Virus record (IMG/VR): IMGVR_UViG_3300031834_000003
Length of the DNA: 64,000 bases
Direction: 5' to 3' (one strand)
From: an uncultured virus (IMG/VR IMGVR_UViG_3300031834_000003)
Taxonomy: Duplodnaviria; Heunggongvirae; Uroviricota; Caudoviricetes
A program made the position numbers and the translations under genes. The notes below the pieces were generated by a model. That model saw only the letters and a program-made list of their open reading frames with translations. It was not told the origin of the DNA and did no database searches. The number at the start of each line of letters is the position of its first letter. Position 1 is the stretch's first letter. Positions 1 to 64,000 of the stretch are shown here, in pieces.

Positions 1-171
1 GTCTGGGGCATTGCAGAACGACCCTTCATCTACCCTCTCCCGAAGATTGATGACGCACAAATCATCAACCGGTTGGGTTGGAGAGGTGTCTGGAAGTTCC
101 AGCAATTCCGTCCCGAGTACTACGAGGTCCATCTTTCCGCTGGTTCAGCTGACCCAATCTTAGGTCCGTAG
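1..171 (+). CDS. Major capsid protein, C-terminal fragment (truncated by window start)
   Basis: Frame 1 is open from base 1 to TAG at 169-171 (…GIAERPFIYPLPKIDDAQIINRLGWRGVWKFQQFRPEYYEVHLSAGS…). It resembles an HK97-fold capsid C-terminus and lies upstream of head-tail genes. Confidence 0.6.
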   Translation, partial: VWGIAERPFIYPLPKIDDAQIINRLGWRGVWKFQQFRPEYYEVHLSAGSADPILGP

Positions 172-179
172 GACTAGCA

Positions 180-833
180 ATGACTACGACTTGGCTGGAC
201 TTCTTAGCTGACCTCCGCGAGGAATTACAGGATACTAGTACCACTCCTCGTTGGACAGACGCATATCTGTTTTCCCGTACTAAGGATTCAATTCGAGAGT
301 ACTCGAGTTGGTTCCCTCGTCGGATAGACCGTGTTGCTCTGACCGCCTCTGGGAGTGGCTATACTCTTCCTACAGACTTCGTTGAGGACATTAACTTAGA
401 AGTCCCCCAAGACACCTATCTAACGCGGCGCAATGCGGAACAGGGCAAGTCGTACTTGTCCGGTGGCGCATTATCTCATTACTACACCTCTGGTGGAAAG
501 TTGTATATGAATGCCACCAATGAGGGTGGAGATGCAGTTCTCCTGACATACTTCGCAGTTCACTCCCTACCAGCCTCGGTAACAGATGCAGTATTTACAT
601 TTTCTGTTCCCGAGATGGATATGGAGCTAATTCGCTTGTATGTTGAGATTCAAGTGCATTCTCAGATGAGAGCCAAGCAATCTAGGCTGGACAGGTTCGA
701 GCAAGGTTCTGGGCGGCGGGATGATAATCCATTGCTCCCAGAGACAAACTCCGAATACAAAGAGTACTACCAGAAGATTGCCCAAAGATTACGAGGTGGT
801 GCAGTTATGCTGTACTACACAGGCAGGTCATAA
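180..833 (+). CDS. Putative head-tail adaptor/connector
   Basis: 217 aa directly after the capsid. N-terminal 'LREELQD..PRWTDAYL' and 'YTLPTDF' patterns are typical of adaptor proteins. Confidence 0.55.
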   Translation: MTTTWLDFLADLREELQDTSTTPRWTDAYLFSRTKDSIREYSSWFPRRIDRVALTASGSGYTLPTDFVEDINLEVPQDTYLTRRNAEQGKSYLSGGALSHYYTSGGKLYMNATNEGGDAVLLTYFAVHSLPASVTDAVFTFSVPEMDMELIRLYVEIQVHSQMRAKQSRLDRFEQGSGRRDDNPLLPETNSEYKEYYQKIAQRLRGGAVMLYYTGRS

Positions 834-1396
834 TGCCCGATACTGGTATCCATGACGCAATTATCGAGAAGGTTGTCCTAGCTCTTGAGAGGGCAATGAT
901 AACCGATATCGATGCTGGCAATGATACCAGGGCAGGAGTTGTCATGGCGGGACCTCTGCAAGGAGACCCTGACCCTGACGTAGCTCGCATTAGTGTGACT
1001 GTACACGAGAATGACCCTGATGAGTTCACCAATGGTATGCCGACAGGCACTGACCGAAGCTGGATGGACGAAGTTGAGGAAATCGAAATTGGTGGTGCAG
1101 TTACCTGGAAGAGACGTTTCACCACAAAGGCAAGATGTTTGCTCGATGTAACTCGTGAAGACTTAGATAATGCCAGACGGATTGCCTCAACTGTAAGGTC
1201 CCGGATTGAATATACGTTACTTGGTATTTCCTTCTCGGGAATTATGGAGAACGGTGAATACGTGTCAAGACCAGTTATCTCAGAAGAGATGACTAATGAG
1301 ATGCTACAAGCTGGTGGTCCACCAGATAGTTATGACTTCCTGATAAAAGTGCGGTTCAGTCTCTTGACTACAACTGCACCAAGGTTCAATGGATAG
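833..1396 (+). CDS. Putative tail terminator/neck protein
   Basis: 187 aa, coupled to the previous gene (TAATG), located between adaptor and tail tube. Confidence 0.45.
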   Translation: MPDTGIHDAIIEKVVLALERAMITDIDAGNDTRAGVVMAGPLQGDPDPDVARISVTVHENDPDEFTNGMPTGTDRSWMDEVEEIEIGGAVTWKRRFTTKARCLLDVTREDLDNARRIASTVRSRIEYTLLGISFSGIMENGEYVSRPVISEEMTNEMLQAGGPPDSYDFLIKVRFSLLTTTAPRFNG

Positions 1397-1405
1397 GAGT
1401 TTGCT

Positions 1406-1732
1406 ATGGATAAGAAAAAAGACGATTATGGAACAGACTTCCCAGAAGAGGTTTCTTTGGTGTCTGCTCCAGCCCGCAAGCCCAAACCTGTGAAAGATTT
1501 TCCAGCGCTAGAAGAACTTCCAATCCCAAGCGAGGAAGACCTGCTCAGGGCAATGGGCGATGTAATCACCGATGACGCTAAGTTGGCAGAGCTTATGACC
1601 ACTTATGAAAGTCTATATCCAGATACTCTCTGGAAGGCAATGCAGTTTCTGAACACTCCCGGCCCAAACTGCAAGACCGTCAAGAAGAGTAGCCTTGGAG
1701 AATGGATGGTTTATGAGTGGGGAAAGCGCTGA
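1406..1732 (+). CDS. Hypothetical protein
   Basis: 108 aa with a GGAG ribosome-binding site. Confidence 0.6.
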   Translation: MDKKKDDYGTDFPEEVSLVSAPARKPKPVKDFPALEELPIPSEEDLLRAMGDVITDDAKLAELMTTYESLYPDTLWKAMQFLNTPGPNCKTVKKSSLGEWMVYEWGKR

Positions 1733-1767
1733 TATCAGGCGTCCTGAGTTCATGAAAGGACTTTACT

Positions 1768-3441
1768 ATGACCGCTTCTGAAGGAAGTTTTCTGGGGTTC
1801 GCACCCCAAGATTCCAAAGGTGTTCCGAACCGGACTAGCGCCGAGTTCAAATACCTGCTGTTTCGCCAGGGTCAGGCTGCTCCTCAGTCTATCACTGTGC
1901 CTCTTGACCCTGAGGTTGGCGGCGGCGCTATGCTCCGTTCCGTTGCCAAAATGGGTGTGTCTGCTGCCGCTGCCGTAGACTTCGTGCCTCGCCCTGCCTC
2001 TCTGGGCATGTTCCTGAAGGGTGCTACGGGTTGGGTGTCTAGCCGGAAGAACTTTGTCAATGTTCTGGCTCAGCACGACATGGACGCATCGACCCATACC
2101 ACGCCCTTCGCTAACTCTGCCTCTGCTGCTACCAAGATGTGGATTTGTGGCAGTGGTGGTGTGGCTGGTGAGGTGACCATCAACTTTGGTGTTGGTGATG
2201 CCGCGGCAAAGACTTTGACTGGTGTTACTACTCAACTTACTACCAAAGTCTTCAAGACTGTATCTCGGCTTGAGATTCCTCCATTACCGGCTGGTAGTAT
2301 AGCTACCTCGGTTGCATTTACCGATACCATTGGTGGTGTAATCCATGCGGCAATCTCGCTGACTGCGGTTCGTCAGACTCATGGGGATTGCGGTGCGCTC
2401 ACTGCTAGTGTAGTGAAGGTGACCAGTGTCAATGACCAACATGCAGCTGGTTATACTCTGCGTATCTGGGGTACAGACTCCTCCGACCATGTAATCGATG
2501 AGACGATGTTCGTCTATCCCTACGAGATGTTGGAAACTGCTACGGCTATCAATGCTGGCGCTCTCACCAATGTCAAATTCGGTGCGACGGACGCCGGTGC
2601 GGAGAAATGCGTTTGGGTTCAGTATCATGATGGTTCCTACACTCACGAGTTCACCCTGAGTCAATGGGACAACTTCGATGCTCCCTGGTACACCATCCGC
2701 AATGCTCCTGGTGGACTGTGGGGTGAGGAATATCTCGATGGGCGTATCAACACCCTCGGTCTGGAATTCCGAGCCGCGCAGTTCCTTGGTGGTGCAGTTG
2801 GCGCTCTGGGTATCACGCCTGCACGTGTAGCTGGTACCGGTGCTGAGCCTGCCTATGAAAACTGGAGTGCGTTGACCTACGTGGACAGCGGTCCCCAGTT
2901 TATCGCTCCTCTGGCTGATATTGAGCTCCCGAGCGGTACGAATGTCTGTGTCTTACAGGGCACGCTTGCCTGTGCAATGCAAATCCCCCTGGATGAGCAG
3001 TTCTGCATTGGTAGCTACTATCCTGAAAGCCTGGACATCGTTGGGCGTCAGTTCTCCATCAATATGCTCTTGAAAATCACGAGCGACGACCTGCCTACGC
3101 AGATGTTCTTTGACCCTGCTTACGCAGGTTCTGATGCAGCTGCCTCATGGGTAGCTGAAATCTTCCGCAATGCCAACTTCAAGTTGGAGTTCGTCTCCGA
3201 CCAGGATGCAGCGACTAACAAGCCGACTGGCGTTACCATTGACTACCGTCCTTACAAACTGAATGTCAATGGCAACCTCCTGACCGGTGATAGCGCCAAC
3301 GTGCTGTGGACTGCGGCACCTATCCCGATGCGAGCGCAGCGCCAGGTCCTGATGAACGTATCAGGCATGTTCGTTGCCTCACCCGTGAATACGGCTGACC
3401 CAATCAAGTTCACCTTGGTCAATCGGCAAGCGTACTACTAG
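1768..3441 (+). CDS. Major tail tube protein with inserted domain(s)
   Basis: 557 aa, beta-rich, with codon usage typical of a highly expressed gene. Contains 'YTHEFT' and lies upstream of the chaperone and tape measure genes. Confidence 0.65.
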   Translation: MTASEGSFLGFAPQDSKGVPNRTSAEFKYLLFRQGQAAPQSITVPLDPEVGGGAMLRSVAKMGVSAAAAVDFVPRPASLGMFLKGATGWVSSRKNFVNVLAQHDMDASTHTTPFANSASAATKMWICGSGGVAGEVTINFGVGDAAAKTLTGVTTQLTTKVFKTVSRLEIPPLPAGSIATSVAFTDTIGGVIHAAISLTAVRQTHGDCGALTASVVKVTSVNDQHAAGYTLRIWGTDSSDHVIDETMFVYPYEMLETATAINAGALTNVKFGATDAGAEKCVWVQYHDGSYTHEFTLSQWDNFDAPWYTIRNAPGGLWGEEYLDGRINTLGLEFRAAQFLGGAVGALGITPARVAGTGAEPAYENWSALTYVDSGPQFIAPLADIELPSGTNVCVLQGTLACAMQIPLDEQFCIGSYYPESLDIVGRQFSINMLLKITSDDLPTQMFFDPAYAGSDAAASWVAEIFRNANFKLEFVSDQDAATNKPTGVTIDYRPYKLNVNGNLLTGDSANVLWTAAPIPMRAQRQVLMNVSGMFVASPVNTADPIKFTLVNRQAYY

Positions 3442-3508
3442 AAATTGAAACTGGAGGGGAGAGGGTAATCTCCTTACTCTCTTCCCTCCACAAAAAGCGG
3501 AGGTAGTA

Positions 3509-4003
3509 ATGGTTGAGAAAGATGTAACACCTGAGTTCTCGGATAAGAAACCGATGTTTGCTGTTACCGAAAGACCAGCTTTCAACTTCGGAGCATACTC
3601 GGTATTGTCCGATGCAGAGTACCGTCTGAAAGAAGTTTCAGACTGGTACTGGAAATTTCGTCCAACCACTTCAATCGATGACCTGGAATACGCTAAGTTC
3701 CTGGATGCGTATTACGAGGCTCACAGCCCTCGTGCAGATGATTGGCTAGTTGCTGCATGGCGACAGTTAGCGATTAGCTTCGCTGGCACTAACATTCCAG
3801 AGTTGTCTTATCTGAATGCTTTGACCCCAGTTAGTGAGGTTGAAGCAATCGTGCAACAAATGCCTCTCAATTTAGTCGCTGAGTTATGGATAGCGCTTGG
3901 GAAGGCAAACCCTTTGTACGGACCACCCCCGGCTCCAAGTGCCCCTACAGAGTCGGAACCCGAGCAGACGAACTCGGAGAGCTTGAAGACCAAATCAAAA
4001 TAG
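3509..4003 (+). CDS. Tail assembly chaperone (gpG-like)
   Basis: GGAGG RBS, position between tail tube and tape measure, and an overlapping -1 frame ORF. Confidence 0.65.
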   Translation: MVEKDVTPEFSDKKPMFAVTERPAFNFGAYSVLSDAEYRLKEVSDWYWKFRPTTSIDDLEYAKFLDAYYEAHSPRADDWLVAAWRQLAISFAGTNIPELSYLNALTPVSEVEAIVQQMPLNLVAELWIALGKANPLYGPPPAPSAPTESEPEQTNSESLKTKSK

Positions 4004-4209
4004 CTATCCTTTCGGGACAGACTGATGACTATGCACTCAATATTATCCTTGGTCTGTTAGCGGAAGAAAAGGATGGGAGAGCACTCTACGACACTCCGTT
4101 AAAAGAGCCAGTCCTCTTGCGGCATATTCGCGGGTGGGTAAAAACTGCCCTCGAAGACCGCCAAAGTCTCAATGAGATGCAAGAGAACTTGGCATCACGG
4201 CAAGGCTAG
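3886..4209 (+). CDS. Tail assembly chaperone extension (gpT-like), probably reached by -1 frameshift
   Basis: ORF is in the -1 frame relative to 3509-4003. In-phase slippery heptamers A AAC CCT (3907-3913) and C CCT TTG (3910-3916). Confidence 0.55.
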   Translation: MDSAWEGKPFVRTTPGSKCPYRVGTRADELGELEDQIKIAILSGQTDDYALNIILGLLAEEKDGRALYDTPLKEPVLLRHIRGWVKTALEDRQSLNEMQENLASRQG

Positions 4210-4241
4210 GTCTCTGCCTCCCACCTAGCCTTGCTTTTTTT
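4201..4241 (+). terminator. Intrinsic terminator-like hairpin before the giant gene
   Basis: CAAGGCTAGGT…ACCTAGCCTTG stem followed by CTTTTTTT. Confidence 0.6.
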
Positions 4242-4253
4242 AGAGGTGATGAT

Positions 4254-7200
4254 ATGGCATTATCTGGCGAAGAGCTACAGAAAAGAATAAACGAGCGCTA
4301 CTCTGCGAAGGGAGCTAATCCGCGTCTTCCAGAGTGGCAAACATGGTTTACCAGACCACCAGATGTTAGGCGTCCTACTAATATGCTTTTGAGTTGGGAA
4401 GACCCTGAGGCTGAGCGTTATCCAGATGTTATGAAGACTTTCTCCAAGTGGAAAGAAGAAACTTGGAAGTTAGCAGCTCCAGGAGAGCAAGAATTTAATC
4501 CTAAAACTGGTCGGTATGAAGATACTAAGAGAACAAGAAAGGCTGATGCATTAGTAGAATTACAGGAGAAGTTTTTCCAAGAACGTATTGCTCAGGGTGG
4601 TATACCTATTCCTAGTGGTGGTGGTTTCAAGCTTATTACTCCATTGGATGATGAAGGCAATATAATTGGACAACAGGGTCTTGAAGAACGTGGACTTTTA
4701 TTCAATGAAGCTGTTGGGAAATTATCTAAACGTCTCAGTCGTTTCTTTCAACCTCATGTAGCACAGGGCGTATTCAATTTATCTCGTTTAGGAGATAAAG
4801 GTTTCCTTGAATTTGGTGGACAATTTGGTGAGGAAACTGCTAGTGAGGTTCCTACAGCACGTTATGATGCTATGGGTTATGTAGCTCGTGAGATGGTAGA
4901 TAAAGTATTCAAGAATTCACCTACAGAACTTCAAGAAAAGTACGCCAAGATAAATCGTTTACAGGTAACAATACAACGACAAAATCCAGAAAGTAAGTTA
5001 TTCGAGCAGATTAAGAGTCATGTTCTTGTTCTTCCTCAAAGTGAAATGCCTGGTCAGGCATTGATGGCATTTCAAGAAGGTGCTGGAAAGCCTGAGTTTG
5101 GCTGGGATTTAAGTAAGACTTCTAAGAAGTGGAAACCAACTGATACATACCTCGCTGTAGATGTTGGTTATAACATTCACGCCAATCCAGATGTGGACAT
5201 TCAAAGCTTTGTGAATATCTATCGCAAGCTTTTTACAAATCAGCAAATTAAAGGTTGGATGGACCTTGGATATGAAAAACGCTTTAGAAGTTTAGAGACT
5301 GGTAAAAGTGAAGAAGCAATTAGAGATATGTTCTCTGATGTTGATACTCCAGAGCAACAATTATCTCGTGAGAGTTTTGCTTTATTTGAATATGTAAAGA
5401 AGGGTGGAAAGATTACAGATTCAGCTGAGATGATTTCTTTCTGGACTGACCAGATGCTATCTAAGCAGTATAAGCAGTCCGAGAGAAGACTTGCTATACC
5501 TATTCCAGGAACATTTACAGGTGAGATGTCAGATGCTTTGACCTCGCCTGACCCAATGATAAGAGACTTGAAGAAGGGTCAGTCTTATGTAGATTTTGAG
5601 CGAGGCACTATCTTTATTAATCGCTATGATTATGAAGAAAGCTATCGAGATAGAAAAACAACAGCGCCTGAAATCCTCAGTGGTGGTGACCAGGATGACC
5701 AGTTACTTGGTATAGCTAATAAGAATATGGAGGGTGTACTAAACCGGCGTCCTATTGGTTTAGGTGAGTTTATTACAACTAAATTTACAAATACTCTGAA
5801 AGAATTTCAGGCACATGGTATCTATCCAACTGATGCTGATTTCAGTGTATTAGAGTCTATTAGAAATGTTGAGGATACACAGTTCCCTAAAGATAATCCA
5901 GGGGGAATATTACCTAAGCCCGAACCTTATCCAGCCAATAAGATTAAGAAGGGTAAATTCAGTATAGCCGATTGGGCAGCTTTTACTCTTCATAATATCT
6001 ATCCTAATATGTATACACTGGAGAAAGTTGTCAATGTCTCTATGGCAGAGCAACTAACTCTAGGAACAGAGACAGAACCTCGCCCAGCTCGCCTTAGCAA
6101 TGTTATTGACGCACAGCAAAAAGACTTTGGCACTCCAATGGATAAAGTTCGTGAGTGGGCTCGTGAGGCAGCAAGAAATCTCGCTAAGTATCCTCTTACT
6201 TGGATGGCTGCATCAAGAGCAGGTATTAAAGAATATACCCCACCAGAACCAGGACAGGAAGGTTATGAGTTTCAGGATATCCAGCAATATGCCTGGGAGC
6301 TTGAAATACGAACCAGGAATAGAGCAGCTGGATTAATGCAGAAAGCCTCTATGCCTTTAGAAGTAGTAAAACAAGCAAATCCAGAAGGTAATTTAGGTAG
6401 ATTACTTACTGGTAGATGGCAAGATGCTTTTGAAAAAGGAAGAGAAGGAAAAGATTACACTGCGGCAAATGTAGCTGCTATTGCAGCGCTTGATGAGCTA
6501 AAACCAGAAGAACAAGACCAGGCTATTCTTCAAGCAATGACTTCGGACTGGTCGGCTGAGTCTGGTAGCAATGCACCTGTAGCAGGAAGAAAGCGTTGGC
6601 TATGGTCAAAAGACATGATGCCCAGAACTATGGGTGCATTGGGTCGTGCTGGTTATCTCACGCAAGGTTCTTCTAGTACAAAAGAAAGACCTGCACTAGA
6701 AAGACCTACTGAGATGATAAATGTTGTAGCACAGAATGCTGAGAAGTATGACCTTGCTAATATTCCAGCAGAGAGAGCACGAGCGTGGTTATTAGGAAGT
6801 ACTATACGTTTTGAACAGTCAGAAAAAGGACAGCAAATATACGATGAGAAAGGTCATCATATATCTGATGTTTCTTCTGTTATGGCTGGAGGAACCAAAG
6901 ACTTAGTTAGTGGTAGAGTTAGCAAGGTATCATTTTATGAAAATCAACTTGTATTGGGACTTACTAATCCTCGCTATAATGACCGATTTCGAGACCCAGC
7001 ATATGAGAAGTTAACTCCTGAAGAGTTAGCTCAGACAATGGAGGATGTTGATGTAGTTGCTGGTATGGCACTAGATGGTCAATACGATGTATCTCAACTT
7101 CCTGTTGCTTATCAACGTGCCGTTGCAAAACGAATGGAAGATATTGCTAATCCTCCAGCGTTAGAAGAAAGACCTCAGGAACCTCCTGGACATCTAAAAA

Positions 7201-10200
7201 TGTCTCAGTTTGGTTATGATGAATCAGAATTCAAATCAGCATCTATGCCAGTAGAGAAAGAACGAATACTACAACAAGGTGCAATAGCAACTTGGAATAG
7301 AGAGTTCTCAGGTAAATCGTACTATAAAGAAATGGCTGATGAAGCTACTGGAGAACTAGAACCTCGTGGTCGTGCTTGGTGGAATAAAGTAAGGACTACA
7401 AAAGAGACAGCTGAAACAAGAGTAGGCTCAGCCGCTGGTTTATCTAGATATGCAACTGAAGACCCAAATGTATTTCGTATTCCATTACCTAATCCTGTTG
7501 TAAATAAAGCTATTAAGGGTGGATTAGAATGGTTACCATCCAAGACTAACTACGCTGAAGTCAATCTAGCTACAGGAAAAGCTGATTTAGCTGGCATCAA
7601 TATTTCTAGTGGGTCGGATGACCCATTTGCTGCTGCACTTACAAACCCAACTGAACTAGCTTTTAAAAAGGGAAAGATAAAAGGACACTACCCAGTGACT
7701 ATGGGTGAGGTTACTTATCCTGACGCAGAAGCTGCATGGCAAGCACTCAAACCACCACTGACAGAACCCAGCGAAAAACGCACTGGTGTAATGACAGATA
7801 TCTTAGAACAAAAGCTGAGACAGAATCCACAACTCGAAGCAGAGATTACTAATCGTGGTGGTGTTCCTTTCCTAGAGCGAAGTTCTCATTTATTGAAGGG
7901 TAAAAATTGGTGGGAGGGTCGTGGTACAGAAAGTCCCTTTATTAGTTCACTGGTAGCAGGTTATAAAAGATTGAGGGCTGAAGCACCCTCTTATCATGAG
8001 GTCAGTTCTTATCAGCGTGGTGATGCTACACCGGTTGAAGGACATGGCAGATTTAGAGCCGAAGCTCCTGGAGAAAATCCAAGAGCAATTGGAATACTTA
8101 ATACTTTATTTGGTGGAAAAGAGGTTAATAGAATTGCATTCTATGACCCAGTAGCAAACATGGGGGCTGTTAACGAAGAGTTTAGATTTCCAAAAATGAA
8201 ATCGAAAGATGATGTTTGGGCCGCGTCAGGAGCTAGTGTAAAAGCCGCTGTTCGTCATGAAACTGGTCATGCTATATATAGAAATATAGACCAAGGTCAG
8301 GAAATGAATTGGCATTTAGCTGTAGTTGACCGTTTTAATGAAAGTAAAAAAAGCGGAAAGAATATGTCAGAAGGTTTTATTACACCCTTTGAATACTATG
8401 ACATTCCAGAAGATATAGGTGGTCCTGCTAATAAAGAATTTGAAACACTCAAAAGTGAAGAGTTTGCACACCAGTATTCTCTAAATAAAGGTCATCCTCA
8501 TTTACAAAAACGGATGTATCCAAACTTTTATGAATACTTTGAAGGAGCAGATATTCGTGAAACAGTACATGAAGTTCTAAAAAAACCACCAAAGATGTGG
8601 GGAGTATCGTCTACTGGAATAAGACGACTAAAGGCTGAGGCTCCTCAAGGGTCAAACTATGATGTTCGTGTCAGTATGCCCTTTGCTCTTCAGAATATAC
8701 CTGAAGGTTGGTCACAAGCTAGACAGCCAGGACATCCTGAATTAACTTCACCAAACCAATATATGGCACCTCGCAGTTCAGTAACTCGTCAAGCTGCTGT
8801 AAGAGCCGGTATGGATTTATTCGAGGGGATAGTTGACCCAGATACTGGTAAGGTTAGAGAAGGTGCTCTTAGACATCAAGACAATAACCCACTCATTAAG
8901 TTTGCATTGGAATTCTTTGGAGGTGGAAAGAGTAAGCAGGCTGAACTAAATCAGTGGGTAGATACACTCGACGTAGAAAATAGAAAGTGGCTCGATGCTA
9001 CTATTGCTCCTTTCTATGCAGAGCAATCTATGTTAGCTGCGGAAGGACAAATAGGACAATCTTACTGGAGTCAATTACATAAGAAGTGGTCAGCAAAACT
9101 TGGTCTTCCTGCACACAGACAAGACTATAACACTGTATCAGGTTCCTACAATGATGTAATGAGGCGTAGGGCAGCCGGTCAACCACCTCAACAACCCCCA
9201 CCTCCTCCCCCTGTAGACTTCCCTGCTTCTGAAGAAGGTCCTGGAGGAGAGAGTTATGGTGGTGAACAATCATTCGGAGAAGAAGAAGGAGAAGTACCAC
9301 AAGAACCAGAGTTTGGACCACCTATAGATACTACACCAGTTGAAGAACCTCCTGAAGTAGAGGATTTTCGTGTTCGTGGTAGATATCCAATCTCGTTTGG
9401 TAAGAAAGCTAAGCCAACAGAGGCTATGCTTGCAACAATGAACGCGGGGAGGTCATTTCTTCTTTCTGCACCCACTGGTTCTGGTAAATCTCCATTCTTC
9501 CAGTATGTTGCTGCACTTAGCGATAAGTTCTTTATGCTTCTCAGTCCAAAAAGAATCATCTCAGAAATGCATCAGGATGACTTCAGGCAGCTTGCTCAAA
9601 TTCCTGGTTTCGTTGCATTCCGAGGTGACCCAGGTGCGCTTGACCCTGACCCTAATGTCATGGACCCTGAAAAGTACGCTAGTGAACGGGAAGCATATTC
9701 TACTCAACGTAATGATGTTATTTCAACATTACTTGGTGGTCGTAGAACAACAACTGGTTGGCAATTCGATACTACACTTCCAGGTCCTAAAGTAGTTGGT
9801 AGAAGCTACGAGGGTGGTGCTGGTCCAAAAGGTATGCTAGGAGAGGCTATTGCAGCATACGCTGAGAAGGGACAATTTGGTGGCATTATGATTGACGAGG
9901 GTCACAATATAATGGACCCAAGTCGTCCAATGATACGTGCTGCGATAGACTTCTATCGACAGATTGCACCAAATACACAGGTCGCCATAGTATCTGCAAC
10001 GATGACAAAATGGCAAGCTAACAACCTCGCTGAGTGGGCTGGCATTGATAGCGAGGATATGTTCCAGATAGCTAAAGAGAAAGACCCTCGCAAAAAAGGT
10101 AAGCTTTATTCCATACCTGGCATTCGGTTTGAGAATAAAGGTAAGGATATGGATAAGCTGATTGGTGATGCCGTAGAAGAGTATGGACACTCTATGGTAT

Positions 10201-13200
10201 TTATGACCTCGGTAGATGAGGTTAATAGAACTGTTCTTGCTTTGAACGAGAGGGCTGGAGAGATAGTTGCACTTCCATATCATGGTGCATCGGGCGAGAG
10301 AGCGCTAACCCCAGAGCAAAAAGCTGAAGCAGAAGCTCAATTAGGAAGTAGTAGTCCATCTAAGACTATTGTCTCGACAAACATAGCGGGTGAAGGTATT
10401 CACCCTAAAGGTTATCGTTCTATAATTGATACTACTCGTTCTTCTATGCAGCAACTTGAGCAACATGCTGGGCGCCTGACATTACCTGAAGCTGAGGGGG
10501 ATACAACCGAGGGTCATATCACTATGATACAAGACCCAGAGGATTATGCCAAAAATGCAGCTAAGATGGATTTGGCAATCAGTCATTTCAGTGACATTCT
10601 AGACCCTGCTTATGCTGAAATCCGTGGCAAAGCTGTCAGAGGGGAATACTCTCGAAACTGGCAAGTAGCTTATAGCCAGATGGAACAAATAGTTGAAAAC
10701 CATCTTACCGGCTTTAGAAGTCAAGATGCTCCGCGTGGTTTATATAAACATGCAGCAGGTCTTGTAATGAACCTGTTTATGAATGAAGATATGATAGATA
10801 TGGTTCGTATGCAAGACGAAGAGGGTGGAGAAGAATATGTAAACTGGGCTGTAAAAAATCAGCCTGGTCGTCATGCTAAAGACCTTAGACGTAAAAGTAT
10901 TCTTCGTCCGGGTACAACTGTTGATTATGCTGGAACTGAAAGAGAATATAAGTGGTTCGCAGAAAATACAAGTGGTGGGGGTAAACTTCTCGAAAGAATG
11001 GTGGGGGTAAGTCCTGGTGAGGCTTATCGAAGGCACGAGAGTGCTGCTGAGCATGTAATGAATTGGAGGGCTGAGGCTCCTCGATTACCAGGATACGAAG
11101 ACCTATCAGCAACTCTTGATAATGGTGCGAGGATTGAAAATCCTGAGTTTACTGGTCCAGGATTTGCGGAGATTGAGGGTGGACGTGCTGCTCTCTTTAT
11201 GCTGAGAGAACAGATTAATGGTGCATCTGCAATCTCTAAAACTACACAGACTTCACCTGCTGGTGCTCGTGGCGCTGACCGTAGTGCTATTAGTAGTGCT
11301 GACCGTAGTTTGCCTGGGACTGTTGAGGTACAAGAGGATGGTAGACAACCTGAGGTTTTACAAAGACCATCACGTCTTCTAGCAAATCTTCCTGATGCGC
11401 CTGGTACTAGTTTTCCTCCACCAATTGATGTTACAGCAAATACTTATGCAGGTAGTAATGATGAGTTTGCAACAGCTAAACAAGCATTTATAGATGCAAT
11501 GTCGGCTGAGGTAGAACTAATAAAACAGCATACAGGTGCAGTTGGGGACAACCTTAAAGCTACGGTAGACCTAACTAAATTCTCAAAAGACCGCGCAAGG
11601 GATTTAAATAATCCAGCATTACTTATTGAAACTCAAAGGGCTGTACAAGATAAATTTGCTGCGGGTGGACCGGATAAAGATTACTGGGGTGCCATTAGCT
11701 CAGGTGTAATGGAAGCTGGTATAGAATATGGAACCGCTTCTGTTGCGGCTGGTGGTGGTACTTATGGTGGTGGACGTACTCAATTATCAGCGGAACATAA
11801 ACGACTAAAGCAAGCATATCCAAAAGGATATAACTATCTACGAACAGAGGCTTCTCAGGGTGGTCAAGAAGAACTAGATGCTTTTTATGAAACTGACCCT
11901 ACAGAACAAGCAGTAAAGAAAGCAACAAAATTAGCTGAGGCAGAACGTCCTACAAGACCAAAAATAGGCGGGGTGTTATACGGTTTATTCCAAGAGCGTA
12001 GAGTTATTCAAGCTACGTTTGCTCAGGCTGAACAACAAGCACTTCAGTCACCCGATCTGTGGGCGCCAGTTGCTTTTGGTGGTGCAGATGGCAACTATAT
12101 GGCATCCATGTCTGGACAAAGAGCACGTTACGTAGAAGGTCAAACATTCCTATCACAAGCTGCTCAGCAACAAATGGGAGCTTTAGTTGATATTCCCTAT
12201 GCTATGTCCGGTTTCAAATGGGGAGAGAATGTAGCTAGAGCAGGAACTACAGCAGCTATAGGTAGTGCTATTGCCGGTATGGGTATGGCTGCGGCAATGT
12301 CTTTGACCTTCATGGGTCCTGTTGGTGCTGGTGCTGCTCTCCCTGTAGCTGCTACTGGTATAGGATTAGGTGCAGCTGTTGCTATTGGAGGTGGGGTTGC
12401 AGAATGGTTTAACTATAGTCAAAATCTCCAGGGTGAAGATAAATTAACAATTAGTAATATGGCTCGTGCCGTAGCACGTAATTATGATATCAAACAAAAG
12501 TATGGCGAAGTTACTCCAGAGACACAAGCACTATATAAAAAAGACCTTGAAGGATACAAAGAAACTAATCCGCAGTTCTATAATTTCCTCACTGCTACTG
12601 GAGAGAAAACTGAGAAGGAGAAGAAATACGAGGAACTTGCTAACCGTATTATTTCTAAAGGTGGGGGAAACCTTTCACTAGAGCAAGTATCGGCAGGATT
12701 ACCTGATTTTATGAGACTGGTTCCTGATGATAAGAAACTTGAAGAAAGAGCGCTTTCTTTTTACCAAAAAGGTGCTGAGTTAGGTTATGCACCTCAACAG
12801 TGGACTAGCATGGCAGGGCAAATTGCCTCTATGCGTGGGTATCTTCCACAAAGTAAAGAGAGTGCAGCACTTATTGAGCAAGTAAGTGATATGCAACCTG
12901 CCGAATTTGAGCGGTTCCAGGGTGCAGCACAAGTACAATCACAATATACCAGTCAGATAGCTCAGTATACCGGTGGCTATTACAATGCTGCTCAAATTAC
13001 ACAAAGATATAACATCGATGACCCATTCAAAGCTAGACTACTTACTCAGCAATACGAGGCTTGGGGTCAACGAGGATTAGACCTCAAAGCTACTGCATTC
13101 ACTTTACCAGGAACTCCTGATACTTATAGAACTGCTAATGTTTTCAAAGAGGCTGAAGGTGTTTCTACTCAAGCAACACCATTAGCAACTCAACGATATA

Positions 13201-15638
13201 TTCCTTCCTCGCAAGGAAATGTTGTTACTGAACCTGAGATACCACCACAAGATAAGATTTGGTCATTAGCTAAATTCGCTGCTAAGACATTTGGTCCTGC
13301 TGGTTGGGGATTTACCCAAGATGTGCAAGCAGCGAAAAAAGAATTATATAGTTCAGAGAACCCAATACTTAATGCAATATTCTCGAAAGCAGACACTAAA
13401 CCTGGTGGTGTAATTCCAGCGTTAGATAAGGGAGTAGAGACATTTACTACTGGTAGTGTAGAAAGAAATCCTGATTGGCAAAAGGAATTAACAGGATTAG
13501 ATAGATTTACTACCGGTACAATCGAGAAAAATCCCAACTGGCTAAAAGAGTTTCAAGACAAGGCATGGAAATTAGTTGCTCCTCTGTTTGGAGAAAAGAC
13601 AGAAGTACCTCCAGCTAGATTACCACTAATAATGCCTCGTGATTGGATACAGGGCAAGCTTGATTCTGGTGATGTTGTAGGATTTTTGACTGGAGCTACA
13701 ACTGCTAAAGCTGCGGGTCCAGAAGAAGAACGATACGATAAAGGTGAACTTGATAATGTTCCTGTTACTCCTTCTAGAAGTCGTGCTGGTAGTCGCTTTG
13801 AAAGACGAGGTGGTGCTGGTGGACGGGTTGGTCCTGAAGGTTTCTATACCGAGACAATTCCTGGTGAGGAACCTAGAGCTATCAGCTTTGGTGAAGTAAT
13901 TGCGGCTAACAATGCAGCTCTAGCGGAAAAGTATGGAGCACAACAGGCTTATGCTGTATCTGGACTTGCTACAGGACTTGCAACTACTCTTGCTGATACT
14001 GGCAAATCCACTCTTATGGGTGGTATTGCTAATCAAAACATATTCGCAAACTACTTCGCTTCAAAAGGTTATACCGCTCAGCAAGCTGATTTAACTGGAA
14101 AAATTCTGGGTGGTGACTTAGGTGCTGCTAGTTATGCTTCATATAAAGAGCCAGACTTACTAAGAAATATCGGGCAGACCGTTGAGGGTAATCGGGCATA
14201 TAACATGTCCGGGCAACCAATCTATCAGACCTCAATGCAAGACTTTATGAAGTGGGGATTTGCAAATGTTGGAACCAATGCCGCTGCACAGAAATACTTT
14301 GGTGGTGAGGCAGCTCAAGGATGGGAGGCATTCCAAGATACTGCTGCTGGCGTGAAAGCCGATATGATAGGGCAGGCTATGGCAAAAGTTCCCGAGAAGG
14401 GACCAGCTAATGCAATAGCAGGTTGGTCAGCAGGCGCTCTAGCAAAGGGAACTGAACAGTACAACCAATGGTATCAACAAGCCTCGCAAGAACCATTTGC
14501 AGCTGCGTTTACTGGATGGATGGGTTGGGACCAGAAGAAGCTAACATCGGCTCAGCAACAAGCTGTGACCATGTTCCAAGACCCAACGAAGGGTATAGAA
14601 GACCTTAGCAATAAGTTCTATGCTCGTCAGGGAGAAATCAATCTCCAACTACAGGGGATACAACAACAGCAATTCCAGGGACAGGTACAGTACATACAAC
14701 AGATGCGTCCTCTAGAAGACCAGATGCGCCAGATGGGTTATCAATCCCAGATGGCAAACTTCAGCGCTCAACGTGAGCGCATGGAGCTTGGCAATCAGTT
14801 CTCGATAAGACAAGAGGGTATCTCTGGCGAGAGGATGAAAGTCCAGCAGCAGTACCAGTTGTGGTCTGCTAACTTTGAGTACCAGGGTTCTTTACAACAG
14901 CGAGAGTGGACTAAGCAGGATTGGCAGTACCAGGACCAAAGTCGTAACATGCAGTTTGGTTGGGGTATGGAGGATATCAATGAGGGTATCCGTCGCTCCT
15001 CGGGTTATGAGCGGAAACAGCTAATCAAGCAACGTGGTCGAATGGTAACTACTCAGGGGATGGAAGAGGGTCAAATTGAGACCCAGCGTGAGCGTCAAGG
15101 TGAGGTGTGGGCTCGTGAGGATGAGCGTTACCAGAAGCAAACTGAGTACATCAAGAAGTTGATGGGTCTTGACCAGGAACAATTCCAGCTGAATATTGAG
15201 CAGCGTAAAGAATTCTACGAACTCGATATGAAGAACCTCCAGCGGCATATATCTGAGTATCAGAAGTCCTATGAACTCCAGACTAAGATACAACAGATTG
15301 AGCGAGACTATCAGGATAAGAACCTCGAGTATCAACGCCAGCAAATGGAACTTCAAAAAGAGAGCTATGATATGCAGCGTACTCTTGAGGAAGTTACCCG
15401 TAAAGCTAATCAGGCTTTTTCAGGTGTGACTGGCGAGATGGAGATGATAGCGAAGTACGGTGCCAATGTCGTCAATGTTTTGAAAGCACTGGGCGAGGCA
15501 ACCAAAGTTATGGGTAACACTCCACTACCTAATATTAATGCGACTAAAGGCGTGTTTGACTCGATGAATAAGTTGACAGTTCAATTAGCTAATGCTATTC
15601 GAGAAATCATTGAGGCGGCTGCATCAGGAGCGCCATAA
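4254..15638 (+). CDS. Giant tape-measure polyprotein with RNAP-like, NADAR, zincin and SF2 (RecQ-like) helicase domains
   Basis: 3794 aa at the tape-measure position. The C-terminal third has Ala/Gly-rich hydrophobic segments and a Gln-rich coiled coil. Motifs seen: SGGDQDD, YPDAEAAWQALK…KLRQNPQL, HETGH…EEFA, APTGSGKS/DEGH/SAT/QHAGR. Confidence 0.75.
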   Translation: MALSGEELQKRINERYSAKGANPRLPEWQTWFTRPPDVRRPTNMLLSWEDPEAERYPDVMKTFSKWKEETWKLAAPGEQEFNPKTGRYEDTKRTRKADALVELQEKFFQERIAQGGIPIPSGGGFKLITPLDDEGNIIGQQGLEERGLLFNEAVGKLSKRLSRFFQPHVAQGVFNLSRLGDKGFLEFGGQFGEETASEVPTARYDAMGYVAREMVDKVFKNSPTELQEKYAKINRLQVTIQRQNPESKLFEQIKSHVLVLPQSEMPGQALMAFQEGAGKPEFGWDLSKTSKKWKPTDTYLAVDVGYNIHANPDVDIQSFVNIYRKLFTNQQIKGWMDLGYEKRFRSLETGKSEEAIRDMFSDVDTPEQQLSRESFALFEYVKKGGKITDSAEMISFWTDQMLSKQYKQSERRLAIPIPGTFTGEMSDALTSPDPMIRDLKKGQSYVDFERGTIFINRYDYEESYRDRKTTAPEILSGGDQDDQLLGIANKNMEGVLNRRPIGLGEFITTKFTNTLKEFQAHGIYPTDADFSVLESIRNVEDTQFPKDNPGGILPKPEPYPANKIKKGKFSIADWAAFTLHNIYPNMYTLEKVVNVSMAEQLTLGTETEPRPARLSNVIDAQQKDFGTPMDKVREWAREAARNLAKYPLTWMAASRAGIKEYTPPEPGQEGYEFQDIQQYAWELEIRTRNRAAGLMQKASMPLEVVKQANPEGNLGRLLTGRWQDAFEKGREGKDYTAANVAAIAALDELKPEEQDQAILQAMTSDWSAESGSNAPVAGRKRWLWSKDMMPRTMGALGRAGYLTQGSSSTKERPALERPTEMINVVAQNAEKYDLANIPAERARAWLLGSTIRFEQSEKGQQIYDEKGHHISDVSSVMAGGTKDLVSGRVSKVSFYENQLVLGLTNPRYNDRFRDPAYEKLTPEELAQTMEDVDVVAGMALDGQYDVSQLPVAYQRAVAKRMEDIANPPALEERPQEPPGHLKMSQFGYDESEFKSASMPVEKERILQQGAIATWNREFSGKSYYKEMADEATGELEPRGRAWWNKVRTTKETAETRVGSAAGLSRYATEDPNVFRIPLPNPVVNKAIKGGLEWLPSKTNYAEVNLATGKADLAGINISSGSDDPFAAALTNPTELAFKKGKIKGHYPVTMGEVTYPDAEAAWQALKPPLTEPSEKRTGVMTDILEQKLRQNPQLEAEITNRGGVPFLERSSHLLKGKNWWEGRGTESPFISSLVAGYKRLRAEAPSYHEVSSYQRGDATPVEGHGRFRAEAPGENPRAIGILNTLFGGKEVNRIAFYDPVANMGAVNEEFRFPKMKSKDDVWAASGASVKAAVRHETGHAIYRNIDQGQEMNWHLAVVDRFNESKKSGKNMSEGFITPFEYYDIPEDIGGPANKEFETLKSEEFAHQYSLNKGHPHLQKRMYPNFYEYFEGADIRETVHEVLKKPPKMWGVSSTGIRRLKAEAPQGSNYDVRVSMPFALQNIPEGWSQARQPGHPELTSPNQYMAPRSSVTRQAAVRAGMDLFEGIVDPDTGKVREGALRHQDNNPLIKFALEFFGGGKSKQAELNQWVDTLDVENRKWLDATIAPFYAEQSMLAAEGQIGQSYWSQLHKKWSAKLGLPAHRQDYNTVSGSYNDVMRRRAAGQPPQQPPPPPPVDFPASEEGPGGESYGGEQSFGEEEGEVPQEPEFGPPIDTTPVEEPPEVEDFRVRGRYPISFGKKAKPTEAMLATMNAGRSFLLSAPTGSGKSPFFQYVAALSDKFFMLLSPKRIISEMHQDDFRQLAQIPGFVAFRGDPGALDPDPNVMDPEKYASEREAYSTQRNDVISTLLGGRRTTTGWQFDTTLPGPKVVGRSYEGGAGPKGMLGEAIAAYAEKGQFGGIMIDEGHNIMDPSRPMIRAAIDFYRQIAPNTQVAIVSATMTKWQANNLAEWAGIDSEDMFQIAKEKDPRKKGKLYSIPGIRFENKGKDMDKLIGDAVEEYGHSMVFMTSVDEVNRTVLALNERAGEIVALPYHGASGERALTPEQKAEAEAQLGSSSPSKTIVSTNIAGEGIHPKGYRSIIDTTRSSMQQLEQHAGRLTLPEAEGDTTEGHITMIQDPEDYAKNAAKMDLAISHFSDILDPAYAEIRGKAVRGEYSRNWQVAYSQMEQIVENHLTGFRSQDAPRGLYKHAAGLVMNLFMNEDMIDMVRMQDEEGGEEYVNWAVKNQPGRHAKDLRRKSILRPGTTVDYAGTEREYKWFAENTSGGGKLLERMVGVSPGEAYRRHESAAEHVMNWRAEAPRLPGYEDLSATLDNGARIENPEFTGPGFAEIEGGRAALFMLREQINGASAISKTTQTSPAGARGADRSAISSADRSLPGTVEVQEDGRQPEVLQRPSRLLANLPDAPGTSFPPPIDVTANTYAGSNDEFATAKQAFIDAMSAEVELIKQHTGAVGDNLKATVDLTKFSKDRARDLNNPALLIETQRAVQDKFAAGGPDKDYWGAISSGVMEAGIEYGTASVAAGGGTYGGGRTQLSAEHKRLKQAYPKGYNYLRTEASQGGQEELDAFYETDPTEQAVKKATKLAEAERPTRPKIGGVLYGLFQERRVIQATFAQAEQQALQSPDLWAPVAFGGADGNYMASMSGQRARYVEGQTFLSQAAQQQMGALVDIPYAMSGFKWGENVARAGTTAAIGSAIAGMGMAAAMSLTFMGPVGAGAALPVAATGIGLGAAVAIGGGVAEWFNYSQNLQGEDKLTISNMARAVARNYDIKQKYGEVTPETQALYKKDLEGYKETNPQFYNFLTATGEKTEKEKKYEELANRIISKGGGNLSLEQVSAGLPDFMRLVPDDKKLEERALSFYQKGAELGYAPQQWTSMAGQIASMRGYLPQSKESAALIEQVSDMQPAEFERFQGAAQVQSQYTSQIAQYTGGYYNAAQITQRYNIDDPFKARLLTQQYEAWGQRGLDLKATAFTLPGTPDTYRTANVFKEAEGVSTQATPLATQRYIPSSQGNVVTEPEIPPQDKIWSLAKFAAKTFGPAGWGFTQDVQAAKKELYSSENPILNAIFSKADTKPGGVIPALDKGVETFTTGSVERNPDWQKELTGLDRFTTGTIEKNPNWLKEFQDKAWKLVAPLFGEKTEVPPARLPLIMPRDWIQGKLDSGDVVGFLTGATTAKAAGPEEERYDKGELDNVPVTPSRSRAGSRFERRGGAGGRVGPEGFYTETIPGEEPRAISFGEVIAANNAALAEKYGAQQAYAVSGLATGLATTLADTGKSTLMGGIANQNIFANYFASKGYTAQQADLTGKILGGDLGAASYASYKEPDLLRNIGQTVEGNRAYNMSGQPIYQTSMQDFMKWGFANVGTNAAAQKYFGGEAAQGWEAFQDTAAGVKADMIGQAMAKVPEKGPANAIAGWSAGALAKGTEQYNQWYQQASQEPFAAAFTGWMGWDQKKLTSAQQQAVTMFQDPTKGIEDLSNKFYARQGEINLQLQGIQQQQFQGQVQYIQQMRPLEDQMRQMGYQSQMANFSAQRERMELGNQFSIRQEGISGERMKVQQQYQLWSANFEYQGSLQQREWTKQDWQYQDQSRNMQFGWGMEDINEGIRRSSGYERKQLIKQRGRMVTTQGMEEGQIETQRERQGEVWAREDERYQKQTEYIKKLMGLDQEQFQLNIEQRKEFYELDMKNLQRHISEYQKSYELQTKIQQIERDYQDKNLEYQRQQMELQKESYDMQRTLEEVTRKANQAFSGVTGEMEMIAKYGANVVNVLKALGEATKVMGNTPLPNINATKGVFDSMNKLTVQLANAIREIIEAAASGAP

Positions 15639-15640
15639 AA

Positions 15641-15670
15641 GCAAGAGACCCTCTTGCGAGGGTCTCTGTT
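15641..15670. terminator. Bidirectional terminator hairpin
   Basis: AGAGACCCTC-TTGC-GAGGGTCTCT between convergent genes. Confidence 0.6.
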
Positions 15671-15695
15671 ACTCCTTATCCACATGGGACATGAG

Positions 15696-15899
15696 CTACT
15701 TATGCATATTCAGCCAACCACCTGCTCCCATCACCCTCTTTTCTTCAGGCGTCCGTGTATCAGCGGGAAGGTCCTCTGGATGGAACAGATTGTAGCTTTC
15801 AGAAATGAGTATCGCCCACAGCAAACAAAGCCAGAATGGTGACGTCCATATTAGAACTGCAATAATCATGACTATTAAGAATGTTGAATTATCGTCCAT
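15696..15899 (-). CDS. Small membrane protein (moron-like, opposite strand)
   Basis: GGAGAGAG RBS before ATG at 15899; hydrophobic N-terminal half. Confidence 0.5.
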   Translation of the reverse strand: MDDNSTFLIVMIIAVLIWTSPFWLCLLWAILISESYNLFHPEDLPADTRTPEEKRVMGAGGWLNMHK

Positions 15900-16046
15900 T
15901 TCTCTCTCCATTTTTCTTGCACAAGAATTATTTGTGCTGGAACTATTATACTACCGGTGATATAATCTGATGACCAACACATGTTTACATGCGATGGGAA
16001 AACCCAAGAGCAAAACTCTTGGGCTTTCATTTTATAAGGGATACTC

Positions 16047-16832
16047 ATGAACAACTATATTACTCTCGATGGTTTCAAGTATGTTACTCCTTTCGGAAAG
16101 TGGACGCCAGTCATGGACAAACCGGCGACTGCTCGGATTGACCTACTTGGTGGCCTCGATGTAACTTATGGTCCAGCCACATGGCAACGCTGGCAGGGGA
16201 TGATAGAGGTAGCAGCTAATCCAACAACAGGATACGGCTCACCTTATGAACTAAGAGCAACCCTCGCTAAGCGCACTGCGGTAACTTTTGTAGACCATTA
16301 CGGGGAAACTTACAATGTACATCTGTTAGGTCCATTCCCAGAAATGTCTTTTACTCCAGTGTGGGATGGCAATAGCAATGTCATCTTCTTCCAACTTACT
16401 GTAGTTGGTATCTGGGTTCCTATTCCAAGTTCATCTATTAGTCCTTCAGTAAGTAAATCAATAAGTCCTTCTGGGAGTAGTAGTCCTTCTAGTAGCAATA
16501 GTGCATCTATTAGTCCTTCTACGAGTATAAGTGAAAGTTCTTCGGAAAGTCCATCATTATCATTATCTGCACCTTCTTGTTATCTTTTGACACTTGGACA
16601 TACTGGAAATGGAGCAGACCCAACACCTGATATAGGTAGTTCGGATGGATGTTCTGAAGGATATTATGTAGAAGGTGAGTATATTGCTTTAGTTGATGCT
16701 ACTCCCGATAGTGGATGGGAAGTTGGTAGCTGGACTGGTTCTGATAATGATTTACATAATGGCGAGGCAAATGCTTTGACTATGCCTGCGGAAGCACATG
16801 AAGTTCTTGTAAATTATATAGAGACTCCTTAA
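16047..16832 (+). CDS. Distal tail-like protein with Ser/Pro linker and C-terminal Ig-like (InlB B-repeat-like) domain
   Basis: First + strand gene after the tape measure. Has an SPS tract and a 'YLLTL…G.Y..GE.I.L..ATPDSGW..GSWTG' repeat-domain signature. Confidence 0.55.
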   Translation: MNNYITLDGFKYVTPFGKWTPVMDKPATARIDLLGGLDVTYGPATWQRWQGMIEVAANPTTGYGSPYELRATLAKRTAVTFVDHYGETYNVHLLGPFPEMSFTPVWDGNSNVIFFQLTVVGIWVPIPSSSISPSVSKSISPSGSSSPSSSNSASISPSTSISESSSESPSLSLSAPSCYLLTLGHTGNGADPTPDIGSSDGCSEGYYVEGEYIALVDATPDSGWEVGSWTGSDNDLHNGEANALTMPAEAHEVLVNYIETP

Positions 16833-19800
16833 TGAGACCTATTTCATTTACTCCATCCAGTGTAAGAACAGTTAGTGCTAAGGCGAGGTATACAACACCT
16901 CTCCCTAGCTGGACTGCACTTACTCATAACGATACTCTAGCTCAGGCTATAAATTCCTACGATGCTGATAATGATGGAGATATCATTACTCGTGTCGCTA
17001 ATGTTGGTGCTCAGCTATTAGCCTCGCAGTACCTTGATGTTAGCAATCTAGAGGGTCCTTTTAATCCTTGGGTTGTATCCGAAATTACACTAAAGTCGGG
17101 CTCGAGACCTGGCATACGAAACCTTACTACCTATTACCAAAAAGCTAATGGTGAGGTTTGGATAGGTTATGTAGCGGCTGAAGGATTTACAGAGAACACT
17201 AAAGTATATGAAGATACTGTACATGCTCTTGCAATAGCGCCAGTATCTGAAACAATCTTCTATGCTGAGTATCTTGATAGTACTCATGTCAAACGTATCT
17301 TTCGATATGATACTGGTACAAATACCAAATGGGAATGGAGTGGTGCTATCCATGGCAATGCATTAGAGATAGGTGGGATTGATGTCGAGACTTGGTACAG
17401 AAAATATGGAGATGGAAAAACAGTCGAGTATATTTACTTTACCGAGGAGAGTGGTAATCGAGCAATGTATTTGACCTTTATCCTCAGCGCAACTGGGGTA
17501 TGGAGTGACCCTAAGTATGTGTTTCCACTCGATGTTCTAGATGACACCTCGTACTATAAGCTTGGATTGGTCTCAAATATCAATGACCTCAATCTTATCC
17601 TTACCACTAAGACCAAACGTAAGAATGGGGATGCTCTTCGCACTTACCACATAGGACCTTTACAGTGGTCAACTGGGCGAGAGATGATACTGAATATCGA
17701 TAACTCAACCAATAACAATCCTGCCAAGGTATTCCTATCTGGAAGCAAACTCTTCTATCTATACTATGGAGGCTGGTACTGGTCTGAGTATGCTGAATAC
17801 TTTGGAGGGTCAGCTGGTTATCCATATTATGATAACTGGACTGCTATAAGTCAAATCATCTCAGCGAAGTATTCATCCTCGGGACCAGTTGCTCAATTAG
17901 ACCAACTTGAATTACCCTACTCGATTGCTGGACTACATTCTAATCAGACCCTCGAGCTTACAGTCACAATCAATGGAACCGATTATGTAATTGGAACCTA
18001 CGATATCGATATGGTTGGGAAGTCTGAGCATGGAGCAGGTAAAAATCAAGAGATTGTAGGACGCTCTAATGCCAGTAAGAGACTAACTCAATGGCAGGCA
18101 GACACCTCGTATGATTTCTGGTCTCAAACAAAACAGAACTCTGGACCTGAAGACCGAGGAGAATTTGTAATTATCTCTGGGCAATATATCTTTGAGGATA
18201 ATAAGATTTGCACTGATATCTATGACCTAGATACATGCACTTATCCAGGCGCCAGAATGTATCCTACTAAGCTCAATGTACCTGGTTATGTAAAGATGGT
18301 TTCTAAAGCATGTCGTGATGGTAGTATGCGAGCAAAGTTCAATAGACTTTCAGGAACCTATCACGCTAAGTATGGAGTTGGACTTCATTTCTATCAGTTG
18401 AATGTGGTTGAGATTGCAGACTATTTAGTAAAGGATGTAACCGATGTCACGAAAGCTGAAGCTGAAGAAATCAAAGCAAACGGCATTGTTGCGGTCTACA
18501 GTGATACGGAATTCGCAGGTGCGCCGGGGGTCGGTCTCTATAAAATACGGAATGGGGTGATGACCCAGCTTAGCAGTGCCTCATTAGTCATTGGGGATAA
18601 TGAGGTTCACTGGCTGATGATTACCTCACATAGTGGATACTTCAATGTCTACTATCGTAAGGATGCAGATGTAGCCTGGACTACTGCACTTACTTATACT
18701 TATCTGGATGATGATGGTTTATGGATTTCTGGGGTTATAGCGGATAAGGTCGGGCAAGGCTTTCTGTATCTAGAGAATTACACACCTCATCAGGATTGCT
18801 ATCCATTTCAAAGTGATACTGATTACATTCCTCTCAAAGGTAGTCATAGTGAATTCCCTGCATCTGGAGATGTAATAGTTGAAGATGAGAGAATAGGCTA
18901 TTCATCTAAGTCCTCGAATGTTACTAAGTACGGTCCTTATGTATATGGTGGTATTACTACTATAGAGGAGAACACAGATATAGATGGTGGGTGGTTACCT
19001 TTTGCAAATTATCGTGATACTGTTGCTGTACGTCAACAAATCACTGCTGGAAATTTCTATGTGCGTAGAATAAAGGTTTATGTAGAAAAGAATAATATTC
19101 CATATGATGGATTACAAGTCTGTGTATATACTACGCCAGTAAATAAGAAGACTCCAGCCGGTAAAATGGTTGCATCTGTAACAATTCCTATAACAGACTT
19201 TCCTGTAACAGATACTTTCTATTGGGTTACTGCGGATTTTCCAGAGCATACATTATTTAGAAATGGTGATTGGATAATGCTGTATAGGGAAGAAAATCCA
19301 ACTCATCCAAGAAATACCGAGTACTACACAACAATGGAAAATGATGGCTACACTATACCATGTGAGCTATTTGATGAGGATACAGACCAGTGGTCTCAAT
19401 GGTCTGGTGGTTGTATACCATTCAAAATTTATGGTACTCCAGTTTCTGCTGGTGATTACTATGGGGTTCAAATTACTGGTGGACCCAATGTTTCAAACTT
19501 AGTTAATTCTGCATTGGTAGTAGTGGATGGTACAGGAAAAAACTATTCATGGAAGATAGTAGGTTATACCTATGGTTCTCCTGCGTCTACAGTATACATA
19601 TCAGAAGACCCCGAGGATATTTTAGGCGCTGATAGTTACCTCGCAATAGCACCAACTTTATTGGGTCTAACTAGAGGTGAGAACTATGCTGGGTTAGCCA
19701 GACAAATAGAAACTGCCACGATTACTGGAACTATTACCACCTCGGGTAATGCAATCATTTCAGTAAGAGCAATGGGGATGGATGGAAATCCAAAAGAGGT

Positions 19801-21187
19801 TCTTGTTCCAGTAGTGAATGGGGATAGTGCTTCAGATGTAGGTGGGAAAGTAAGGACAGCACTAACTAATGATGCTGATATCAGTGACTTCTTTACTGTC
19901 TCTGGTTCAGGAGCCACGGTTATTCTAACTGCTAAGAAAGTTGCTTCCAATGATACAACCATGAATATTGGTTCGAAGGATGGAACCTGTATAGGTCTTA
20001 CTGCAACAGCCAGGTCTGCTAACACAACTAAAGGTGTGAATTCAATTGCTTCCTCACATGGAGAAGTGGTAGTAAGTGTTTATTCTGAGTATCAGATTGA
20101 GTTACAGCGAGCTCAATACTACTCGACAGATATGGATATGACTGTTGGAGACATGGCTAAAGAAGTCTGCACTAAAGCTGGTTGTGTTGCTACAAGTAGG
20201 CTTAATGAGCTTTCTGAAAATGATATATCTGCGGGACAGTATGATTTTAGCTTATCTAAAACTGTGCGAAACTTTATTATGAGGATAAAAGGTGATTTTT
20301 CCAATTATGGTATTGGAGTATTTGCAACTGCTGACCCAACAGGTTCTCCTCTTCTGACCTATCGTGTATTCTATATTAAGAATAACGTACTTTACTACAA
20401 GACTACAACTAATCTTGTAAACTTTACAGATGTTGAAGAGTTCTCACCGGTTGAGCTTATAGGACATGATAGTACAAACTCCGAGGCACTCTTTAGCTTC
20501 AATGATGGTGCAGTCTCGATATGGTTGGATGGCTTATACATTCATACCTTTGTTGCTTATCATGTGGACTGGGATACCACTGATAAGTATGCTGGTGTGT
20601 TTACTATGGATGCAAGCACCATTACAGTCGAGTGGGAAGAGGCTGATATCCGAGTGGATAACTTTATCCTCGATATGGGACAGTCCGGGTCTAAGCTTTT
20701 AGATATGATGATTGGTGAGAAGCGGATTTGGTATACCGATAAGGCTGATGGAACTATAGAAGTCTTTACTAGTAATACGCAGATAGGAAATATTACTTTG
20801 GGAGTTCAGTCTGGGGAAATAGAAACTAATGATGCTTTAGCTACTCGAGTGAGGGCTGAGGGTGGTGAAGCTTCGGAAGTAATTGATGAGGATGTTCTTG
20901 AATTATATGGGAATATTTTTCGGCTTATCAATGCCCGAGAAGCTTACGATGAAAATGATGCTAAGCGCTTTGCTAATTATGCTCTTGAGGATATGGTTGG
21001 ACGGATTAAGTTTACAACTTACTCTGGAGCCGCCGACCCTCGCTTAGAAGCGTTTGATGAAGTTATTCTACCAACTGGTGGAGATGCTATTGTGGATAGT
21101 GTTTCTAATATGATTGCCATAACGATGGAAGAGGCAATCTTTGATATGAATGTGAGGGTAAGATGGCGCGCCAAAGAGATATCATAA
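16832..21187 (+). CDS. Large tail tip/hub protein
   Basis: 1451 aa, beta-rich. Hub-like C-terminus (…ATRVRAEG…LYG…DPRLEAFDEV…). Confidence 0.6.
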   Translation: MRPISFTPSSVRTVSAKARYTTPLPSWTALTHNDTLAQAINSYDADNDGDIITRVANVGAQLLASQYLDVSNLEGPFNPWVVSEITLKSGSRPGIRNLTTYYQKANGEVWIGYVAAEGFTENTKVYEDTVHALAIAPVSETIFYAEYLDSTHVKRIFRYDTGTNTKWEWSGAIHGNALEIGGIDVETWYRKYGDGKTVEYIYFTEESGNRAMYLTFILSATGVWSDPKYVFPLDVLDDTSYYKLGLVSNINDLNLILTTKTKRKNGDALRTYHIGPLQWSTGREMILNIDNSTNNNPAKVFLSGSKLFYLYYGGWYWSEYAEYFGGSAGYPYYDNWTAISQIISAKYSSSGPVAQLDQLELPYSIAGLHSNQTLELTVTINGTDYVIGTYDIDMVGKSEHGAGKNQEIVGRSNASKRLTQWQADTSYDFWSQTKQNSGPEDRGEFVIISGQYIFEDNKICTDIYDLDTCTYPGARMYPTKLNVPGYVKMVSKACRDGSMRAKFNRLSGTYHAKYGVGLHFYQLNVVEIADYLVKDVTDVTKAEAEEIKANGIVAVYSDTEFAGAPGVGLYKIRNGVMTQLSSASLVIGDNEVHWLMITSHSGYFNVYYRKDADVAWTTALTYTYLDDDGLWISGVIADKVGQGFLYLENYTPHQDCYPFQSDTDYIPLKGSHSEFPASGDVIVEDERIGYSSKSSNVTKYGPYVYGGITTIEENTDIDGGWLPFANYRDTVAVRQQITAGNFYVRRIKVYVEKNNIPYDGLQVCVYTTPVNKKTPAGKMVASVTIPITDFPVTDTFYWVTADFPEHTLFRNGDWIMLYREENPTHPRNTEYYTTMENDGYTIPCELFDEDTDQWSQWSGGCIPFKIYGTPVSAGDYYGVQITGGPNVSNLVNSALVVVDGTGKNYSWKIVGYTYGSPASTVYISEDPEDILGADSYLAIAPTLLGLTRGENYAGLARQIETATITGTITTSGNAIISVRAMGMDGNPKEVLVPVVNGDSASDVGGKVRTALTNDADISDFFTVSGSGATVILTAKKVASNDTTMNIGSKDGTCIGLTATARSANTTKGVNSIASSHGEVVVSVYSEYQIELQRAQYYSTDMDMTVGDMAKEVCTKAGCVATSRLNELSENDISAGQYDFSLSKTVRNFIMRIKGDFSNYGIGVFATADPTGSPLLTYRVFYIKNNVLYYKTTTNLVNFTDVEEFSPVELIGHDSTNSEALFSFNDGAVSIWLDGLYIHTFVAYHVDWDTTDKYAGVFTMDASTITVEWEEADIRVDNFILDMGQSGSKLLDMMIGEKRIWYTDKADGTIEVFTSNTQIGNITLGVQSGEIETNDALATRVRAEGGEASEVIDEDVLELYGNIFRLINAREAYDENDAKRFANYALEDMVGRIKFTTYSGAADPRLEAFDEVILPTGGDAIVDSVSNMIAITMEEAIFDMNVRVRWRAKEIS

Positions 21188-23220
21188 AGAGTGTTGCCAA
21201 ATCAATCCTTACACCTCGCTTTGACAGAGCAATAGTGAGGCGTGTTGATGGGGATAGAGTAGATGTTGTTACTATTCGTTCATCGAATGCTATTCGCAAT
21301 GTTCGTGTTGGTGGGAATGTTGGACAGCTAAATGTTGGTGATAGAGTAACGATAGTTTGGTCTGATGAAAGACCAGTTGTTATCTATGGGGATACCTTTA
21401 CCTATAATGAAGCAGCGGTAACAGAACAGATAACATTTCCAGAGAAACCAGCTGAGTATGTTACAGGAGAGGGAATAAAGCTTTACCATTCTTCTGGACA
21501 GGTAGATATATATCCTGTTACTGAAGATGGACTTGAAGAGGCTTTAGCTTCCGCAGATATAGATAGTGTTGTTTTTGTCCCAGCTGCACAGTTATCTGGA
21601 GACTTTGAGGTGCCTGGTGGTACAACATTAAAAGGTATTGATAAGAGAGCAACTGTAATTCAGGGTGTTATTACTGCTACCGGTGGAGCAAAGTTACGAG
21701 GATTAACAGTACTATGTTATCAGGATACATCAAGTGATATCTATGCGGTAATAGGTCCAGATGACACAGACCTCACAATTCAGGATTGTCTTATTCAGGT
21801 ATCTAATTGTGGTTCTGGAGATTCTATTGCTATTCAGATGAATGATGGCAATATCAATATCGAGAATACTAAATTATCTTGTGCCTCGGTGGGTGGTACT
21901 ACTCATATTATTGAGTGTGCTGGTGGGGGTATTGCTACACTTCTTGATTGTCCTCTTTCCAGTGCTGGTATTTATTATACTGATGATACTAAGGTGTCGG
22001 TATATGGAACAAGTGTTACTTCTTCTGATTTAGCTGGTTATTGTAATCCTGGTTATACATTAAATTTAGTTCAGAATGTTAGTAGATTTAATAATAGACC
22101 GCTCTATGAGAATGGATTTGTTGGTCATGTATCATCTACTTCTCTTGAGCATAGAATTATTACTGGATTAACTAGTAGGGATAAACCTCTTTCAAATTCT
22201 TCATATGTTATCTTTGCTAATCTTGATACTTTTAATACTGCTCATAGTATGTATGTTGGAGATAAGGTTTCTCGTTATAACATAAACACAGATACTATTG
22301 AAGAAATTTCCTTTACTGGAAAAACGGTCTGGGATGTTGTTCTAGTTGATAGTGATATTTGTTATGCTTTGGTTTCCAATGATGGGTCAAGTTGTGATAT
22401 TTATAAACTTGACTTTTCTAATATGAGTGCTTTAAGTATTTGGTCTGGAAGTTATATTTATCAATCTTTGTATATTAATGAACTTGATAACGATTATCTT
22501 CTTGCCTATGGGTTTGCAAATCCATATACGGACTATAATTTATACTTTGGTGGATACAAAATATCTACCGATACCATGTCTGAAACAAGCGTTCATTACT
22601 TTCATACTGCTCTATGTGGGGTTATAAAACCATCTGCATATGTGGCTGGAACATTTGGAACAGTTGCACTTCTAATGGGAAGATGGAGAGATAATTGTCC
22701 TCCCGATTTAGGTGGACAATTCGCAAGTGATTATTGGGCAAACTATGATTTTTCTAACAATACAGCAGCCGTTGATGCAACAATAACCTCCGAGAACCAC
22801 GATTATGTCAGAGACGATACTAATTCTGTAGTCCTAGTTCGTGGTACCACCATGTATACCGTCACCCCGGCAACCCTTGCAAAAGCTACTATAACTGGAT
22901 TGGGAACGGTATCTCATTTATTCATTGGTAGCGACGATATTTATTATTCGAATATTGTTGATTATAGTAGCTACAACATTTATAAATATTCTACAAAAGT
23001 ACTTATGGGCACACTGGCATATAATAGTGGCTATCTACCTGCACGATACTTAGATGATGAGGACTATATAAACGTAGCCAAAGACGTTAGTAGAAATGTT
23101 TTGAAGAGGGTTCTAATAAGTAATTTTAGCACAACGGAAGAAATATCTATTACATATAGTTTTGGTCTTCTTGATATTAGAGGTGAGGGTCTTATTCACT
23201 TGGACGGAGTATTTATATAA
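21163..23220 (+). CDS. Tail spike/fibre-like protein (OB-fold-like N-terminus, beta-helix-like middle)
   Basis: 685 aa with a beta-helix-like pattern at about aa 120-290 and a variable, AT-rich C-terminus. Confidence 0.5.
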   Translation: MARQRDIIKSVAKSILTPRFDRAIVRRVDGDRVDVVTIRSSNAIRNVRVGGNVGQLNVGDRVTIVWSDERPVVIYGDTFTYNEAAVTEQITFPEKPAEYVTGEGIKLYHSSGQVDIYPVTEDGLEEALASADIDSVVFVPAAQLSGDFEVPGGTTLKGIDKRATVIQGVITATGGAKLRGLTVLCYQDTSSDIYAVIGPDDTDLTIQDCLIQVSNCGSGDSIAIQMNDGNINIENTKLSCASVGGTTHIIECAGGGIATLLDCPLSSAGIYYTDDTKVSVYGTSVTSSDLAGYCNPGYTLNLVQNVSRFNNRPLYENGFVGHVSSTSLEHRIITGLTSRDKPLSNSSYVIFANLDTFNTAHSMYVGDKVSRYNINTDTIEEISFTGKTVWDVVLVDSDICYALVSNDGSSCDIYKLDFSNMSALSIWSGSYIYQSLYINELDNDYLLAYGFANPYTDYNLYFGGYKISTDTMSETSVHYFHTALCGVIKPSAYVAGTFGTVALLMGRWRDNCPPDLGGQFASDYWANYDFSNNTAAVDATITSENHDYVRDDTNSVVLVRGTTMYTVTPATLAKATITGLGTVSHLFIGSDDIYYSNIVDYSSYNIYKYSTKVLMGTLAYNSGYLPARYLDDEDYINVAKDVSRNVLKRVLISNFSTTEEISITYSFGLLDIRGEGLIHLDGVFI

Positions 23221-24854
23221 TGCCTATCCCTATTAAGGGTGACCGGTCTGCGTTTGATGATATTGATTATCCCGAGAAGCATAGTGCTGACCTCGAGGCT
23301 GGTACTCCTATTCACCATCTTCCGATTAATGCTAGTGAGGGTGATACGATAGTATGGAGAACTGACCATTGGGAATTAGAAGCTGCTGGAGGTAGTGGTT
23401 CGGTTGAATTAATGGAAGGTGCTGTTGGATACGGGGATAGTGATGATATTCTAACCGGTGATATTGATTTATTAAATTTTAGTGCAACTGGTCCAATTCT
23501 TCAGTTGGGTGCCTCTGCTGTTTTGGATACTCTTGTTCCAAGTATCTATAGTGTTGGAGATGCAAAGTCGGCTCGAGTTGCTTCTGTTTCTTTTGGAGAT
23601 ACTCCAATTATAAGTGGATGGAAAACAAATGGAACTAAGGCAGCACCTACTGGTATTGTTGAGAATGATGAACTTATTAATATTTCTGTTGTTGGTTATG
23701 CAGTTGGTTCCTGGAGAGCAGCTCGTAATTTTATCAAAGCTATTGCTACAGAAACATGGTCGGCAACTGCTCGAGGTGCTAAGTGGTTACTCCAGACTAC
23801 ACTCAATGGTACTGATACTGCGATAGATGCACTTGAGCTTACTGGAACAGAAGCTATCTTTGGTGTTCCAATCGTGCCTATTTCTATGGCAGATGATGAT
23901 GCTCCTGTTAATGGTCTTTACTTTAGTACGGATTTGGGTAGATTAGTTTATAAGCATGAGGGAGCAGTTCATGAATTATATAGTGATGTATTAGAATCTA
24001 TTTCTCCGTCTCCTTCATTCTCACCTAGTTTAAGTGCATCACGTTCTGATAGCCCATCCTATTCTCCATCTCCTAGTATGTCTAAGTCTGCTAGTGCGTC
24101 TATTTCACCTTCTCTTAGTCAGTCTAAATCTGATAGTCCATCTTACTCTCCGTCTCCTAGTGTGTCTAAGTCTGCTAGTGCATCCTATTCACCTTCTTCT
24201 AGTGCATCCAAATCTTCTAGTTCGTCTCTTTCACCATCTCCTAGTTTATCTAAATCTGCTAGTGTATCCGTTTCTCGCAGTCCAAGTCAAAGTCCATCGT
24301 CTTCTGCATCTCCCTCGTTGAGTGCATCTACATCTATTCCACAACTAATAGATAGCTATAGCGAAAGCAATTGTGATTCTGGTATTTCACTTGGATTTAA
24401 TACTATAGTGGGATTAGGACAATCATTTGTTGGAGATGGACTTGGAACACTACATAGCTGTAAATTTTGGATGAAGAAAAGTAGTACTCCAATTGGTAAT
24501 ATGGTAGCTCGTGTTTATGAGACTACTGACTATGTTATTAACAAAATACCTACTGGTTCTCCTATAGCTACATCTGTTGCCATTGATGTATCAACTCTTA
24601 CTACTAGTTATCAGCTAATTACATTTACTTTTACTGGTGGAAATAAAGCATCCCTAGAAGATGGAGTTATTTATGCTATCACTTGTCAATATTCAGGTGA
24701 TATGAATATATCTCATTTGATTGTATTAGGCATTGACCTTTCTTCACCAACACATGCAGGGAATATCTGTTCATTTGATGGTGCAACATGGATGCCAGGT
24801 GATGCACTTAATGAAGTATTTACTGATTTATGTTTCTATATTTATGAGGATTAG
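23220..24854 (+). CDS. Tail fibre/receptor-binding-like protein with Ser/Pro linker
   Basis: 544 aa with a ~115-aa SPS tract followed by a beta-sandwich-like domain (GLGQSF…KFWMKK…YQLITFTF). Confidence 0.5.
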   Translation: MPIPIKGDRSAFDDIDYPEKHSADLEAGTPIHHLPINASEGDTIVWRTDHWELEAAGGSGSVELMEGAVGYGDSDDILTGDIDLLNFSATGPILQLGASAVLDTLVPSIYSVGDAKSARVASVSFGDTPIISGWKTNGTKAAPTGIVENDELINISVVGYAVGSWRAARNFIKAIATETWSATARGAKWLLQTTLNGTDTAIDALELTGTEAIFGVPIVPISMADDDAPVNGLYFSTDLGRLVYKHEGAVHELYSDVLESISPSPSFSPSLSASRSDSPSYSPSPSMSKSASASISPSLSQSKSDSPSYSPSPSVSKSASASYSPSSSASKSSSSSLSPSPSLSKSASVSVSRSPSQSPSSSASPSLSASTSIPQLIDSYSESNCDSGISLGFNTIVGLGQSFVGDGLGTLHSCKFWMKKSSTPIGNMVARVYETTDYVINKIPTGSPIATSVAIDVSTLTTSYQLITFTFTGGNKASLEDGVIYAITCQYSGDMNISHLIVLGIDLSSPTHAGNICSFDGATWMPGDALNEVFTDLCFYIYED

Positions 24855-25715
24855 ATGACTAAAGTATCTGTGATTATTCCATCTCGTAATGAGATGTTTC
24901 TTCAGAAGACAGTAGCTGATTTGCTTGTCAAAGCAACTGGAGATATTGAGGTCATTGCTGTGCTGGATGGTTACTGGCCTGTGCCTCCACTCACTGAGGA
25001 TAAGCGGCTTATCCAGTTGCATCGTGGTACTGCATTAGGATTGAGGGCAGGTGTCAATGCAGCTGCTAGTGTTGCTCGGGGTGAGTACTTGATGAAGTGT
25101 GATGGGCATTGTATGTTTGGTGAGGGTTGGGATGAGATACTAAAGGCTGATTGTGAGGATAACTGGGTTGTTGTTCCTCGCCGGTTTAGCTTGGATGCTG
25201 AGAACTGGAAACCTCAGAAAGAGCCGATTGATTATGAGCATATCTTCTTTCCTCATGCTCATCCTGATGACCTTGGATTACATGCCAGACCCTGGATGGA
25301 GCGCAGCCGGGACCGTAAAGATATCCTAATAGATGAGGACATGAGTTTCCAAGGTTCTAGCTGGTTCATGAGTATGAAGCATTTCAAGCGCTTAGGTGGA
25401 TTGTCTGAGGAAGGTTATCTTACCTTTATGGGTGAGCCTCAGGAGATTCATTTCAAGACCCAGTTGGGCTCGAGTGAAGGGAAGTTGATGCGGAATAAGA
25501 AGACTTGGTTTGCTCATCTGCATAAGGGGAAACAGTATGGAAGAGGTTATCACATGGCTCAGAGTGAGCGTATTAATGGGAATGCTTACTCGTTTGATTT
25601 CTGGTGGAACAATCGCTGGACTGAACGAGTGCATGATATAGATTGGCTGTTTGAGAAATTCTGGCCCATCCCTAGCTGGCCTGAGAATTGGAGAGAAATA
25701 AGTGGATACGCTTGA
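24855..25715 (+). CDS. Glycosyltransferase family 2
   Basis: VSVIIPSRNE, IAVLDG, and GEYLMKCDGHC (DxH metal motif). Confidence 0.85.
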   Translation: MTKVSVIIPSRNEMFLQKTVADLLVKATGDIEVIAVLDGYWPVPPLTEDKRLIQLHRGTALGLRAGVNAAASVARGEYLMKCDGHCMFGEGWDEILKADCEDNWVVVPRRFSLDAENWKPQKEPIDYEHIFFPHAHPDDLGLHARPWMERSRDRKDILIDEDMSFQGSSWFMSMKHFKRLGGLSEEGYLTFMGEPQEIHFKTQLGSSEGKLMRNKKTWFAHLHKGKQYGRGYHMAQSERINGNAYSFDFWWNNRWTERVHDIDWLFEKFWPIPSWPENWREISGYA

Positions 25716-26370
25716 GTATATTGGTAGGAAGTTTGAATTAGATTTCAGTCAGAAGTCTCCGATTCCTATTTATAAAATCAATCGAGAGATTATGGCGCAG
25801 ACCCTAGCTGAGTTGAACCTCAATCTAGGTGTTGAGGTTGGTGTACATCGAGGTCTCCATGCTGAAATTCTATGTAAGAACAATCCTAACATCAAGCTCT
25901 ATGGGATTGACGCTTGGCAAAAGTACAGTGGTTATCATGATTATTCAGAAGCTAATATTTCCCATGCTCATAGAGAAGCTATACAACGGTTGGCACCTTA
26001 TAACTGTGAGCTTATTGAAGAGTTCAGCATGGATGCAGTTCAGAATTTCAAGACGCAATCTCTTGATTTTGTGTACATAGATGGCGCCCATGACTTCAAG
26101 AATGTGGCTATGGATATCTTTGAATGGACCAGAAGGGTTCGTATTGGTGGGGTTGTTTATGGTCATGACTTCAAACGTTCTAAAGGCAATTATCTCAATG
26201 CAGTTAAGGATGTAGTCCCGGCTTATATCTACCAGTATGGGATTAGACCCTGGTTTATCCTTGGGCAGACTGGTCATAACGATGGTCTATACCGTGAGGG
26301 TATGCAAAGCTGGATGTTTGTGAGGAGTAAGTCTAATGATAATCGCTCTGTGTATAGTAGTGATGAATAG
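25702..26370 (+). CDS. Class I SAM-dependent methyltransferase (Methyltransf_24-like)
   Basis: GVEVGVHRG, YGIDAW, LDFVYIDGAH, GGVVYGHD. Confidence 0.85.
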   Translation: MDTLEYIGRKFELDFSQKSPIPIYKINREIMAQTLAELNLNLGVEVGVHRGLHAEILCKNNPNIKLYGIDAWQKYSGYHDYSEANISHAHREAIQRLAPYNCELIEEFSMDAVQNFKTQSLDFVYIDGAHDFKNVAMDIFEWTRRVRIGGVVYGHDFKRSKGNYLNAVKDVVPAYIYQYGIRPWFILGQTGHNDGLYREGMQSWMFVRSKSNDNRSVYSSDE

Positions 26371-27070
26371 GTTAGCCGACCTTCGAAAGTCTTTGCCTAA
26401 GACAATCGAAGCAGCTAATCAGAGCGCACCGGTTCAGATTGTTATCCTCGATTATGACTCGAAGGATAATTTAGCTACCTATGTAGCTGGTATACAGAAG
26501 TCGGATTATCTTGCTTCTCCTAATCAGCTTATCTACGTGAAGTCGTCTAATCACCAGTTCTTTAGTATTTCTCACTCTCGTAATCTAGCAGCTTTAGCGA
26601 GTGATGGCGATTATATTGTGATACTGGATGCTGATATTTCTCCTAAGCTGAATTTTGTCACAACTATCCGTACTTTTCTTGTGCAAGAAAAACCAGTCTG
26701 GATGTGTGAAAAGGGTGGCAAAGCTGATGGAGGAATGCCAGCTGGACATATCTTTGTTTGTAAGAGAGATGAGTTTGTAACCTCGGGTGGTTATGATGAG
26801 CGCTTCAATGTCTGCGGTCCTGAGGATAAGGATATCTGTATGCGAATGCATATGCGAGGTGGTAAGTTTCGTACCTTTCCAAAGGATATCTATACTGAGG
26901 AGTACACCTCGCCAAGACAGAAGGTGCGTAATCTAAATCGAGAAGGCTATGATGGTAAAGGTTATTGTGGGAAGTTGGTGATGAGCCGAGCTATGCGGGT
27001 GTTCTACAAAGAGAACTTAGATAACCATGTTTTGGTAGCCAATGTTGGCAAGGAATGGGGTGTGCTATGA
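26336..27070 (+). CDS. Glycosyltransferase (GT2/GT7-like)
   Basis: VILDYDSKD, SRNLAA, ILDAD, GGYDERF…GPEDKD. Confidence 0.85.
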   Translation: MIIALCIVVMNRLADLRKSLPKTIEAANQSAPVQIVILDYDSKDNLATYVAGIQKSDYLASPNQLIYVKSSNHQFFSISHSRNLAALASDGDYIVILDADISPKLNFVTTIRTFLVQEKPVWMCEKGGKADGGMPAGHIFVCKRDEFVTSGGYDERFNVCGPEDKDICMRMHMRGGKFRTFPKDIYTEEYTSPRQKVRNLNREGYDGKGYCGKLVMSRAMRVFYKENLDNHVLVANVGKEWGVL

Positions 27071-27948
27071 AAGTATCTATTGTTATTCCCTCTAGGAATG
27101 AAACCTTTGTGGTTCGAATGGTTGAGGACTTGTTACTGAAGGCTACTGGCGATGTTGAAATTATTGTTGTCCAGGATGGACCTCCCTATCAGGAGTTCCC
27201 AAATGACAGGCGTATTGTAGTTGTCAATTCACCTCAGATGGGATTGAAACCCTGTGTCAACTTTGGTGTGGGTATTGCTACTGGAGAGTACATACTCAAG
27301 AGTGATGCTCATTGCATGTTTGGACCAGGCTTTGACGAAATACTAAAAGCTGATATGGAACCAAATTGGGTAGTTGTCCCTCGCTTCTATGTCTTGAATG
27401 CAGAGGAATGGAAGTTACAGGATGACCGGTTCTGGGATTACTTCTTCTTACACTGTCCTTTCACTGACCCAAAAGGTTTCAGGTTCAAGGCTGGTGGACA
27501 CTGGGATAGGAGAACCGCAGACCGTTTGGATATCTCGATTGATGAGACTATGCAGATGCATGGTTCTGCGTGGTTCATGACAAAGACCTATTTCACAAAG
27601 ACGTTGGGTGGAATGAGTTCGGTTGGTTACGATACTTTTGGTATGGAGCCTCCAGAGATTGGACTGAAGACTTGGTTGGGTGCTTGGGATGGCAAGCTGA
27701 TGGTCAATAAGAAGACTTGGTATGCTCACATGCATAAAGGTCGTGAGAGACCCCGAGGCTATCTCCTCAGCCGAGATAGAATTCAAGCCTCGTATGATTA
27801 TGCGGCTCGCTACTGGATTGGTAATGAATGGCAAGAGCGAGTACATAATTTACAGTGGTTAGTTGAGAAGTTCTGGCCCGTACCTACCTGGCCTGACAAT
27901 TGGCGAGAGCTATGGCATACATGGAAAGTGAGTCAAGATGACAAGTAA
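27067..27948 (+). CDS. Glycosyltransferase family 2 (paralogue of 24855)
   Basis: VSIVIPSRNE and GEYILKSDAHC. ATG at 27067 overlaps the previous stop. Confidence 0.85.
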   Translation: MKVSIVIPSRNETFVVRMVEDLLLKATGDVEIIVVQDGPPYQEFPNDRRIVVVNSPQMGLKPCVNFGVGIATGEYILKSDAHCMFGPGFDEILKADMEPNWVVVPRFYVLNAEEWKLQDDRFWDYFFLHCPFTDPKGFRFKAGGHWDRRTADRLDISIDETMQMHGSAWFMTKTYFTKTLGGMSSVGYDTFGMEPPEIGLKTWLGAWDGKLMVNKKTWYAHMHKGRERPRGYLLSRDRIQASYDYAARYWIGNEWQERVHNLQWLVEKFWPVPTWPDNWRELWHTWKVSQDDK

Positions 27949-28867
27949 GAAAGTATTAATTTCCGGCGGTGCCGGATTCATTGGAAGTCATTTAGTCAGG
28001 CGTTTACTAGCTGATGGTAAGTCAGTTATCGTCATTGATGATTTCTCCGAGGGTAGGCGAGAGAACCTTCCTGGTGGTGAGAATCTGATGGTCTTTGAGG
28101 CGTCTGTCTGCGATGGTGTTGACTTTCTTTTCGAGAATGTAGATACAGTCTTTCACTTAGCTGCGTTGCCCAGACCTCAATGGTCGATTACGCATCCCGA
28201 AGAAACACATAGAGTTAATGTAACTGGTACGCTGAAAACACTGCTACATTGTAGGGATAACAATATCAGAAAGGTTGTCTTTGCCTCCAGTGCATTCATC
28301 TATGGAGAGCAGGAAATCCAGCCCATGGCTGAGACAGCTACTCCTTATCTTATGTGTCCCTATGCCTTGCACAAATTGGTTGGTGAGCAATATTGTCAGT
28401 TGTTCTCCGACTTATACGGTCTTCAGACTATTAGCCTGCGTTTCTTCAATGTTTATGGGAGCAGGATGAACCCAGATAGTCCCTATTCTGCCTTGATACC
28501 TAAGTTTATCAAGATGATTGACGAAGGCTTGCCACCTCCTATTCATGGAGATGGACAACAACTCCGAGACTTTGTTTATATTGACGACTTGGTTGATGGA
28601 ATTATTTTAGCCTCGCAGTTAGATGTAGGAGGCGTTATCAATCTGGGTTATGGTAAGACCCGTTCTGTAAATGATGTACACAAAATCATTTGTGACTTGC
28701 TAGGAACATGGGTTGAGCCTGTTCATGTAGACCCTGTAATAGAACCTCGTATATCTCATGCCAATCGTGAGAAAGCTCAGGAACTATTAGGCTGGGTTCC
28801 TAAGATAGATTTAGAAGAAGGAATTAACAGGATTATCAATGAGAGTGTATTCATCAGCACCCTGTAG
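27938..28867 (+). CDS. NAD-dependent nucleotide-sugar epimerase/dehydratase (extended SDR)
   Basis: GGAGFIGS, YALHK (YxxxK), RFFNVYG, RDFVYIDD. Confidence 0.9.
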   Translation: MTSKKVLISGGAGFIGSHLVRRLLADGKSVIVIDDFSEGRRENLPGGENLMVFEASVCDGVDFLFENVDTVFHLAALPRPQWSITHPEETHRVNVTGTLKTLLHCRDNNIRKVVFASSAFIYGEQEIQPMAETATPYLMCPYALHKLVGEQYCQLFSDLYGLQTISLRFFNVYGSRMNPDSPYSALIPKFIKMIDEGLPPPIHGDGQQLRDFVYIDDLVDGIILASQLDVGGVINLGYGKTRSVNDVHKIICDLLGTWVEPVHVDPVIEPRISHANREKAQELLGWVPKIDLEEGINRIINESVFISTL

Positions 28868-29765
28868 AATATCATTATTCGGTGGAGGTACAGACGTTCC
28901 TCCCTATTCAGACAAGTTTGGTGGTGTCTGTATAAGCATCGCTATCAATATTCGACAAGAGATAATCTTGAACGAGGTTGATGATTGGAAGTTGGAGCCA
29001 TTTGATAATCCAGATTTCTTCCATCTCTTGTTGGATAGTCTGGTACTTGGTAATAACTATGGTATTGAGCATACCTTTCGAGGAGAGATTGAGTCTGGTC
29101 TTGGTACCAGCGCTTCTTTAGCAGTAGCTTTGGTAGGTGCAGTTAATAAGTTGAAAGATTGGAAGTGGTCTTTGTCTGAGATTGCTGAGAAAGCCAGAGA
29201 GCTTGAGGTAGATAACATTGGTCTTTTTACAGGGCGCCAGGACCAGTATGCGGCTGCCTATGGCGGTTTCAATATCATGAGTTTCTTCAAGGATATACAG
29301 GTATGGGGACTTAGGAAAGAATTGTTGCAGCCTATAGAGCCATACCTGATGCTATTCCATAATGGAGTGAAGAGACAGGCTGCTAACATCCTCGATGGCT
29401 ATAAGTTTCTTGACCGTGAAAAGATAGAGATGTTCAATCAGATAAAGATATTAGCCTATCAGGGGATTGGCTTACTATCGAAGAAGGATGTTACTTACCT
29501 CGCCAGAACCCTCAATGATTCTTGGGAGATAAAGAAGAAGTCCAGTGTTTTTATTACTAATCCTAAGATAAATATGTACTACGACTTTGCAATTGAGAGT
29601 GGTGCATTAGCAGGAAAGGTTTGTGGCGCCGGTGGTGGTGGCTATATGGTTTTTATTGTCCCTCCAGACATTCAAGAAGAGTTTACTAAGAAGGTCGAGA
29701 AGAAGGGGCTTAGAAGGATAGACTTTTCCCCAGATTGGAAAGGACTAGAGTGCAGGTTCCTATGA
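28839..29765 (+). CDS. hddA: GHMP-family sugar kinase, D-glycero-D-manno-heptose-7-phosphate kinase-like
   Basis: APCRISLFGGGTD, SGLGTSAS, GRQDQYAAAYGG, GKVCGAGGGG. Confidence 0.8.
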   Translation: MRVYSSAPCRISLFGGGTDVPPYSDKFGGVCISIAINIRQEIILNEVDDWKLEPFDNPDFFHLLLDSLVLGNNYGIEHTFRGEIESGLGTSASLAVALVGAVNKLKDWKWSLSEIAEKARELEVDNIGLFTGRQDQYAAAYGGFNIMSFFKDIQVWGLRKELLQPIEPYLMLFHNGVKRQAANILDGYKFLDREKIEMFNQIKILAYQGIGLLSKKDVTYLARTLNDSWEIKKKSSVFITNPKINMYYDFAIESGALAGKVCGAGGGGYMVFIVPPDIQEEFTKKVEKKGLRRIDFSPDWKGLECRFL

Positions 29766-30208
29766 TGACCATGGTAAATAAGATTGCTGAACTTATTAGA
29801 CAGAAGAAAGAGGAGGGACATTTCGTATTTCTTTGTGGTAATGGTGGGAGTGCTGCGAATGCTGAGCACTTTACAAATGACCTCTTTAATCGAGGTGTGA
29901 AAGCGCTCTGTCTCAATAGCAATACTTCTATCGTGACTATGATAGCGAATGACTTCGGCTATTCCTATGTATTTGAGAAGCAATTACAGACATTCTGTCA
30001 TCCGAATGACCTGTTAATTCTTTTCACTGCGAGTGGAAAGTCGGAGAACCTGTTGTATGCAGTTGGCTATTGTGTGACAGTAGCTATTACTGGCAAGAAT
30101 GGTTTTGCCAAAGATATAGATTACATCCTGAAGGTAGACTCAGCCGAGCCTGGAATTATAGAGAGCAAGCACCTTCAGATAGCTCACATTATTACGGATT
30201 TGATATGA
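29762..30208 (+). CDS. gmhA: Phosphoheptose isomerase (SIS domain)
   Basis: CGNGGSAANAEH, TMIANDFGYSYVF, SGKSENL, ESKHLQIAH. Confidence 0.85.
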   Translation: MMTMVNKIAELIRQKKEEGHFVFLCGNGGSAANAEHFTNDLFNRGVKALCLNSNTSIVTMIANDFGYSYVFEKQLQTFCHPNDLLILFTASGKSENLLYAVGYCVTVAITGKNGFAKDIDYILKVDSAEPGIIESKHLQIAHIITDLI

Positions 30209-30210
30209 GC

Positions 30211-30441
30211 CTACTCCAGAATAATCCAATCTGTACCAGACAGGTCCCCATCGGTGACAATGAGGTCATAAAACTTCCCATCCGGTTTGTGGATTTTGAC
30301 ATGCGTATCAACGATTTGGAGAAAGTATTCAGCGTTTCCCCATTCCAATCTGGTGACTTTCTTTTGAGCAAGAAGTTCACGAACACTCTGAGGAAAGTCA
30401 AAGGTTACTTGCATTTGTGCTGGAACTGGACTAGTAGCCAT
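30211..30441 (-). CDS. DUF2829/Tad2-like small protein
   Basis: GGAGG RBS before ATG at 30441; 'F…L…KKVTRLEW…DLSGTDWIILE' pattern. Confidence 0.55.
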   Translation of the reverse strand: MATSPVPAQMQVTFDFPQSVRELLAQKKVTRLEWGNAEYFLQIVDTHVKIHKPDGKFYDLIVTDGDLSGTDWIILE

Positions 30442-30478
30442 TTTTTTGCCTCCATTCATATTATACCTGGAGTTTTGA

Positions 30479-32065
30479 ATGATTGACCTGAGTGTGCTCA
30501 TTCCCAGTCGTAATGAAATGTTTTTGTCTAGGACTATTCAGGATATTCTAGAACATTCTGAGAGTGAGATTGAGATTATTGCTGTGTTAGATGGTGCCTG
30601 GGCAGTGCCTGGTGTTCCTGTTGACCCTCGAGTAACAATCATTCATCATCCCGAGAGTGTTGGGCAACGGGCTGCTACGAATGAGGCTGCTCGAGTATCA
30701 CGAGGTAAGTACCTCATGAAGTGTGATGCTCACTGTGCTTTTGACCAGGGCTTTGATAGAGTGCTATTAGCAGATATAGAGCCTGATATGACTATTGTGC
30801 CAGTCATGAGAAACTTACATGCCTTTGACTGGGTATGTCCTGAGGGACATCGGCGCTATCAGGGTCCATCAGGTCCATGTAAAGAGTGTGGTAAAGAGAC
30901 TGTACGAGATGTGGTTTGGATTGCTAAACCCAGTCCTCAGAGCACTGCTTACCGGTTCGATAAAGATATGCATTTCCAGTACTGGCCTGAGTTGAAGAAG
31001 CGCCAGAAGGGTGACCTTGTAGAAACCATGTCCTTACAGGGTAGTTGCTTCATGGTGCCTCGTGAGACCTATTTTGAGCTCGACTTATGTGATGAGGCTC
31101 ATGGTTCGTGGGGACAGCAGGGTGTTGAAGTAGCCTGTAAGACCTGGTTGAGTGGACGCAGGGTTATTGTGGATAAGAATACATGGTATGCTCATATGTT
31201 TAGGACACAAGGTGGCGATTTTGGATTTCCTTATCCTCAATCGGGAAAGCAGGTAGGTAGAGCTCGTGAGTACTCACGTGATTTATGGATGAATAATAAG
31301 TGGGATAAGGCTGTTCATCCTCTGTCCTGGCTACTTGAGAAGTTTGCACCGGTTCCTGATTGGACACCAGTAGAACCAGAAAGGTCGTGGGGTGTAGTCT
31401 ATTACACAGATAATAATCTTGACCCGGAAATTATGCTCAAGTGCCAGCGTCAGCTAAAGAGGAGTATTGGCAATCATCCTCTAGTTTCGGTCTCTTTGAA
31501 ACCAATAGACTTTGGTGACAATATATGTATGGACCTCGAGGCTGGACCTGTTGCCATGTTCAAGCAAATTCTAGCTGGGGTAGAGCGATTGAAGACTGAT
31601 TATATCTTCTTCGCTGAGCACGATGTTCTTTATAATTCTACTCACTTCGATTTTTTTCCAGTGCAAGAAAATATCTTTTACTATAACGAGAATGTTTGGA
31701 AAGTGAGGATGAGTGATGGACATGGACTTCACTATGACTGCCAGCAACTCAGTGGTTTATGTGCTGAGCGGGACTTATTACTCACCCATTACAGGAAACG
31801 TATTGCACTCGCTGAAGAGAAGGGATTCTCCAGAGCTATGGGTTTTGAACCTGGAACACATGGGCGTGAGGAGCGAGTTGACGACTACAAGGCTGAGAGT
31901 TGGAAATCAGACGTGCCAATCCTAGACCTTCGGCACGATAAAAATCAGACTTCATCTCGATGGACTAAAGAAGAATTTAGAAATAAGAAGTTTACCGAAG
32001 GCTGGGAAGAGAAAGATAATATTCCTGGTTGGGGTCACATATGGCATTGGTGGAAACGGATATAA
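30479..32065 (+). CDS. Two-domain glycosyltransferase (GT2 plus second GT-A-like domain)
   Basis: N-domain is paralogous to 24855 and 27067, with a CxxC insert. C-domain has YIFFAEHDVLY. Confidence 0.8.
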   Translation: MIDLSVLIPSRNEMFLSRTIQDILEHSESEIEIIAVLDGAWAVPGVPVDPRVTIIHHPESVGQRAATNEAARVSRGKYLMKCDAHCAFDQGFDRVLLADIEPDMTIVPVMRNLHAFDWVCPEGHRRYQGPSGPCKECGKETVRDVVWIAKPSPQSTAYRFDKDMHFQYWPELKKRQKGDLVETMSLQGSCFMVPRETYFELDLCDEAHGSWGQQGVEVACKTWLSGRRVIVDKNTWYAHMFRTQGGDFGFPYPQSGKQVGRAREYSRDLWMNNKWDKAVHPLSWLLEKFAPVPDWTPVEPERSWGVVYYTDNNLDPEIMLKCQRQLKRSIGNHPLVSVSLKPIDFGDNICMDLEAGPVAMFKQILAGVERLKTDYIFFAEHDVLYNSTHFDFFPVQENIFYYNENVWKVRMSDGHGLHYDCQQLSGLCAERDLLLTHYRKRIALAEEKGFSRAMGFEPGTHGREERVDDYKAESWKSDVPILDLRHDKNQTSSRWTKEEFRNKKFTEGWEEKDNIPGWGHIWHWWKRI

Positions 32066-32068
32066 ACT

Positions 32069-35000
32069 ATGACTATAGACAGAGAAGTATCAACAACACC
32101 GGGTGGTATTGTTGATAATAATGCCACCTTAGCAAATCTGTCAGTAAGTCGAGTTGCGGCTAATTTAGAGATTGGTGATGTTGTTATTCTATGTGTAGCG
32201 AGATATTCTGCGACTGCCGACCTTCCAGTTTCTAGTGATTGCACAAGAGTAAGTGGGGCTACAGTTGGGGCAATCACATTAGATAAAGTTACTGATAATA
32301 ATGTTACTGGTACAGAACATCTTTATTCCTGTATATGGCGTATCCCGATTACATCATCTGATTCATTAGTTCTTCAAGTAGTGGGGGTAGCGGGTAATTA
32401 TTGGTCTTGGGGTGTAATTATTTATCATCCAACTACATCTTTAGTATTGGAGGATAGTAATATAGGGACTGGAGAGGATGGTGCACCCACAACTGCAAAT
32501 GCTTCATCAGCAGGTGCAGCACAGTTCGTTGGTTCATCGGCTTATTATACTTCTGGTGTTACTACTATTACTCCAGATGCAGCATGGACGGAAATAAGTG
32601 AAGAAGAAAATGGTAGTGCCCATATGTGTGGGTCATTTATTGACCGAACTGTGGCATCTACAACTACTGATGCGGCTTCATGGACAGCCCCAACAGAAAA
32701 TGCTTGGGCTGCTGCTATAGCAGTATATAGTGAACCCGGTGGAGTTGTTCCTAGTGATTCTATTTCTCCATCCGCTAGTATTTCTCCAACTCCATCTTCT
32801 AGTGTGAGTAGGTCTACATCTCCTTCTGCGTCCAGGTCTGCATCCCCATCTCTTTCTCCATCTAAGTCTGCATCGATGTCTGTTAGTCCTTCAGCATCTA
32901 AGTCTGCGTCCCCTTCTGCTTCTAAATCTTTATCTCCATCAGCTTCAGTTTCTAGGTCTGTATCTCCTAGTGCTTCCAGGTCTGCATCCCCTTCAAGTTC
33001 GCCAAGTGCTTCTAAATCGCTTTCTCCATCATCTTCAGTATCACCAAGTGCCAGTGCTAGTGTATCCCCAAGTGCTAGTCCTAGCTCTTCCCCCAGTGCA
33101 AGTGCTAGTTTATCTCCCAGTACTTCAGTTTCAGCATCAACTAGTCCATCAGATTCTCCGAGTGCGAGTATGTCTCTCTCACTCTCGGCATCTGTATCAT
33201 CTTCAGTTAGTCCGAGTGGTTCTGCGAGTGTAAGCCCTAGTATAAGTCCATCAGAAAGTCCTAGCCTATCTCCATCAGCTAGTGAGTCTCCTTCTGTAAG
33301 CGTTAGTGTGTCTTCATCGGTTTCTCCAAGTGTATCTCCGTCAGTTAGTTTATCTGAATCTCCGAGCGCATCTGTTTCTCCCAGTGTGTCATTATCAGAA
33401 AGTCCATCTGAATCTCCTAGTATATCTTTATCAACTAGTCCTAGCGAATCTCCTTCAGCCTCGCCTAGCTTGTCACCTTCTGAAAGTATTAGTCCCAGTG
33501 AGTCTCCTAGTATTAGCTTATCGGTTTCTCCTAGTGTTTCGGTCAGTACAAGTCCTTCTGAGTCGCCTAGTGTATCTTTATCTGAAAGTCCTTCAGCCTC
33601 AATTAGTTCCTCAGAGAGTCCTAGTGTATCCGTTTCTGAGTCTCCCTCTGTTAGTACTTGGACCAGTTCATCGGTTAGTCCGAGTGAGAGTGCATCAGAG
33701 TCTTCAAGCGCAAGTCTTAGTGTATCTCTATCTGTTTCGCCTAGCACATCTTCATCTAAAAGTTCTTCTACCAGTCCTTCTGTGTCTCCCTCAGAGAGTG
33801 CTTCTGTAAGTCCGTCGGTTTCACCTTCCGCATCAGCTTCAGTTAGTTTATCTATTTCCCCGAGTGCTAGTGTATCTATAAGTGTTAGTCCTTCGGTATC
33901 CCCGAGTGCTTCTTCCAGTGTATCTCCCTCTGCTAGTATGTCCATTTCTCCTAGCAGTTCTGTCTCTCCATCGGTATCACCCAGTGTAAGTCGTTCAGTT
34001 TCTCCGAGTGCTAGTGCTTCGGTAAGCCCATCAGAAAGCCCTAGTGTTAGCTTATCAATTTCACCAAGCGCTTCTGTGTCCGTGTCTGTTTCTCCTAGCG
34101 TATCACCTTCAGTAAGCCCATCTGTTAGCTTGTCGGCATCTCCCAGTACCTCACCTTCTGTAAGCTTGAGCGTGAGTCCTTCTGCGAGTGTGAGTATAAG
34201 CACCTCGCCTAGTGGCTCTGCTTCTACCAGTCCTAGTGTGTCACCTTCGGTATCTGTTTCTATTAGTCCATCAGTGAGTTTGTCTGTGTCTCCAAGTGCT
34301 AGTATCTCACCCAGTGTGTCTCTAAGCGTGAGTCCTAGTGTAAGTCCATCATCTAGCCAAAGCTTATCTCCATCAGCCAGCGTAAGTATTAGTACCAGTC
34401 CATCTGTCTCTCCATCAGGTAGTGCTTCAGCAAGTCCTTCTGTTTCTCCATCGGCTTCTGCTTCAGTGAGCTTGTCCATTTCTCCGAGTGCAAGCATATC
34501 TATAAGTGTTAGCCCTTCAGTATCTAGGAGTGTGTCTGTTTCTGTTTCAATGTCAGTAAGTCCTTCGCTTTCACCAAGCACCTCGGTATCACCAAGTGTA
34601 TCTGTTAGTGTTAGTCCCTCAGTTTCACCAAGTAGTAGTGCCTCAGCTAGTCCCTCAGCCAGCCCTTCGGTTTCTCCTTCTCTAAGCCCAAGTGCTAGTG
34701 TGAGCATCTCGGTTAGTCCTAGTGGGTCTGCTAGTGCTTCTCTATCAGTCTCCCCATCGGCTTCAGCTAGTTCTTCACCCTCAGTAAGTCCTTCTGCTTC
34801 AGCTTCTGCTAGTCCCTCTGTATCACCTTCTGTTTCTCCATCAGTAAGTCTCTCGGTGTCTCCAAGTGCGAGTGTATCTCTTAGTACAAGTCCATCTGCT
34901 AGTGGGTCCGCGAGTCCTTCTGAGTCACCTAGTGTTTCACTATCTATCAGTCCCTCGGCTTCAGTAAGTCCGTCCGGGTCTGCTAGTGTGAGCCCCAGTG

Positions 35001-38000
35001 TAAGTCCTTCAGTAAGTTTATCGATAAGTCCATCGGTCTCACCCAGTGTGAGCCCTTCAATATCCCCTTCTGCTAGTGTCTCAATTTCTATAAGTCCAAG
35101 TGTTTCTCCCTCGGTATCTTCTAGCATTTCGCTTTCTATCAGTCCTTCTGCATCAGTTAGTTCTAGTGTATCTCTTAGCATTAGTCCCTCGGTATCTGTA
35201 AGTGTGAGTCCGAGCGCTAGTGCTAGTGCTTCCCCTTCTTCCTCACCTAGCTTGTCTCCATCCTCGAGTGTGAGCCCTAGTAGTTCAGCTAGTATAAGTC
35301 CATCAGCATCAGCAAGTACGTCTCCATCTATTAGTTCCTCGATATCTATTAGTGTATCTCCGTCTAGCAGTGCAAGCTTAAGCCCTAGTAAGAGTACAAG
35401 CCCTTCGGTTAGTGTGAGTGCTTCTCCGAGTGTATCTCCTAGTGCTAGTTCTTCAGCCAGTCCATCTCTTAGTCCATCGATGAGTATCTCGCCTTCAGGT
35501 AGTGCTAGTGTTAGTCCTTCTACATCCCCGAGTGAGAGTGTAAGTGTTAGCCCGAGCGTGAGTGTATCTATTAGTCTGAGTATCTCTCCTTCAGGGAGTA
35601 CTAGTTCAAGTGAATCGCCTAGTGTTTCTCCCTCTGTTTCTGTGTCTGATAGTCCTTCGGTTTCACCAAGTGTTTCAGTTTCTGTGAGTCTTTCTATATC
35701 TCCAAGTAGCTCTGTATCTCCTTCAGAAAGTCTTAGTGCTTCACCTTCAGCTAGTTCATCTAGTTCACCAAGCATAAGTATATCGGTTAGTCCAAGCGTT
35801 TCAGTTTCAGTTTCCCTTAGTGAAAGTCCTTCTGTTAGTCTCAGTGTTTCTCCGTCTAGCAGTGTATCTCCCAGTTCCTCGGCTAGTGTGTCACCATCAG
35901 TATCTCCCTCGAGCAGTGCTTCTGCATCACCAAGCGCATCAGCTTCAGTAAGTTTGTCTGTGTCCCCGAGCGCTTCTGTATCGCTTTCTGATAGTCCTAG
36001 CAGTTCAGCATCGACCAGTCCATCTAGTTCTCCTAGTGTGAGTTTGTCAATTAGTCCTTCGGTGTCTGTGTCTGTTAGTGCTAGTATCTCTCCATCTGCT
36101 AGTGCTTCAGTGTCTCCGAGTGTTAGTCCTTCGATATCTCCATCAGTCTCGGTGTCCCCTTCTGCTAGTGCGAGTGCATCACCTTCGGCTAGTCTATCTG
36201 TCAGTCCCTCGGTGTCGCCAAGCATCTCACCTTCAGTTAGTCTAAGTGTGAGCCCTTCAGCCAGTGTGAGTGTGAGTACTTCGCCTAGTGCTTCTGCATC
36301 AATTAGCCCGAGCATATCACCCTCAGTATCAATCAGTGTAAGTCCATCAGTGAGCCTGTCTGTGTCTCCCAGCGCTTCGGTCTCAATCTCGGTATCCCCC
36401 AGTGTGAGTCCAAGTGCTAGTCTATCTGTTTCGCCTTCTGTATCTCTTAGTGTTAGTCCTTCAGCGAGCATTAGCCCTTCGGCAAGCGCTTCGGTCTCTC
36501 CTAGTGTATCTATCTCAGTAAGTCCATCTGTTAGTGTGTCGATATCACCTTCAGAGAGTTTATCTGTTTCACCCAGTAGTAGTATTAGTCCCTCTGGGAG
36601 TGCAAGCGCTAGTCCCTCTGTATCAGCTTCAGTGAGTATTAGCATAAGCCCTAGCGTTTCTCCAAGCGAGAGCGTATCTGTGTCTCTTAGTGAGAGCTTA
36701 TCAGTTTCTCCATCCTCTTCTATAAGTCCAAGTGAGTCAGTATCAGTATCTCCAAGTGCTTCGTTATCTATATCACCTTCCGAAAGTGTTTCTATCTCAC
36801 CATCTGAGAGCTTATCTATTTCACCAAGTAGTAGTGTAAGTTCTTCGGAAAGTGTTAGTGTTTCTCCTTCAGTGTCTACTTCAGTTAGTATTAGTGTTAG
36901 TCCTTCAGAGAGTTCGAGTGGAAGTGCATCTATATCTCCGAGTGTTAGTCTATCTATTTCTCCCTCGGCGTCAGTGTCAATATCAATTAGTCCTAGTGTA
37001 TCTTTATCGATTAGTCCAAGTGCTTCGGTTAGTATAAGCGTCTCACCAAGCGTTTCTCCTAGCGAATCGCTTAGTTTCTCGCCTTCTATAAGCGTTTCTG
37101 TCAGTCCTAGTGGCTCCGCAAGCGCCAGTCCTAGTGTCAGTCCCAGTGTAAGCTTATCAGTAAGCCCTAGTTCTAGTGTGTCACCTTCAGCTAGTCCATC
37201 TGAGTCTTTGTCTGTATCGCCCTCGATTTCTCCCTCGGTTAGTATGTCTGTCAGTCCTTCTGTCAGTCTTTCAATCTCTCCGAGTACTTCAGTTAGTCCC
37301 TCTGAGAGTTCGAGTGTGAGTAGCTCTGTATCACCATCTATCTCACCTAGTGTCTCAGCATCTGTATCACCTTCTGAAAGTCCTTCAGCCTCACCATCAT
37401 TATCACCTAGTGGTTCCTGGTCACCTGGCAGCACTTCTGATTCTGTATCAGTCAGTCCTTCCTGGTCCCCAAGTGCTTCTGTAAGTCAGTCGGAAAGTCC
37501 GAGTGAGAGTGTTAGTATCTCGCCTTCTGTATCTTTGAGTGTGTCTTCCTCAGAGTCTGTGTCTGTTAGCCCTTCAGTTAGTTCCTCGGAAAGTTCTTCT
37601 GTAAGTCCGAGCCAATCATTATCTGTTAGCCCATCAGCTTCTGTTAGTCCCAGCGAAAGTCCTTCGATATCATTATCCATCAGTCCATCAACTTCTATTT
37701 CACCCAGTGTGTCTCCATCTGAGAGCCTGAGTATTTCACCCTCGAAGAGTATCTCAGTCTCAGTTAGTCCCAGCGAGAGTTTGTCTCTGTCTCCATCAAC
37801 TAGTGAGAGTGTGAGTGTTAGTCCATCTGTATCTCAATCAATATCTCCAAGCACTTCTGTTAGTGCTTCAGCAAGTCCAAGTGTATCAATCTCTGTATCA
37901 CCCTCAGAGAGTTTGAGTGTAAGTCCTTCTGTTTCTCCATCCGAGAGCGTCTCTATCAGTCCCAGTGAAAGTATGAGTATCAGTCCATCCTGGTCTGTCA

Positions 38001-40576
38001 GTCCCTCGGAGAGTGTTTCAATAAGTCCAAGCGAGTCTCTCTCTATCTCGCCAAGTATGTCTGTAAGCTTGTCAATCAGTCCAAGCGCTTCAGTGAGTAT
38101 ATCTATAAGTCCATCAGGAAGTGCTAGTACCTCCCCCAGCGTATCGCCCTCAGTGTCATTGAGCATCTCTCCTAGCAGTTCAGAGAGTGTATCCGTTAGC
38201 CCATCAGAGAGCCTGAGTATATCTCCTTCTGCTTCAGAGAGTGCATCCGAAAGTCCTAGTGTATCTGTCTCTGAGTCGCCTTCTGTCAGTACCTGGACTA
38301 GCTCCTCGGTAAGTGTAAGTGTAAGTCCTTCCGAGAGTCCCAGTGAGAGTGTCTCTGTATCCGAAAGTGTATCTCCCAGCGAGAGTGTGAGTATCAGTCC
38401 CTCTGTTAGCTTGAGTGTCAGTCCGTCAACTAGCATTAGTCCTTCGGTCTCTCTGTCAGTATCTTTGTCGGTCTCACCCTCAGCTAGTGTAAGTCCAAGC
38501 GAAAGTCTATCGTTCAGCCCATCTATCAGCCCGAGCGAATCGCTTAGTATTAGTCCGAGTTCAAGCGTTTCCCCCAGTGTTTCGCTTAGTTTCAGCCCGA
38601 GTGAAAGCGTTAGTGTAAGTCCCTCAGAAAGTTTGAGTGTGTCTCCATCTAGTAGTGCTAGTCTTTCTCCATCAGCTAGTGTGAGTATTTCTATTAGTTC
38701 CTCGGTATCACCATCGCAGAGTGTTTCTATTAGTCCCTCTGTAAGTATGTCTGTCTCCCCATCCGAGAGCCTTTCAATTTCTCCTAGCTTTAGTGTTTCT
38801 CCATCAGCCAGTTCTTCAGAAAGTCCATCAGCTAGTGCCTCTGTTTCACCCAGTGAGTCATTATCTATTAGCCCTTCGTTCTCTGTTAGTCCCTCTGAGT
38901 CAGTCAGTGAGTCTCCCTCTGCATCTCCATCCGAGAGTGTATCAGTTAGCCCGAGCGAAAGTTTGTCTGAAAGTCCATCGTTATCTCCAAGTAGTTCCTG
39001 GTCTCCTGGTAGTGCCTCTGGGTCCGTGTCTGTTAGTCCTTCTCTCTCACCAAGCGAGTCTGTTAGTCAGTCGGTGTCACCCTCAGAGTCTTTATCTATA
39101 TCACCTTCTACATCGGTCAGTGTTAGTGAAAGTCCTAGCGCTTCACCATCCGAGAGTATCTCAATTTCTCCCAGTGTCTCTCCAAGTGAGAGTAGTTCTA
39201 CGAGTCCTTCAGCGAGTGCCTCAGTATCACTTTCTGTCAGTCCGAGTTCTTCAGTAAGTTCCAGTGAGTCTGTTAGCTTTAGTCCCTCTGAGTCTCCTAG
39301 CATTTCTCCTTCTGTTAGTTTGAGTGTCAGTGCTAGTGTAAGTCCCTCGGAGAGTGCATCAGAGTCGCCAAGCGAGTCTCCTTCGGAAAGCATATCAGTT
39401 TCACCATCTGAGTCTGTATCTGTATCGGTGTCAGAGTCTCCATCTGTTAGTTCTTCAGTGAGCTTATCTGAAAGCTTATCGTTATCTCCCTCGTTTTCTA
39501 TTTCATTATCTATCTCCCCATCGGCTTCTGAAAGTCTGTCTGAGTCACCTTCTGTTTCTTTATCGATTAGTGTGTCGGAAAGTCCATCAGTTAGCCTCTC
39601 GGTTTCTCCAAGTTCTTCCGTAAGTCCTAGTAGTTCTGCATCAATATCTCCTAGTGTAAGTCCCTCGATATCACCTAGCATTTCTCTATCTGCTAGTGCT
39701 TCTATATCATTATCTATCAGTCCGAGTGCATCTGAGAGTTTGAGTATTTCTCCGAGTGAAAGCAGTTCTATTTCTCCTAGCGCATCGGCTTCTGTAAGTC
39801 CAAGTGAAAGTGCTAGTGAGAGTCCATCTGAAAGTGTGTCGTTTAGTCCGAGCGAGTCGCCTTCAGTGTCCTTGAGCGTAAGCCCCTCGGCTAGTGTATC
39901 GCCTTCAGTTAGTAGCTCTGAGAGTCCCAGTGTTTCAATCTCTGTGAGCCGGTCTGTGTCTCCCTCTGTATCTTCCAGTGAGAGTTTGTCTATCAGTCCT
40001 AGCTCCAGTGTGAGTGGGTCTGTTAGTCTCTCGATGTCTCCCAGCTTGTCTCCCTCAATGAGTGTATCTGAGAGTGTAAGTCCGTCTGGTTCAGTTAGCG
40101 TTTCCGTGTCTCCATCCGAGAGCTTGTCGCTATCTCCATCATCCTCGGTGTCTCCTAGTGAGTCTGCATCAGAGAGTCTCTCTGTAAGTCCTAGTGTATC
40201 AGCCTCAGAGAGCTTGTCTATCTCGCCATCAGCTTCAGATTCTGTATCAGTAAGTCCTAGTGAGAGTAGGAGTATGTCTCCGTCGGTGAGTGTTAGCTTA
40301 TCACCCTCGGTATCAGTGAGCTTCAGTCCGTCGGCGTCTCCTAGCACATCATTGTCTTTTTGCCCTAGTGTCAGTCCTTCGGTAAGTAAAAGTATTAGTC
40401 CATCATTCAGTGTGTCTGCATCTATTAGTCCGAGCGCCAGTCTAAGTCCATCACTTAGCTTTTCTCCATCAGTGTCACCAAGTATGTCTAGAAGTATCTC
40501 TCCAAGTGCTGGTGTGAAAACTACTGAGGTCTTATTCAGAGGCATGTTCCGAGGCATGGAAAGAAAAATGAGATGA
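32069..40576 (+). CDS. Giant Ser/Pro-rich repeat (mucin/SRRP-like) putative virion protein
   Basis: 2835 aa: a ~225-aa globular N-domain, ~2580 aa of (S-x)n/SPS repeats, and a short basic C-tail ([14 protein letters not shown]). Confidence 0.8.
32750..40510 (+). repeat. Coding low-complexity repeat (S-P-S-V/A/I/E-S)
   Basis: Serine at almost every second residue, encoded by mixed TCN/AGY codons. Confidence 0.95.
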
Positions 40577-40586
40577 GAGGTGTCTA

Positions 40587-41348
40587 ATGTATCAATGGTA
40601 TACGAACTACCCAAATGTAATTGAGTTTGTTATGGTTGACTCAGATAATATCGAGGTGCCTGGTTTAGGTGCTGGGTTCTCAATTGAATTGGCTAAGCCT
40701 GGTGGTCTCTTTATTCCTGGTGTAGGAACAAAGTCCGAGATAGGCAATGGTTGGTATCGCTATGCGTCTACTGTAGCAGAGTCTAATCTGGCTGGGAATA
40801 TCTCCATCCGTGTTACCGGTGCTGGTTGTCTTCAGCAAAATCTAATAGCTATTTGTGCCGATACAACTGGACAGCAGGTATGGCAGTATACAGAGACTGG
40901 CAGAATACTGACCATGACTCCCGACTCTATCCAGGCTGCTATTGGAGGTAGGGATATCACTATCATCCGTGGAGATACAATCCTGGTTGAGATTACGGCA
41001 CTGGGTTCGCTGGTTGGTTTCACCTCGCTTGACTTCACTGTGAAGACTGCTAAGTCATTGCCTGATACCTCTGCCATACTGCGCTTTAGAAAGAATGCTT
41101 CTGGTGTTGGTGATGGTTTGCTACGATTGAATAAGGCTGCACCAACTGACCCAACTTGGGGACAGTTAAGAGTTGATGACCCTGTAGCTGGTAATATTAG
41201 CATCTTCCTCAGTCAGGTTGCCAGTCTTACTCTGGCACCAGACCACGACTGTTACTATGATATCCAGATGATTATCGGTTCAAATGTGTATACTAAACGA
41301 GAAGGCATCTTTGCAATCACTGAGGATGTTACTCGAGCAGTAGTATAG
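40587..41348 (+). CDS. Putative virion structural protein (BppU-like C-terminal domain)
   Basis: 'DITIIRGDT…FTVK…YYDIQM…EGIFAITEDVTR' resembles baseplate upper-protein N-domains. Confidence 0.5.
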   Translation: MYQWYTNYPNVIEFVMVDSDNIEVPGLGAGFSIELAKPGGLFIPGVGTKSEIGNGWYRYASTVAESNLAGNISIRVTGAGCLQQNLIAICADTTGQQVWQYTETGRILTMTPDSIQAAIGGRDITIIRGDTILVEITALGSLVGFTSLDFTVKTAKSLPDTSAILRFRKNASGVGDGLLRLNKAAPTDPTWGQLRVDDPVAGNISIFLSQVASLTLAPDHDCYYDIQMIIGSNVYTKREGIFAITEDVTRAVV

Positions 41349-41356
41349 GAGGTACT

Positions 41357-42103
41357 ATGGTTCCGAAATTGCCGTATCCAATCAACATGTCCGGGTGTGC
41401 TATTACTCAACGCTTTGGCGAGCATCCTGAGGATTATGCCCAGTTCAAGATAAAGGGACATAATGGTCTTGACCTCGCTCCCTATGGTGGCTATCGAGGT
41501 CCTGGCATCTCTATTATGGCTACCGATAAAGGGACTGTGAAGTATGTCGGTGATGATAAGGTGGGTTGGGGTAATCATGTGGATATCACCCACTCATGGG
41601 GAATGTCTAGAAGTGCTCACCTCGAGGATGGTTCTATGGTTGTGAGGGTGGGACAGGTTGTTTCTGCTGGGACTGTGTTAGGTATTATGGGTAGTACTGG
41701 TAACTCTAGTGGAGTGCATCTACACTTTGGCATCTATCCCATTGGTGTCTCGAGTGCAAATGGTTATTCTGGCGCTGTAGACCCGCTACCTTACCTATCA
41801 AACGTACCCATAATCCCACCCATAACTCCACCCATAGTTGTACCCGGACCTGTGGTAGTACCACCCTGGCCTGCTGGATACGTGTCTACTCTGAGACCTG
41901 GAGTAGCAAGGGTCACTGCACCATCAGGATTGGCTGTTCGATTGAAACCGGAGAAGGTTGGTTCTCCTCTGGCTTATTTACTTTTTGGTAACCAAATAGT
42001 AATAACGCCTGATACTATTACTACTTCCGATAATATAGTTTGGAGGAAGATTGAAACTTGGGTCGCTGAATGGGATGGAGCAACACAACTTATAAAGAAT
42101 TGA
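41357..42103 (+). CDS. Endolysin: M23 peptidase plus SH3-like cell-wall-binding domain
   Basis: HNGLD, GWGNHV, SAHL, GSTGNSSGVHLHF; Pro-rich linker; GLAVRLKP…W SH3b-like C-terminus. Confidence 0.85.
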   Translation: MVPKLPYPINMSGCAITQRFGEHPEDYAQFKIKGHNGLDLAPYGGYRGPGISIMATDKGTVKYVGDDKVGWGNHVDITHSWGMSRSAHLEDGSMVVRVGQVVSAGTVLGIMGSTGNSSGVHLHFGIYPIGVSSANGYSGAVDPLPYLSNVPIIPPITPPIVVPGPVVVPPWPAGYVSTLRPGVARVTAPSGLAVRLKPEKVGSPLAYLLFGNQIVITPDTITTSDNIVWRKIETWVAEWDGATQLIKN

Positions 42104-42110
42104 GGATGAG

Positions 42111-42656
42111 ATGACTATGGATGCTGTTACAACGTTCTTAGTAGTTATAGCGATTATGCTGTTTCTAGCCATTGCTATCTTTGCCTTAGTATTGTACATA
42201 CAGGCAGAGGACAAACGCTTTCAGGGGATAAAAGTTTGGTTCTCGATTACTGGTTGGATAAATGTAATTCTGCTTACTGTTTTTCTATTGGGCTATCGAG
42301 ATAGTGCTCCTCTACGTATGCTTGCTCTTGTTTTAGCAGGGGCATCTATGCTTGCATCTCTATTTGTGAGCAGCGCTCGTATGCTGTATGAGAAGGGCGA
42401 GAGAGAATTAGTCCATGAGAAGGCTGACTTGCTTGTCTATAAGATTATGAATGGCAAGGGCGAGAAGGGTGAGCCGGGTATACAAGGTCTAACAGGTATC
42501 GGACAGCGAGGTAGGAAGGGTCAGACTGGTCCTTTAGGTCCGAGAGGTGAACGAGGTGATAGAGGTGCTAAGGGTGAGGCAGGTGACCAAGGTGAGCGTG
42601 GAGACCGTGGAGAGAGAGGTGAGCGCGGTCCTGAGGGTGAAGGGTATGAACATTGA
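42111..42656 (+). CDS. Three-TM membrane protein with collagen-like tail (holin candidate)
   Basis: Three hydrophobic segments followed by about 20 Gly-X-Y triplets. Confidence 0.55.
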   Translation: MTMDAVTTFLVVIAIMLFLAIAIFALVLYIQAEDKRFQGIKVWFSITGWINVILLTVFLLGYRDSAPLRMLALVLAGASMLASLFVSSARMLYEKGERELVHEKADLLVYKIMNGKGEKGEPGIQGLTGIGQRGRKGQTGPLGPRGERGDRGAKGEAGDQGERGDRGERGERGPEGEGYEH

Positions 42657-43101
42657 TGCGACTGTTGCTGTAATTGGTGCTGTAGTTGCTATCCTCGGTA
42701 GTTTGATAACAGGAATAGCAACCTATATAACTACTCGCTCGGGTATTAGAAACGAGGCAGAACGGATTAGGTTGGAGAAGTCCCGTCTTGGTATAGAGAC
42801 TACCCGTTCTGGTTCTGATGTAGCTACTCAACTAACAGATATCAGTTTGCGTCAACTTACTCTAATTCAAGAGTCCTATGTCCAGTCTATGACTGTTCGT
42901 AGGACCCTTGAGGAAGAGAATTCTACCTTGCGTTTAGCTATTGAAAACCTGCGAGTAAACCGTCAGGCTGTTCTGGCAAAACTGAAGTTGCTTATGAAGG
43001 ACCATGAGAAGAGGCTTAAGCTTAGTGAGCCTCTCTGTCCATTCTTCGAGAGTATTCAAGAGATGTTGATGGAGTTACAGGTACTACTGGAGCAGCAATA
43101 A
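42646..43101 (+). CDS. Membrane-anchored coiled-coil protein (lysis-module accessory)
   Basis: Likely ATG at 42646; N-terminal TM segment then coiled coil. Confidence 0.5.
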   Translation: MNIDATVAVIGAVVAILGSLITGIATYITTRSGIRNEAERIRLEKSRLGIETTRSGSDVATQLTDISLRQLTLIQESYVQSMTVRRTLEEENSTLRLAIENLRVNRQAVLAKLKLLMKDHEKRLKLSEPLCPFFESIQEMLMELQVLLEQQ

Positions 43102-43119
43102 TTCTTGTGCAAGAAAAGT

Positions 43120-43158
43120 GAAACTCCCGACTGGTTGGATAGTAAAGCCGGGAGTTTC
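43120..43158. terminator. Hairpin at the convergence of late (+) and early (-) regions
   Basis: GAAACTCCCG…CGGGAGTTTC inverted repeat. Confidence 0.55.
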
Positions 43159-43462
43159 TATTTCCTTAGGGCAATCAATTCTTCTTTAGTGAGATACTCG
43201 AGCTTCCAAAGTGCACCACCTCCTAGCTTTTCTTCAGGTGTCGGACGTCTGCTAACTGCATACAGTTCTACTCCGTCAACCGGAGTCTTGAACTGGACTA
43301 TTATCTTCCCGAATACCGGATGAATTAGCTCTTCGAGAAATAAGGGAGACCGCTGGTACCGCAGGCCACTTCTGCTTATGTCCGCAGGGACAGATGTAAT
43401 TACTTTCTTTGACCTCGCCATAATCCCATTCCATACATGCTGGACACCAGCTAAAAGTTATG

Positions 43463-44197
43463 TTAGGTTCCTGAGTCATCCAGCACCTCCGGTGGTACAA
43501 GTACAGTCTCTTCTTGAGGTGGTGGGGGTGCCTTCTCATCCTCACTTAGGTTGTCCCAGTTAGTTGGCTTATCAATATAACTAAGTAATTTAGTTAATGT
43601 GAAGGCTGGTATCCTGGGAGGAAAGAAAGGAAGTCGGGCGCCATCAATGATAGCATCCGGTATTTTCTGGTTTGGTTGACGAACTAAACGGATGCTAGTT
43701 CCTGCTAACTCGATGATAGCAGGATTACAGCGAGGGGAATAGAAGTGAGTTGGATACTCTCGCTCATGAGCAGTCATCAGTAACAGGTCACAATGACTTT
43801 GCATATTAATACATAGAGCACGAATGTAATCTCGTACTCTACCCCACACAATTTGGGATATCTTCTCACTTCCTGGTTTGCCAAACTCTCTGTTCTTTAT
43901 CCACTCGGCAAATTGTCCTACTGTATCTAGACAGATAGTGCCGTAATGAATTTTAGGGTCAGCGAAGATACGTGCCGTTTCTTTATTTGCATCTTCGAGT
44001 TGTGTACAGTGAGCTCGGGTGAAGGGTGCTGGAAAGTACTTCTCTTTAATCAGCCGGTCCATAAACTTCTCGTACTCGAGTGAGGAACCTTCTACGTCAA
44101 TCATGTGAACCGGTTGGTACGGGCTGTTGAGTGCAGCCAGAGTCTTACCAGCACCTTTCTTTCCCCATATGATAGTCAATCCTAACAGTTTGTCCAT
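43463..44197 (-). CDS. AAA_24/Sak4-like P-loop ATPase
   Basis: WGKKGAGKT, IDVEGS, ICLDT, MTAHE. Confidence 0.7.
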   Translation of the reverse strand: MDKLLGLTIIWGKKGAGKTLAALNSPYQPVHMIDVEGSSLEYEKFMDRLIKEKYFPAPFTRAHCTQLEDANKETARIFADPKIHYGTICLDTVGQFAEWIKNREFGKPGSEKISQIVWGRVRDYIRALCINMQSHCDLLLMTAHEREYPTHFYSPRCNPAIIELAGTSIRLVRQPNQKIPDAIIDGARLPFFPPRIPAFTLTKLLSYIDKPTNWDNLSEDEKAPPPPQEETVLVPPEVLDDSGT

Positions 44198-44228
44198 GTG
44201 TGTCTCCTATGCTTAGATTCTATCATGG

Positions 44229-45026
44229 TTACCTCGGTCTGTAGTGTGAGCAGCAAGAGCAAGAGCAGAAACCACAATAGTAATCTGGCTCGGGCTCGGG
44301 TGGTATCTTATTTTCGAGACAGGATAGCAGTGCATCCCTGCGAAGATTTATCTTTTCCAGATAGGTGTCTCTGTCATAGACAGGTGCTTCTACTATAGCT
44401 ACTCCTAGATGTTGTCGCTTATCTACGTAGTGACAGATAGGGCATTGCACTACTCCCTCCTGCATCTGCATCATGACACCGCAGGAACGACAGGTCGGGG
44501 GTCCAGTCACATCGATGTATTGTAGGAACATCTTCTCTAATGCATAGCCTTCCTCGTTGAGTAAGTTCTTGTACACGTTCATCTGTGCAACATCTTCCTT
44601 ACGAGGTAGGTTAGTTACATCCTTTATCCAGCGAGTTGTCTTGAAATCAAACAGGTCTCCATTGTCTAGGACATCAACACGAAAGTCTAGTCCCATGGCA
44701 TTGTGTCCTTGCTCAACAACCTCTGGGTCATTAGCTTGTGCGATGTAATAATGCAGGGCTATACCAATCCAGAGTTTGAAATACTCGTGTACCTTTACTG
44801 GGCATGGGTCTACTTTGCTGTAGTATCTGGCGAGTAGGCAACCACTTAAGTCTGAGGCGTGTAACTCTTTGCGCCTGTCTTCTATTCCCATAAAGATAGA
44901 GCGGAGTAGATAGGATGAGTATCCGCAGGGTGGTTGGTTTCTATGTTCTAGAGAACACGAAATACATTGGTCGGTGGTGATTGGATAGGTACTTGGATAT
45001 AACTCTCCCGAACAAAGAATTTTCAC
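44229..45026 (-). CDS. Cas4-like PD-(D/E)XK exonuclease
   Basis: HASDLSGC, GIALH, RVD…DFKTT, QMNVY, and C-terminal CGFC..C cysteines. Confidence 0.75.
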   Translation of the reverse strand: MKILCSGELYPSTYPITTDQCISCSLEHRNQPPCGYSSYLLRSIFMGIEDRRKELHASDLSGCLLARYYSKVDPCPVKVHEYFKLWIGIALHYYIAQANDPEVVEQGHNAMGLDFRVDVLDNGDLFDFKTTRWIKDVTNLPRKEDVAQMNVYKNLLNEEGYALEKMFLQYIDVTGPPTCRSCGVMMQMQEGVVQCPICHYVDKRQHLGVAIVEAPVYDRDTYLEKINLRRDALLSCLENKIPPEPEPDYYCGFCSCSCCSHYRPR

Positions 45027-45238
45027 AATACCCTCAATGTCCTTGCTTTGCGAGGTTCTCGTTTGACTAGACCTTCTTCCTCCAGGTCTTTGACGTACTT
45101 GAATACTGCACTTACTGAACCAAAGCCTAGGTCATCTTTGATATCAACAAGTGAGGGAGGGTATCCGTGTTCTTTGGTATAGTTCTTGATGTAGATTACA
45201 ACCTTATCCTGCATCTTCATCCTCCATTCTAGAGTCAT
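45023..45238 (-). CDS. Stand-alone LexA-type winged-HTH DNA-binding protein
   Basis: GYPPSLVDIKDDLGFGSVSAV…LEEEGLVKREPRKARTL; no peptidase domain. Confidence 0.8.
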   Translation of the reverse strand: MTLEWRMKMQDKVVIYIKNYTKEHGYPPSLVDIKDDLGFGSVSAVFKYVKDLEEEGLVKREPRKARTLRVL

Positions 45239-45593
45239 AGACCTCGACGCATACTTCTCGCTTTACCAGACGATAGTAGCGGTTGTCATCTGGTTTTATA
45301 GATAGCAGAAATTTTGCATAAGCATCAACTGATTTCTTTCTTGCTATCTCAATCTCTTCTGGAGTATTACCCTGTTGCCGGTCAAAGGTCTTCCAAGCTC
45401 TTTCCTTGGGTGTGGACTGTAGTTCAAAGAAAGTAGTTGTACTAGTAGTTGTGCTTGGACCTTGTTCGAGAGCCTCGATTTCATCGTCTAGCTCTATAAG
45501 AGTCGTAGCATCGAATCTTCCTACTACATCTCTTACAAGTCCTTCCTTTTTAAGAAGCTCAATCATTTCATGAAAATCAGATATTCTACTCAT
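45204..45593 (-). CDS. Hypothetical protein
   Basis: Part of a chain of overlapping - strand genes. Confidence 0.5.
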   Translation of the reverse strand: MSRISDFHEMIELLKKEGLVRDVVGRFDATTLIELDDEIEALEQGPSTTTSTTTFFELQSTPKERAWKTFDRQQGNTPEEIEIARKKSVDAYAKFLLSIKPDDNRYYRLVKREVCVEVYDSRMEDEDAG

Positions 45594-45822
45594 TGGAAAA
45601 TCCTTCCTCTATAACTGTTATCTGGGTTACTCGCATGATGATGCGAAAGTATTGAGGGAAGTGGTGTTCTTTTACCAGTCGCCTAAATTCTGCGAGGGCT
45701 TTGTCCGATGCACTTTCTATACTTGGAACCGTATCACCCTTCCATGACTCATACGTTTCCCAGTTCTTTTGAGCCGGTGTACGGGACTGAATTTCATATG
45801 TTACAACTGTTGGTTCAGTCAT
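45586..45822 (-). CDS. Hypothetical protein
   Basis: Coupled ORF with RBS; C-terminus resembles that of 45204-45593 (YFRIIMRV vs YYRLVKRE). Confidence 0.5.
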   Translation of the reverse strand: MTEPTVVTYEIQSRTPAQKNWETYESWKGDTVPSIESASDKALAEFRRLVKEHHFPQYFRIIMRVTQITVIEEGFSNE

Positions 45823-46082
45823 TTACTTCGTCCTCTCGATACAGATAGGCTTGCTTGTCAAGCTTGATGAAAGGCCACTTTGGGCTGATAAGAATATACC
45901 AGTCTTCCATCAGTTCAATGGTAGTGTAGCCATTGAGGGTGGTGACCTTGATTATTGGGCGATAGAGAGCCTCGTAGGTTCCTTGGTGTAGCTCAATTCC
46001 CCAGAGATAGAACCATCCCACTCTTTGTGATACTGGTCTAATATGTCCATTGCTAATTACTCTAATCTTTGGCATTGCTCTC

Positions 46083-47621
46083 CTAGTAGGGCGGTTTGTA
46101 TTTCTTGTACTTGTTTTTGTTATCTTCTTTCTCTTTCCTTTTAGCATCCCTGACAGCTTCAGATTTTGGTCTACCACCCGTGAATACTCCAGTTGGTACA
46201 GAGATAGTTACTTCTCGATTTCCAGCACTAGAATTAATCTCTTGGTGACTCTCTGGTTTTGCCCAATCCATATCTAATGGGTCAAATCTGTTGAATGCTC
46301 TGCGCCATGCGATGTCATCTGTTATGCCTGTTGTACCACCTGAGGATTTAGCTATGACTAGCTTGATTACATACGCTCCCCAGTCTTCTTCGGGAAGTAA
46401 TCCACCCATGCGGTTCAGGTTCTCTGGGAATTTCTTAGCTTTGCTTTCTGGCATTGGTTGTCGCCAGATTAGAATGCCCATTGAGGCTGCTCGGGCACCA
46501 GCATAGAGTAAGTCATCCATGCCAGGTCTGCGTGTACTGGTCTTGCTTTCCTCTTTGCTCTTCTTTCTGAACTGATGCGCTGCCATCACTGGAATTTGCA
46601 GATGACCTGCCATGCCTCGTAAGGCATAGGTTACTGTCTCAATCTCGCCAACTTCATTCTTATCAACCAAGTTTTGTATCTGGTCTATCTGAACCAGCGT
46701 AAGCCCTTTATATCTACGGGCTGTTTGCTTGGCAATCATCTCCATCTTTCTTACCGAGGTGATTGGTTCGATAATCCAAGGGATGTGCAGTAGCACATCG
46801 TTTAGCTCGTTGAAACGTTCCCACTCTTCATCTGTCATCTTCTTTGGGTTCTTCAAACTTGTAGTATTCAGATGAAGTCCTTCAAATTGCTTGAGGGTAG
46901 AGAGATAGGCTATACAGTAGCGTTTGTACCACTCTGTATTGCCTTCTCCATCGAAAGTTAGCACTGGGTCTCCAGCTAAGGCTGTGTTGATTGCCTCGGC
47001 TCTGAGGATGGATGATTTGCCGCCACCTGTGTCTCCAGCTACGACTATAAATTCGGCTCGGTCTACCATGCCAATCTTGCTGGCAAGTGAAGGGATAGTA
47101 GGCAACCAGTTGGTTGACTTTTCTCCCCTCCTAAGACTAGCCATGCGCTCAGCATACTTGGGGTCAATAGTTCCGATGGTAAGCTGCTTAGCTGCATTGC
47201 GATGGGTGTTATCCAACTCATCTATATACTTCTCGATGAGGTTGTCGGCTGGAGTACCGTTGAGTGCATCATTTCTTAGATGACCTGCGATGTCCTGGAG
47301 CTTTAGATGCATCGAGTTATCCACCACTTTTTCTACAGCCTGGGCGAATAGCTTTTCATCTGCGGATATCAGCACATCGACATAGAATTCCTCTCCCCTG
47401 AGGTCTCCTTCTCCAAGTGTATTGAGTATGTCTTGCTCTCGCAAGCTCTCGAGTACTGCTCGGTCAGTGAGGATATCCTTATCATAGTGCTTGCCTATCT
47501 CAATCCAGATAGGACGTAGGTTTGGAGGCAAGTCAGTTATGATTACCTGTTGTGCCTCCAACCAGTATTCTGGATTGAGTAGGATTGTTCCTACAATTCG
47601 TTTAGGATAGATGGATTCCAT
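46083..47621 (-). CDS. DnaB-like (SF4) replicative helicase
   Basis: AGDTGGGKS Walker A, IDQIQ, IPVMAAHQFRK, IAKSSGG. Confidence 0.8.
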   Translation of the reverse strand: MESIYPKRIVGTILLNPEYWLEAQQVIITDLPPNLRPIWIEIGKHYDKDILTDRAVLESLREQDILNTLGEGDLRGEEFYVDVLISADEKLFAQAVEKVVDNSMHLKLQDIAGHLRNDALNGTPADNLIEKYIDELDNTHRNAAKQLTIGTIDPKYAERMASLRRGEKSTNWLPTIPSLASKIGMVDRAEFIVVAGDTGGGKSSILRAEAINTALAGDPVLTFDGEGNTEWYKRYCIAYLSTLKQFEGLHLNTTSLKNPKKMTDEEWERFNELNDVLLHIPWIIEPITSVRKMEMIAKQTARRYKGLTLVQIDQIQNLVDKNEVGEIETVTYALRGMAGHLQIPVMAAHQFRKKSKEESKTSTRRPGMDDLLYAGARAASMGILIWRQPMPESKAKKFPENLNRMGGLLPEEDWGAYVIKLVIAKSSGGTTGITDDIAWRRAFNRFDPLDMDWAKPESHQEINSSAGNREVTISVPTGVFTGGRPKSEAVRDAKRKEKEDNKNKYKKYKPPY

Positions 47622-48468
47622 TTCTCATCGTCTCAATAAACTTCAGTAGGTTCTGGATTGGCTTGTATGCTTTGGGATTGTCTCCATGCATAACGAAATC
47701 AATAGTGCAATGCTTGGTTAGTACTGGTAGAAGACCGTTTATCCCATCGTTATTAGCCTCGATAAGTAAGAAACTATCCCCATTCTTGCGGATAACTATG
47801 CATTGGGGTTTCTCTTCTACTTCCTCCTTGCTATTCTCCGGGGAGTATGGGTCAAGGCTTTTGTAAAAGCTATGCCAGCTATCATCCATGGTAGTCATAA
47901 TCTTATCTACCATGTTGGTTTGAATTTCATCCTCGGTTAGTTTCTTACCTTGTGACTTCGCAATCTTGGTAACATCATCACGTATCTGGTCATAGCGTTT
48001 ATTAATGCGCTCTGAATCAGTGAAGTTCTTTGCAGCAATCCGTCTGAGAATTGGGATAGCCAGACGTAGGTTGCTACCCTTCTTGTATAGCAGGTCCTCG
48101 ACTGAGTAACCAGTCTTGACTAAGAGTGGAACAACATCCTCCCAGAGTGTCTTGATATTTGAGTACTCTGTTGGCGTGATGTTCGCTTCAACTTCAGCTG
48201 CTTGCTCGGGTGTCTTGTAGCCCTCGAGGGTTGACCATAAGGCGTGTTCTTCAATTGCATGGATGACAATAGCCTTTGTGATAAAGGACATCGTATCAAA
48301 GCGCTTCAAGAGGTTGAGCTCTCGATAACGGATGTGAGCTAAGCGCTCTGGTCCAGTTAGGGTGCCCTCATTATCAATCTGGGACTGGGCTACCTTGTAA
48401 ATCTTCTCCTCAATGTCAAAGACGTTGAGTTCACTCAGTGGTACTGTCAGTGCTTTCACTACGTCCAT
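47602..48468 (-). CDS. Hypothetical protein
   Basis: 288 aa, coupled to the helicase gene. Confidence 0.6.
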   Translation of the reverse strand: MDVVKALTVPLSELNVFDIEEKIYKVAQSQIDNEGTLTGPERLAHIRYRELNLLKRFDTMSFITKAIVIHAIEEHALWSTLEGYKTPEQAAEVEANITPTEYSNIKTLWEDVVPLLVKTGYSVEDLLYKKGSNLRLAIPILRRIAAKNFTDSERINKRYDQIRDDVTKIAKSQGKKLTEDEIQTNMVDKIMTTMDDSWHSFYKSLDPYSPENSKEEVEEKPQCIVIRKNGDSFLLIEANNDGINGLLPVLTKHCTIDFVMHGDNPKAYKPIQNLLKFIETMRNGIHLS

Positions 48469-48988
48469 TTTTCATCTCCTGTATTACTTTTGCTGTTGAG
48501 AATTCTAACCATACTCCTGTTCTGGTGAAGTCGGCTAGTGGTACACAAACACCCCACGAGTTATAGGTAGCATTCTTAGCTGGTCTCTTTTCGTAAATTC
48601 CCTGCTCCATTTTAGGTAGCCATTCTTCTACAAGCCGTATCTTTATAGTTACGGCATTCATTAGCCAGCCTCTCATCTCTTGTGGGATGTAGTATGCTAT
48701 ATATTGTGCTCTACAACTTAGTCCCCAACCTAGCTTCTTTGTCTTGTCATTAGCTTCGTACTCTACGAAGGCATTCCCTGTGTCGTGAGCTCTCTCATCA
48801 CACTTGTACTCAATGCCGAATACTCCGTTGTACTTTTTATTGACGAAGTATCTATCGATACCAATCAAATCTACCTCACGTGGAACCTTCTTATCTACCC
48901 AGAATATAGGTTCAAAGTAAGCATCAATAGCGGCATTTGGTTCGATTGTCTTTGCTAGTTTCTCGTTGAAGTCATGTACCTTTGGCAT
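48431..48988 (-). CDS. PD-(D/E)XK nuclease-fold protein
   Basis: GID…IEYKCD…TGNAFVE…GW pattern. Confidence 0.65.
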   Translation of the reverse strand: MPKVHDFNEKLAKTIEPNAAIDAYFEPIFWVDKKVPREVDLIGIDRYFVNKKYNGVFGIEYKCDERAHDTGNAFVEYEANDKTKKLGWGLSCRAQYIAYYIPQEMRGWLMNAVTIKIRLVEEWLPKMEQGIYEKRPAKNATYNSWGVCVPLADFTRTGVWLEFSTAKVIQEMKNGRSESTDSTTE

Positions 48989-49463
48989 TTTCTCTCCATT
49001 GTATACGTGCTCGAAGTTTATCTCTGTCTTTGTAATGAATAAGGAATACAGACCGTATTAATCGAGTTCCTGGTCTATGTAGAACCAAAGCTGGAATCAA
49101 ATCTAGCTCGGGATGCTCGAGACAATGGTCTTCCATGTGTCTCCACCATCTTTCTATCTGGATAGAAGAATAGTTTAGTTTGATAGGTTGTATATCGGTG
49201 AGGAATAAATCTTCCAGGTTATCAATTCTAGTAGTTAGAAAATTCTTGTACTGGAAAATTATGTACTGTGAAATTGAGTAAATCTTTGGAATGGATTGTC
49301 GGTGCTTTACATCGATGCATAACCCCAACTCGTTGGTATAAATATCTTCCCCGCTTCTACCATTGACTGGCTTACGTTGTACAGGACTTAGATTGTGCCG
49401 CTCGAAGAAGAGATTCAATTCTCTTGCAATCGAGAGCTCAACATTCTTCCAGGTCGAAATCAT
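48972..49463 (-). CDS. Holliday-junction-resolvase-like PD-(D/E)XK protein
   Basis: WKNVELSIA…GRSGEDI…IDVKHR. Confidence 0.55.
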   Translation of the reverse strand: MISTWKNVELSIARELNLFFERHNLSPVQRKPVNGRSGEDIYTNELGLCIDVKHRQSIPKIYSISQYIIFQYKNFLTTRIDNLEDLFLTDIQPIKLNYSSIQIERWWRHMEDHCLEHPELDLIPALVLHRPGTRLIRSVFLIHYKDRDKLRARIQWRENAKGT

Positions 49464-49957
49464 TATTCTTTCCAGACTTGATTGTTTATTATTTTGCCAA
49501 ATTCTGACCTGCTAATTCCATATTTCATAGCAGATATATACATTGGCTCTACACCAGGAACATAGTCCGCGCGCATTTCATGTACTAGTTTCCAGGTTAG
49601 TTTAGCAAGTCCATTATCTTCCCCGCGGCATACTGTTTGCTCTGGTGATGCCATTCTTCCTTTGCGAATCATATCTCGCATATTATCAAGAGGTGTTCCA
49701 AGAAATAAATGGTTGGGATTACAGCAGGGTCGATTATCACAAGTATGAAGTACTTGTAATTCATCTGGAATTTCTCCGTATGTAAGTACCCAAGTAGTAC
49801 GATGTGCTTTTATTGTTGTGTTATGGATGTTAGCAAATCCCCCATATCCATCTTTATCTTTCCAGCCTTGCCACTCCCAACAGTCATCTGGTCCTAGTAT
49901 TTTTACTTTAGACCAGAATAATTCAACGTTTATAAGAGTAACTAAAGTTGCTGACAT
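49463..49957 (-). CDS. HNH endonuclease (homing-type)
   Basis: CWEWQG…GYG…KAHR…VLHTCDNRPCCNPNHLFLGT…N plus C-terminal HTH. Confidence 0.9.
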   Translation of the reverse strand: MSATLVTLINVELFWSKVKILGPDDCWEWQGWKDKDGYGGFANIHNTTIKAHRTTWVLTYGEIPDELQVLHTCDNRPCCNPNHLFLGTPLDNMRDMIRKGRMASPEQTVCRGEDNGLAKLTWKLVHEMRADYVPGVEPMYISAMKYGISRSEFGKIINNQVWKE

Positions 49958-51006
49958 CTCTCTCTCCTATTAAATTGTAAGTTCCTTATCTTATCACAAA
50001 TACCCTGCTTTGAAGATTAGAAAGAAAAGAATTTCTCAAACCAAAAGAAACATCCACCCTCTAGTGATTGGCTAGAGGGTGTATTCATTACTTGCTGACC
50101 ATTTCCAGTACTTGCTTTTGTTCCTCGTAGGTGGGTGAGCAGATAGCCTCGGTCAAGTCCATGTACCCTGGTAGGTCTGGGTCATCTACGATATCGCTAA
50201 CGCAGAAGACAGTACCATAGTTATTGACCTGGAATGTACGACCATTCTCGAGTGTGTAGATTGGCTTATGCGGAAAGATTAGGTACATTGCTTTTCTCCA
50301 GAGCATCCCGTAACTCTGCACTTGCTTTAGTAATTCTGTGTACAGCCCACTCTTGAGGCACCATTCCCCAGTTCTCTGGGGCAAATCCAGTGTCTAACAA
50401 ACCTCTGGTATTACGTATAGCCTCTTCCAGTTCTACGATGCGAGCTTGCGCTATCTTTGCCGCGTTTACGGTAGATTCCCATAAGTCGCGAGATATAGTT
50501 ACTGATTGGCTTTTCATAGCTTGCGCTCCAGGGCTTCGTCAATCATGTTTAGCATTTCATCGGTCTCTTCTTCTGTGCCAACTTCGGCAAGAATTAAAAC
50601 CCTCAGTCCCTTCAGCGACGCCTCCAACTCTGCGATGCGGGCGATTCTTTCTTCTTCGCTCTTATGATGTTCCCCGTGGTGTTCTACCAAATCGGCAGTA
50701 TCACCTTCCAGCTCTGCGATGCGCTTTTTCATTGCCTCATATTGTGCTGAGGTAATTGTCCACATTCCGGTTCTAATGTCATAACTCATGTCTTTATCTC
50801 CTCGTGCCTTCTGGCATAGAGCGCTGGACTGGTTGTATTAATTGCTCGTAAGGCAATCTCGAGGATTTCTGCATCAGTCCAATCGATATGTGCTACTGAT
50901 AGTAATTCCATAAGAGCGTCCTCGAGTTCCTTCTTGCTCAAGATATTCTCTCCATTCTTGCTGAGAGGAACTACGAGGACAAGCTTATGGTCTGTGAATT
51001 TTACTT

Positions 51007-51936
51007 TCATTCAGTCCATTCCTTTACTAAGTCTTTCATTTCTTTTGGGTTCTCCCGATATGCCTGGTCAAAATCTTTATAGTCCTCAGGTGGATAGACC
51101 ACGATACTATTCTTGATTATCTTGGATTTTGCGAGGGCTGCTGCTTTGCCTGCCTCATCGTTATCAGCCACAATGACTGTCTTTCGGCTAAAGCTGAAGA
51201 TATGTGCGAATTCTGCTATCTTATTCCCCTCACCAGTTGGTGCACACGTGTAGGAGTACACCCTGCGTGCAATAATGGCAGGTATTTCCGACTTTAGCAG
51301 CAATATGGGGCAATCATGCCATAATACTCGCATAGCACCCCACAAGCCTTTCTGTGAGCCCTTTACTGACATGAATCTGAACTGTGTGTTCGGAACGATG
51401 GACCGGAGCTTGATTGCTACCAGTCCTCCCTCATCGTTGATGCTAAAGGTTGGAATAGCCATCCAATTACTTGGACAGAAGATATTGTAGGGTGGTTCCT
51501 TCATCCATGGTTTGGGAGTACCAATCTTGAATTCATCAATCTGGTCTCGAGTTATCCCTCGTGATAGTGCATATAGGATTGTCTTAGGCGAGGGTGGGAG
51601 CATATCATCTACCAGCCAGTTAGGTAACTCTGGGATAGGAGGTGGTGCTTCGACTGGTGCCGCAATGTAGTTGCCATCTAGAATTTCAGCTGCTCGTCTC
51701 CGTTGGTCCCAGTTTGTCCTATCATAGCCATTGATTTGTAGTCTGCCTACTAAATCAATCACATCTCCACTACCACAATGACTGTGGCATTTCCACCATT
51801 CTTTGCCACGGAAGTAATAGACTGAGAAGGATGCATGTCTTTCGCTATGCAGTGGGCATAGTCCATAGTGGCGATTATCAGGCCAGCCAATGACTGAGCG
51901 AATGCTATGACTGTCGATAACGTCTACTATTCGCAT
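51007..51936 (-). CDS. DNA primase (CHC2 zinc finger plus Toprim)
   Basis: CPLHSERHASF…WKCHSHCGSGDVI; VADNDEAG; KDFD. Confidence 0.85.
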   Translation of the reverse strand: MRIVDVIDSHSIRSVIGWPDNRHYGLCPLHSERHASFSVYYFRGKEWWKCHSHCGSGDVIDLVGRLQINGYDRTNWDQRRRAAEILDGNYIAAPVEAPPPIPELPNWLVDDMLPPSPKTILYALSRGITRDQIDEFKIGTPKPWMKEPPYNIFCPSNWMAIPTFSINDEGGLVAIKLRSIVPNTQFRFMSVKGSQKGLWGAMRVLWHDCPILLLKSEIPAIIARRVYSYTCAPTGEGNKIAEFAHIFSFSRKTVIVADNDEAGKAAALAKSKIIKNSIVVYPPEDYKDFDQAYRENPKEMKDLVKEWTE

Positions 51937-53380
51937 GTTTTAGTCCCATCCCTTCTCCATATCTTTTTATAAGCTCACGTTCAATTTTCTTGAGCTCGGT
52001 TTCCATGTCGGTCAATGGCTTTAGTTGTGCATCTGTCATGAAGTTTATAATACGGTAGTGAGAACTAGCAAACCTCCGTATCTCTTTTATCAAGACAGCA
52101 CGTCTAATCTTGAGGTCGTTTGTTATTCCTTCCATGGCTAGTAGCCTCGGTATTCTAAGCCAGCTGCTACAGGTGCATAGAATAGCGCCTCAGCTGCTGT
52201 TTGTGAAAGCTTATCTCCGTTGTTGGCAACTTCCTCATCAGACCAGTCGCTCAGTCCTTTGTAGGCTGCCCAGTCGTGTCCTTCACCTATTACGGCGATG
52301 ACTTTGTAACCTAATCTATCCCCTGGTTTGAGGTCCATAGGTCGTACACTTACAGGATTCAATGTTGGTTTCATGATATCTCCTCATCATCTATCAAAAG
52401 TTCTTTGAAGCCGCTGGGTTTTATTAGAAGCTCAATGGAAAAGAACTTCTCACCCATAATACTGAAACGTTCTCCAGAAGTCCATGGTCTAGCTATAACT
52501 GGGATTTCTGTACCATTCTCGAGTATGATGCTCTTAATCTTTTTGAATGGACTATGCACTTCACGCATTACTCTCTCCTATCTACAGAATAAAAAGCAAA
52601 AGAAACATCCACCTATTTTGGTGTGTGCCGGTCATAGATATCTTCTATCTCTTCGAGGTCTGATAGAGTTAGGTTTCTCATGCCGTATAACTTGATTGTT
52701 ACTATGAGCTTCTCCAGTTTCAAGGCATAGGCACGTGCATCTGATATCCACTTTGCTTGTAGCTGAGTCTCTATCTTGTGGTTCCCCATCATATCTAGCA
52801 TTTCTGCTTTCAGATGTAGGTTTTCTGCCTCAAGTTCTGTAATACGAATGCTTCGTTCTCCGTTTGTTCTTATGAGATATTCTCCCATTATAGGTTTATT
52901 CATGTTCTTCCTCCACTAACTTCTTTGCTTCAGCCCAGATGCAATCGGATGTATGGTGGTCGTTTGACCAATGTTGCTTTTTCCCGCAGAAGAAACAATA
53001 TATCCCAAAGTCATCATATGTCCATGGGTCATTGTTGCCTTCAAAGAATTGTTTCCATAACTCTAGTGCTTTCTCTGTTTTCGAGGAGTGGGCTAAGAGT
53101 TGTCCTACTACTATTTCACTCATGTCTTCTCCTTCTTTACCATTAGCTCTCCGATTGCAGCTATGAGGTCAAAGGTGTTGTCTGTTGATAGACCCATTAT
53201 CGCCAGGTTTTGTAAGTTCTTCCTGATGTAGTACTGGTCTTGAGGGTCAAGCTTTTTGAAAGCTCGGCGTCTACAGTTACGTCTTTCTCTTGCGTGATTA
53301 GGTTCCATTATTGTCTCCTCTTTTTCTTGCACAAGAAATATTGGTGGGTTGTTAGCCCACCAATATTATAGATTGATTTC

Positions 53381-53878
53381 TTACGGTTGAAGCAGGGACC
53401 ACCCATGAGTTTCGAGATTGTAGTATCCTCGCTTAGCACTTGGGCACATAAGCAAGAAGACCTCGAATACATCAGGAGCTAGTGGTGTACCGCCATAGTG
53501 ATGAGGAATGTATAAGGCGCCATTGACCTGGCGCTCAAAGTCCTCGAGAGTATAGTTCCATCGTCCTTCTTCCCAAGGTATCATCATATAGCGATACATA
53601 ACTCGATGGAGCTCGTTATTAGCATCATAGTACTCGTAGTCTGCCTCGCCCATATAGGTAAGGACAAAATAGAACCGGTACTTGACATCAAACTCTGTAA
53701 TCACCTCGTGATAGCGAGTTGAAGGCTCATATACCCAGGCTTGGAATTTATCGCAATCAGCTGTAGTCTCGCTAAACATATCGAGTGCATACTGGTTGTA
53801 TTTCACCAAGTAAAGCTTGTGCATCTTTCTAGTGTTTGGGATAGCGTCTAGTCCACGACCTGCGAAGATGTGTTCCAT
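53381..53878 (-). CDS. Hypothetical protein
   Basis: 165-aa ORF in the - strand cluster, followed by a hairpin at about 53339-53367. Confidence 0.55.
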   Translation of the reverse strand: MEHIFAGRGLDAIPNTRKMHKLYLVKYNQYALDMFSETTADCDKFQAWVYEPSTRYHEVITEFDVKYRFYFVLTYMGEADYEYYDANNELHRVMYRYMMIPWEEGRWNYTLEDFERQVNGALYIPHHYGGTPLAPDVFEVFLLMCPSAKRGYYNLETHGWSLLQP

Positions 53879-54140
53879 ATTAGCTTCCTTGTCTTATCTC
53901 TTTGCAGAGTCTTCGAAGTTCTTTGCGTTGATAATCATTTAGATTAATGGATAGTGCTCTTTGATTATCAATTAAGAAACCAAGTGCCCATGCAATAGGG
54001 TAATCAAATCCTGCTTCTCGAACTACATCTTCCAGTTCTGCGAGGGTGTTGTCTGATGTTCTGCTCATTATCATATCCTTTTGGGGGTGTGCTGGGCTAC
54101 CCATTCACACCCCCCTATTTGTGTCTAGAGAAAAGATTTT

Positions 54141-54983
54141 CTAGAGTGTGGTGATTTGGACGCCAATGATATCAATGGCTCCAAAGTTAGCTGCTTGCTC
54201 TAGTGCTTCGGGACTATCTGCTAGACCACTAGCAGGTTGATTGGTGCTTGTATCCCAGAGCATATAGCCGATGACCTTTGGCTCTTCGAAAGAGGGGAAC
54301 ATTGGAAGTAACTTGCTGCTTTCCTCTTTGCGTTCTCGTTGTAGCGCTTCTACATCGTCGTTGGTGAGAGCATAGCCACGAGGCTTGTTCTCAGACTGTA
54401 GAACCGTCTGGAGTTTTGCTACTGCCTTATCCTGATAGTGCGAGGATAATTTAGCGAGGTTCCTGGCAGCTTCTGGCTGTACAACGCCTGCTGTAACTCC
54501 CTCGATGATTTCATTAGGTAACTTCATGTATTCTTTCAGTTTCCTAATGCGAGGCTGAGGTATGCTAGTCCAGCGGCTGATAAAGCCGTTGTCTGCAATG
54601 GTAGGACCATATGTGTCCATCATAGTTCTGATAGCGTGCATATCTGCCAGGTCGTTGCTAGACCGGCTGTTATTATCAGCGCTACGAGCCATGATAGCTT
54701 TCATCATTGGCATGTGTGCATAACGGGCTGGGATAGTCTCCCACTCCAGAATACGACTGCCTTTGATGCGCCGATTGCCTGCGATGACGAATTGAGTACC
54801 ATCCTCGGTAATAGCTACCAGGATTGGCTCCATTACCTGTCCTCGGTCTCGTAATTCCTGTAGGAATTCCCGAGTGACTGGTTTGGATAATAGCTTATCG
54901 TTGGGAGGTAAGGTATCTACTGATGCTACCTTATCTTCCCAGTCAACCCCTGCGAGGCTAATTAGTTCTAACTGGAAGTCCAT
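54141..54983 (-). CDS. ParB/Srx-like N-terminal domain protein
   Basis: EPILV…VIAGNRRIKG, plus a helical HTH-like region. Confidence 0.8.
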   Translation of the reverse strand: MDFQLELISLAGVDWEDKVASVDTLPPNDKLLSKPVTREFLQELRDRGQVMEPILVAITEDGTQFVIAGNRRIKGSRILEWETIPARYAHMPMMKAIMARSADNNSRSSNDLADMHAIRTMMDTYGPTIADNGFISRWTSIPQPRIRKLKEYMKLPNEIIEGVTAGVVQPEAARNLAKLSSHYQDKAVAKLQTVLQSENKPRGYALTNDDVEALQRERKEESSKLLPMFPSFEEPKVIGYMLWDTSTNQPASGLADSPEALEQAANFGAIDIIGVQITTL

Positions 54984-55992
54984 GTGTTTTCCTTTCTTAT
55001 TCTTTCTTCGAGGGCATTGATTTCACCCCAACTATTACCCATCTTGTAAGCAGCTATTTCAAACATGCCTACAACACCGAGTGTTTCTAGTCCTGCTTTG
55101 AACCGACGAAATTGCGAGGCTAATGCAAGCATGGCACCTTCTGGGGTGTTTGATTGTTCATCAGCCTCGCTGACGTCATAGATATCGTCTGTCATTCTGC
55201 GTCCAGGTCTTTAAGGATGTAAAGGACAGCTCGTTGCATATCCAAGGGGGATAACATATGATTAGGGTCTGAATCTATCATCCTCTTGATGAAGATTTGA
55301 GTTGGTACAGTTAATTCTGCATCACCTATCTTGCTTCTATATAGTTCCAATACTGCTTTAGAGAATTTCAGGCATTCGACTATCACTCGCCACTTACGAG
55401 GGGTGAGCTTGACTGTTACGGTTGTTTCTGGCATTCTTGCTCCTTTAGTTGTTTCTCTAGTAGTTCCAGAAAGCCTTTGATATCGTTCCTGTGACAGTTC
55501 AGGTCATGAGCCAATGCCCAGCATAAATCATAAAGACCCATTGCCTCGAGTTCTTCCTTATGGTCTATAAATGTATAGGCTATCAGGTCGGGGTCGTGAT
55601 GTGGGTTCTCTAGATTTTTGTGGGCATTGGCAATGTGTGTTGATAGGTTCATGTTAGATAGTCCACCTTGATTATTTTAGTTTTGCCGTAGAAGCGTCCA
55701 CTACCGTTTTTATGCTTGACATAGACGCCAACGAAACCATAGATTTCACCTCCTTCTATAGCTTTGTTGTCTACAAAGTCTTGCATATCTTCATATAACC
55801 AAGGTGAGGCTGGTAGTTCTCCAGTATCGCTTTTGATAACTATGAGGTCACCAGTTTCTGATTGAGTAAAGATAATTTTACAGGGATATTTTATGGAATA
55901 CTTGGGAGCTAAATGCCCCCAAGTATCAACCATAATAATAGCTTTATCTCTTGCTTTTATTGGCGCAAACGCCTCTTCCATATAGTTAGTCA

Positions 55993-56814
55993 TTATGCAT
56001 TCGTCAGGAAGATTGGGATTTTACTGAGGTCCTTGAGCTTGTTCAGTGCTGTCTCAAGTTTGTCAGTATCGGGACTATCTACCACATGTAGTTCAGTGAT
56101 AGGTAACCAGCCTACAATAGCTAGACCACACTTCAGTTTCTTATTCTCGATTGGGCGTGCTGCGATATATTGCGTTTCGCCAACGTCTCTGAAGCCTAAG
56201 CGAGGGTCACTGCTATGTAGTTCTTTCTTGAATTCTCTCTTAGCATTGGCTAAGGGCATGACATGTTGCCAATGTAATGTAGCGCACATTCGACCATTGT
56301 CGTGGATGTGCTCGAGTTGTGCATCCCCATCAGGTAAGAAGCAGTGAATGGGAGTTGGCAATCCAGGAATTTCAACATACTCCTGTTTCAACTCTTGGAT
56401 TTTCTCTGGTTCCAGAATATTGCCACATGGGTGACATAGAAAGCGTCGGCTTTTTCCTGGCTCGAGTAAGCTTAGGTTCTTAGTGATTGGAACTAGAGTA
56501 GAACCATCCAAACTGAATGCTTCCTCGAGGATATCCGCTGCATTGGGATAACCTGGGGGAGTAACTCCAATCCAATCAAAGACGTGCCAGGTGTCTCCAA
56601 TTTGGTAATAGGATACTCCCTGAGCACTCATTCCATACACTGATGGGTCTGGAATGGGCTCCGGTGGGTCTACGACAAAATATCCCCATGGATAGTGTCG
56701 TAGTGCTTTCTTCATGTCGCTGACAATGTAGGTTTTGCCAGCTTTGCGACCAATAGTCCCTGGCGCATTACAGCCACGTTCTACTGGTTCTACTTGCTTT
56801 GTAAGAATGTTCAT
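55993..56814 (-). CDS. Hypothetical protein
   Basis: 273 aa beginning VERGC, coupled to neighbouring genes. Confidence 0.6.
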   Translation of the reverse strand: MNILTKQVEPVERGCNAPGTIGRKAGKTYIVSDMKKALRHYPWGYFVVDPPEPIPDPSVYGMSAQGVSYYQIGDTWHVFDWIGVTPPGYPNAADILEEAFSLDGSTLVPITKNLSLLEPGKSRRFLCHPCGNILEPEKIQELKQEYVEIPGLPTPIHCFLPDGDAQLEHIHDNGRMCATLHWQHVMPLANAKREFKKELHSSDPRLGFRDVGETQYIAARPIENKKLKCGLAIVGWLPITELHVVDSPDTDKLETALNKLKDLSKIPIFLTNA

Positions 56815-57392
56815 TATTCTCCTAGTAGTGTGTATCTGATTTCTGTGAGTTGTTCAAGAGTTAAGCTTCTTGCCTCTTTGGTTTGGATTGGATATTCTTC
56901 CACCTCGTTAGTCAAGTTCAGAATGTCCATCATCAAGTTTAGAATATCTATCTTTATGACTGGAATATGGAGTACATCCGAGGCTTGATAGGCTGCTAGT
57001 TTCTCGGATATAGTTTCTGAATTTTTATAATGAGCGTCTTGATATCCTACTGCCATTGCCTGAGCTTTAGCAGTTCTGAAACCGGTGAAGTTTACTGTGG
57101 GGATTTGTGTCTTTCCGAATGCCTGTACTAGAAAGATGGGTGAGACTTCTGAATTACCGGTGTAGCCTCGGGCTGTCCATTCTTGGAATGTAGCGTAAAT
57201 TCCGCAGCTGCATGTATCTCCAGGAATGTCACTTACTTCTTTGCCATCTAGTGTTCCTTCACATCGGTAGCATTTTGCTATTGCTACGCCATTTTCCCAG
57301 ATGAATTCTCGTCTGGTTGGGCTGGAAAATTTCCCCATTTCATAGTTCCATGCGAGGGCTCGTAAGCCCACAATATTTGTGATTGGTGGCAT
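56814..57392 (-). CDS. Hypothetical phage protein (CSCGIYA motif)
   Basis: 'A.C…P…CSCGIYA…GFR' motif seen in uncharacterised phage proteins. Confidence 0.55.
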   Translation of the reverse strand: MPPITNIVGLRALAWNYEMGKFSSPTRREFIWENGVAIAKCYRCEGTLDGKEVSDIPGDTCSCGIYATFQEWTARGYTGNSEVSPIFLVQAFGKTQIPTVNFTGFRTAKAQAMAVGYQDAHYKNSETISEKLAAYQASDVLHIPVIKIDILNLMMDILNLTNEVEEYPIQTKEARSLTLEQLTEIRYTLLGE

Positions 57393-57889
57393 CTCTCTCC
57401 AGAGTTTCCCCGCTTTTACTACGGGGAGAATAGATTTTCTGACTAATTATATCAGCCAGATTTTGATTTGCGATTTACAATGGTATTTATCACTTTTCCC
57501 CATTCTGAGCATTGTTCGTTAGTGCAATGTGCCTTTAGGTTGTTGGGAGGTGTATAACCAAGGATAGACATCTTACGATTACATTGATTACACCATGGCG
57601 CAAAGACTAGATAATGCTTTCCTAAGTTCTCGGTCAGAATGACGTCTAGGTCAGCGAAGTAACCCATTTGCTCCTACTTTCTGTGGTGCTACTAATGGTA
57701 CATAAGCTGGGTCAGGCCAGTTTTCTACCTTGATAGGTGCTTCTACTGGCTTTGGAATCTCGATTGGTTTGGGTAAATCCTTGTAAATCTTGACTTTCTG
57801 TTTCTCTCCGATTTGCATGTCAACCTCTCTCTCTTTATGATATTATACTTCCAGGAACCAAAACAACCACCCAAAGGAAACATCCACCA

Positions 57890-58696
57890 ATGAGTAGATA
57901 TGCGAATAATGTAGTAGGTTCTAAAGGTAAAGTGAAGCTTAACCAAAAAGAACATAAGATAATGCGCCAATCTATGGTGGCTGCTGAATTATGTAAACAA
58001 TTGCAAAAAAGTGTCAGTCTTACTGAGGCTATTTCTGTAGTTGTAGAGGCTGGGGTTACACAACCGATGACAGCACATGACGCTCATTGGCTACTCTTTA
58101 ATGCTAATATGAAAATTCCAGAATGGTGTCGAGATGCTTATTTAGATTGGTTAGCAGATAGAGTTCTTGGGATTTTTGCAGAGTCTCCTCCTTCGAGGTC
58201 CACAATTGCTAAAGAGCTAGGGATAGGTACGGCTCAGCTAAGTAAAATGCTGGTTGATGACCGTATAAGAGTACGTCTTCAGGCGAGGGTCAATGAAGTG
58301 ACTGCTGACCCGATGATTCCGCATATTCGTGAAATGATTGTTACTGAGCTTTTGCCAAAAGCTTATACATCTTTACAGGATGAAATTAGCAGTCAGGCGC
58401 CCTGGACTGTCCGTCAAAAAGCTCGCCAAGATATTATGAAATTGGCTGGGATTACTCCTGAGACACCAGAGCGCAATGATGCTGTTGAAGCCTCGAAGTT
58501 CTTACAGTCTCAGAATATCATTGTGACTATCAATGGTCCTACTCAGTATGTCCAGGTGCAGTTACCAAAAGAGTATCAGGAAGCAATGACTAAGCTATTG
58601 CCTCCTGATATTATCGATGTTACTCCGACGATTGGGGAATCTGTTGAGGTTGTGCCTGAAGTCGTTCTTGAAGTCCCCGAAGATACGCCAGCATAG
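57890..58696 (+). CDS. HTH protein resembling a terminase small subunit
   Basis: IAKELGIGTAQLSKML HTH and 'VRQKARQDIMKLAG'; lone + strand gene in a - strand region. Confidence 0.45.
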   Translation: MSRYANNVVGSKGKVKLNQKEHKIMRQSMVAAELCKQLQKSVSLTEAISVVVEAGVTQPMTAHDAHWLLFNANMKIPEWCRDAYLDWLADRVLGIFAESPPSRSTIAKELGIGTAQLSKMLVDDRIRVRLQARVNEVTADPMIPHIREMIVTELLPKAYTSLQDEISSQAPWTVRQKARQDIMKLAGITPETPERNDAVEASKFLQSQNIIVTINGPTQYVQVQLPKEYQEAMTKLLPPDIIDVTPTIGESVEVVPEVVLEVPEDTPA

Positions 58697-59063
58697 ATTC
58701 TGCGTAGAGCAGCCGGTCATGTCGATTTCTGGAATTGACAAACTTGTAGTAGTCAGTTCCTCGACATTCTACTTGACCGGTATCTTTGCGGATAATGCAA
58801 GAGCGACAACTTTGATGTTTATCGTCATAAGAGAACTCACAAAGAGCGCAAGTTTCTCCTCCACCATCCGTAATTGCAAAATAGGTATCATCTCCTATTT
58901 GCTGTGCACATTCAGCTACAATAGTTCCCCACTTATCAATTGAGAGTTCTAGAGCTGTTTCTGCATTATCAATCTTCATATTCTCATATTCTGGTTTCCA
59001 TCTGAGTACTCGTACATTCTCATGTAATGGTGGATAATCTATGAAGTGGAAATGGTTAACCAT
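58620..59063 (-). CDS. Cys-rich hypothetical protein (paralogue A)
   Basis: KW…TCALC…CRSCII…EC.GT.YY.F. The annotated 3' end overlaps the convergent gene. Confidence 0.55.
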   Translation of the reverse strand: MVNHFHFIDYPPLHENVRVLRWKPEYENMKIDNAETALELSIDKWGTIVAECAQQIGDDTYFAITDGGGETCALCEFSYDDKHQSCRSCIIRKDTGQVECRGTDYYKFVNSRNRHDRLLYAESMLAYLRGLQERLQAQPQQIPQSSE

Positions 59064-59281
59064 GGTTCTCCATCCTTTTCTTTAGTTCATCGTATACACC
59101 ATCTGCATAAATCTGCGCTCGGGCACGTTGATAGGCATATTCTGTAATAACTGCTTTTCTAGCCTCGTGTCGGCGCACAATCTCTCTCTTAAGCAATTCC
59201 ATGTAGTCCTCGGATAATTGGGATTTCTCCGAGTAGAATCCCGTGGCATAGGTCGCGTCCTGTAGTTCATCCAGCATCTGT

Positions 59282-59581
59282 TCAAATGTTGGCATTTTTC
59301 TCCTTATAGAAAAAGCAATGTCTTAGCCATACTGGGTCAAAGTTTATGGGCCATAAAGCCCAACCATTTCTAATGCCAGCTGGGTCAAATTTTACAGCTG
59401 GTACTCTTTTCTCATTAACTTCAATTACAGGTATATGAGTTAGAAGATAGTATTGTTCATGAATTTTCGTTATGTTAGCTGGTTCACATTTGCTATGTGC
59501 GCTTCCTGGAATAGTTCCTCGAAATTCACATTTATAGCAATTAGCTGCTTCAGCTTTTGCTACTGCTTCTTCAATGGTCAT
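59282..59581 (-). CDS. Cys-rich hypothetical protein
   Basis: CYKCEFRGTIPGSAHSKC…GIRNGWALWPINFDPVWL.C. Confidence 0.6.
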   Translation of the reverse strand: MTIEEAVAKAEAANCYKCEFRGTIPGSAHSKCEPANITKIHEQYYLLTHIPVIEVNEKRVPAVKFDPAGIRNGWALWPINFDPVWLRHCFFYKEKNANI

Positions 59582-60084
59582 GATTTCTCCTCAGCTTGGA
59601 TTTCTTTCACGAAGTTAAGCATGTCTCTGGCTGCATCAAGACGTCTGGGACCATCGTGCTCAGAGTTGTAGTGAGCAAACCTATAATAGGCTGTACCATG
59701 GCACTCATGTTGTTTTGTCTTCTTGTAGATTGGGCAACCTTTACATTTACCTTCATGCTCAAAGAGCATACAGTATGCACAAGTTACACCACTGAATCCA
59801 AAAAGTTCTGTAAAAATACCAGAGTCACTTTGTGCTACACATTCTCGTTCTATGAGTGCCCATTTCTCAACTACGAGGGCTGTTGCCATTTCTAGTGGCA
59901 TATTCTTTTCAGGTGTGAAGTTTTCCCACCAAAACCAACGATTAGTACCACCTGCAGTTTTCTCTGTTTCAATCTTGAAATGCGAACTACTTCTAGCTTC
60001 ATCATTCATCTGTATATCCTGCCTCGGTTTTCTCTGGGTGCCGGTCATCAGACCTGGCATCGTTAATTGCTTTCTGCTCATCAA
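59578..60084 (-). CDS. Cys-rich hypothetical protein (paralogue B)
   Basis: KW…TCAYC…CKGCPI…ECHGTAYYRF. Confidence 0.55.
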   Translation of the reverse strand: MMSRKQLTMPGLMTGTQRKPRQDIQMNDEARSSSHFKIETEKTAGGTNRWFWWENFTPEKNMPLEMATALVVEKWALIERECVAQSDSGIFTELFGFSGVTCAYCMLFEHEGKCKGCPIYKKTKQHECHGTAYYRFAHYNSEHDGPRRLDAARDMLNFVKEIQAEEKS

Positions 60085-60465
60085 TATATTCTACGAGGTT
60101 ACGTAGATGTCTGCGCCAATAATGAGCACCACTCTTTTTGGCAATACAAAGCATATCAGCCTGCTTTTTAGTTATGATACCTTTATTGATAGCATCATTA
60201 GCTATTTTCCAGAATAACTCTTTCAGTTCTTTGGTACTGGTCCATTGATTATTGTTCATCTTTTGCCTCCATATTGCTGCCTGGACAAAGTTTCCTAAAT
60301 GGTTTTTTAGTTATTTGAGTATGTAGTCTTAGCACATGAATAGAACCATCGCCACCCTTTGGTATCTTTAGAGCATAGAAGTTTCCACACACTGGACATC
60401 TTGACCAACCGTATGGATATGATTTACTTGTCATTTTTGCCTCCATATTAATTATAGCTTTGAAT

Positions 60466-60526
60466 AAAAAAGAAGCCCGTTTGCTTATCCAGTCGCTTCG
60501 CGCCTTCTTCTGGTAGCAAACGGGCC
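60466..60526 (-). terminator. Long hairpin with U-tract
   Basis: On the - strand, GCCCGTTTGCT…AGCAAACGGGC followed by TTCTTTTTT. Confidence 0.6.
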
Positions 60527-60551
60527 TCATTTCAAAAGAAACATCCACCTA

Positions 60552-60821
60552 TTAGTATTCCTCTGGTAGAAGAAATGTAGTAGCGCTTCGGTCGGCTTCG
60601 GTGATTATCCAGAGCCGACCTGCTTTAGTATCATACGCTGAGAGGATACGAAGATGTTTATCTTTTGAGTAATCGTTCTCTAGCTTATCCTCGGAAGATA
60701 AATCACCCCAATCGCCCTGTTGGTGGCGAACCAGATAGTGCCATAGGTTCACGCCTTGTTCTGCTAAACCCATGGCACCTGGAGTAGTAACGACTTGTCC
60801 TAGTACGAGTAGAGGTTCCAT
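60552..60821 (-). CDS. Conserved small plasmid/phage protein
   Basis: LGQVVTTPGA…RHQQGDWGDL..ED…N…RILSAY…WIITEADRSATTFLLPEEY, a family pattern common in mobile elements. Confidence 0.7.
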   Translation of the reverse strand: MEPLLVLGQVVTTPGAMGLAEQGVNLWHYLVRHQQGDWGDLSSEDKLENDYSKDKHLRILSAYDTKAGRLWIITEADRSATTFLLPEEY

Positions 60822-61146
60822 ATTTTTCTTGCACTAGAAAAGTAGTGAATGGTTTTCTATCCATTCTCGAGCCAGGTCACGAACAAGACCCGCGAGGTCG
60901 GGATGGATAGTTTCCTGAGAGATTGCTGGAGCCTGGGCTGCTACTCGAATGAAATCTGGGAAGTCTACATCCAGACCACATTCTTTAGCAGTTTCCATTA
61001 CACTCCGACAAGCCTCGATATTGCTATAATCCACGGAGTAATCATCTTTTGCTAATTCTCTTGCAAGATTTGCAAAGGAAATAGCAAGTTTGATTGTACC
61101 CAGAATATAGTCTTTCTCCAATTTTTCATTTTCTCGATTGTTTCTA

Positions 61147-61533
61147 TCACCATGGTATAGGACCATTATATTTTGAGGCTCCTTGTCTTATCATATACTT
61201 GAGGAATTCAATCCAGCTACCATCACCCTTGATAAAGCTGGTAATGGTCTCGCCATTCTTATCTGCAATCTTCATTCCCCATTTTCCATCAGGTAACTGA
61301 CATGGAAGGAACCACTTTCCATCCTTGGTCTTCCATTTCAGTTCCAGATTGCTCTTCTCGAGGCATTCTATAATTATAGATGCCTCGCCATGGTTCTCAG
61401 CGTGGATTACACCATTCATATCAGGGAGTTCAATAGTTTTGGTGTTCCATAGCATCCATCCTCCTGCGAGGAAGAGTGAGATAAATGTAATGTAGAAAAA
61501 GCCCGAGTTTCCTCGGGCTATGGTATCGGTCAT
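61147..61533 (-). CDS. Membrane-anchored hypothetical protein
   Basis: N-terminal TM segment followed by HAENHG. Confidence 0.5.
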   Translation of the reverse strand: MTDTIARGNSGFFYITFISLFLAGGWMLWNTKTIELPDMNGVIHAENHGEASIIIECLEKSNLELKWKTKDGKWFLPCQLPDGKWGMKIADKNGETITSFIKGDGSWIEFLKYMIRQGASKYNGPIPW

Positions 61534-62054
61534 CAGTTGTAGCTTTCCCTCTCTGCCTCTCGGCGTTTCTCAGGATGTTCCTTGCCATATTCCTCGCAGT
61601 AAGAACCTGCGAAGTGGAACCAAGCTCGTTTACCTTCTTCTGCCCTATTGTGACCGGTGCAGAAGAACCAGCCATCTTGTGTTGCTAATCGTGCTTGCTC
61701 TTCCCAATATCCAAGAATCTCGTGTGAGAATTCTCTGCATACAATTGCCTCGCCACCCTGGTTCTTGCGTCTTACCCAAATGTGGTCTGGCAAGCCTCTC
61801 CAGTATGAGGTGTCCACAAAGAAGTATAAGTGTGGATACCTCTCTTGTAATTTCAGGTCAACCTTCAGCTGCTTATGTTCGATGTCATTTCGTTCTAACA
61901 TCTTTGCAGATTCTGGGGAGGCAAGATATTCCTCGGTGATGTACATGGATGAGGAACCAAGTTCTTTGTAAGGGGCAAAGATAATGCGATATCCCTTACC
62001 GTCCTTGATAATGTCAAACAGAGGCCAGCGCCTCTTGAGGTCATCGATATTCAT
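61533..62054 (-). CDS. Hypothetical protein
   Basis: AAAGGAG RBS; 173 aa. Confidence 0.55.
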   Translation of the reverse strand: MNIDDLKRRWPLFDIIKDGKGYRIIFAPYKELGSSSMYITEEYLASPESAKMLERNDIEHKQLKVDLKLQERYPHLYFFVDTSYWRGLPDHIWVRRKNQGGEAIVCREFSHEILGYWEEQARLATQDGWFFCTGHNRAEEGKRAWFHFAGSYCEEYGKEHPEKRREAERESYN

Positions 62055-62111
62055 GATTCTCCTTTGTTTTTGGGGAGTGCCAGGTGGCTTTTACACCACC
62101 TGGCTATGATA

Positions 62112-62528
62112 CTAGAACGGTGGCGGTGCACCCTGCTCGAGTGCATCAGTCACTTCTTCGTGACCATTGCTTTCGGTCTCACCACGGCTGGAAAGGAACT
62201 TAACAGTTGCGGCATTCACTTCAAATGATGCGCCAGCAGTGCCATCTTGCTTGGTCCAGATAGCAGGTCCACCAGTGACCTTATCGGGAGTTAGCCGACC
62301 TTCGACCAGAACCTTGCTACCTCTCTTGAGGTATTGATTGCAAGCCTCTCCTTGCTTACCCCAAGCTGAGACACGGAACCAAATGGTTTCCTCAACTTGT
62401 TGTCCATCCGACCCAGTGTATTTGCGATTGGTTGCAACGTTGAAATTCGTTACAGCCTGTCCACTGGGTAGATAGCGCATCTCGGGGTCTTTTCCGAGAT
62501 TTCCTACAATGATAATGGTATGGTACAT
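62112..62528 (-). CDS. ssb: Single-stranded DNA-binding protein
   Basis: IIVGNLGKDPEMRY…NFNVATN…WFRVSAWGKQ…KGSKVLVEGRL with a PPF tail. True start is ATG at 62528 after AAAGGAG. Confidence 0.92.
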   Translation of the reverse strand: MYHTIIIVGNLGKDPEMRYLPSGQAVTNFNVATNRKYTGSDGQQVEETIWFRVSAWGKQGEACNQYLKRGSKVLVEGRLTPDKVTGGPAIWTKQDGTAGASFEVNAATVKFLSSRGETESNGHEEVTDALEQGAPPPF

Positions 62529-62791
62529 TTTATTACTCTCCTTTACTAAGATATGTTTTAACTGGTGTAAATCACCAGCACAAACCAACCAAAAGAAACA
62601 TCCCCCATTGTTATTTCTTGGACAAGTGAAGAGATTTGAACTCTCATTATCTTGATTCACAGTCAAGCTCTCTGCCATTGAGATACACTTGTCTACGTAC
62701 TAGACCACAAATTCACACCCATTCTCCGGTTCTATGCTTGGACACTCTCAAATAGAGGTTCTATGAAATCCCGGAAACGGTCTACTCATTA

Positions 62792-63019
62792 TTAGAGTGG
62801 AAATGGTACATCACTTGCCCACGCTATGAACGTGAGCAGAAGAACAAAGCCTGCTGTTGCCAGTAGGAACAGGAAGACTGTTCCTGCTAACATTTCTGAC
62901 TTAATTGTCTTTTCGTAATCGATGAGCAGTTTGTTATTCACGTTACGTTCAATCATGAGACGTTTCTTTCCCAGTTCGTCTAAGCTTTTATAAAGCTCAT
63001 CACCCACATCAATGTTCAT
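62792..63019 (-). CDS. Small membrane protein
   Basis: AAGGAG RBS; C-terminal TM segment. Confidence 0.5.
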   Translation of the reverse strand: MNIDVGDELYKSLDELGKKRLMIERNVNNKLLIDYEKTIKSEMLAGTVFLFLLATAGFVLLLTFIAWASDVPFPL

Positions 63020-63038
63020 GTTTTCTCCTTAGTACTTA

Positions 63039-63511
63039 TTATTCGCTTGGGCATATTGGGTTACTTTCTCTCTATGGCTCGCTCTCTGTCATTGGTTTAC
63101 TTCAACGATTTGGCTCGCTCTTTCCATTTGGGTTACTCTCGACTTATGGCTCGCTTTTGATATTTGGGTTACTTCTTTGACATGGCTCGCTTTTCTGCAT
63201 TGTGTTACTTATGTATAGTGGCTCGCTTGAATAGACTGGGTTATTTCTTTCTCTTGGCTCGCTTTCCTTTTATGGTTTACTTGAATATATAGGCTCGCTT
63301 GCTTTCCCTGGTTTGCTTGAGGCGTGTGGCTCGCTTTCCTTTCGTGGGTTACTCAACCAAAATGGCTCGCTTATCAGTGATGGTTTACTTTCCTCATTTG
63401 GCTCGCTCATCTATCTTGGTTTACTTGCATAATTTGGCTCGCTACCCTTTTTTGGATTTCTCAATACTTGTGGCTCGCTCTCGTAAACTGGTTTTCTTCT
63501 ATTCGATGGCT
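63039..63511 (-). ncRNA. TIGR-like dual-repeat/dual-spacer guide RNA array, 13 units of 36 nt
   Basis: TGGCTCGCT (one copy AGGCTCGCT) starts at 63075, 63111 … 63471, exactly 36 nt apart, alternating with TGG(G/T)TTACT. Each repeat is separated by a unique 9-mer. On the - strand: AGCGAGCCA-N9-AGTAA(A/C)CCA-N9. Confidence 0.9.
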
Positions 63512-64000
63512 GACCAGCCAAAATCTTCTGGTAGATATATATGCGTATGCCCTAAATGCTCATGAACATAAGGTGCACGAATTGGTAATCCTTCAATCTG
63601 GCGCCACACTAACCAAAGATGTGATAACCACATTTTTACCATTCGACCTGTAGCCGCACGATGTATATGCAATGGAGTCCAATCACGACCCTCGGTATAA
63701 TACTCTCGACTAGAGTCGTAAATAGCACGATATGGACTGTTGCATTTTAGGAAACTTCCTGCTATTAGAAAGCAGGTTGAGTGAAGGCGGGCATTATAAG
63801 GTAAAGGAACTCCTGAGGTTGGTTTATCTCGCTTACCATTTGCATCCATGCCATAGCCTGCATACTTCCATAGAGCGCTGATAGTATTTGCTCTGTGAAT
63901 ATCAACCACACAAACTACCTTAGCAGCCAGAATTCGTCCAATTCCTTTGACTTCAATCATGCGCTCAATTATTTCAATCCCCTTAGTTGCATTTGCAATG
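63499..64000 (-). CDS. Tas-like protein (Nop / IS110 C-terminal-like RNA-binding domain), 5'-truncated by window end
   Basis: VKGIGRILAA…SALWKYAG…YNARL…SFLK..SPYR.IYD…HIHRAA.GRMVKMWLSHLW.VWR..EGL. The frame is open to base 64000 and the stop lies inside the first array unit. Confidence 0.8.
   Translation of the reverse strand, partial: IANATKGIEIIERMIEVKGIGRILAAKVVCVVDIHRANTISALWKYAGYGMDANGKRDKPTSGVPLPYNARLHSTCFLIAGSFLKCNSPYRAIYDSSREYYTEGRDWTPLHIHRAATGRMVKMWLSHLWLVWRQIEGLPIRAPYVHEHLGHTHIYLPEDFGWSAIE

Follow-up and report, generated by a model that had tools for sequence, protein, structure and literature searches.

Short sequences recur with an exact 36-nt period close to the end of the window, by which we mean the whole 64,000-nt stretch of uncultured-virus DNA analyzed here (IMG/VR record IMGVR_UViG_3300031834_000003). 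What is this array, and what might it do for the element that carries it? A sequence-only reading had proposed a phage-borne array of RNA guides, each with two spacers, of the kind known from TIGR-Tas systems. Our analysis indicates that the locus is best explained as a TIGR-TasA system of the dual-repeat type on a phage-like element, a reading to which we assign a probability of almost 0.9. Its most likely function, by analogy with published relatives, would be RNA-guided DNA binding without cleavage, probably resulting in transcriptional repression.

A dual-repeat TIGR array is expected to contain two alternating repeats of 8–12 nt and spacers of about 9 nt, usually in 5–15 units (main text of Faure et al. 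2025, PMC12045711). When the sequence was cut into 36-nt rows, 13 units were found in exact register on the minus strand (63515–63043), with 9-nt repeats, 9-nt spacers and a period of exactly 36 nt, which fits this definition. Each unit consists, in order, of the edge repeat AGCGAGCCA (9 nt), spacer A (9 nt), the loop repeat AGTAAMCCA (9 nt) and spacer B (9 nt); on the minus strand, unit 0 starts at 63515 and units 1–12 at 63479, 63443 and so on to 63083. Unit 0 (63480..63515, minus strand) has a 5'-truncated edge, GGTCAGCCA, of which only AGCCA is kept, followed by spacer A, the loop AGAAAACCA and spacer B. Units 1–12 (63048..63479, minus strand) carry the edge AGCGAGCCA in each 36 nt, with AGCGAGCCT as the edge of unit 6, and the loop AGTAAMCCA shows single-base variants in units 1, 5, 7 and 8. 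After unit 12, row cutting leaves a terminal 3'-truncated edge, AGCGA (63043..63047, minus strand), a candidate 3' end of the last guide. Published arrays likewise have an edge that is 5'-truncated at their start and one that is 3'-truncated at their close (PMC12045711, main text).

The regularity of the array was assessed by searching the window for AGCGAGCCA-N9-AGTAAMCCA with up to 2 mismatches. Twelve matches were obtained, all on the minus strand and all in the 36-nt register, compared with none in 100 dinucleotide-preserving shuffles; unit 0 escapes this two-repeat pattern because its edge is 5'-truncated. Tandem Repeats Finder reported rows of period 36 and 72 over 63055–63443. Stop codons occur in all six frames across 63043–63515 (2 to 13 per frame, with a longest open run of 74 codons), and the array is therefore not a 12-residue coding repeat. 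The sequence-only reading had placed the array at 63039–63511, within 4 nt of the boundaries determined here at each end. Its 36-nt period with two alternating 9-mers and two 9-nt spacers was reproduced by row cutting and by the comparison with shuffles, its 13 spacer A/B pairs are correct letter for letter, and its arguments against a 12-aa coding repeat and in favor of an edge/loop design of the TIGR type are borne out by the stop codons and by the published dual-repeat definition.

Both repeats start with AG (box D) and end with CCA (box C), in the window as well as in 1,509 family units. In published arrays the box D and box C motifs match between edge and loop, and divergence is allowed if both repeats agree (PMC12045711, main text). 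The ninth base of each spacer is also constrained: among window units it is A or G in 13/13 for spacer A and in 11/13 for spacer B, and a purine occupies position 9 in about 90% of the 1,509 distinct units that share these repeats, so that the freely variable part amounts to 8 nt per spacer. Folding of the array RNA revealed no extra structure relative to shuffled sequences (z +0.86), as is expected of arrays with a dual-repeat rather than a stem-loop design. In an Rfam search over 60000–64000, only tRNA scored above threshold and no family matched the array. A rho-independent terminator after the array is typical, although not obligatory (PMC12045711, main text), and a consensus scan of the minus strand of 62000–64000 found none, including after the array. 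Apart from this typical terminator, every structural TIGR feature for which we tested was found.

The genes around the array identify its carrier. The window encodes an SU10-type adaptor, an endolysin/peptidase, a tail-fibre domain, a DnaB-like helicase and a primase, together with an HNH endonuclease, a Sak4-like protein, an SSB and a ParB-like protein, and it is thus a tailed-phage-like element, as had been proposed when the array was called phage-borne. A megablast search of 62000–64000 against cultured phages gave no match. Read along the minus strand, tas is followed by the array, a 75-codon ORF, tRNA-His, SSB and then more replication genes, which places the array within a block of replication genes (SSB, primase, helicase), with the ParB-like gene 8.5 kb away on the same strand. 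The ribosome-binding site and ATG of the 75-codon ORF lie within 24 nt after the last edge. A consensus scan for promoter-like sites on the minus strand of 62000–64000 also found none. The simplest reading of this arrangement is that tas and the array would be transcribed together, with read-through into the early genes.

The gene preceding the array is the 3' two thirds of tas (63499..63999, minus strand), recognized from its translation and family matches. It comprises 166 codons and the stop TAG at 63501–63499, and the reading frame is unbroken through all of the visible codons; the 5' part, about 63 codons, lies beyond the window end. Unit 0 overlaps the last codons of tas, whose stop falls inside the spacer A of that unit. 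Arrays lying within the tas 3' end are described as infrequent among dual-repeat arrays in the Xu et al. 2026 preprint (10.64898/2026.09.09.750476). The visible product corresponds to a TasA-type protein's coiled-coil end and Nop domain. With NCBIfam NF052498 ('TIGR-Tas system RNA-guided endonuclease') its score is 136 bits, for a cut-off of 100 bits, and it matches the solved TasR 9mty (E 2.2e-22), the solved TasH 21kl and related entries (E 2e-17) and PHROG 4285 (E 4.9e-31). The sequence-only reading had linked the array to an adjacent protein, and these matches agree with it. Pfam contains no significant family for the window protein, PADLOC gave no match, and when viral contigs were scanned for protein patterns of the 166-aa fragment, no relative was confirmed. 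An exact 40-mer taken at the window end likewise had no match in viral contigs. An IS110-family RNA-guided transposase was also considered and rejected: the scores were 16.9 bits against a cut-off of 140 for the IS110-family transposase model NF033542 and 16.5 against 21.3 for the IS110 C-terminal family PF02371, and a DEDD transposase domain is lacking.

Since the window ends within tas, the missing N-terminal part was approached through relatives. A 229-aa protein from a large protein collection, P0002, is 98% identical across the whole window fragment and scores 172 bits against NF052498. Residues 6–226 of P0002 align with TasH residues 71–308, and the HNH-bearing N-terminus of TasH is therefore absent from P0002. 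The AlphaFold model of P0002 (pLDDT 94.9) most closely resembles TasH 9w04_B (E 3.9e-13, TM 0.88), followed by TasR 9mty_B (TM 0.77), and the next fold match is the IS621 recombinase (E 4.7e-4). Among relatives listed at 91–291 aa, 60 of 62 span 224–289 aa and the remaining two measure 148 and 206 aa. Two longer proteins were listed from 186 candidates, a TasA of 303 aa with extensions and a TasA of 623 aa with an intein, and neither carries a nuclease fusion. In a homologue of 61% identity, from a 49.8-kb viral contig, an in-frame stop lies two codons before the ATG, which has a ribosome-binding site. The window protein is thus almost certainly TasA, the nuclease-free form, because P0002 is 229 aa long and without a nuclease domain; this assignment is read from the 98%-identical relative and from more distant relatives rather than from the window protein's own N-terminus, whose first ~63 codons lie beyond the window end. 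The proposal of an RNA-guided DNA-targeting system consequently stands as far as the TIGR-Tas family is concerned, whereas DNA cutting does not follow from it, since with a TasA effector the expected activity would be binding and repression.

Pre-tigRNA processing is expected to depend on specific residues of the Tas protein. In SpTasH, Y289 and H296 are the reported catalytic pair for pre-tigRNA cleavage (PMC13421893 and 10.64898/2026.09.09.750476, as described there), and the structure-chain numbering in our TasH alignment is that of PMC13421893. Both residues are present here. The Tyr codon (63568..63570, minus strand; fragment residue 144, P0002 Y207) aligns with SpTasH Y289, and the His codon (63547..63549, minus strand; fragment residue 151, P0002 H214) aligns with SpTasH H296. 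The pair sits in the C-terminal loop of the Nop domain, and in an alignment of 51 relatives Y207 and H214 each reach a conservation of 90% or more. The likely position of the cut was assessed from the ends of arrays across the family. In the edge following the last full unit (177 array ends), positions 1–4 are kept in 85–91% and positions 5–9 in 47–61%, and the edge before the first full unit shows a mirror-image retention pattern family-wide. This conservation fits a cut between edge positions 4 and 5, and the unit register AGCCA...AGCG of the sequence-only reading coincides with the place at which repeat conservation stops.

Dimerization was assessed by modeling two copies of P0002. The two-copy model scored 0.60, compared with 0.00 for the best of three controls, a mark that 20/30 proteins solved as same-chain pairs and 1/23 of those solved as single chains also reached. 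Contacts are shared between runs to at least 97%, the pLDDT of the partner is at least 84, and the modeled interface is the N-terminal helical hairpin (residues 2–67). These models support, without proving, a TasA dimer formed through the coiled-coil domain, although the result may reflect likeness to known structures, because Tas dimers have already been solved.

If gene and array form one system, they may be expected to occur together elsewhere. Viral contigs contain the exact two-repeat pattern in 51 stretches, and metagenome contigs in at least 130. In a tblastn search of 175 loci, which contain 1,868 units with 1,499 distinct spacer pairs, the window fragment yielded 78 rows with E values of 1e-5 or less. 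Of the 69 tas-homologue rows that reach the C-terminus, 68 have their units on the tas strand; 35 have units downstream only, 26 have them on both sides and 8 upstream only, and some of the 69 are pieces of a single contig that overlap. Just 5 loci have even one further gene in common with the window. The repeats and tas thus occur together in otherwise unrelated contigs, and gene and array therefore travel as a cassette.

The spacers, by comparison, vary. None of the spacer pairs from the window's 12 full units recurs in the 175 other loci, so that identical spacers across distant relatives, which the sequence-only reading had thought incompatible with a guide array, were not found. Parts of units are shared within the family. 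Among 1,499 family units there are 48 cases of an identical spacer A paired with an unrelated spacer B and 58 of the reverse, compared with 22 for the control, a spacer A that is identical to a spacer B elsewhere. At least part of 62700–64000 is contained in 19 sequencing runs, and nine runs contain half or more of the sampled words, all of them labelled sediment metagenome; three of these nine may be the source of the window, and no RNA run is among those listed. Contigs of four runs were compared with the window; as only contigs were used, uncovered parts of the array are uninformative.

One contig from run X5 is identical to the window wherever it covers it, and a second X5 contig diverges at 63036, just beyond the array end. 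In a 140-nt contig from run X4, all of the nine differences fall in spacers (seven in unit 2 and a single one in each of units 0 and 1); 66 of its 140 positions belong to spacers, and by our own arithmetic the chance of nine out of nine is about 0.001. A contig from run X8 has three substitutions, one deletion and one insertion in the spacer A of unit 10, where loop position 6 also differs and spacer B is unchanged. The X8 contig also joins 63264 directly to 63301, exactly skipping unit 6, but with 17 letters past the joint and a depth of about 4 this loss is a hint only. The X4 and X8 differences each come from one contig at a depth of about 4. Within the array, the differences between samples lie almost wholly in spacers and avoid the repeats, which suggests constraint on the repeats. 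These observations could reflect natural turnover of the array by single-spacer changes and by loss or gain of whole 36-nt units, accompanied family-wide by re-assortment of spacers A and B through recombination in the 9-nt repeats, a tentative reading that we consider possible but rather doubtful. If true, it would give a first view of how TIGR guides are renewed, a question called open in the relevant passages of Faure et al. 2025 and Xu et al. 2026. The spacer differences within the population and the sharing of half-units, both based on thin data, are the only parts of this analysis that go beyond those accounts as far as their consulted passages describe.

Several other explanations for the locus have to be weighed against the TIGR-TasA reading. 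A period of 36 nt is divisible by three, and the repeats are interspaced with unique sequence, as would be expected of a tandem repeat coding for 12 residues or of a miniature CRISPR array, respectively. The stops in all six frames argue against the former; two kinds of 9-nt repeat, spacers of only 9 nt and a neighbor that is Tas and not Cas argue against the latter, in line with the earlier rejection of CRISPR, and the probability left to either is close to negligible. The repeats might instead be protein-binding DNA sites, such as iterons or a centromere-like array, serving a replication or partition protein of the phage. The surrounding block of replication genes (SSB, primase, helicase) and the ParB-like gene at 8.5 kb on the same strand would be a natural setting for such sites. 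However, the orientation to tas is constant in 68 of 69 rows, as suits an RNA but not a DNA site that is symmetric, the repeats accompany tas in unrelated contigs, with only 5 loci sharing one other window gene, and related proteins have been published as binding and processing such arrays as RNA (PMC12045711 and PMC13421893, as described there). We consider DNA sites of this kind very improbable.

Two further explanations accept a TIGR locus and differ in what it does. The unseen 5' part of the gene could encode a nuclease domain, in which case the effector would be a TasH or TasR and the guides would direct DNA cleavage. Such a domain would lie where the window end cuts tas, given that the nuclease domains of TasH and TasR are N-terminal (PMC12045711, main text), and the name given by NCBIfam to the family includes 'endonuclease'. 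This is nonetheless distinctly unlikely: the 98%-identical relative has 229 aa and begins where TasH residue 71 aligns, the 61%-identical homologue is bounded by a stop just ahead of its own start, and close relatives among the longer proteins listed show no nuclease fusion. The locus could also be silent or decaying, with a recognizable array and gene that are no longer expressed or functional. While a decaying locus would be consistent with the absence of promoters and terminators in the consensus scans and with a single-base repeat variant in 5/13 units, the 166 visible codons are open, the processing residues are kept, the repeat variants lie mostly at family-variable positions (loop positions 3 and 6), and the between-sample differences avoid repeats. 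We therefore regard decay as unlikely.

For the TIGR-TasA system that we favor, a sequence of steps can be proposed from published relatives, covering transcription, processing, assembly of dimer and guide, and DNA binding or repression. First, tas would be transcribed together with the array that directly follows it on the same strand. A TasA dimer, held by the N-terminal helical hairpin, would then bind each 36-nt unit through AG (box D) and CCA (box C), and the Tyr/His pair, located in the Nop domain's C-terminal loop, would cut within the edge repeat, most likely after its 4th base and before its 5th. The predicted yield is 13 guides of the form AGCCA-spacer A-AGUAAMCCA-spacer B-AGCG. In each guide, spacer A would pair with one DNA strand and spacer B with the opposite strand of the adjacent site, giving an address of about 16–18 bp. 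Tight binding to DNA would be expected to result, so that a host or rival-element target is blocked from being transcribed or replicated; binding rather than cleavage is expected because TasA is without a nuclease domain. According to the Xu preprint (10.64898/2026.09.09.750476), reporter genes as well as chromosomal genes are repressed in E. coli by TasA and by inactive TasR, and the role of TasA as a repressor is known from heterologous assays of other family members only.

Sites that match the guides were also sought. Both opposite-strand arrangements were searched as target geometries with gaps of 0–2, and up to 2 mismatches were allowed in the window; gaps of up to 2 bp between target segments are tolerated (Faure et al. 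2025, PMC12045711, main text). The scans were confined to the window and 0.93 Mb of sequence, as larger collections are expected to match each 18-mer by chance, a point also made in the Xu preprint (10.64898/2026.09.09.750476). The self-target scan of the window returned one 2-mismatch site, for unit 2 at 55331, which we treat as chance, with about 0.2 expected by our own estimate. When 1,500 family spacer pairs were compared with 933,654 unmasked bases (the loci and the window), there were no exact matches in any geometry. Sites with 1 mismatch numbered 13 and 6 in the target-like geometries versus 11 and 7 in the same-strand controls, and sites with 2 mismatches numbered 81 and 104 versus 115 and 109. 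Within these 0.93 Mb, target-like geometries thus show no excess over same-strand controls.

TIGR-Tas systems, which are related to CRISPR, were described in 2025 and are under development as compact, motif-free genome tools. The present locus is much more ordinary than the sequence-only reading would suggest: TasA is the commonest Tas form according to the Discussion of Faure et al. 2025 (PMC12045711), and the Xu et al. 2026 preprint (10.64898/2026.09.09.750476) reports a catalogue of 6,685 arrays from 20,096 tas loci. The repeat strings of the window are absent from the main text of Faure et al. (PMC12045711), the supplements of which may list them. The locus adds no new principle; it offers a clean, phage-borne example of a TasA system, with 13 guides, inside a block of phage replication genes. 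Since several sediment samples contain it with differences at the level of spacers, it could serve as a natural case for the study of guide turnover and, after a look at host genomes from those samples, for target finding.

Among known systems, the locus can be compared with the dual-repeat TIGR-TasA of Flavonifractor plautii (FpTIGR), here by its description in the main text of PMC12045711. Both have 36-nt units of edge, 9-nt spacer A, loop and 9-nt spacer B with truncated edges at the ends, and in both the array adjoins a gene for a protein that, here as judged from P0002, has ~230 aa with a coiled coil and a Nop domain and without a nuclease, borne by a phage or mobile element. Unlike loci of the FpTIGR type, the first unit here overlaps the tas 3' end, and the array has no terminator and runs into a small ORF and a tRNA gene. 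The TIGR-TasH of Salicola phage CGphi29 (9w03, 9w04, 21kl) has the same fold (TM 0.88) with about 28% identity over 96% of the protein, and it shares the Tyr/His processing pair, a phage carrier and a dual-repeat array. However, its N-terminal HNH nuclease of ~70 residues has no counterpart in P0002 and its spacers are 8 nt; CGphi29 TasH cuts DNA, whereas the window protein is expected only to bind it. TaTasR from Thermoproteota (9mty) has a homologous Nop domain (E 2.2e-22, TM 0.77), 9-nt spacers, 36-nt guides and CCA as box C, but also an N-terminal RuvC nuclease and a box D of UG, the form described for TasR arrays, in place of the AG seen here.

The closest cultured-phage homologue, with 34% identity over 96%, is found in Microcystis phage Mvi-JY20 (PP438412), in whose record the locus is annotated as hypothetical proteins only. 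A 36-nt dual-repeat array lies directly downstream of this gene as well, and its edge has a similar core, GCGAGCC. In contrast to the window, the Mvi-JY20 edge starts with T (box D UG), its loop repeat differs, and its array ends in a clear hairpin and T-run terminator. More distant systems share the general logic. CRISPR arrays also combine tandem repeats with unique guide segments, processing from a long precursor and an effector gene, but they alone have one repeat type of 25–36 nt, one spacer of similar size per unit, pairing with a single strand, a PAM and Cas1/Cas2. IS110-family bridge RNA recombinases and archaeal box C/D sRNPs resemble the locus in their Nop-type RNA-binding domain and dual-guide logic; unlike in the IS110 bridge RNA systems, the guides here stand in a regular array instead of a single bridge RNA, and the protein has no DEDD domain.

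The ninth base of the spacers is strongly biased. Across 1,509 distinct units from the window and from the 175 other viral and metagenomic loci with the same two repeats (L001-L175), position 9 is a purine in ~90% of spacers, A and B alike, and this purine fraction divides into G (~0.63) and A (~0.27). The array of the window (63043-63515, minus strand) follows the same pattern, with a purine at position 9 in all 13 A spacers and in 11 of the 13 B spacers. This has two possible readings: a box D that in effect spans three bases (R-A-G), or a preferred base in the targets.

Half-units are also shared among loci. When the 1,499 distinct units of L001-L175 were compared, and a partner spacer was considered unrelated if it had at least 4 differences, the same spacer A was found with an unrelated spacer B in 48 cases, and the same spacer B with an unrelated spacer A in 58. 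In the control comparison, identity between the spacer A of one unit and the spacer B of some other unit gave 22 coincidences among the 1,499. This sharing suggests re-assortment of half-units or repeated selection of the same half-sites.

A TasA homologue with an array is also present in a cultured cyanophage, the Microcystis phage Mvi-JY20 (locus L176 2950-4040, equivalent to PP438412 21367-22457). The homologue (34% identity) is annotated as hypothetical. Behind it comes a 36-nt dual-repeat array, whose edge core is GCGAGCC, and then a terminator made of a hairpin and a T-run; the annotation also places a small ORF on the minus strand within this array. Since the host of Mvi-JY20 is known, its spacers could be searched against that host.

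The TasA homologue P0065 from the protein collection (623 aa; 50-64% identity in its two halves) is split by a Hint plus LAGLIDADG insert. The split falls between the residues that correspond to about 190 and 189 of P0002, a 229-aa relative of the window's Tas fragment. This insert is an intein.

Downstream of the array in the window, an AAGGAG site precedes a 75-codon ORF (62792-63019, minus strand) whose start is 24 nt from the end of the array; the ORF has a hydrophobic stretch at its C-terminus, and no family match was found for it. It is followed by a tRNA-His (GTG) gene (62620-62692, minus strand). Since this gene covers the start given for the SSB ORF (62112-62678), the true SSB start must lie further in. 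In the sediment metagenome run X5, a second contig matches window positions 63002-63036 and then continues with 220 nt of unrelated sequence in place of the array. There may be a co-occurring variant without an array, or with something else at the array position past 63036.

Elsewhere in the window, two giant plus-strand ORFs, neither with a PHROG match, encode 3,794 aa with a short DEAD-helicase-like stretch (4254-15638) and 2,835 aa (32069-40576), the latter packed with repeats that have periods of 12 and 24 nt. An antisense ORF of 1,629 codons mirrors the second and is probably a by-product of these repeats. Set amid phage genes is a plus-strand cluster (24855-32065) of four family-2 glycosyltransferases, a nucleotide-sugar epimerase and a methyltransferase-like ORF. 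A ParB-like gene (54141-54983, minus strand), with a Pfam ParB_N score below the cut-off, lies 8.5 kb downstream of tas on the same strand. Some tasA genes share operons with ParB-like genes, according to Faure et al. (PMC12045711); the ParB-like gene of the window does not adjoin tas.
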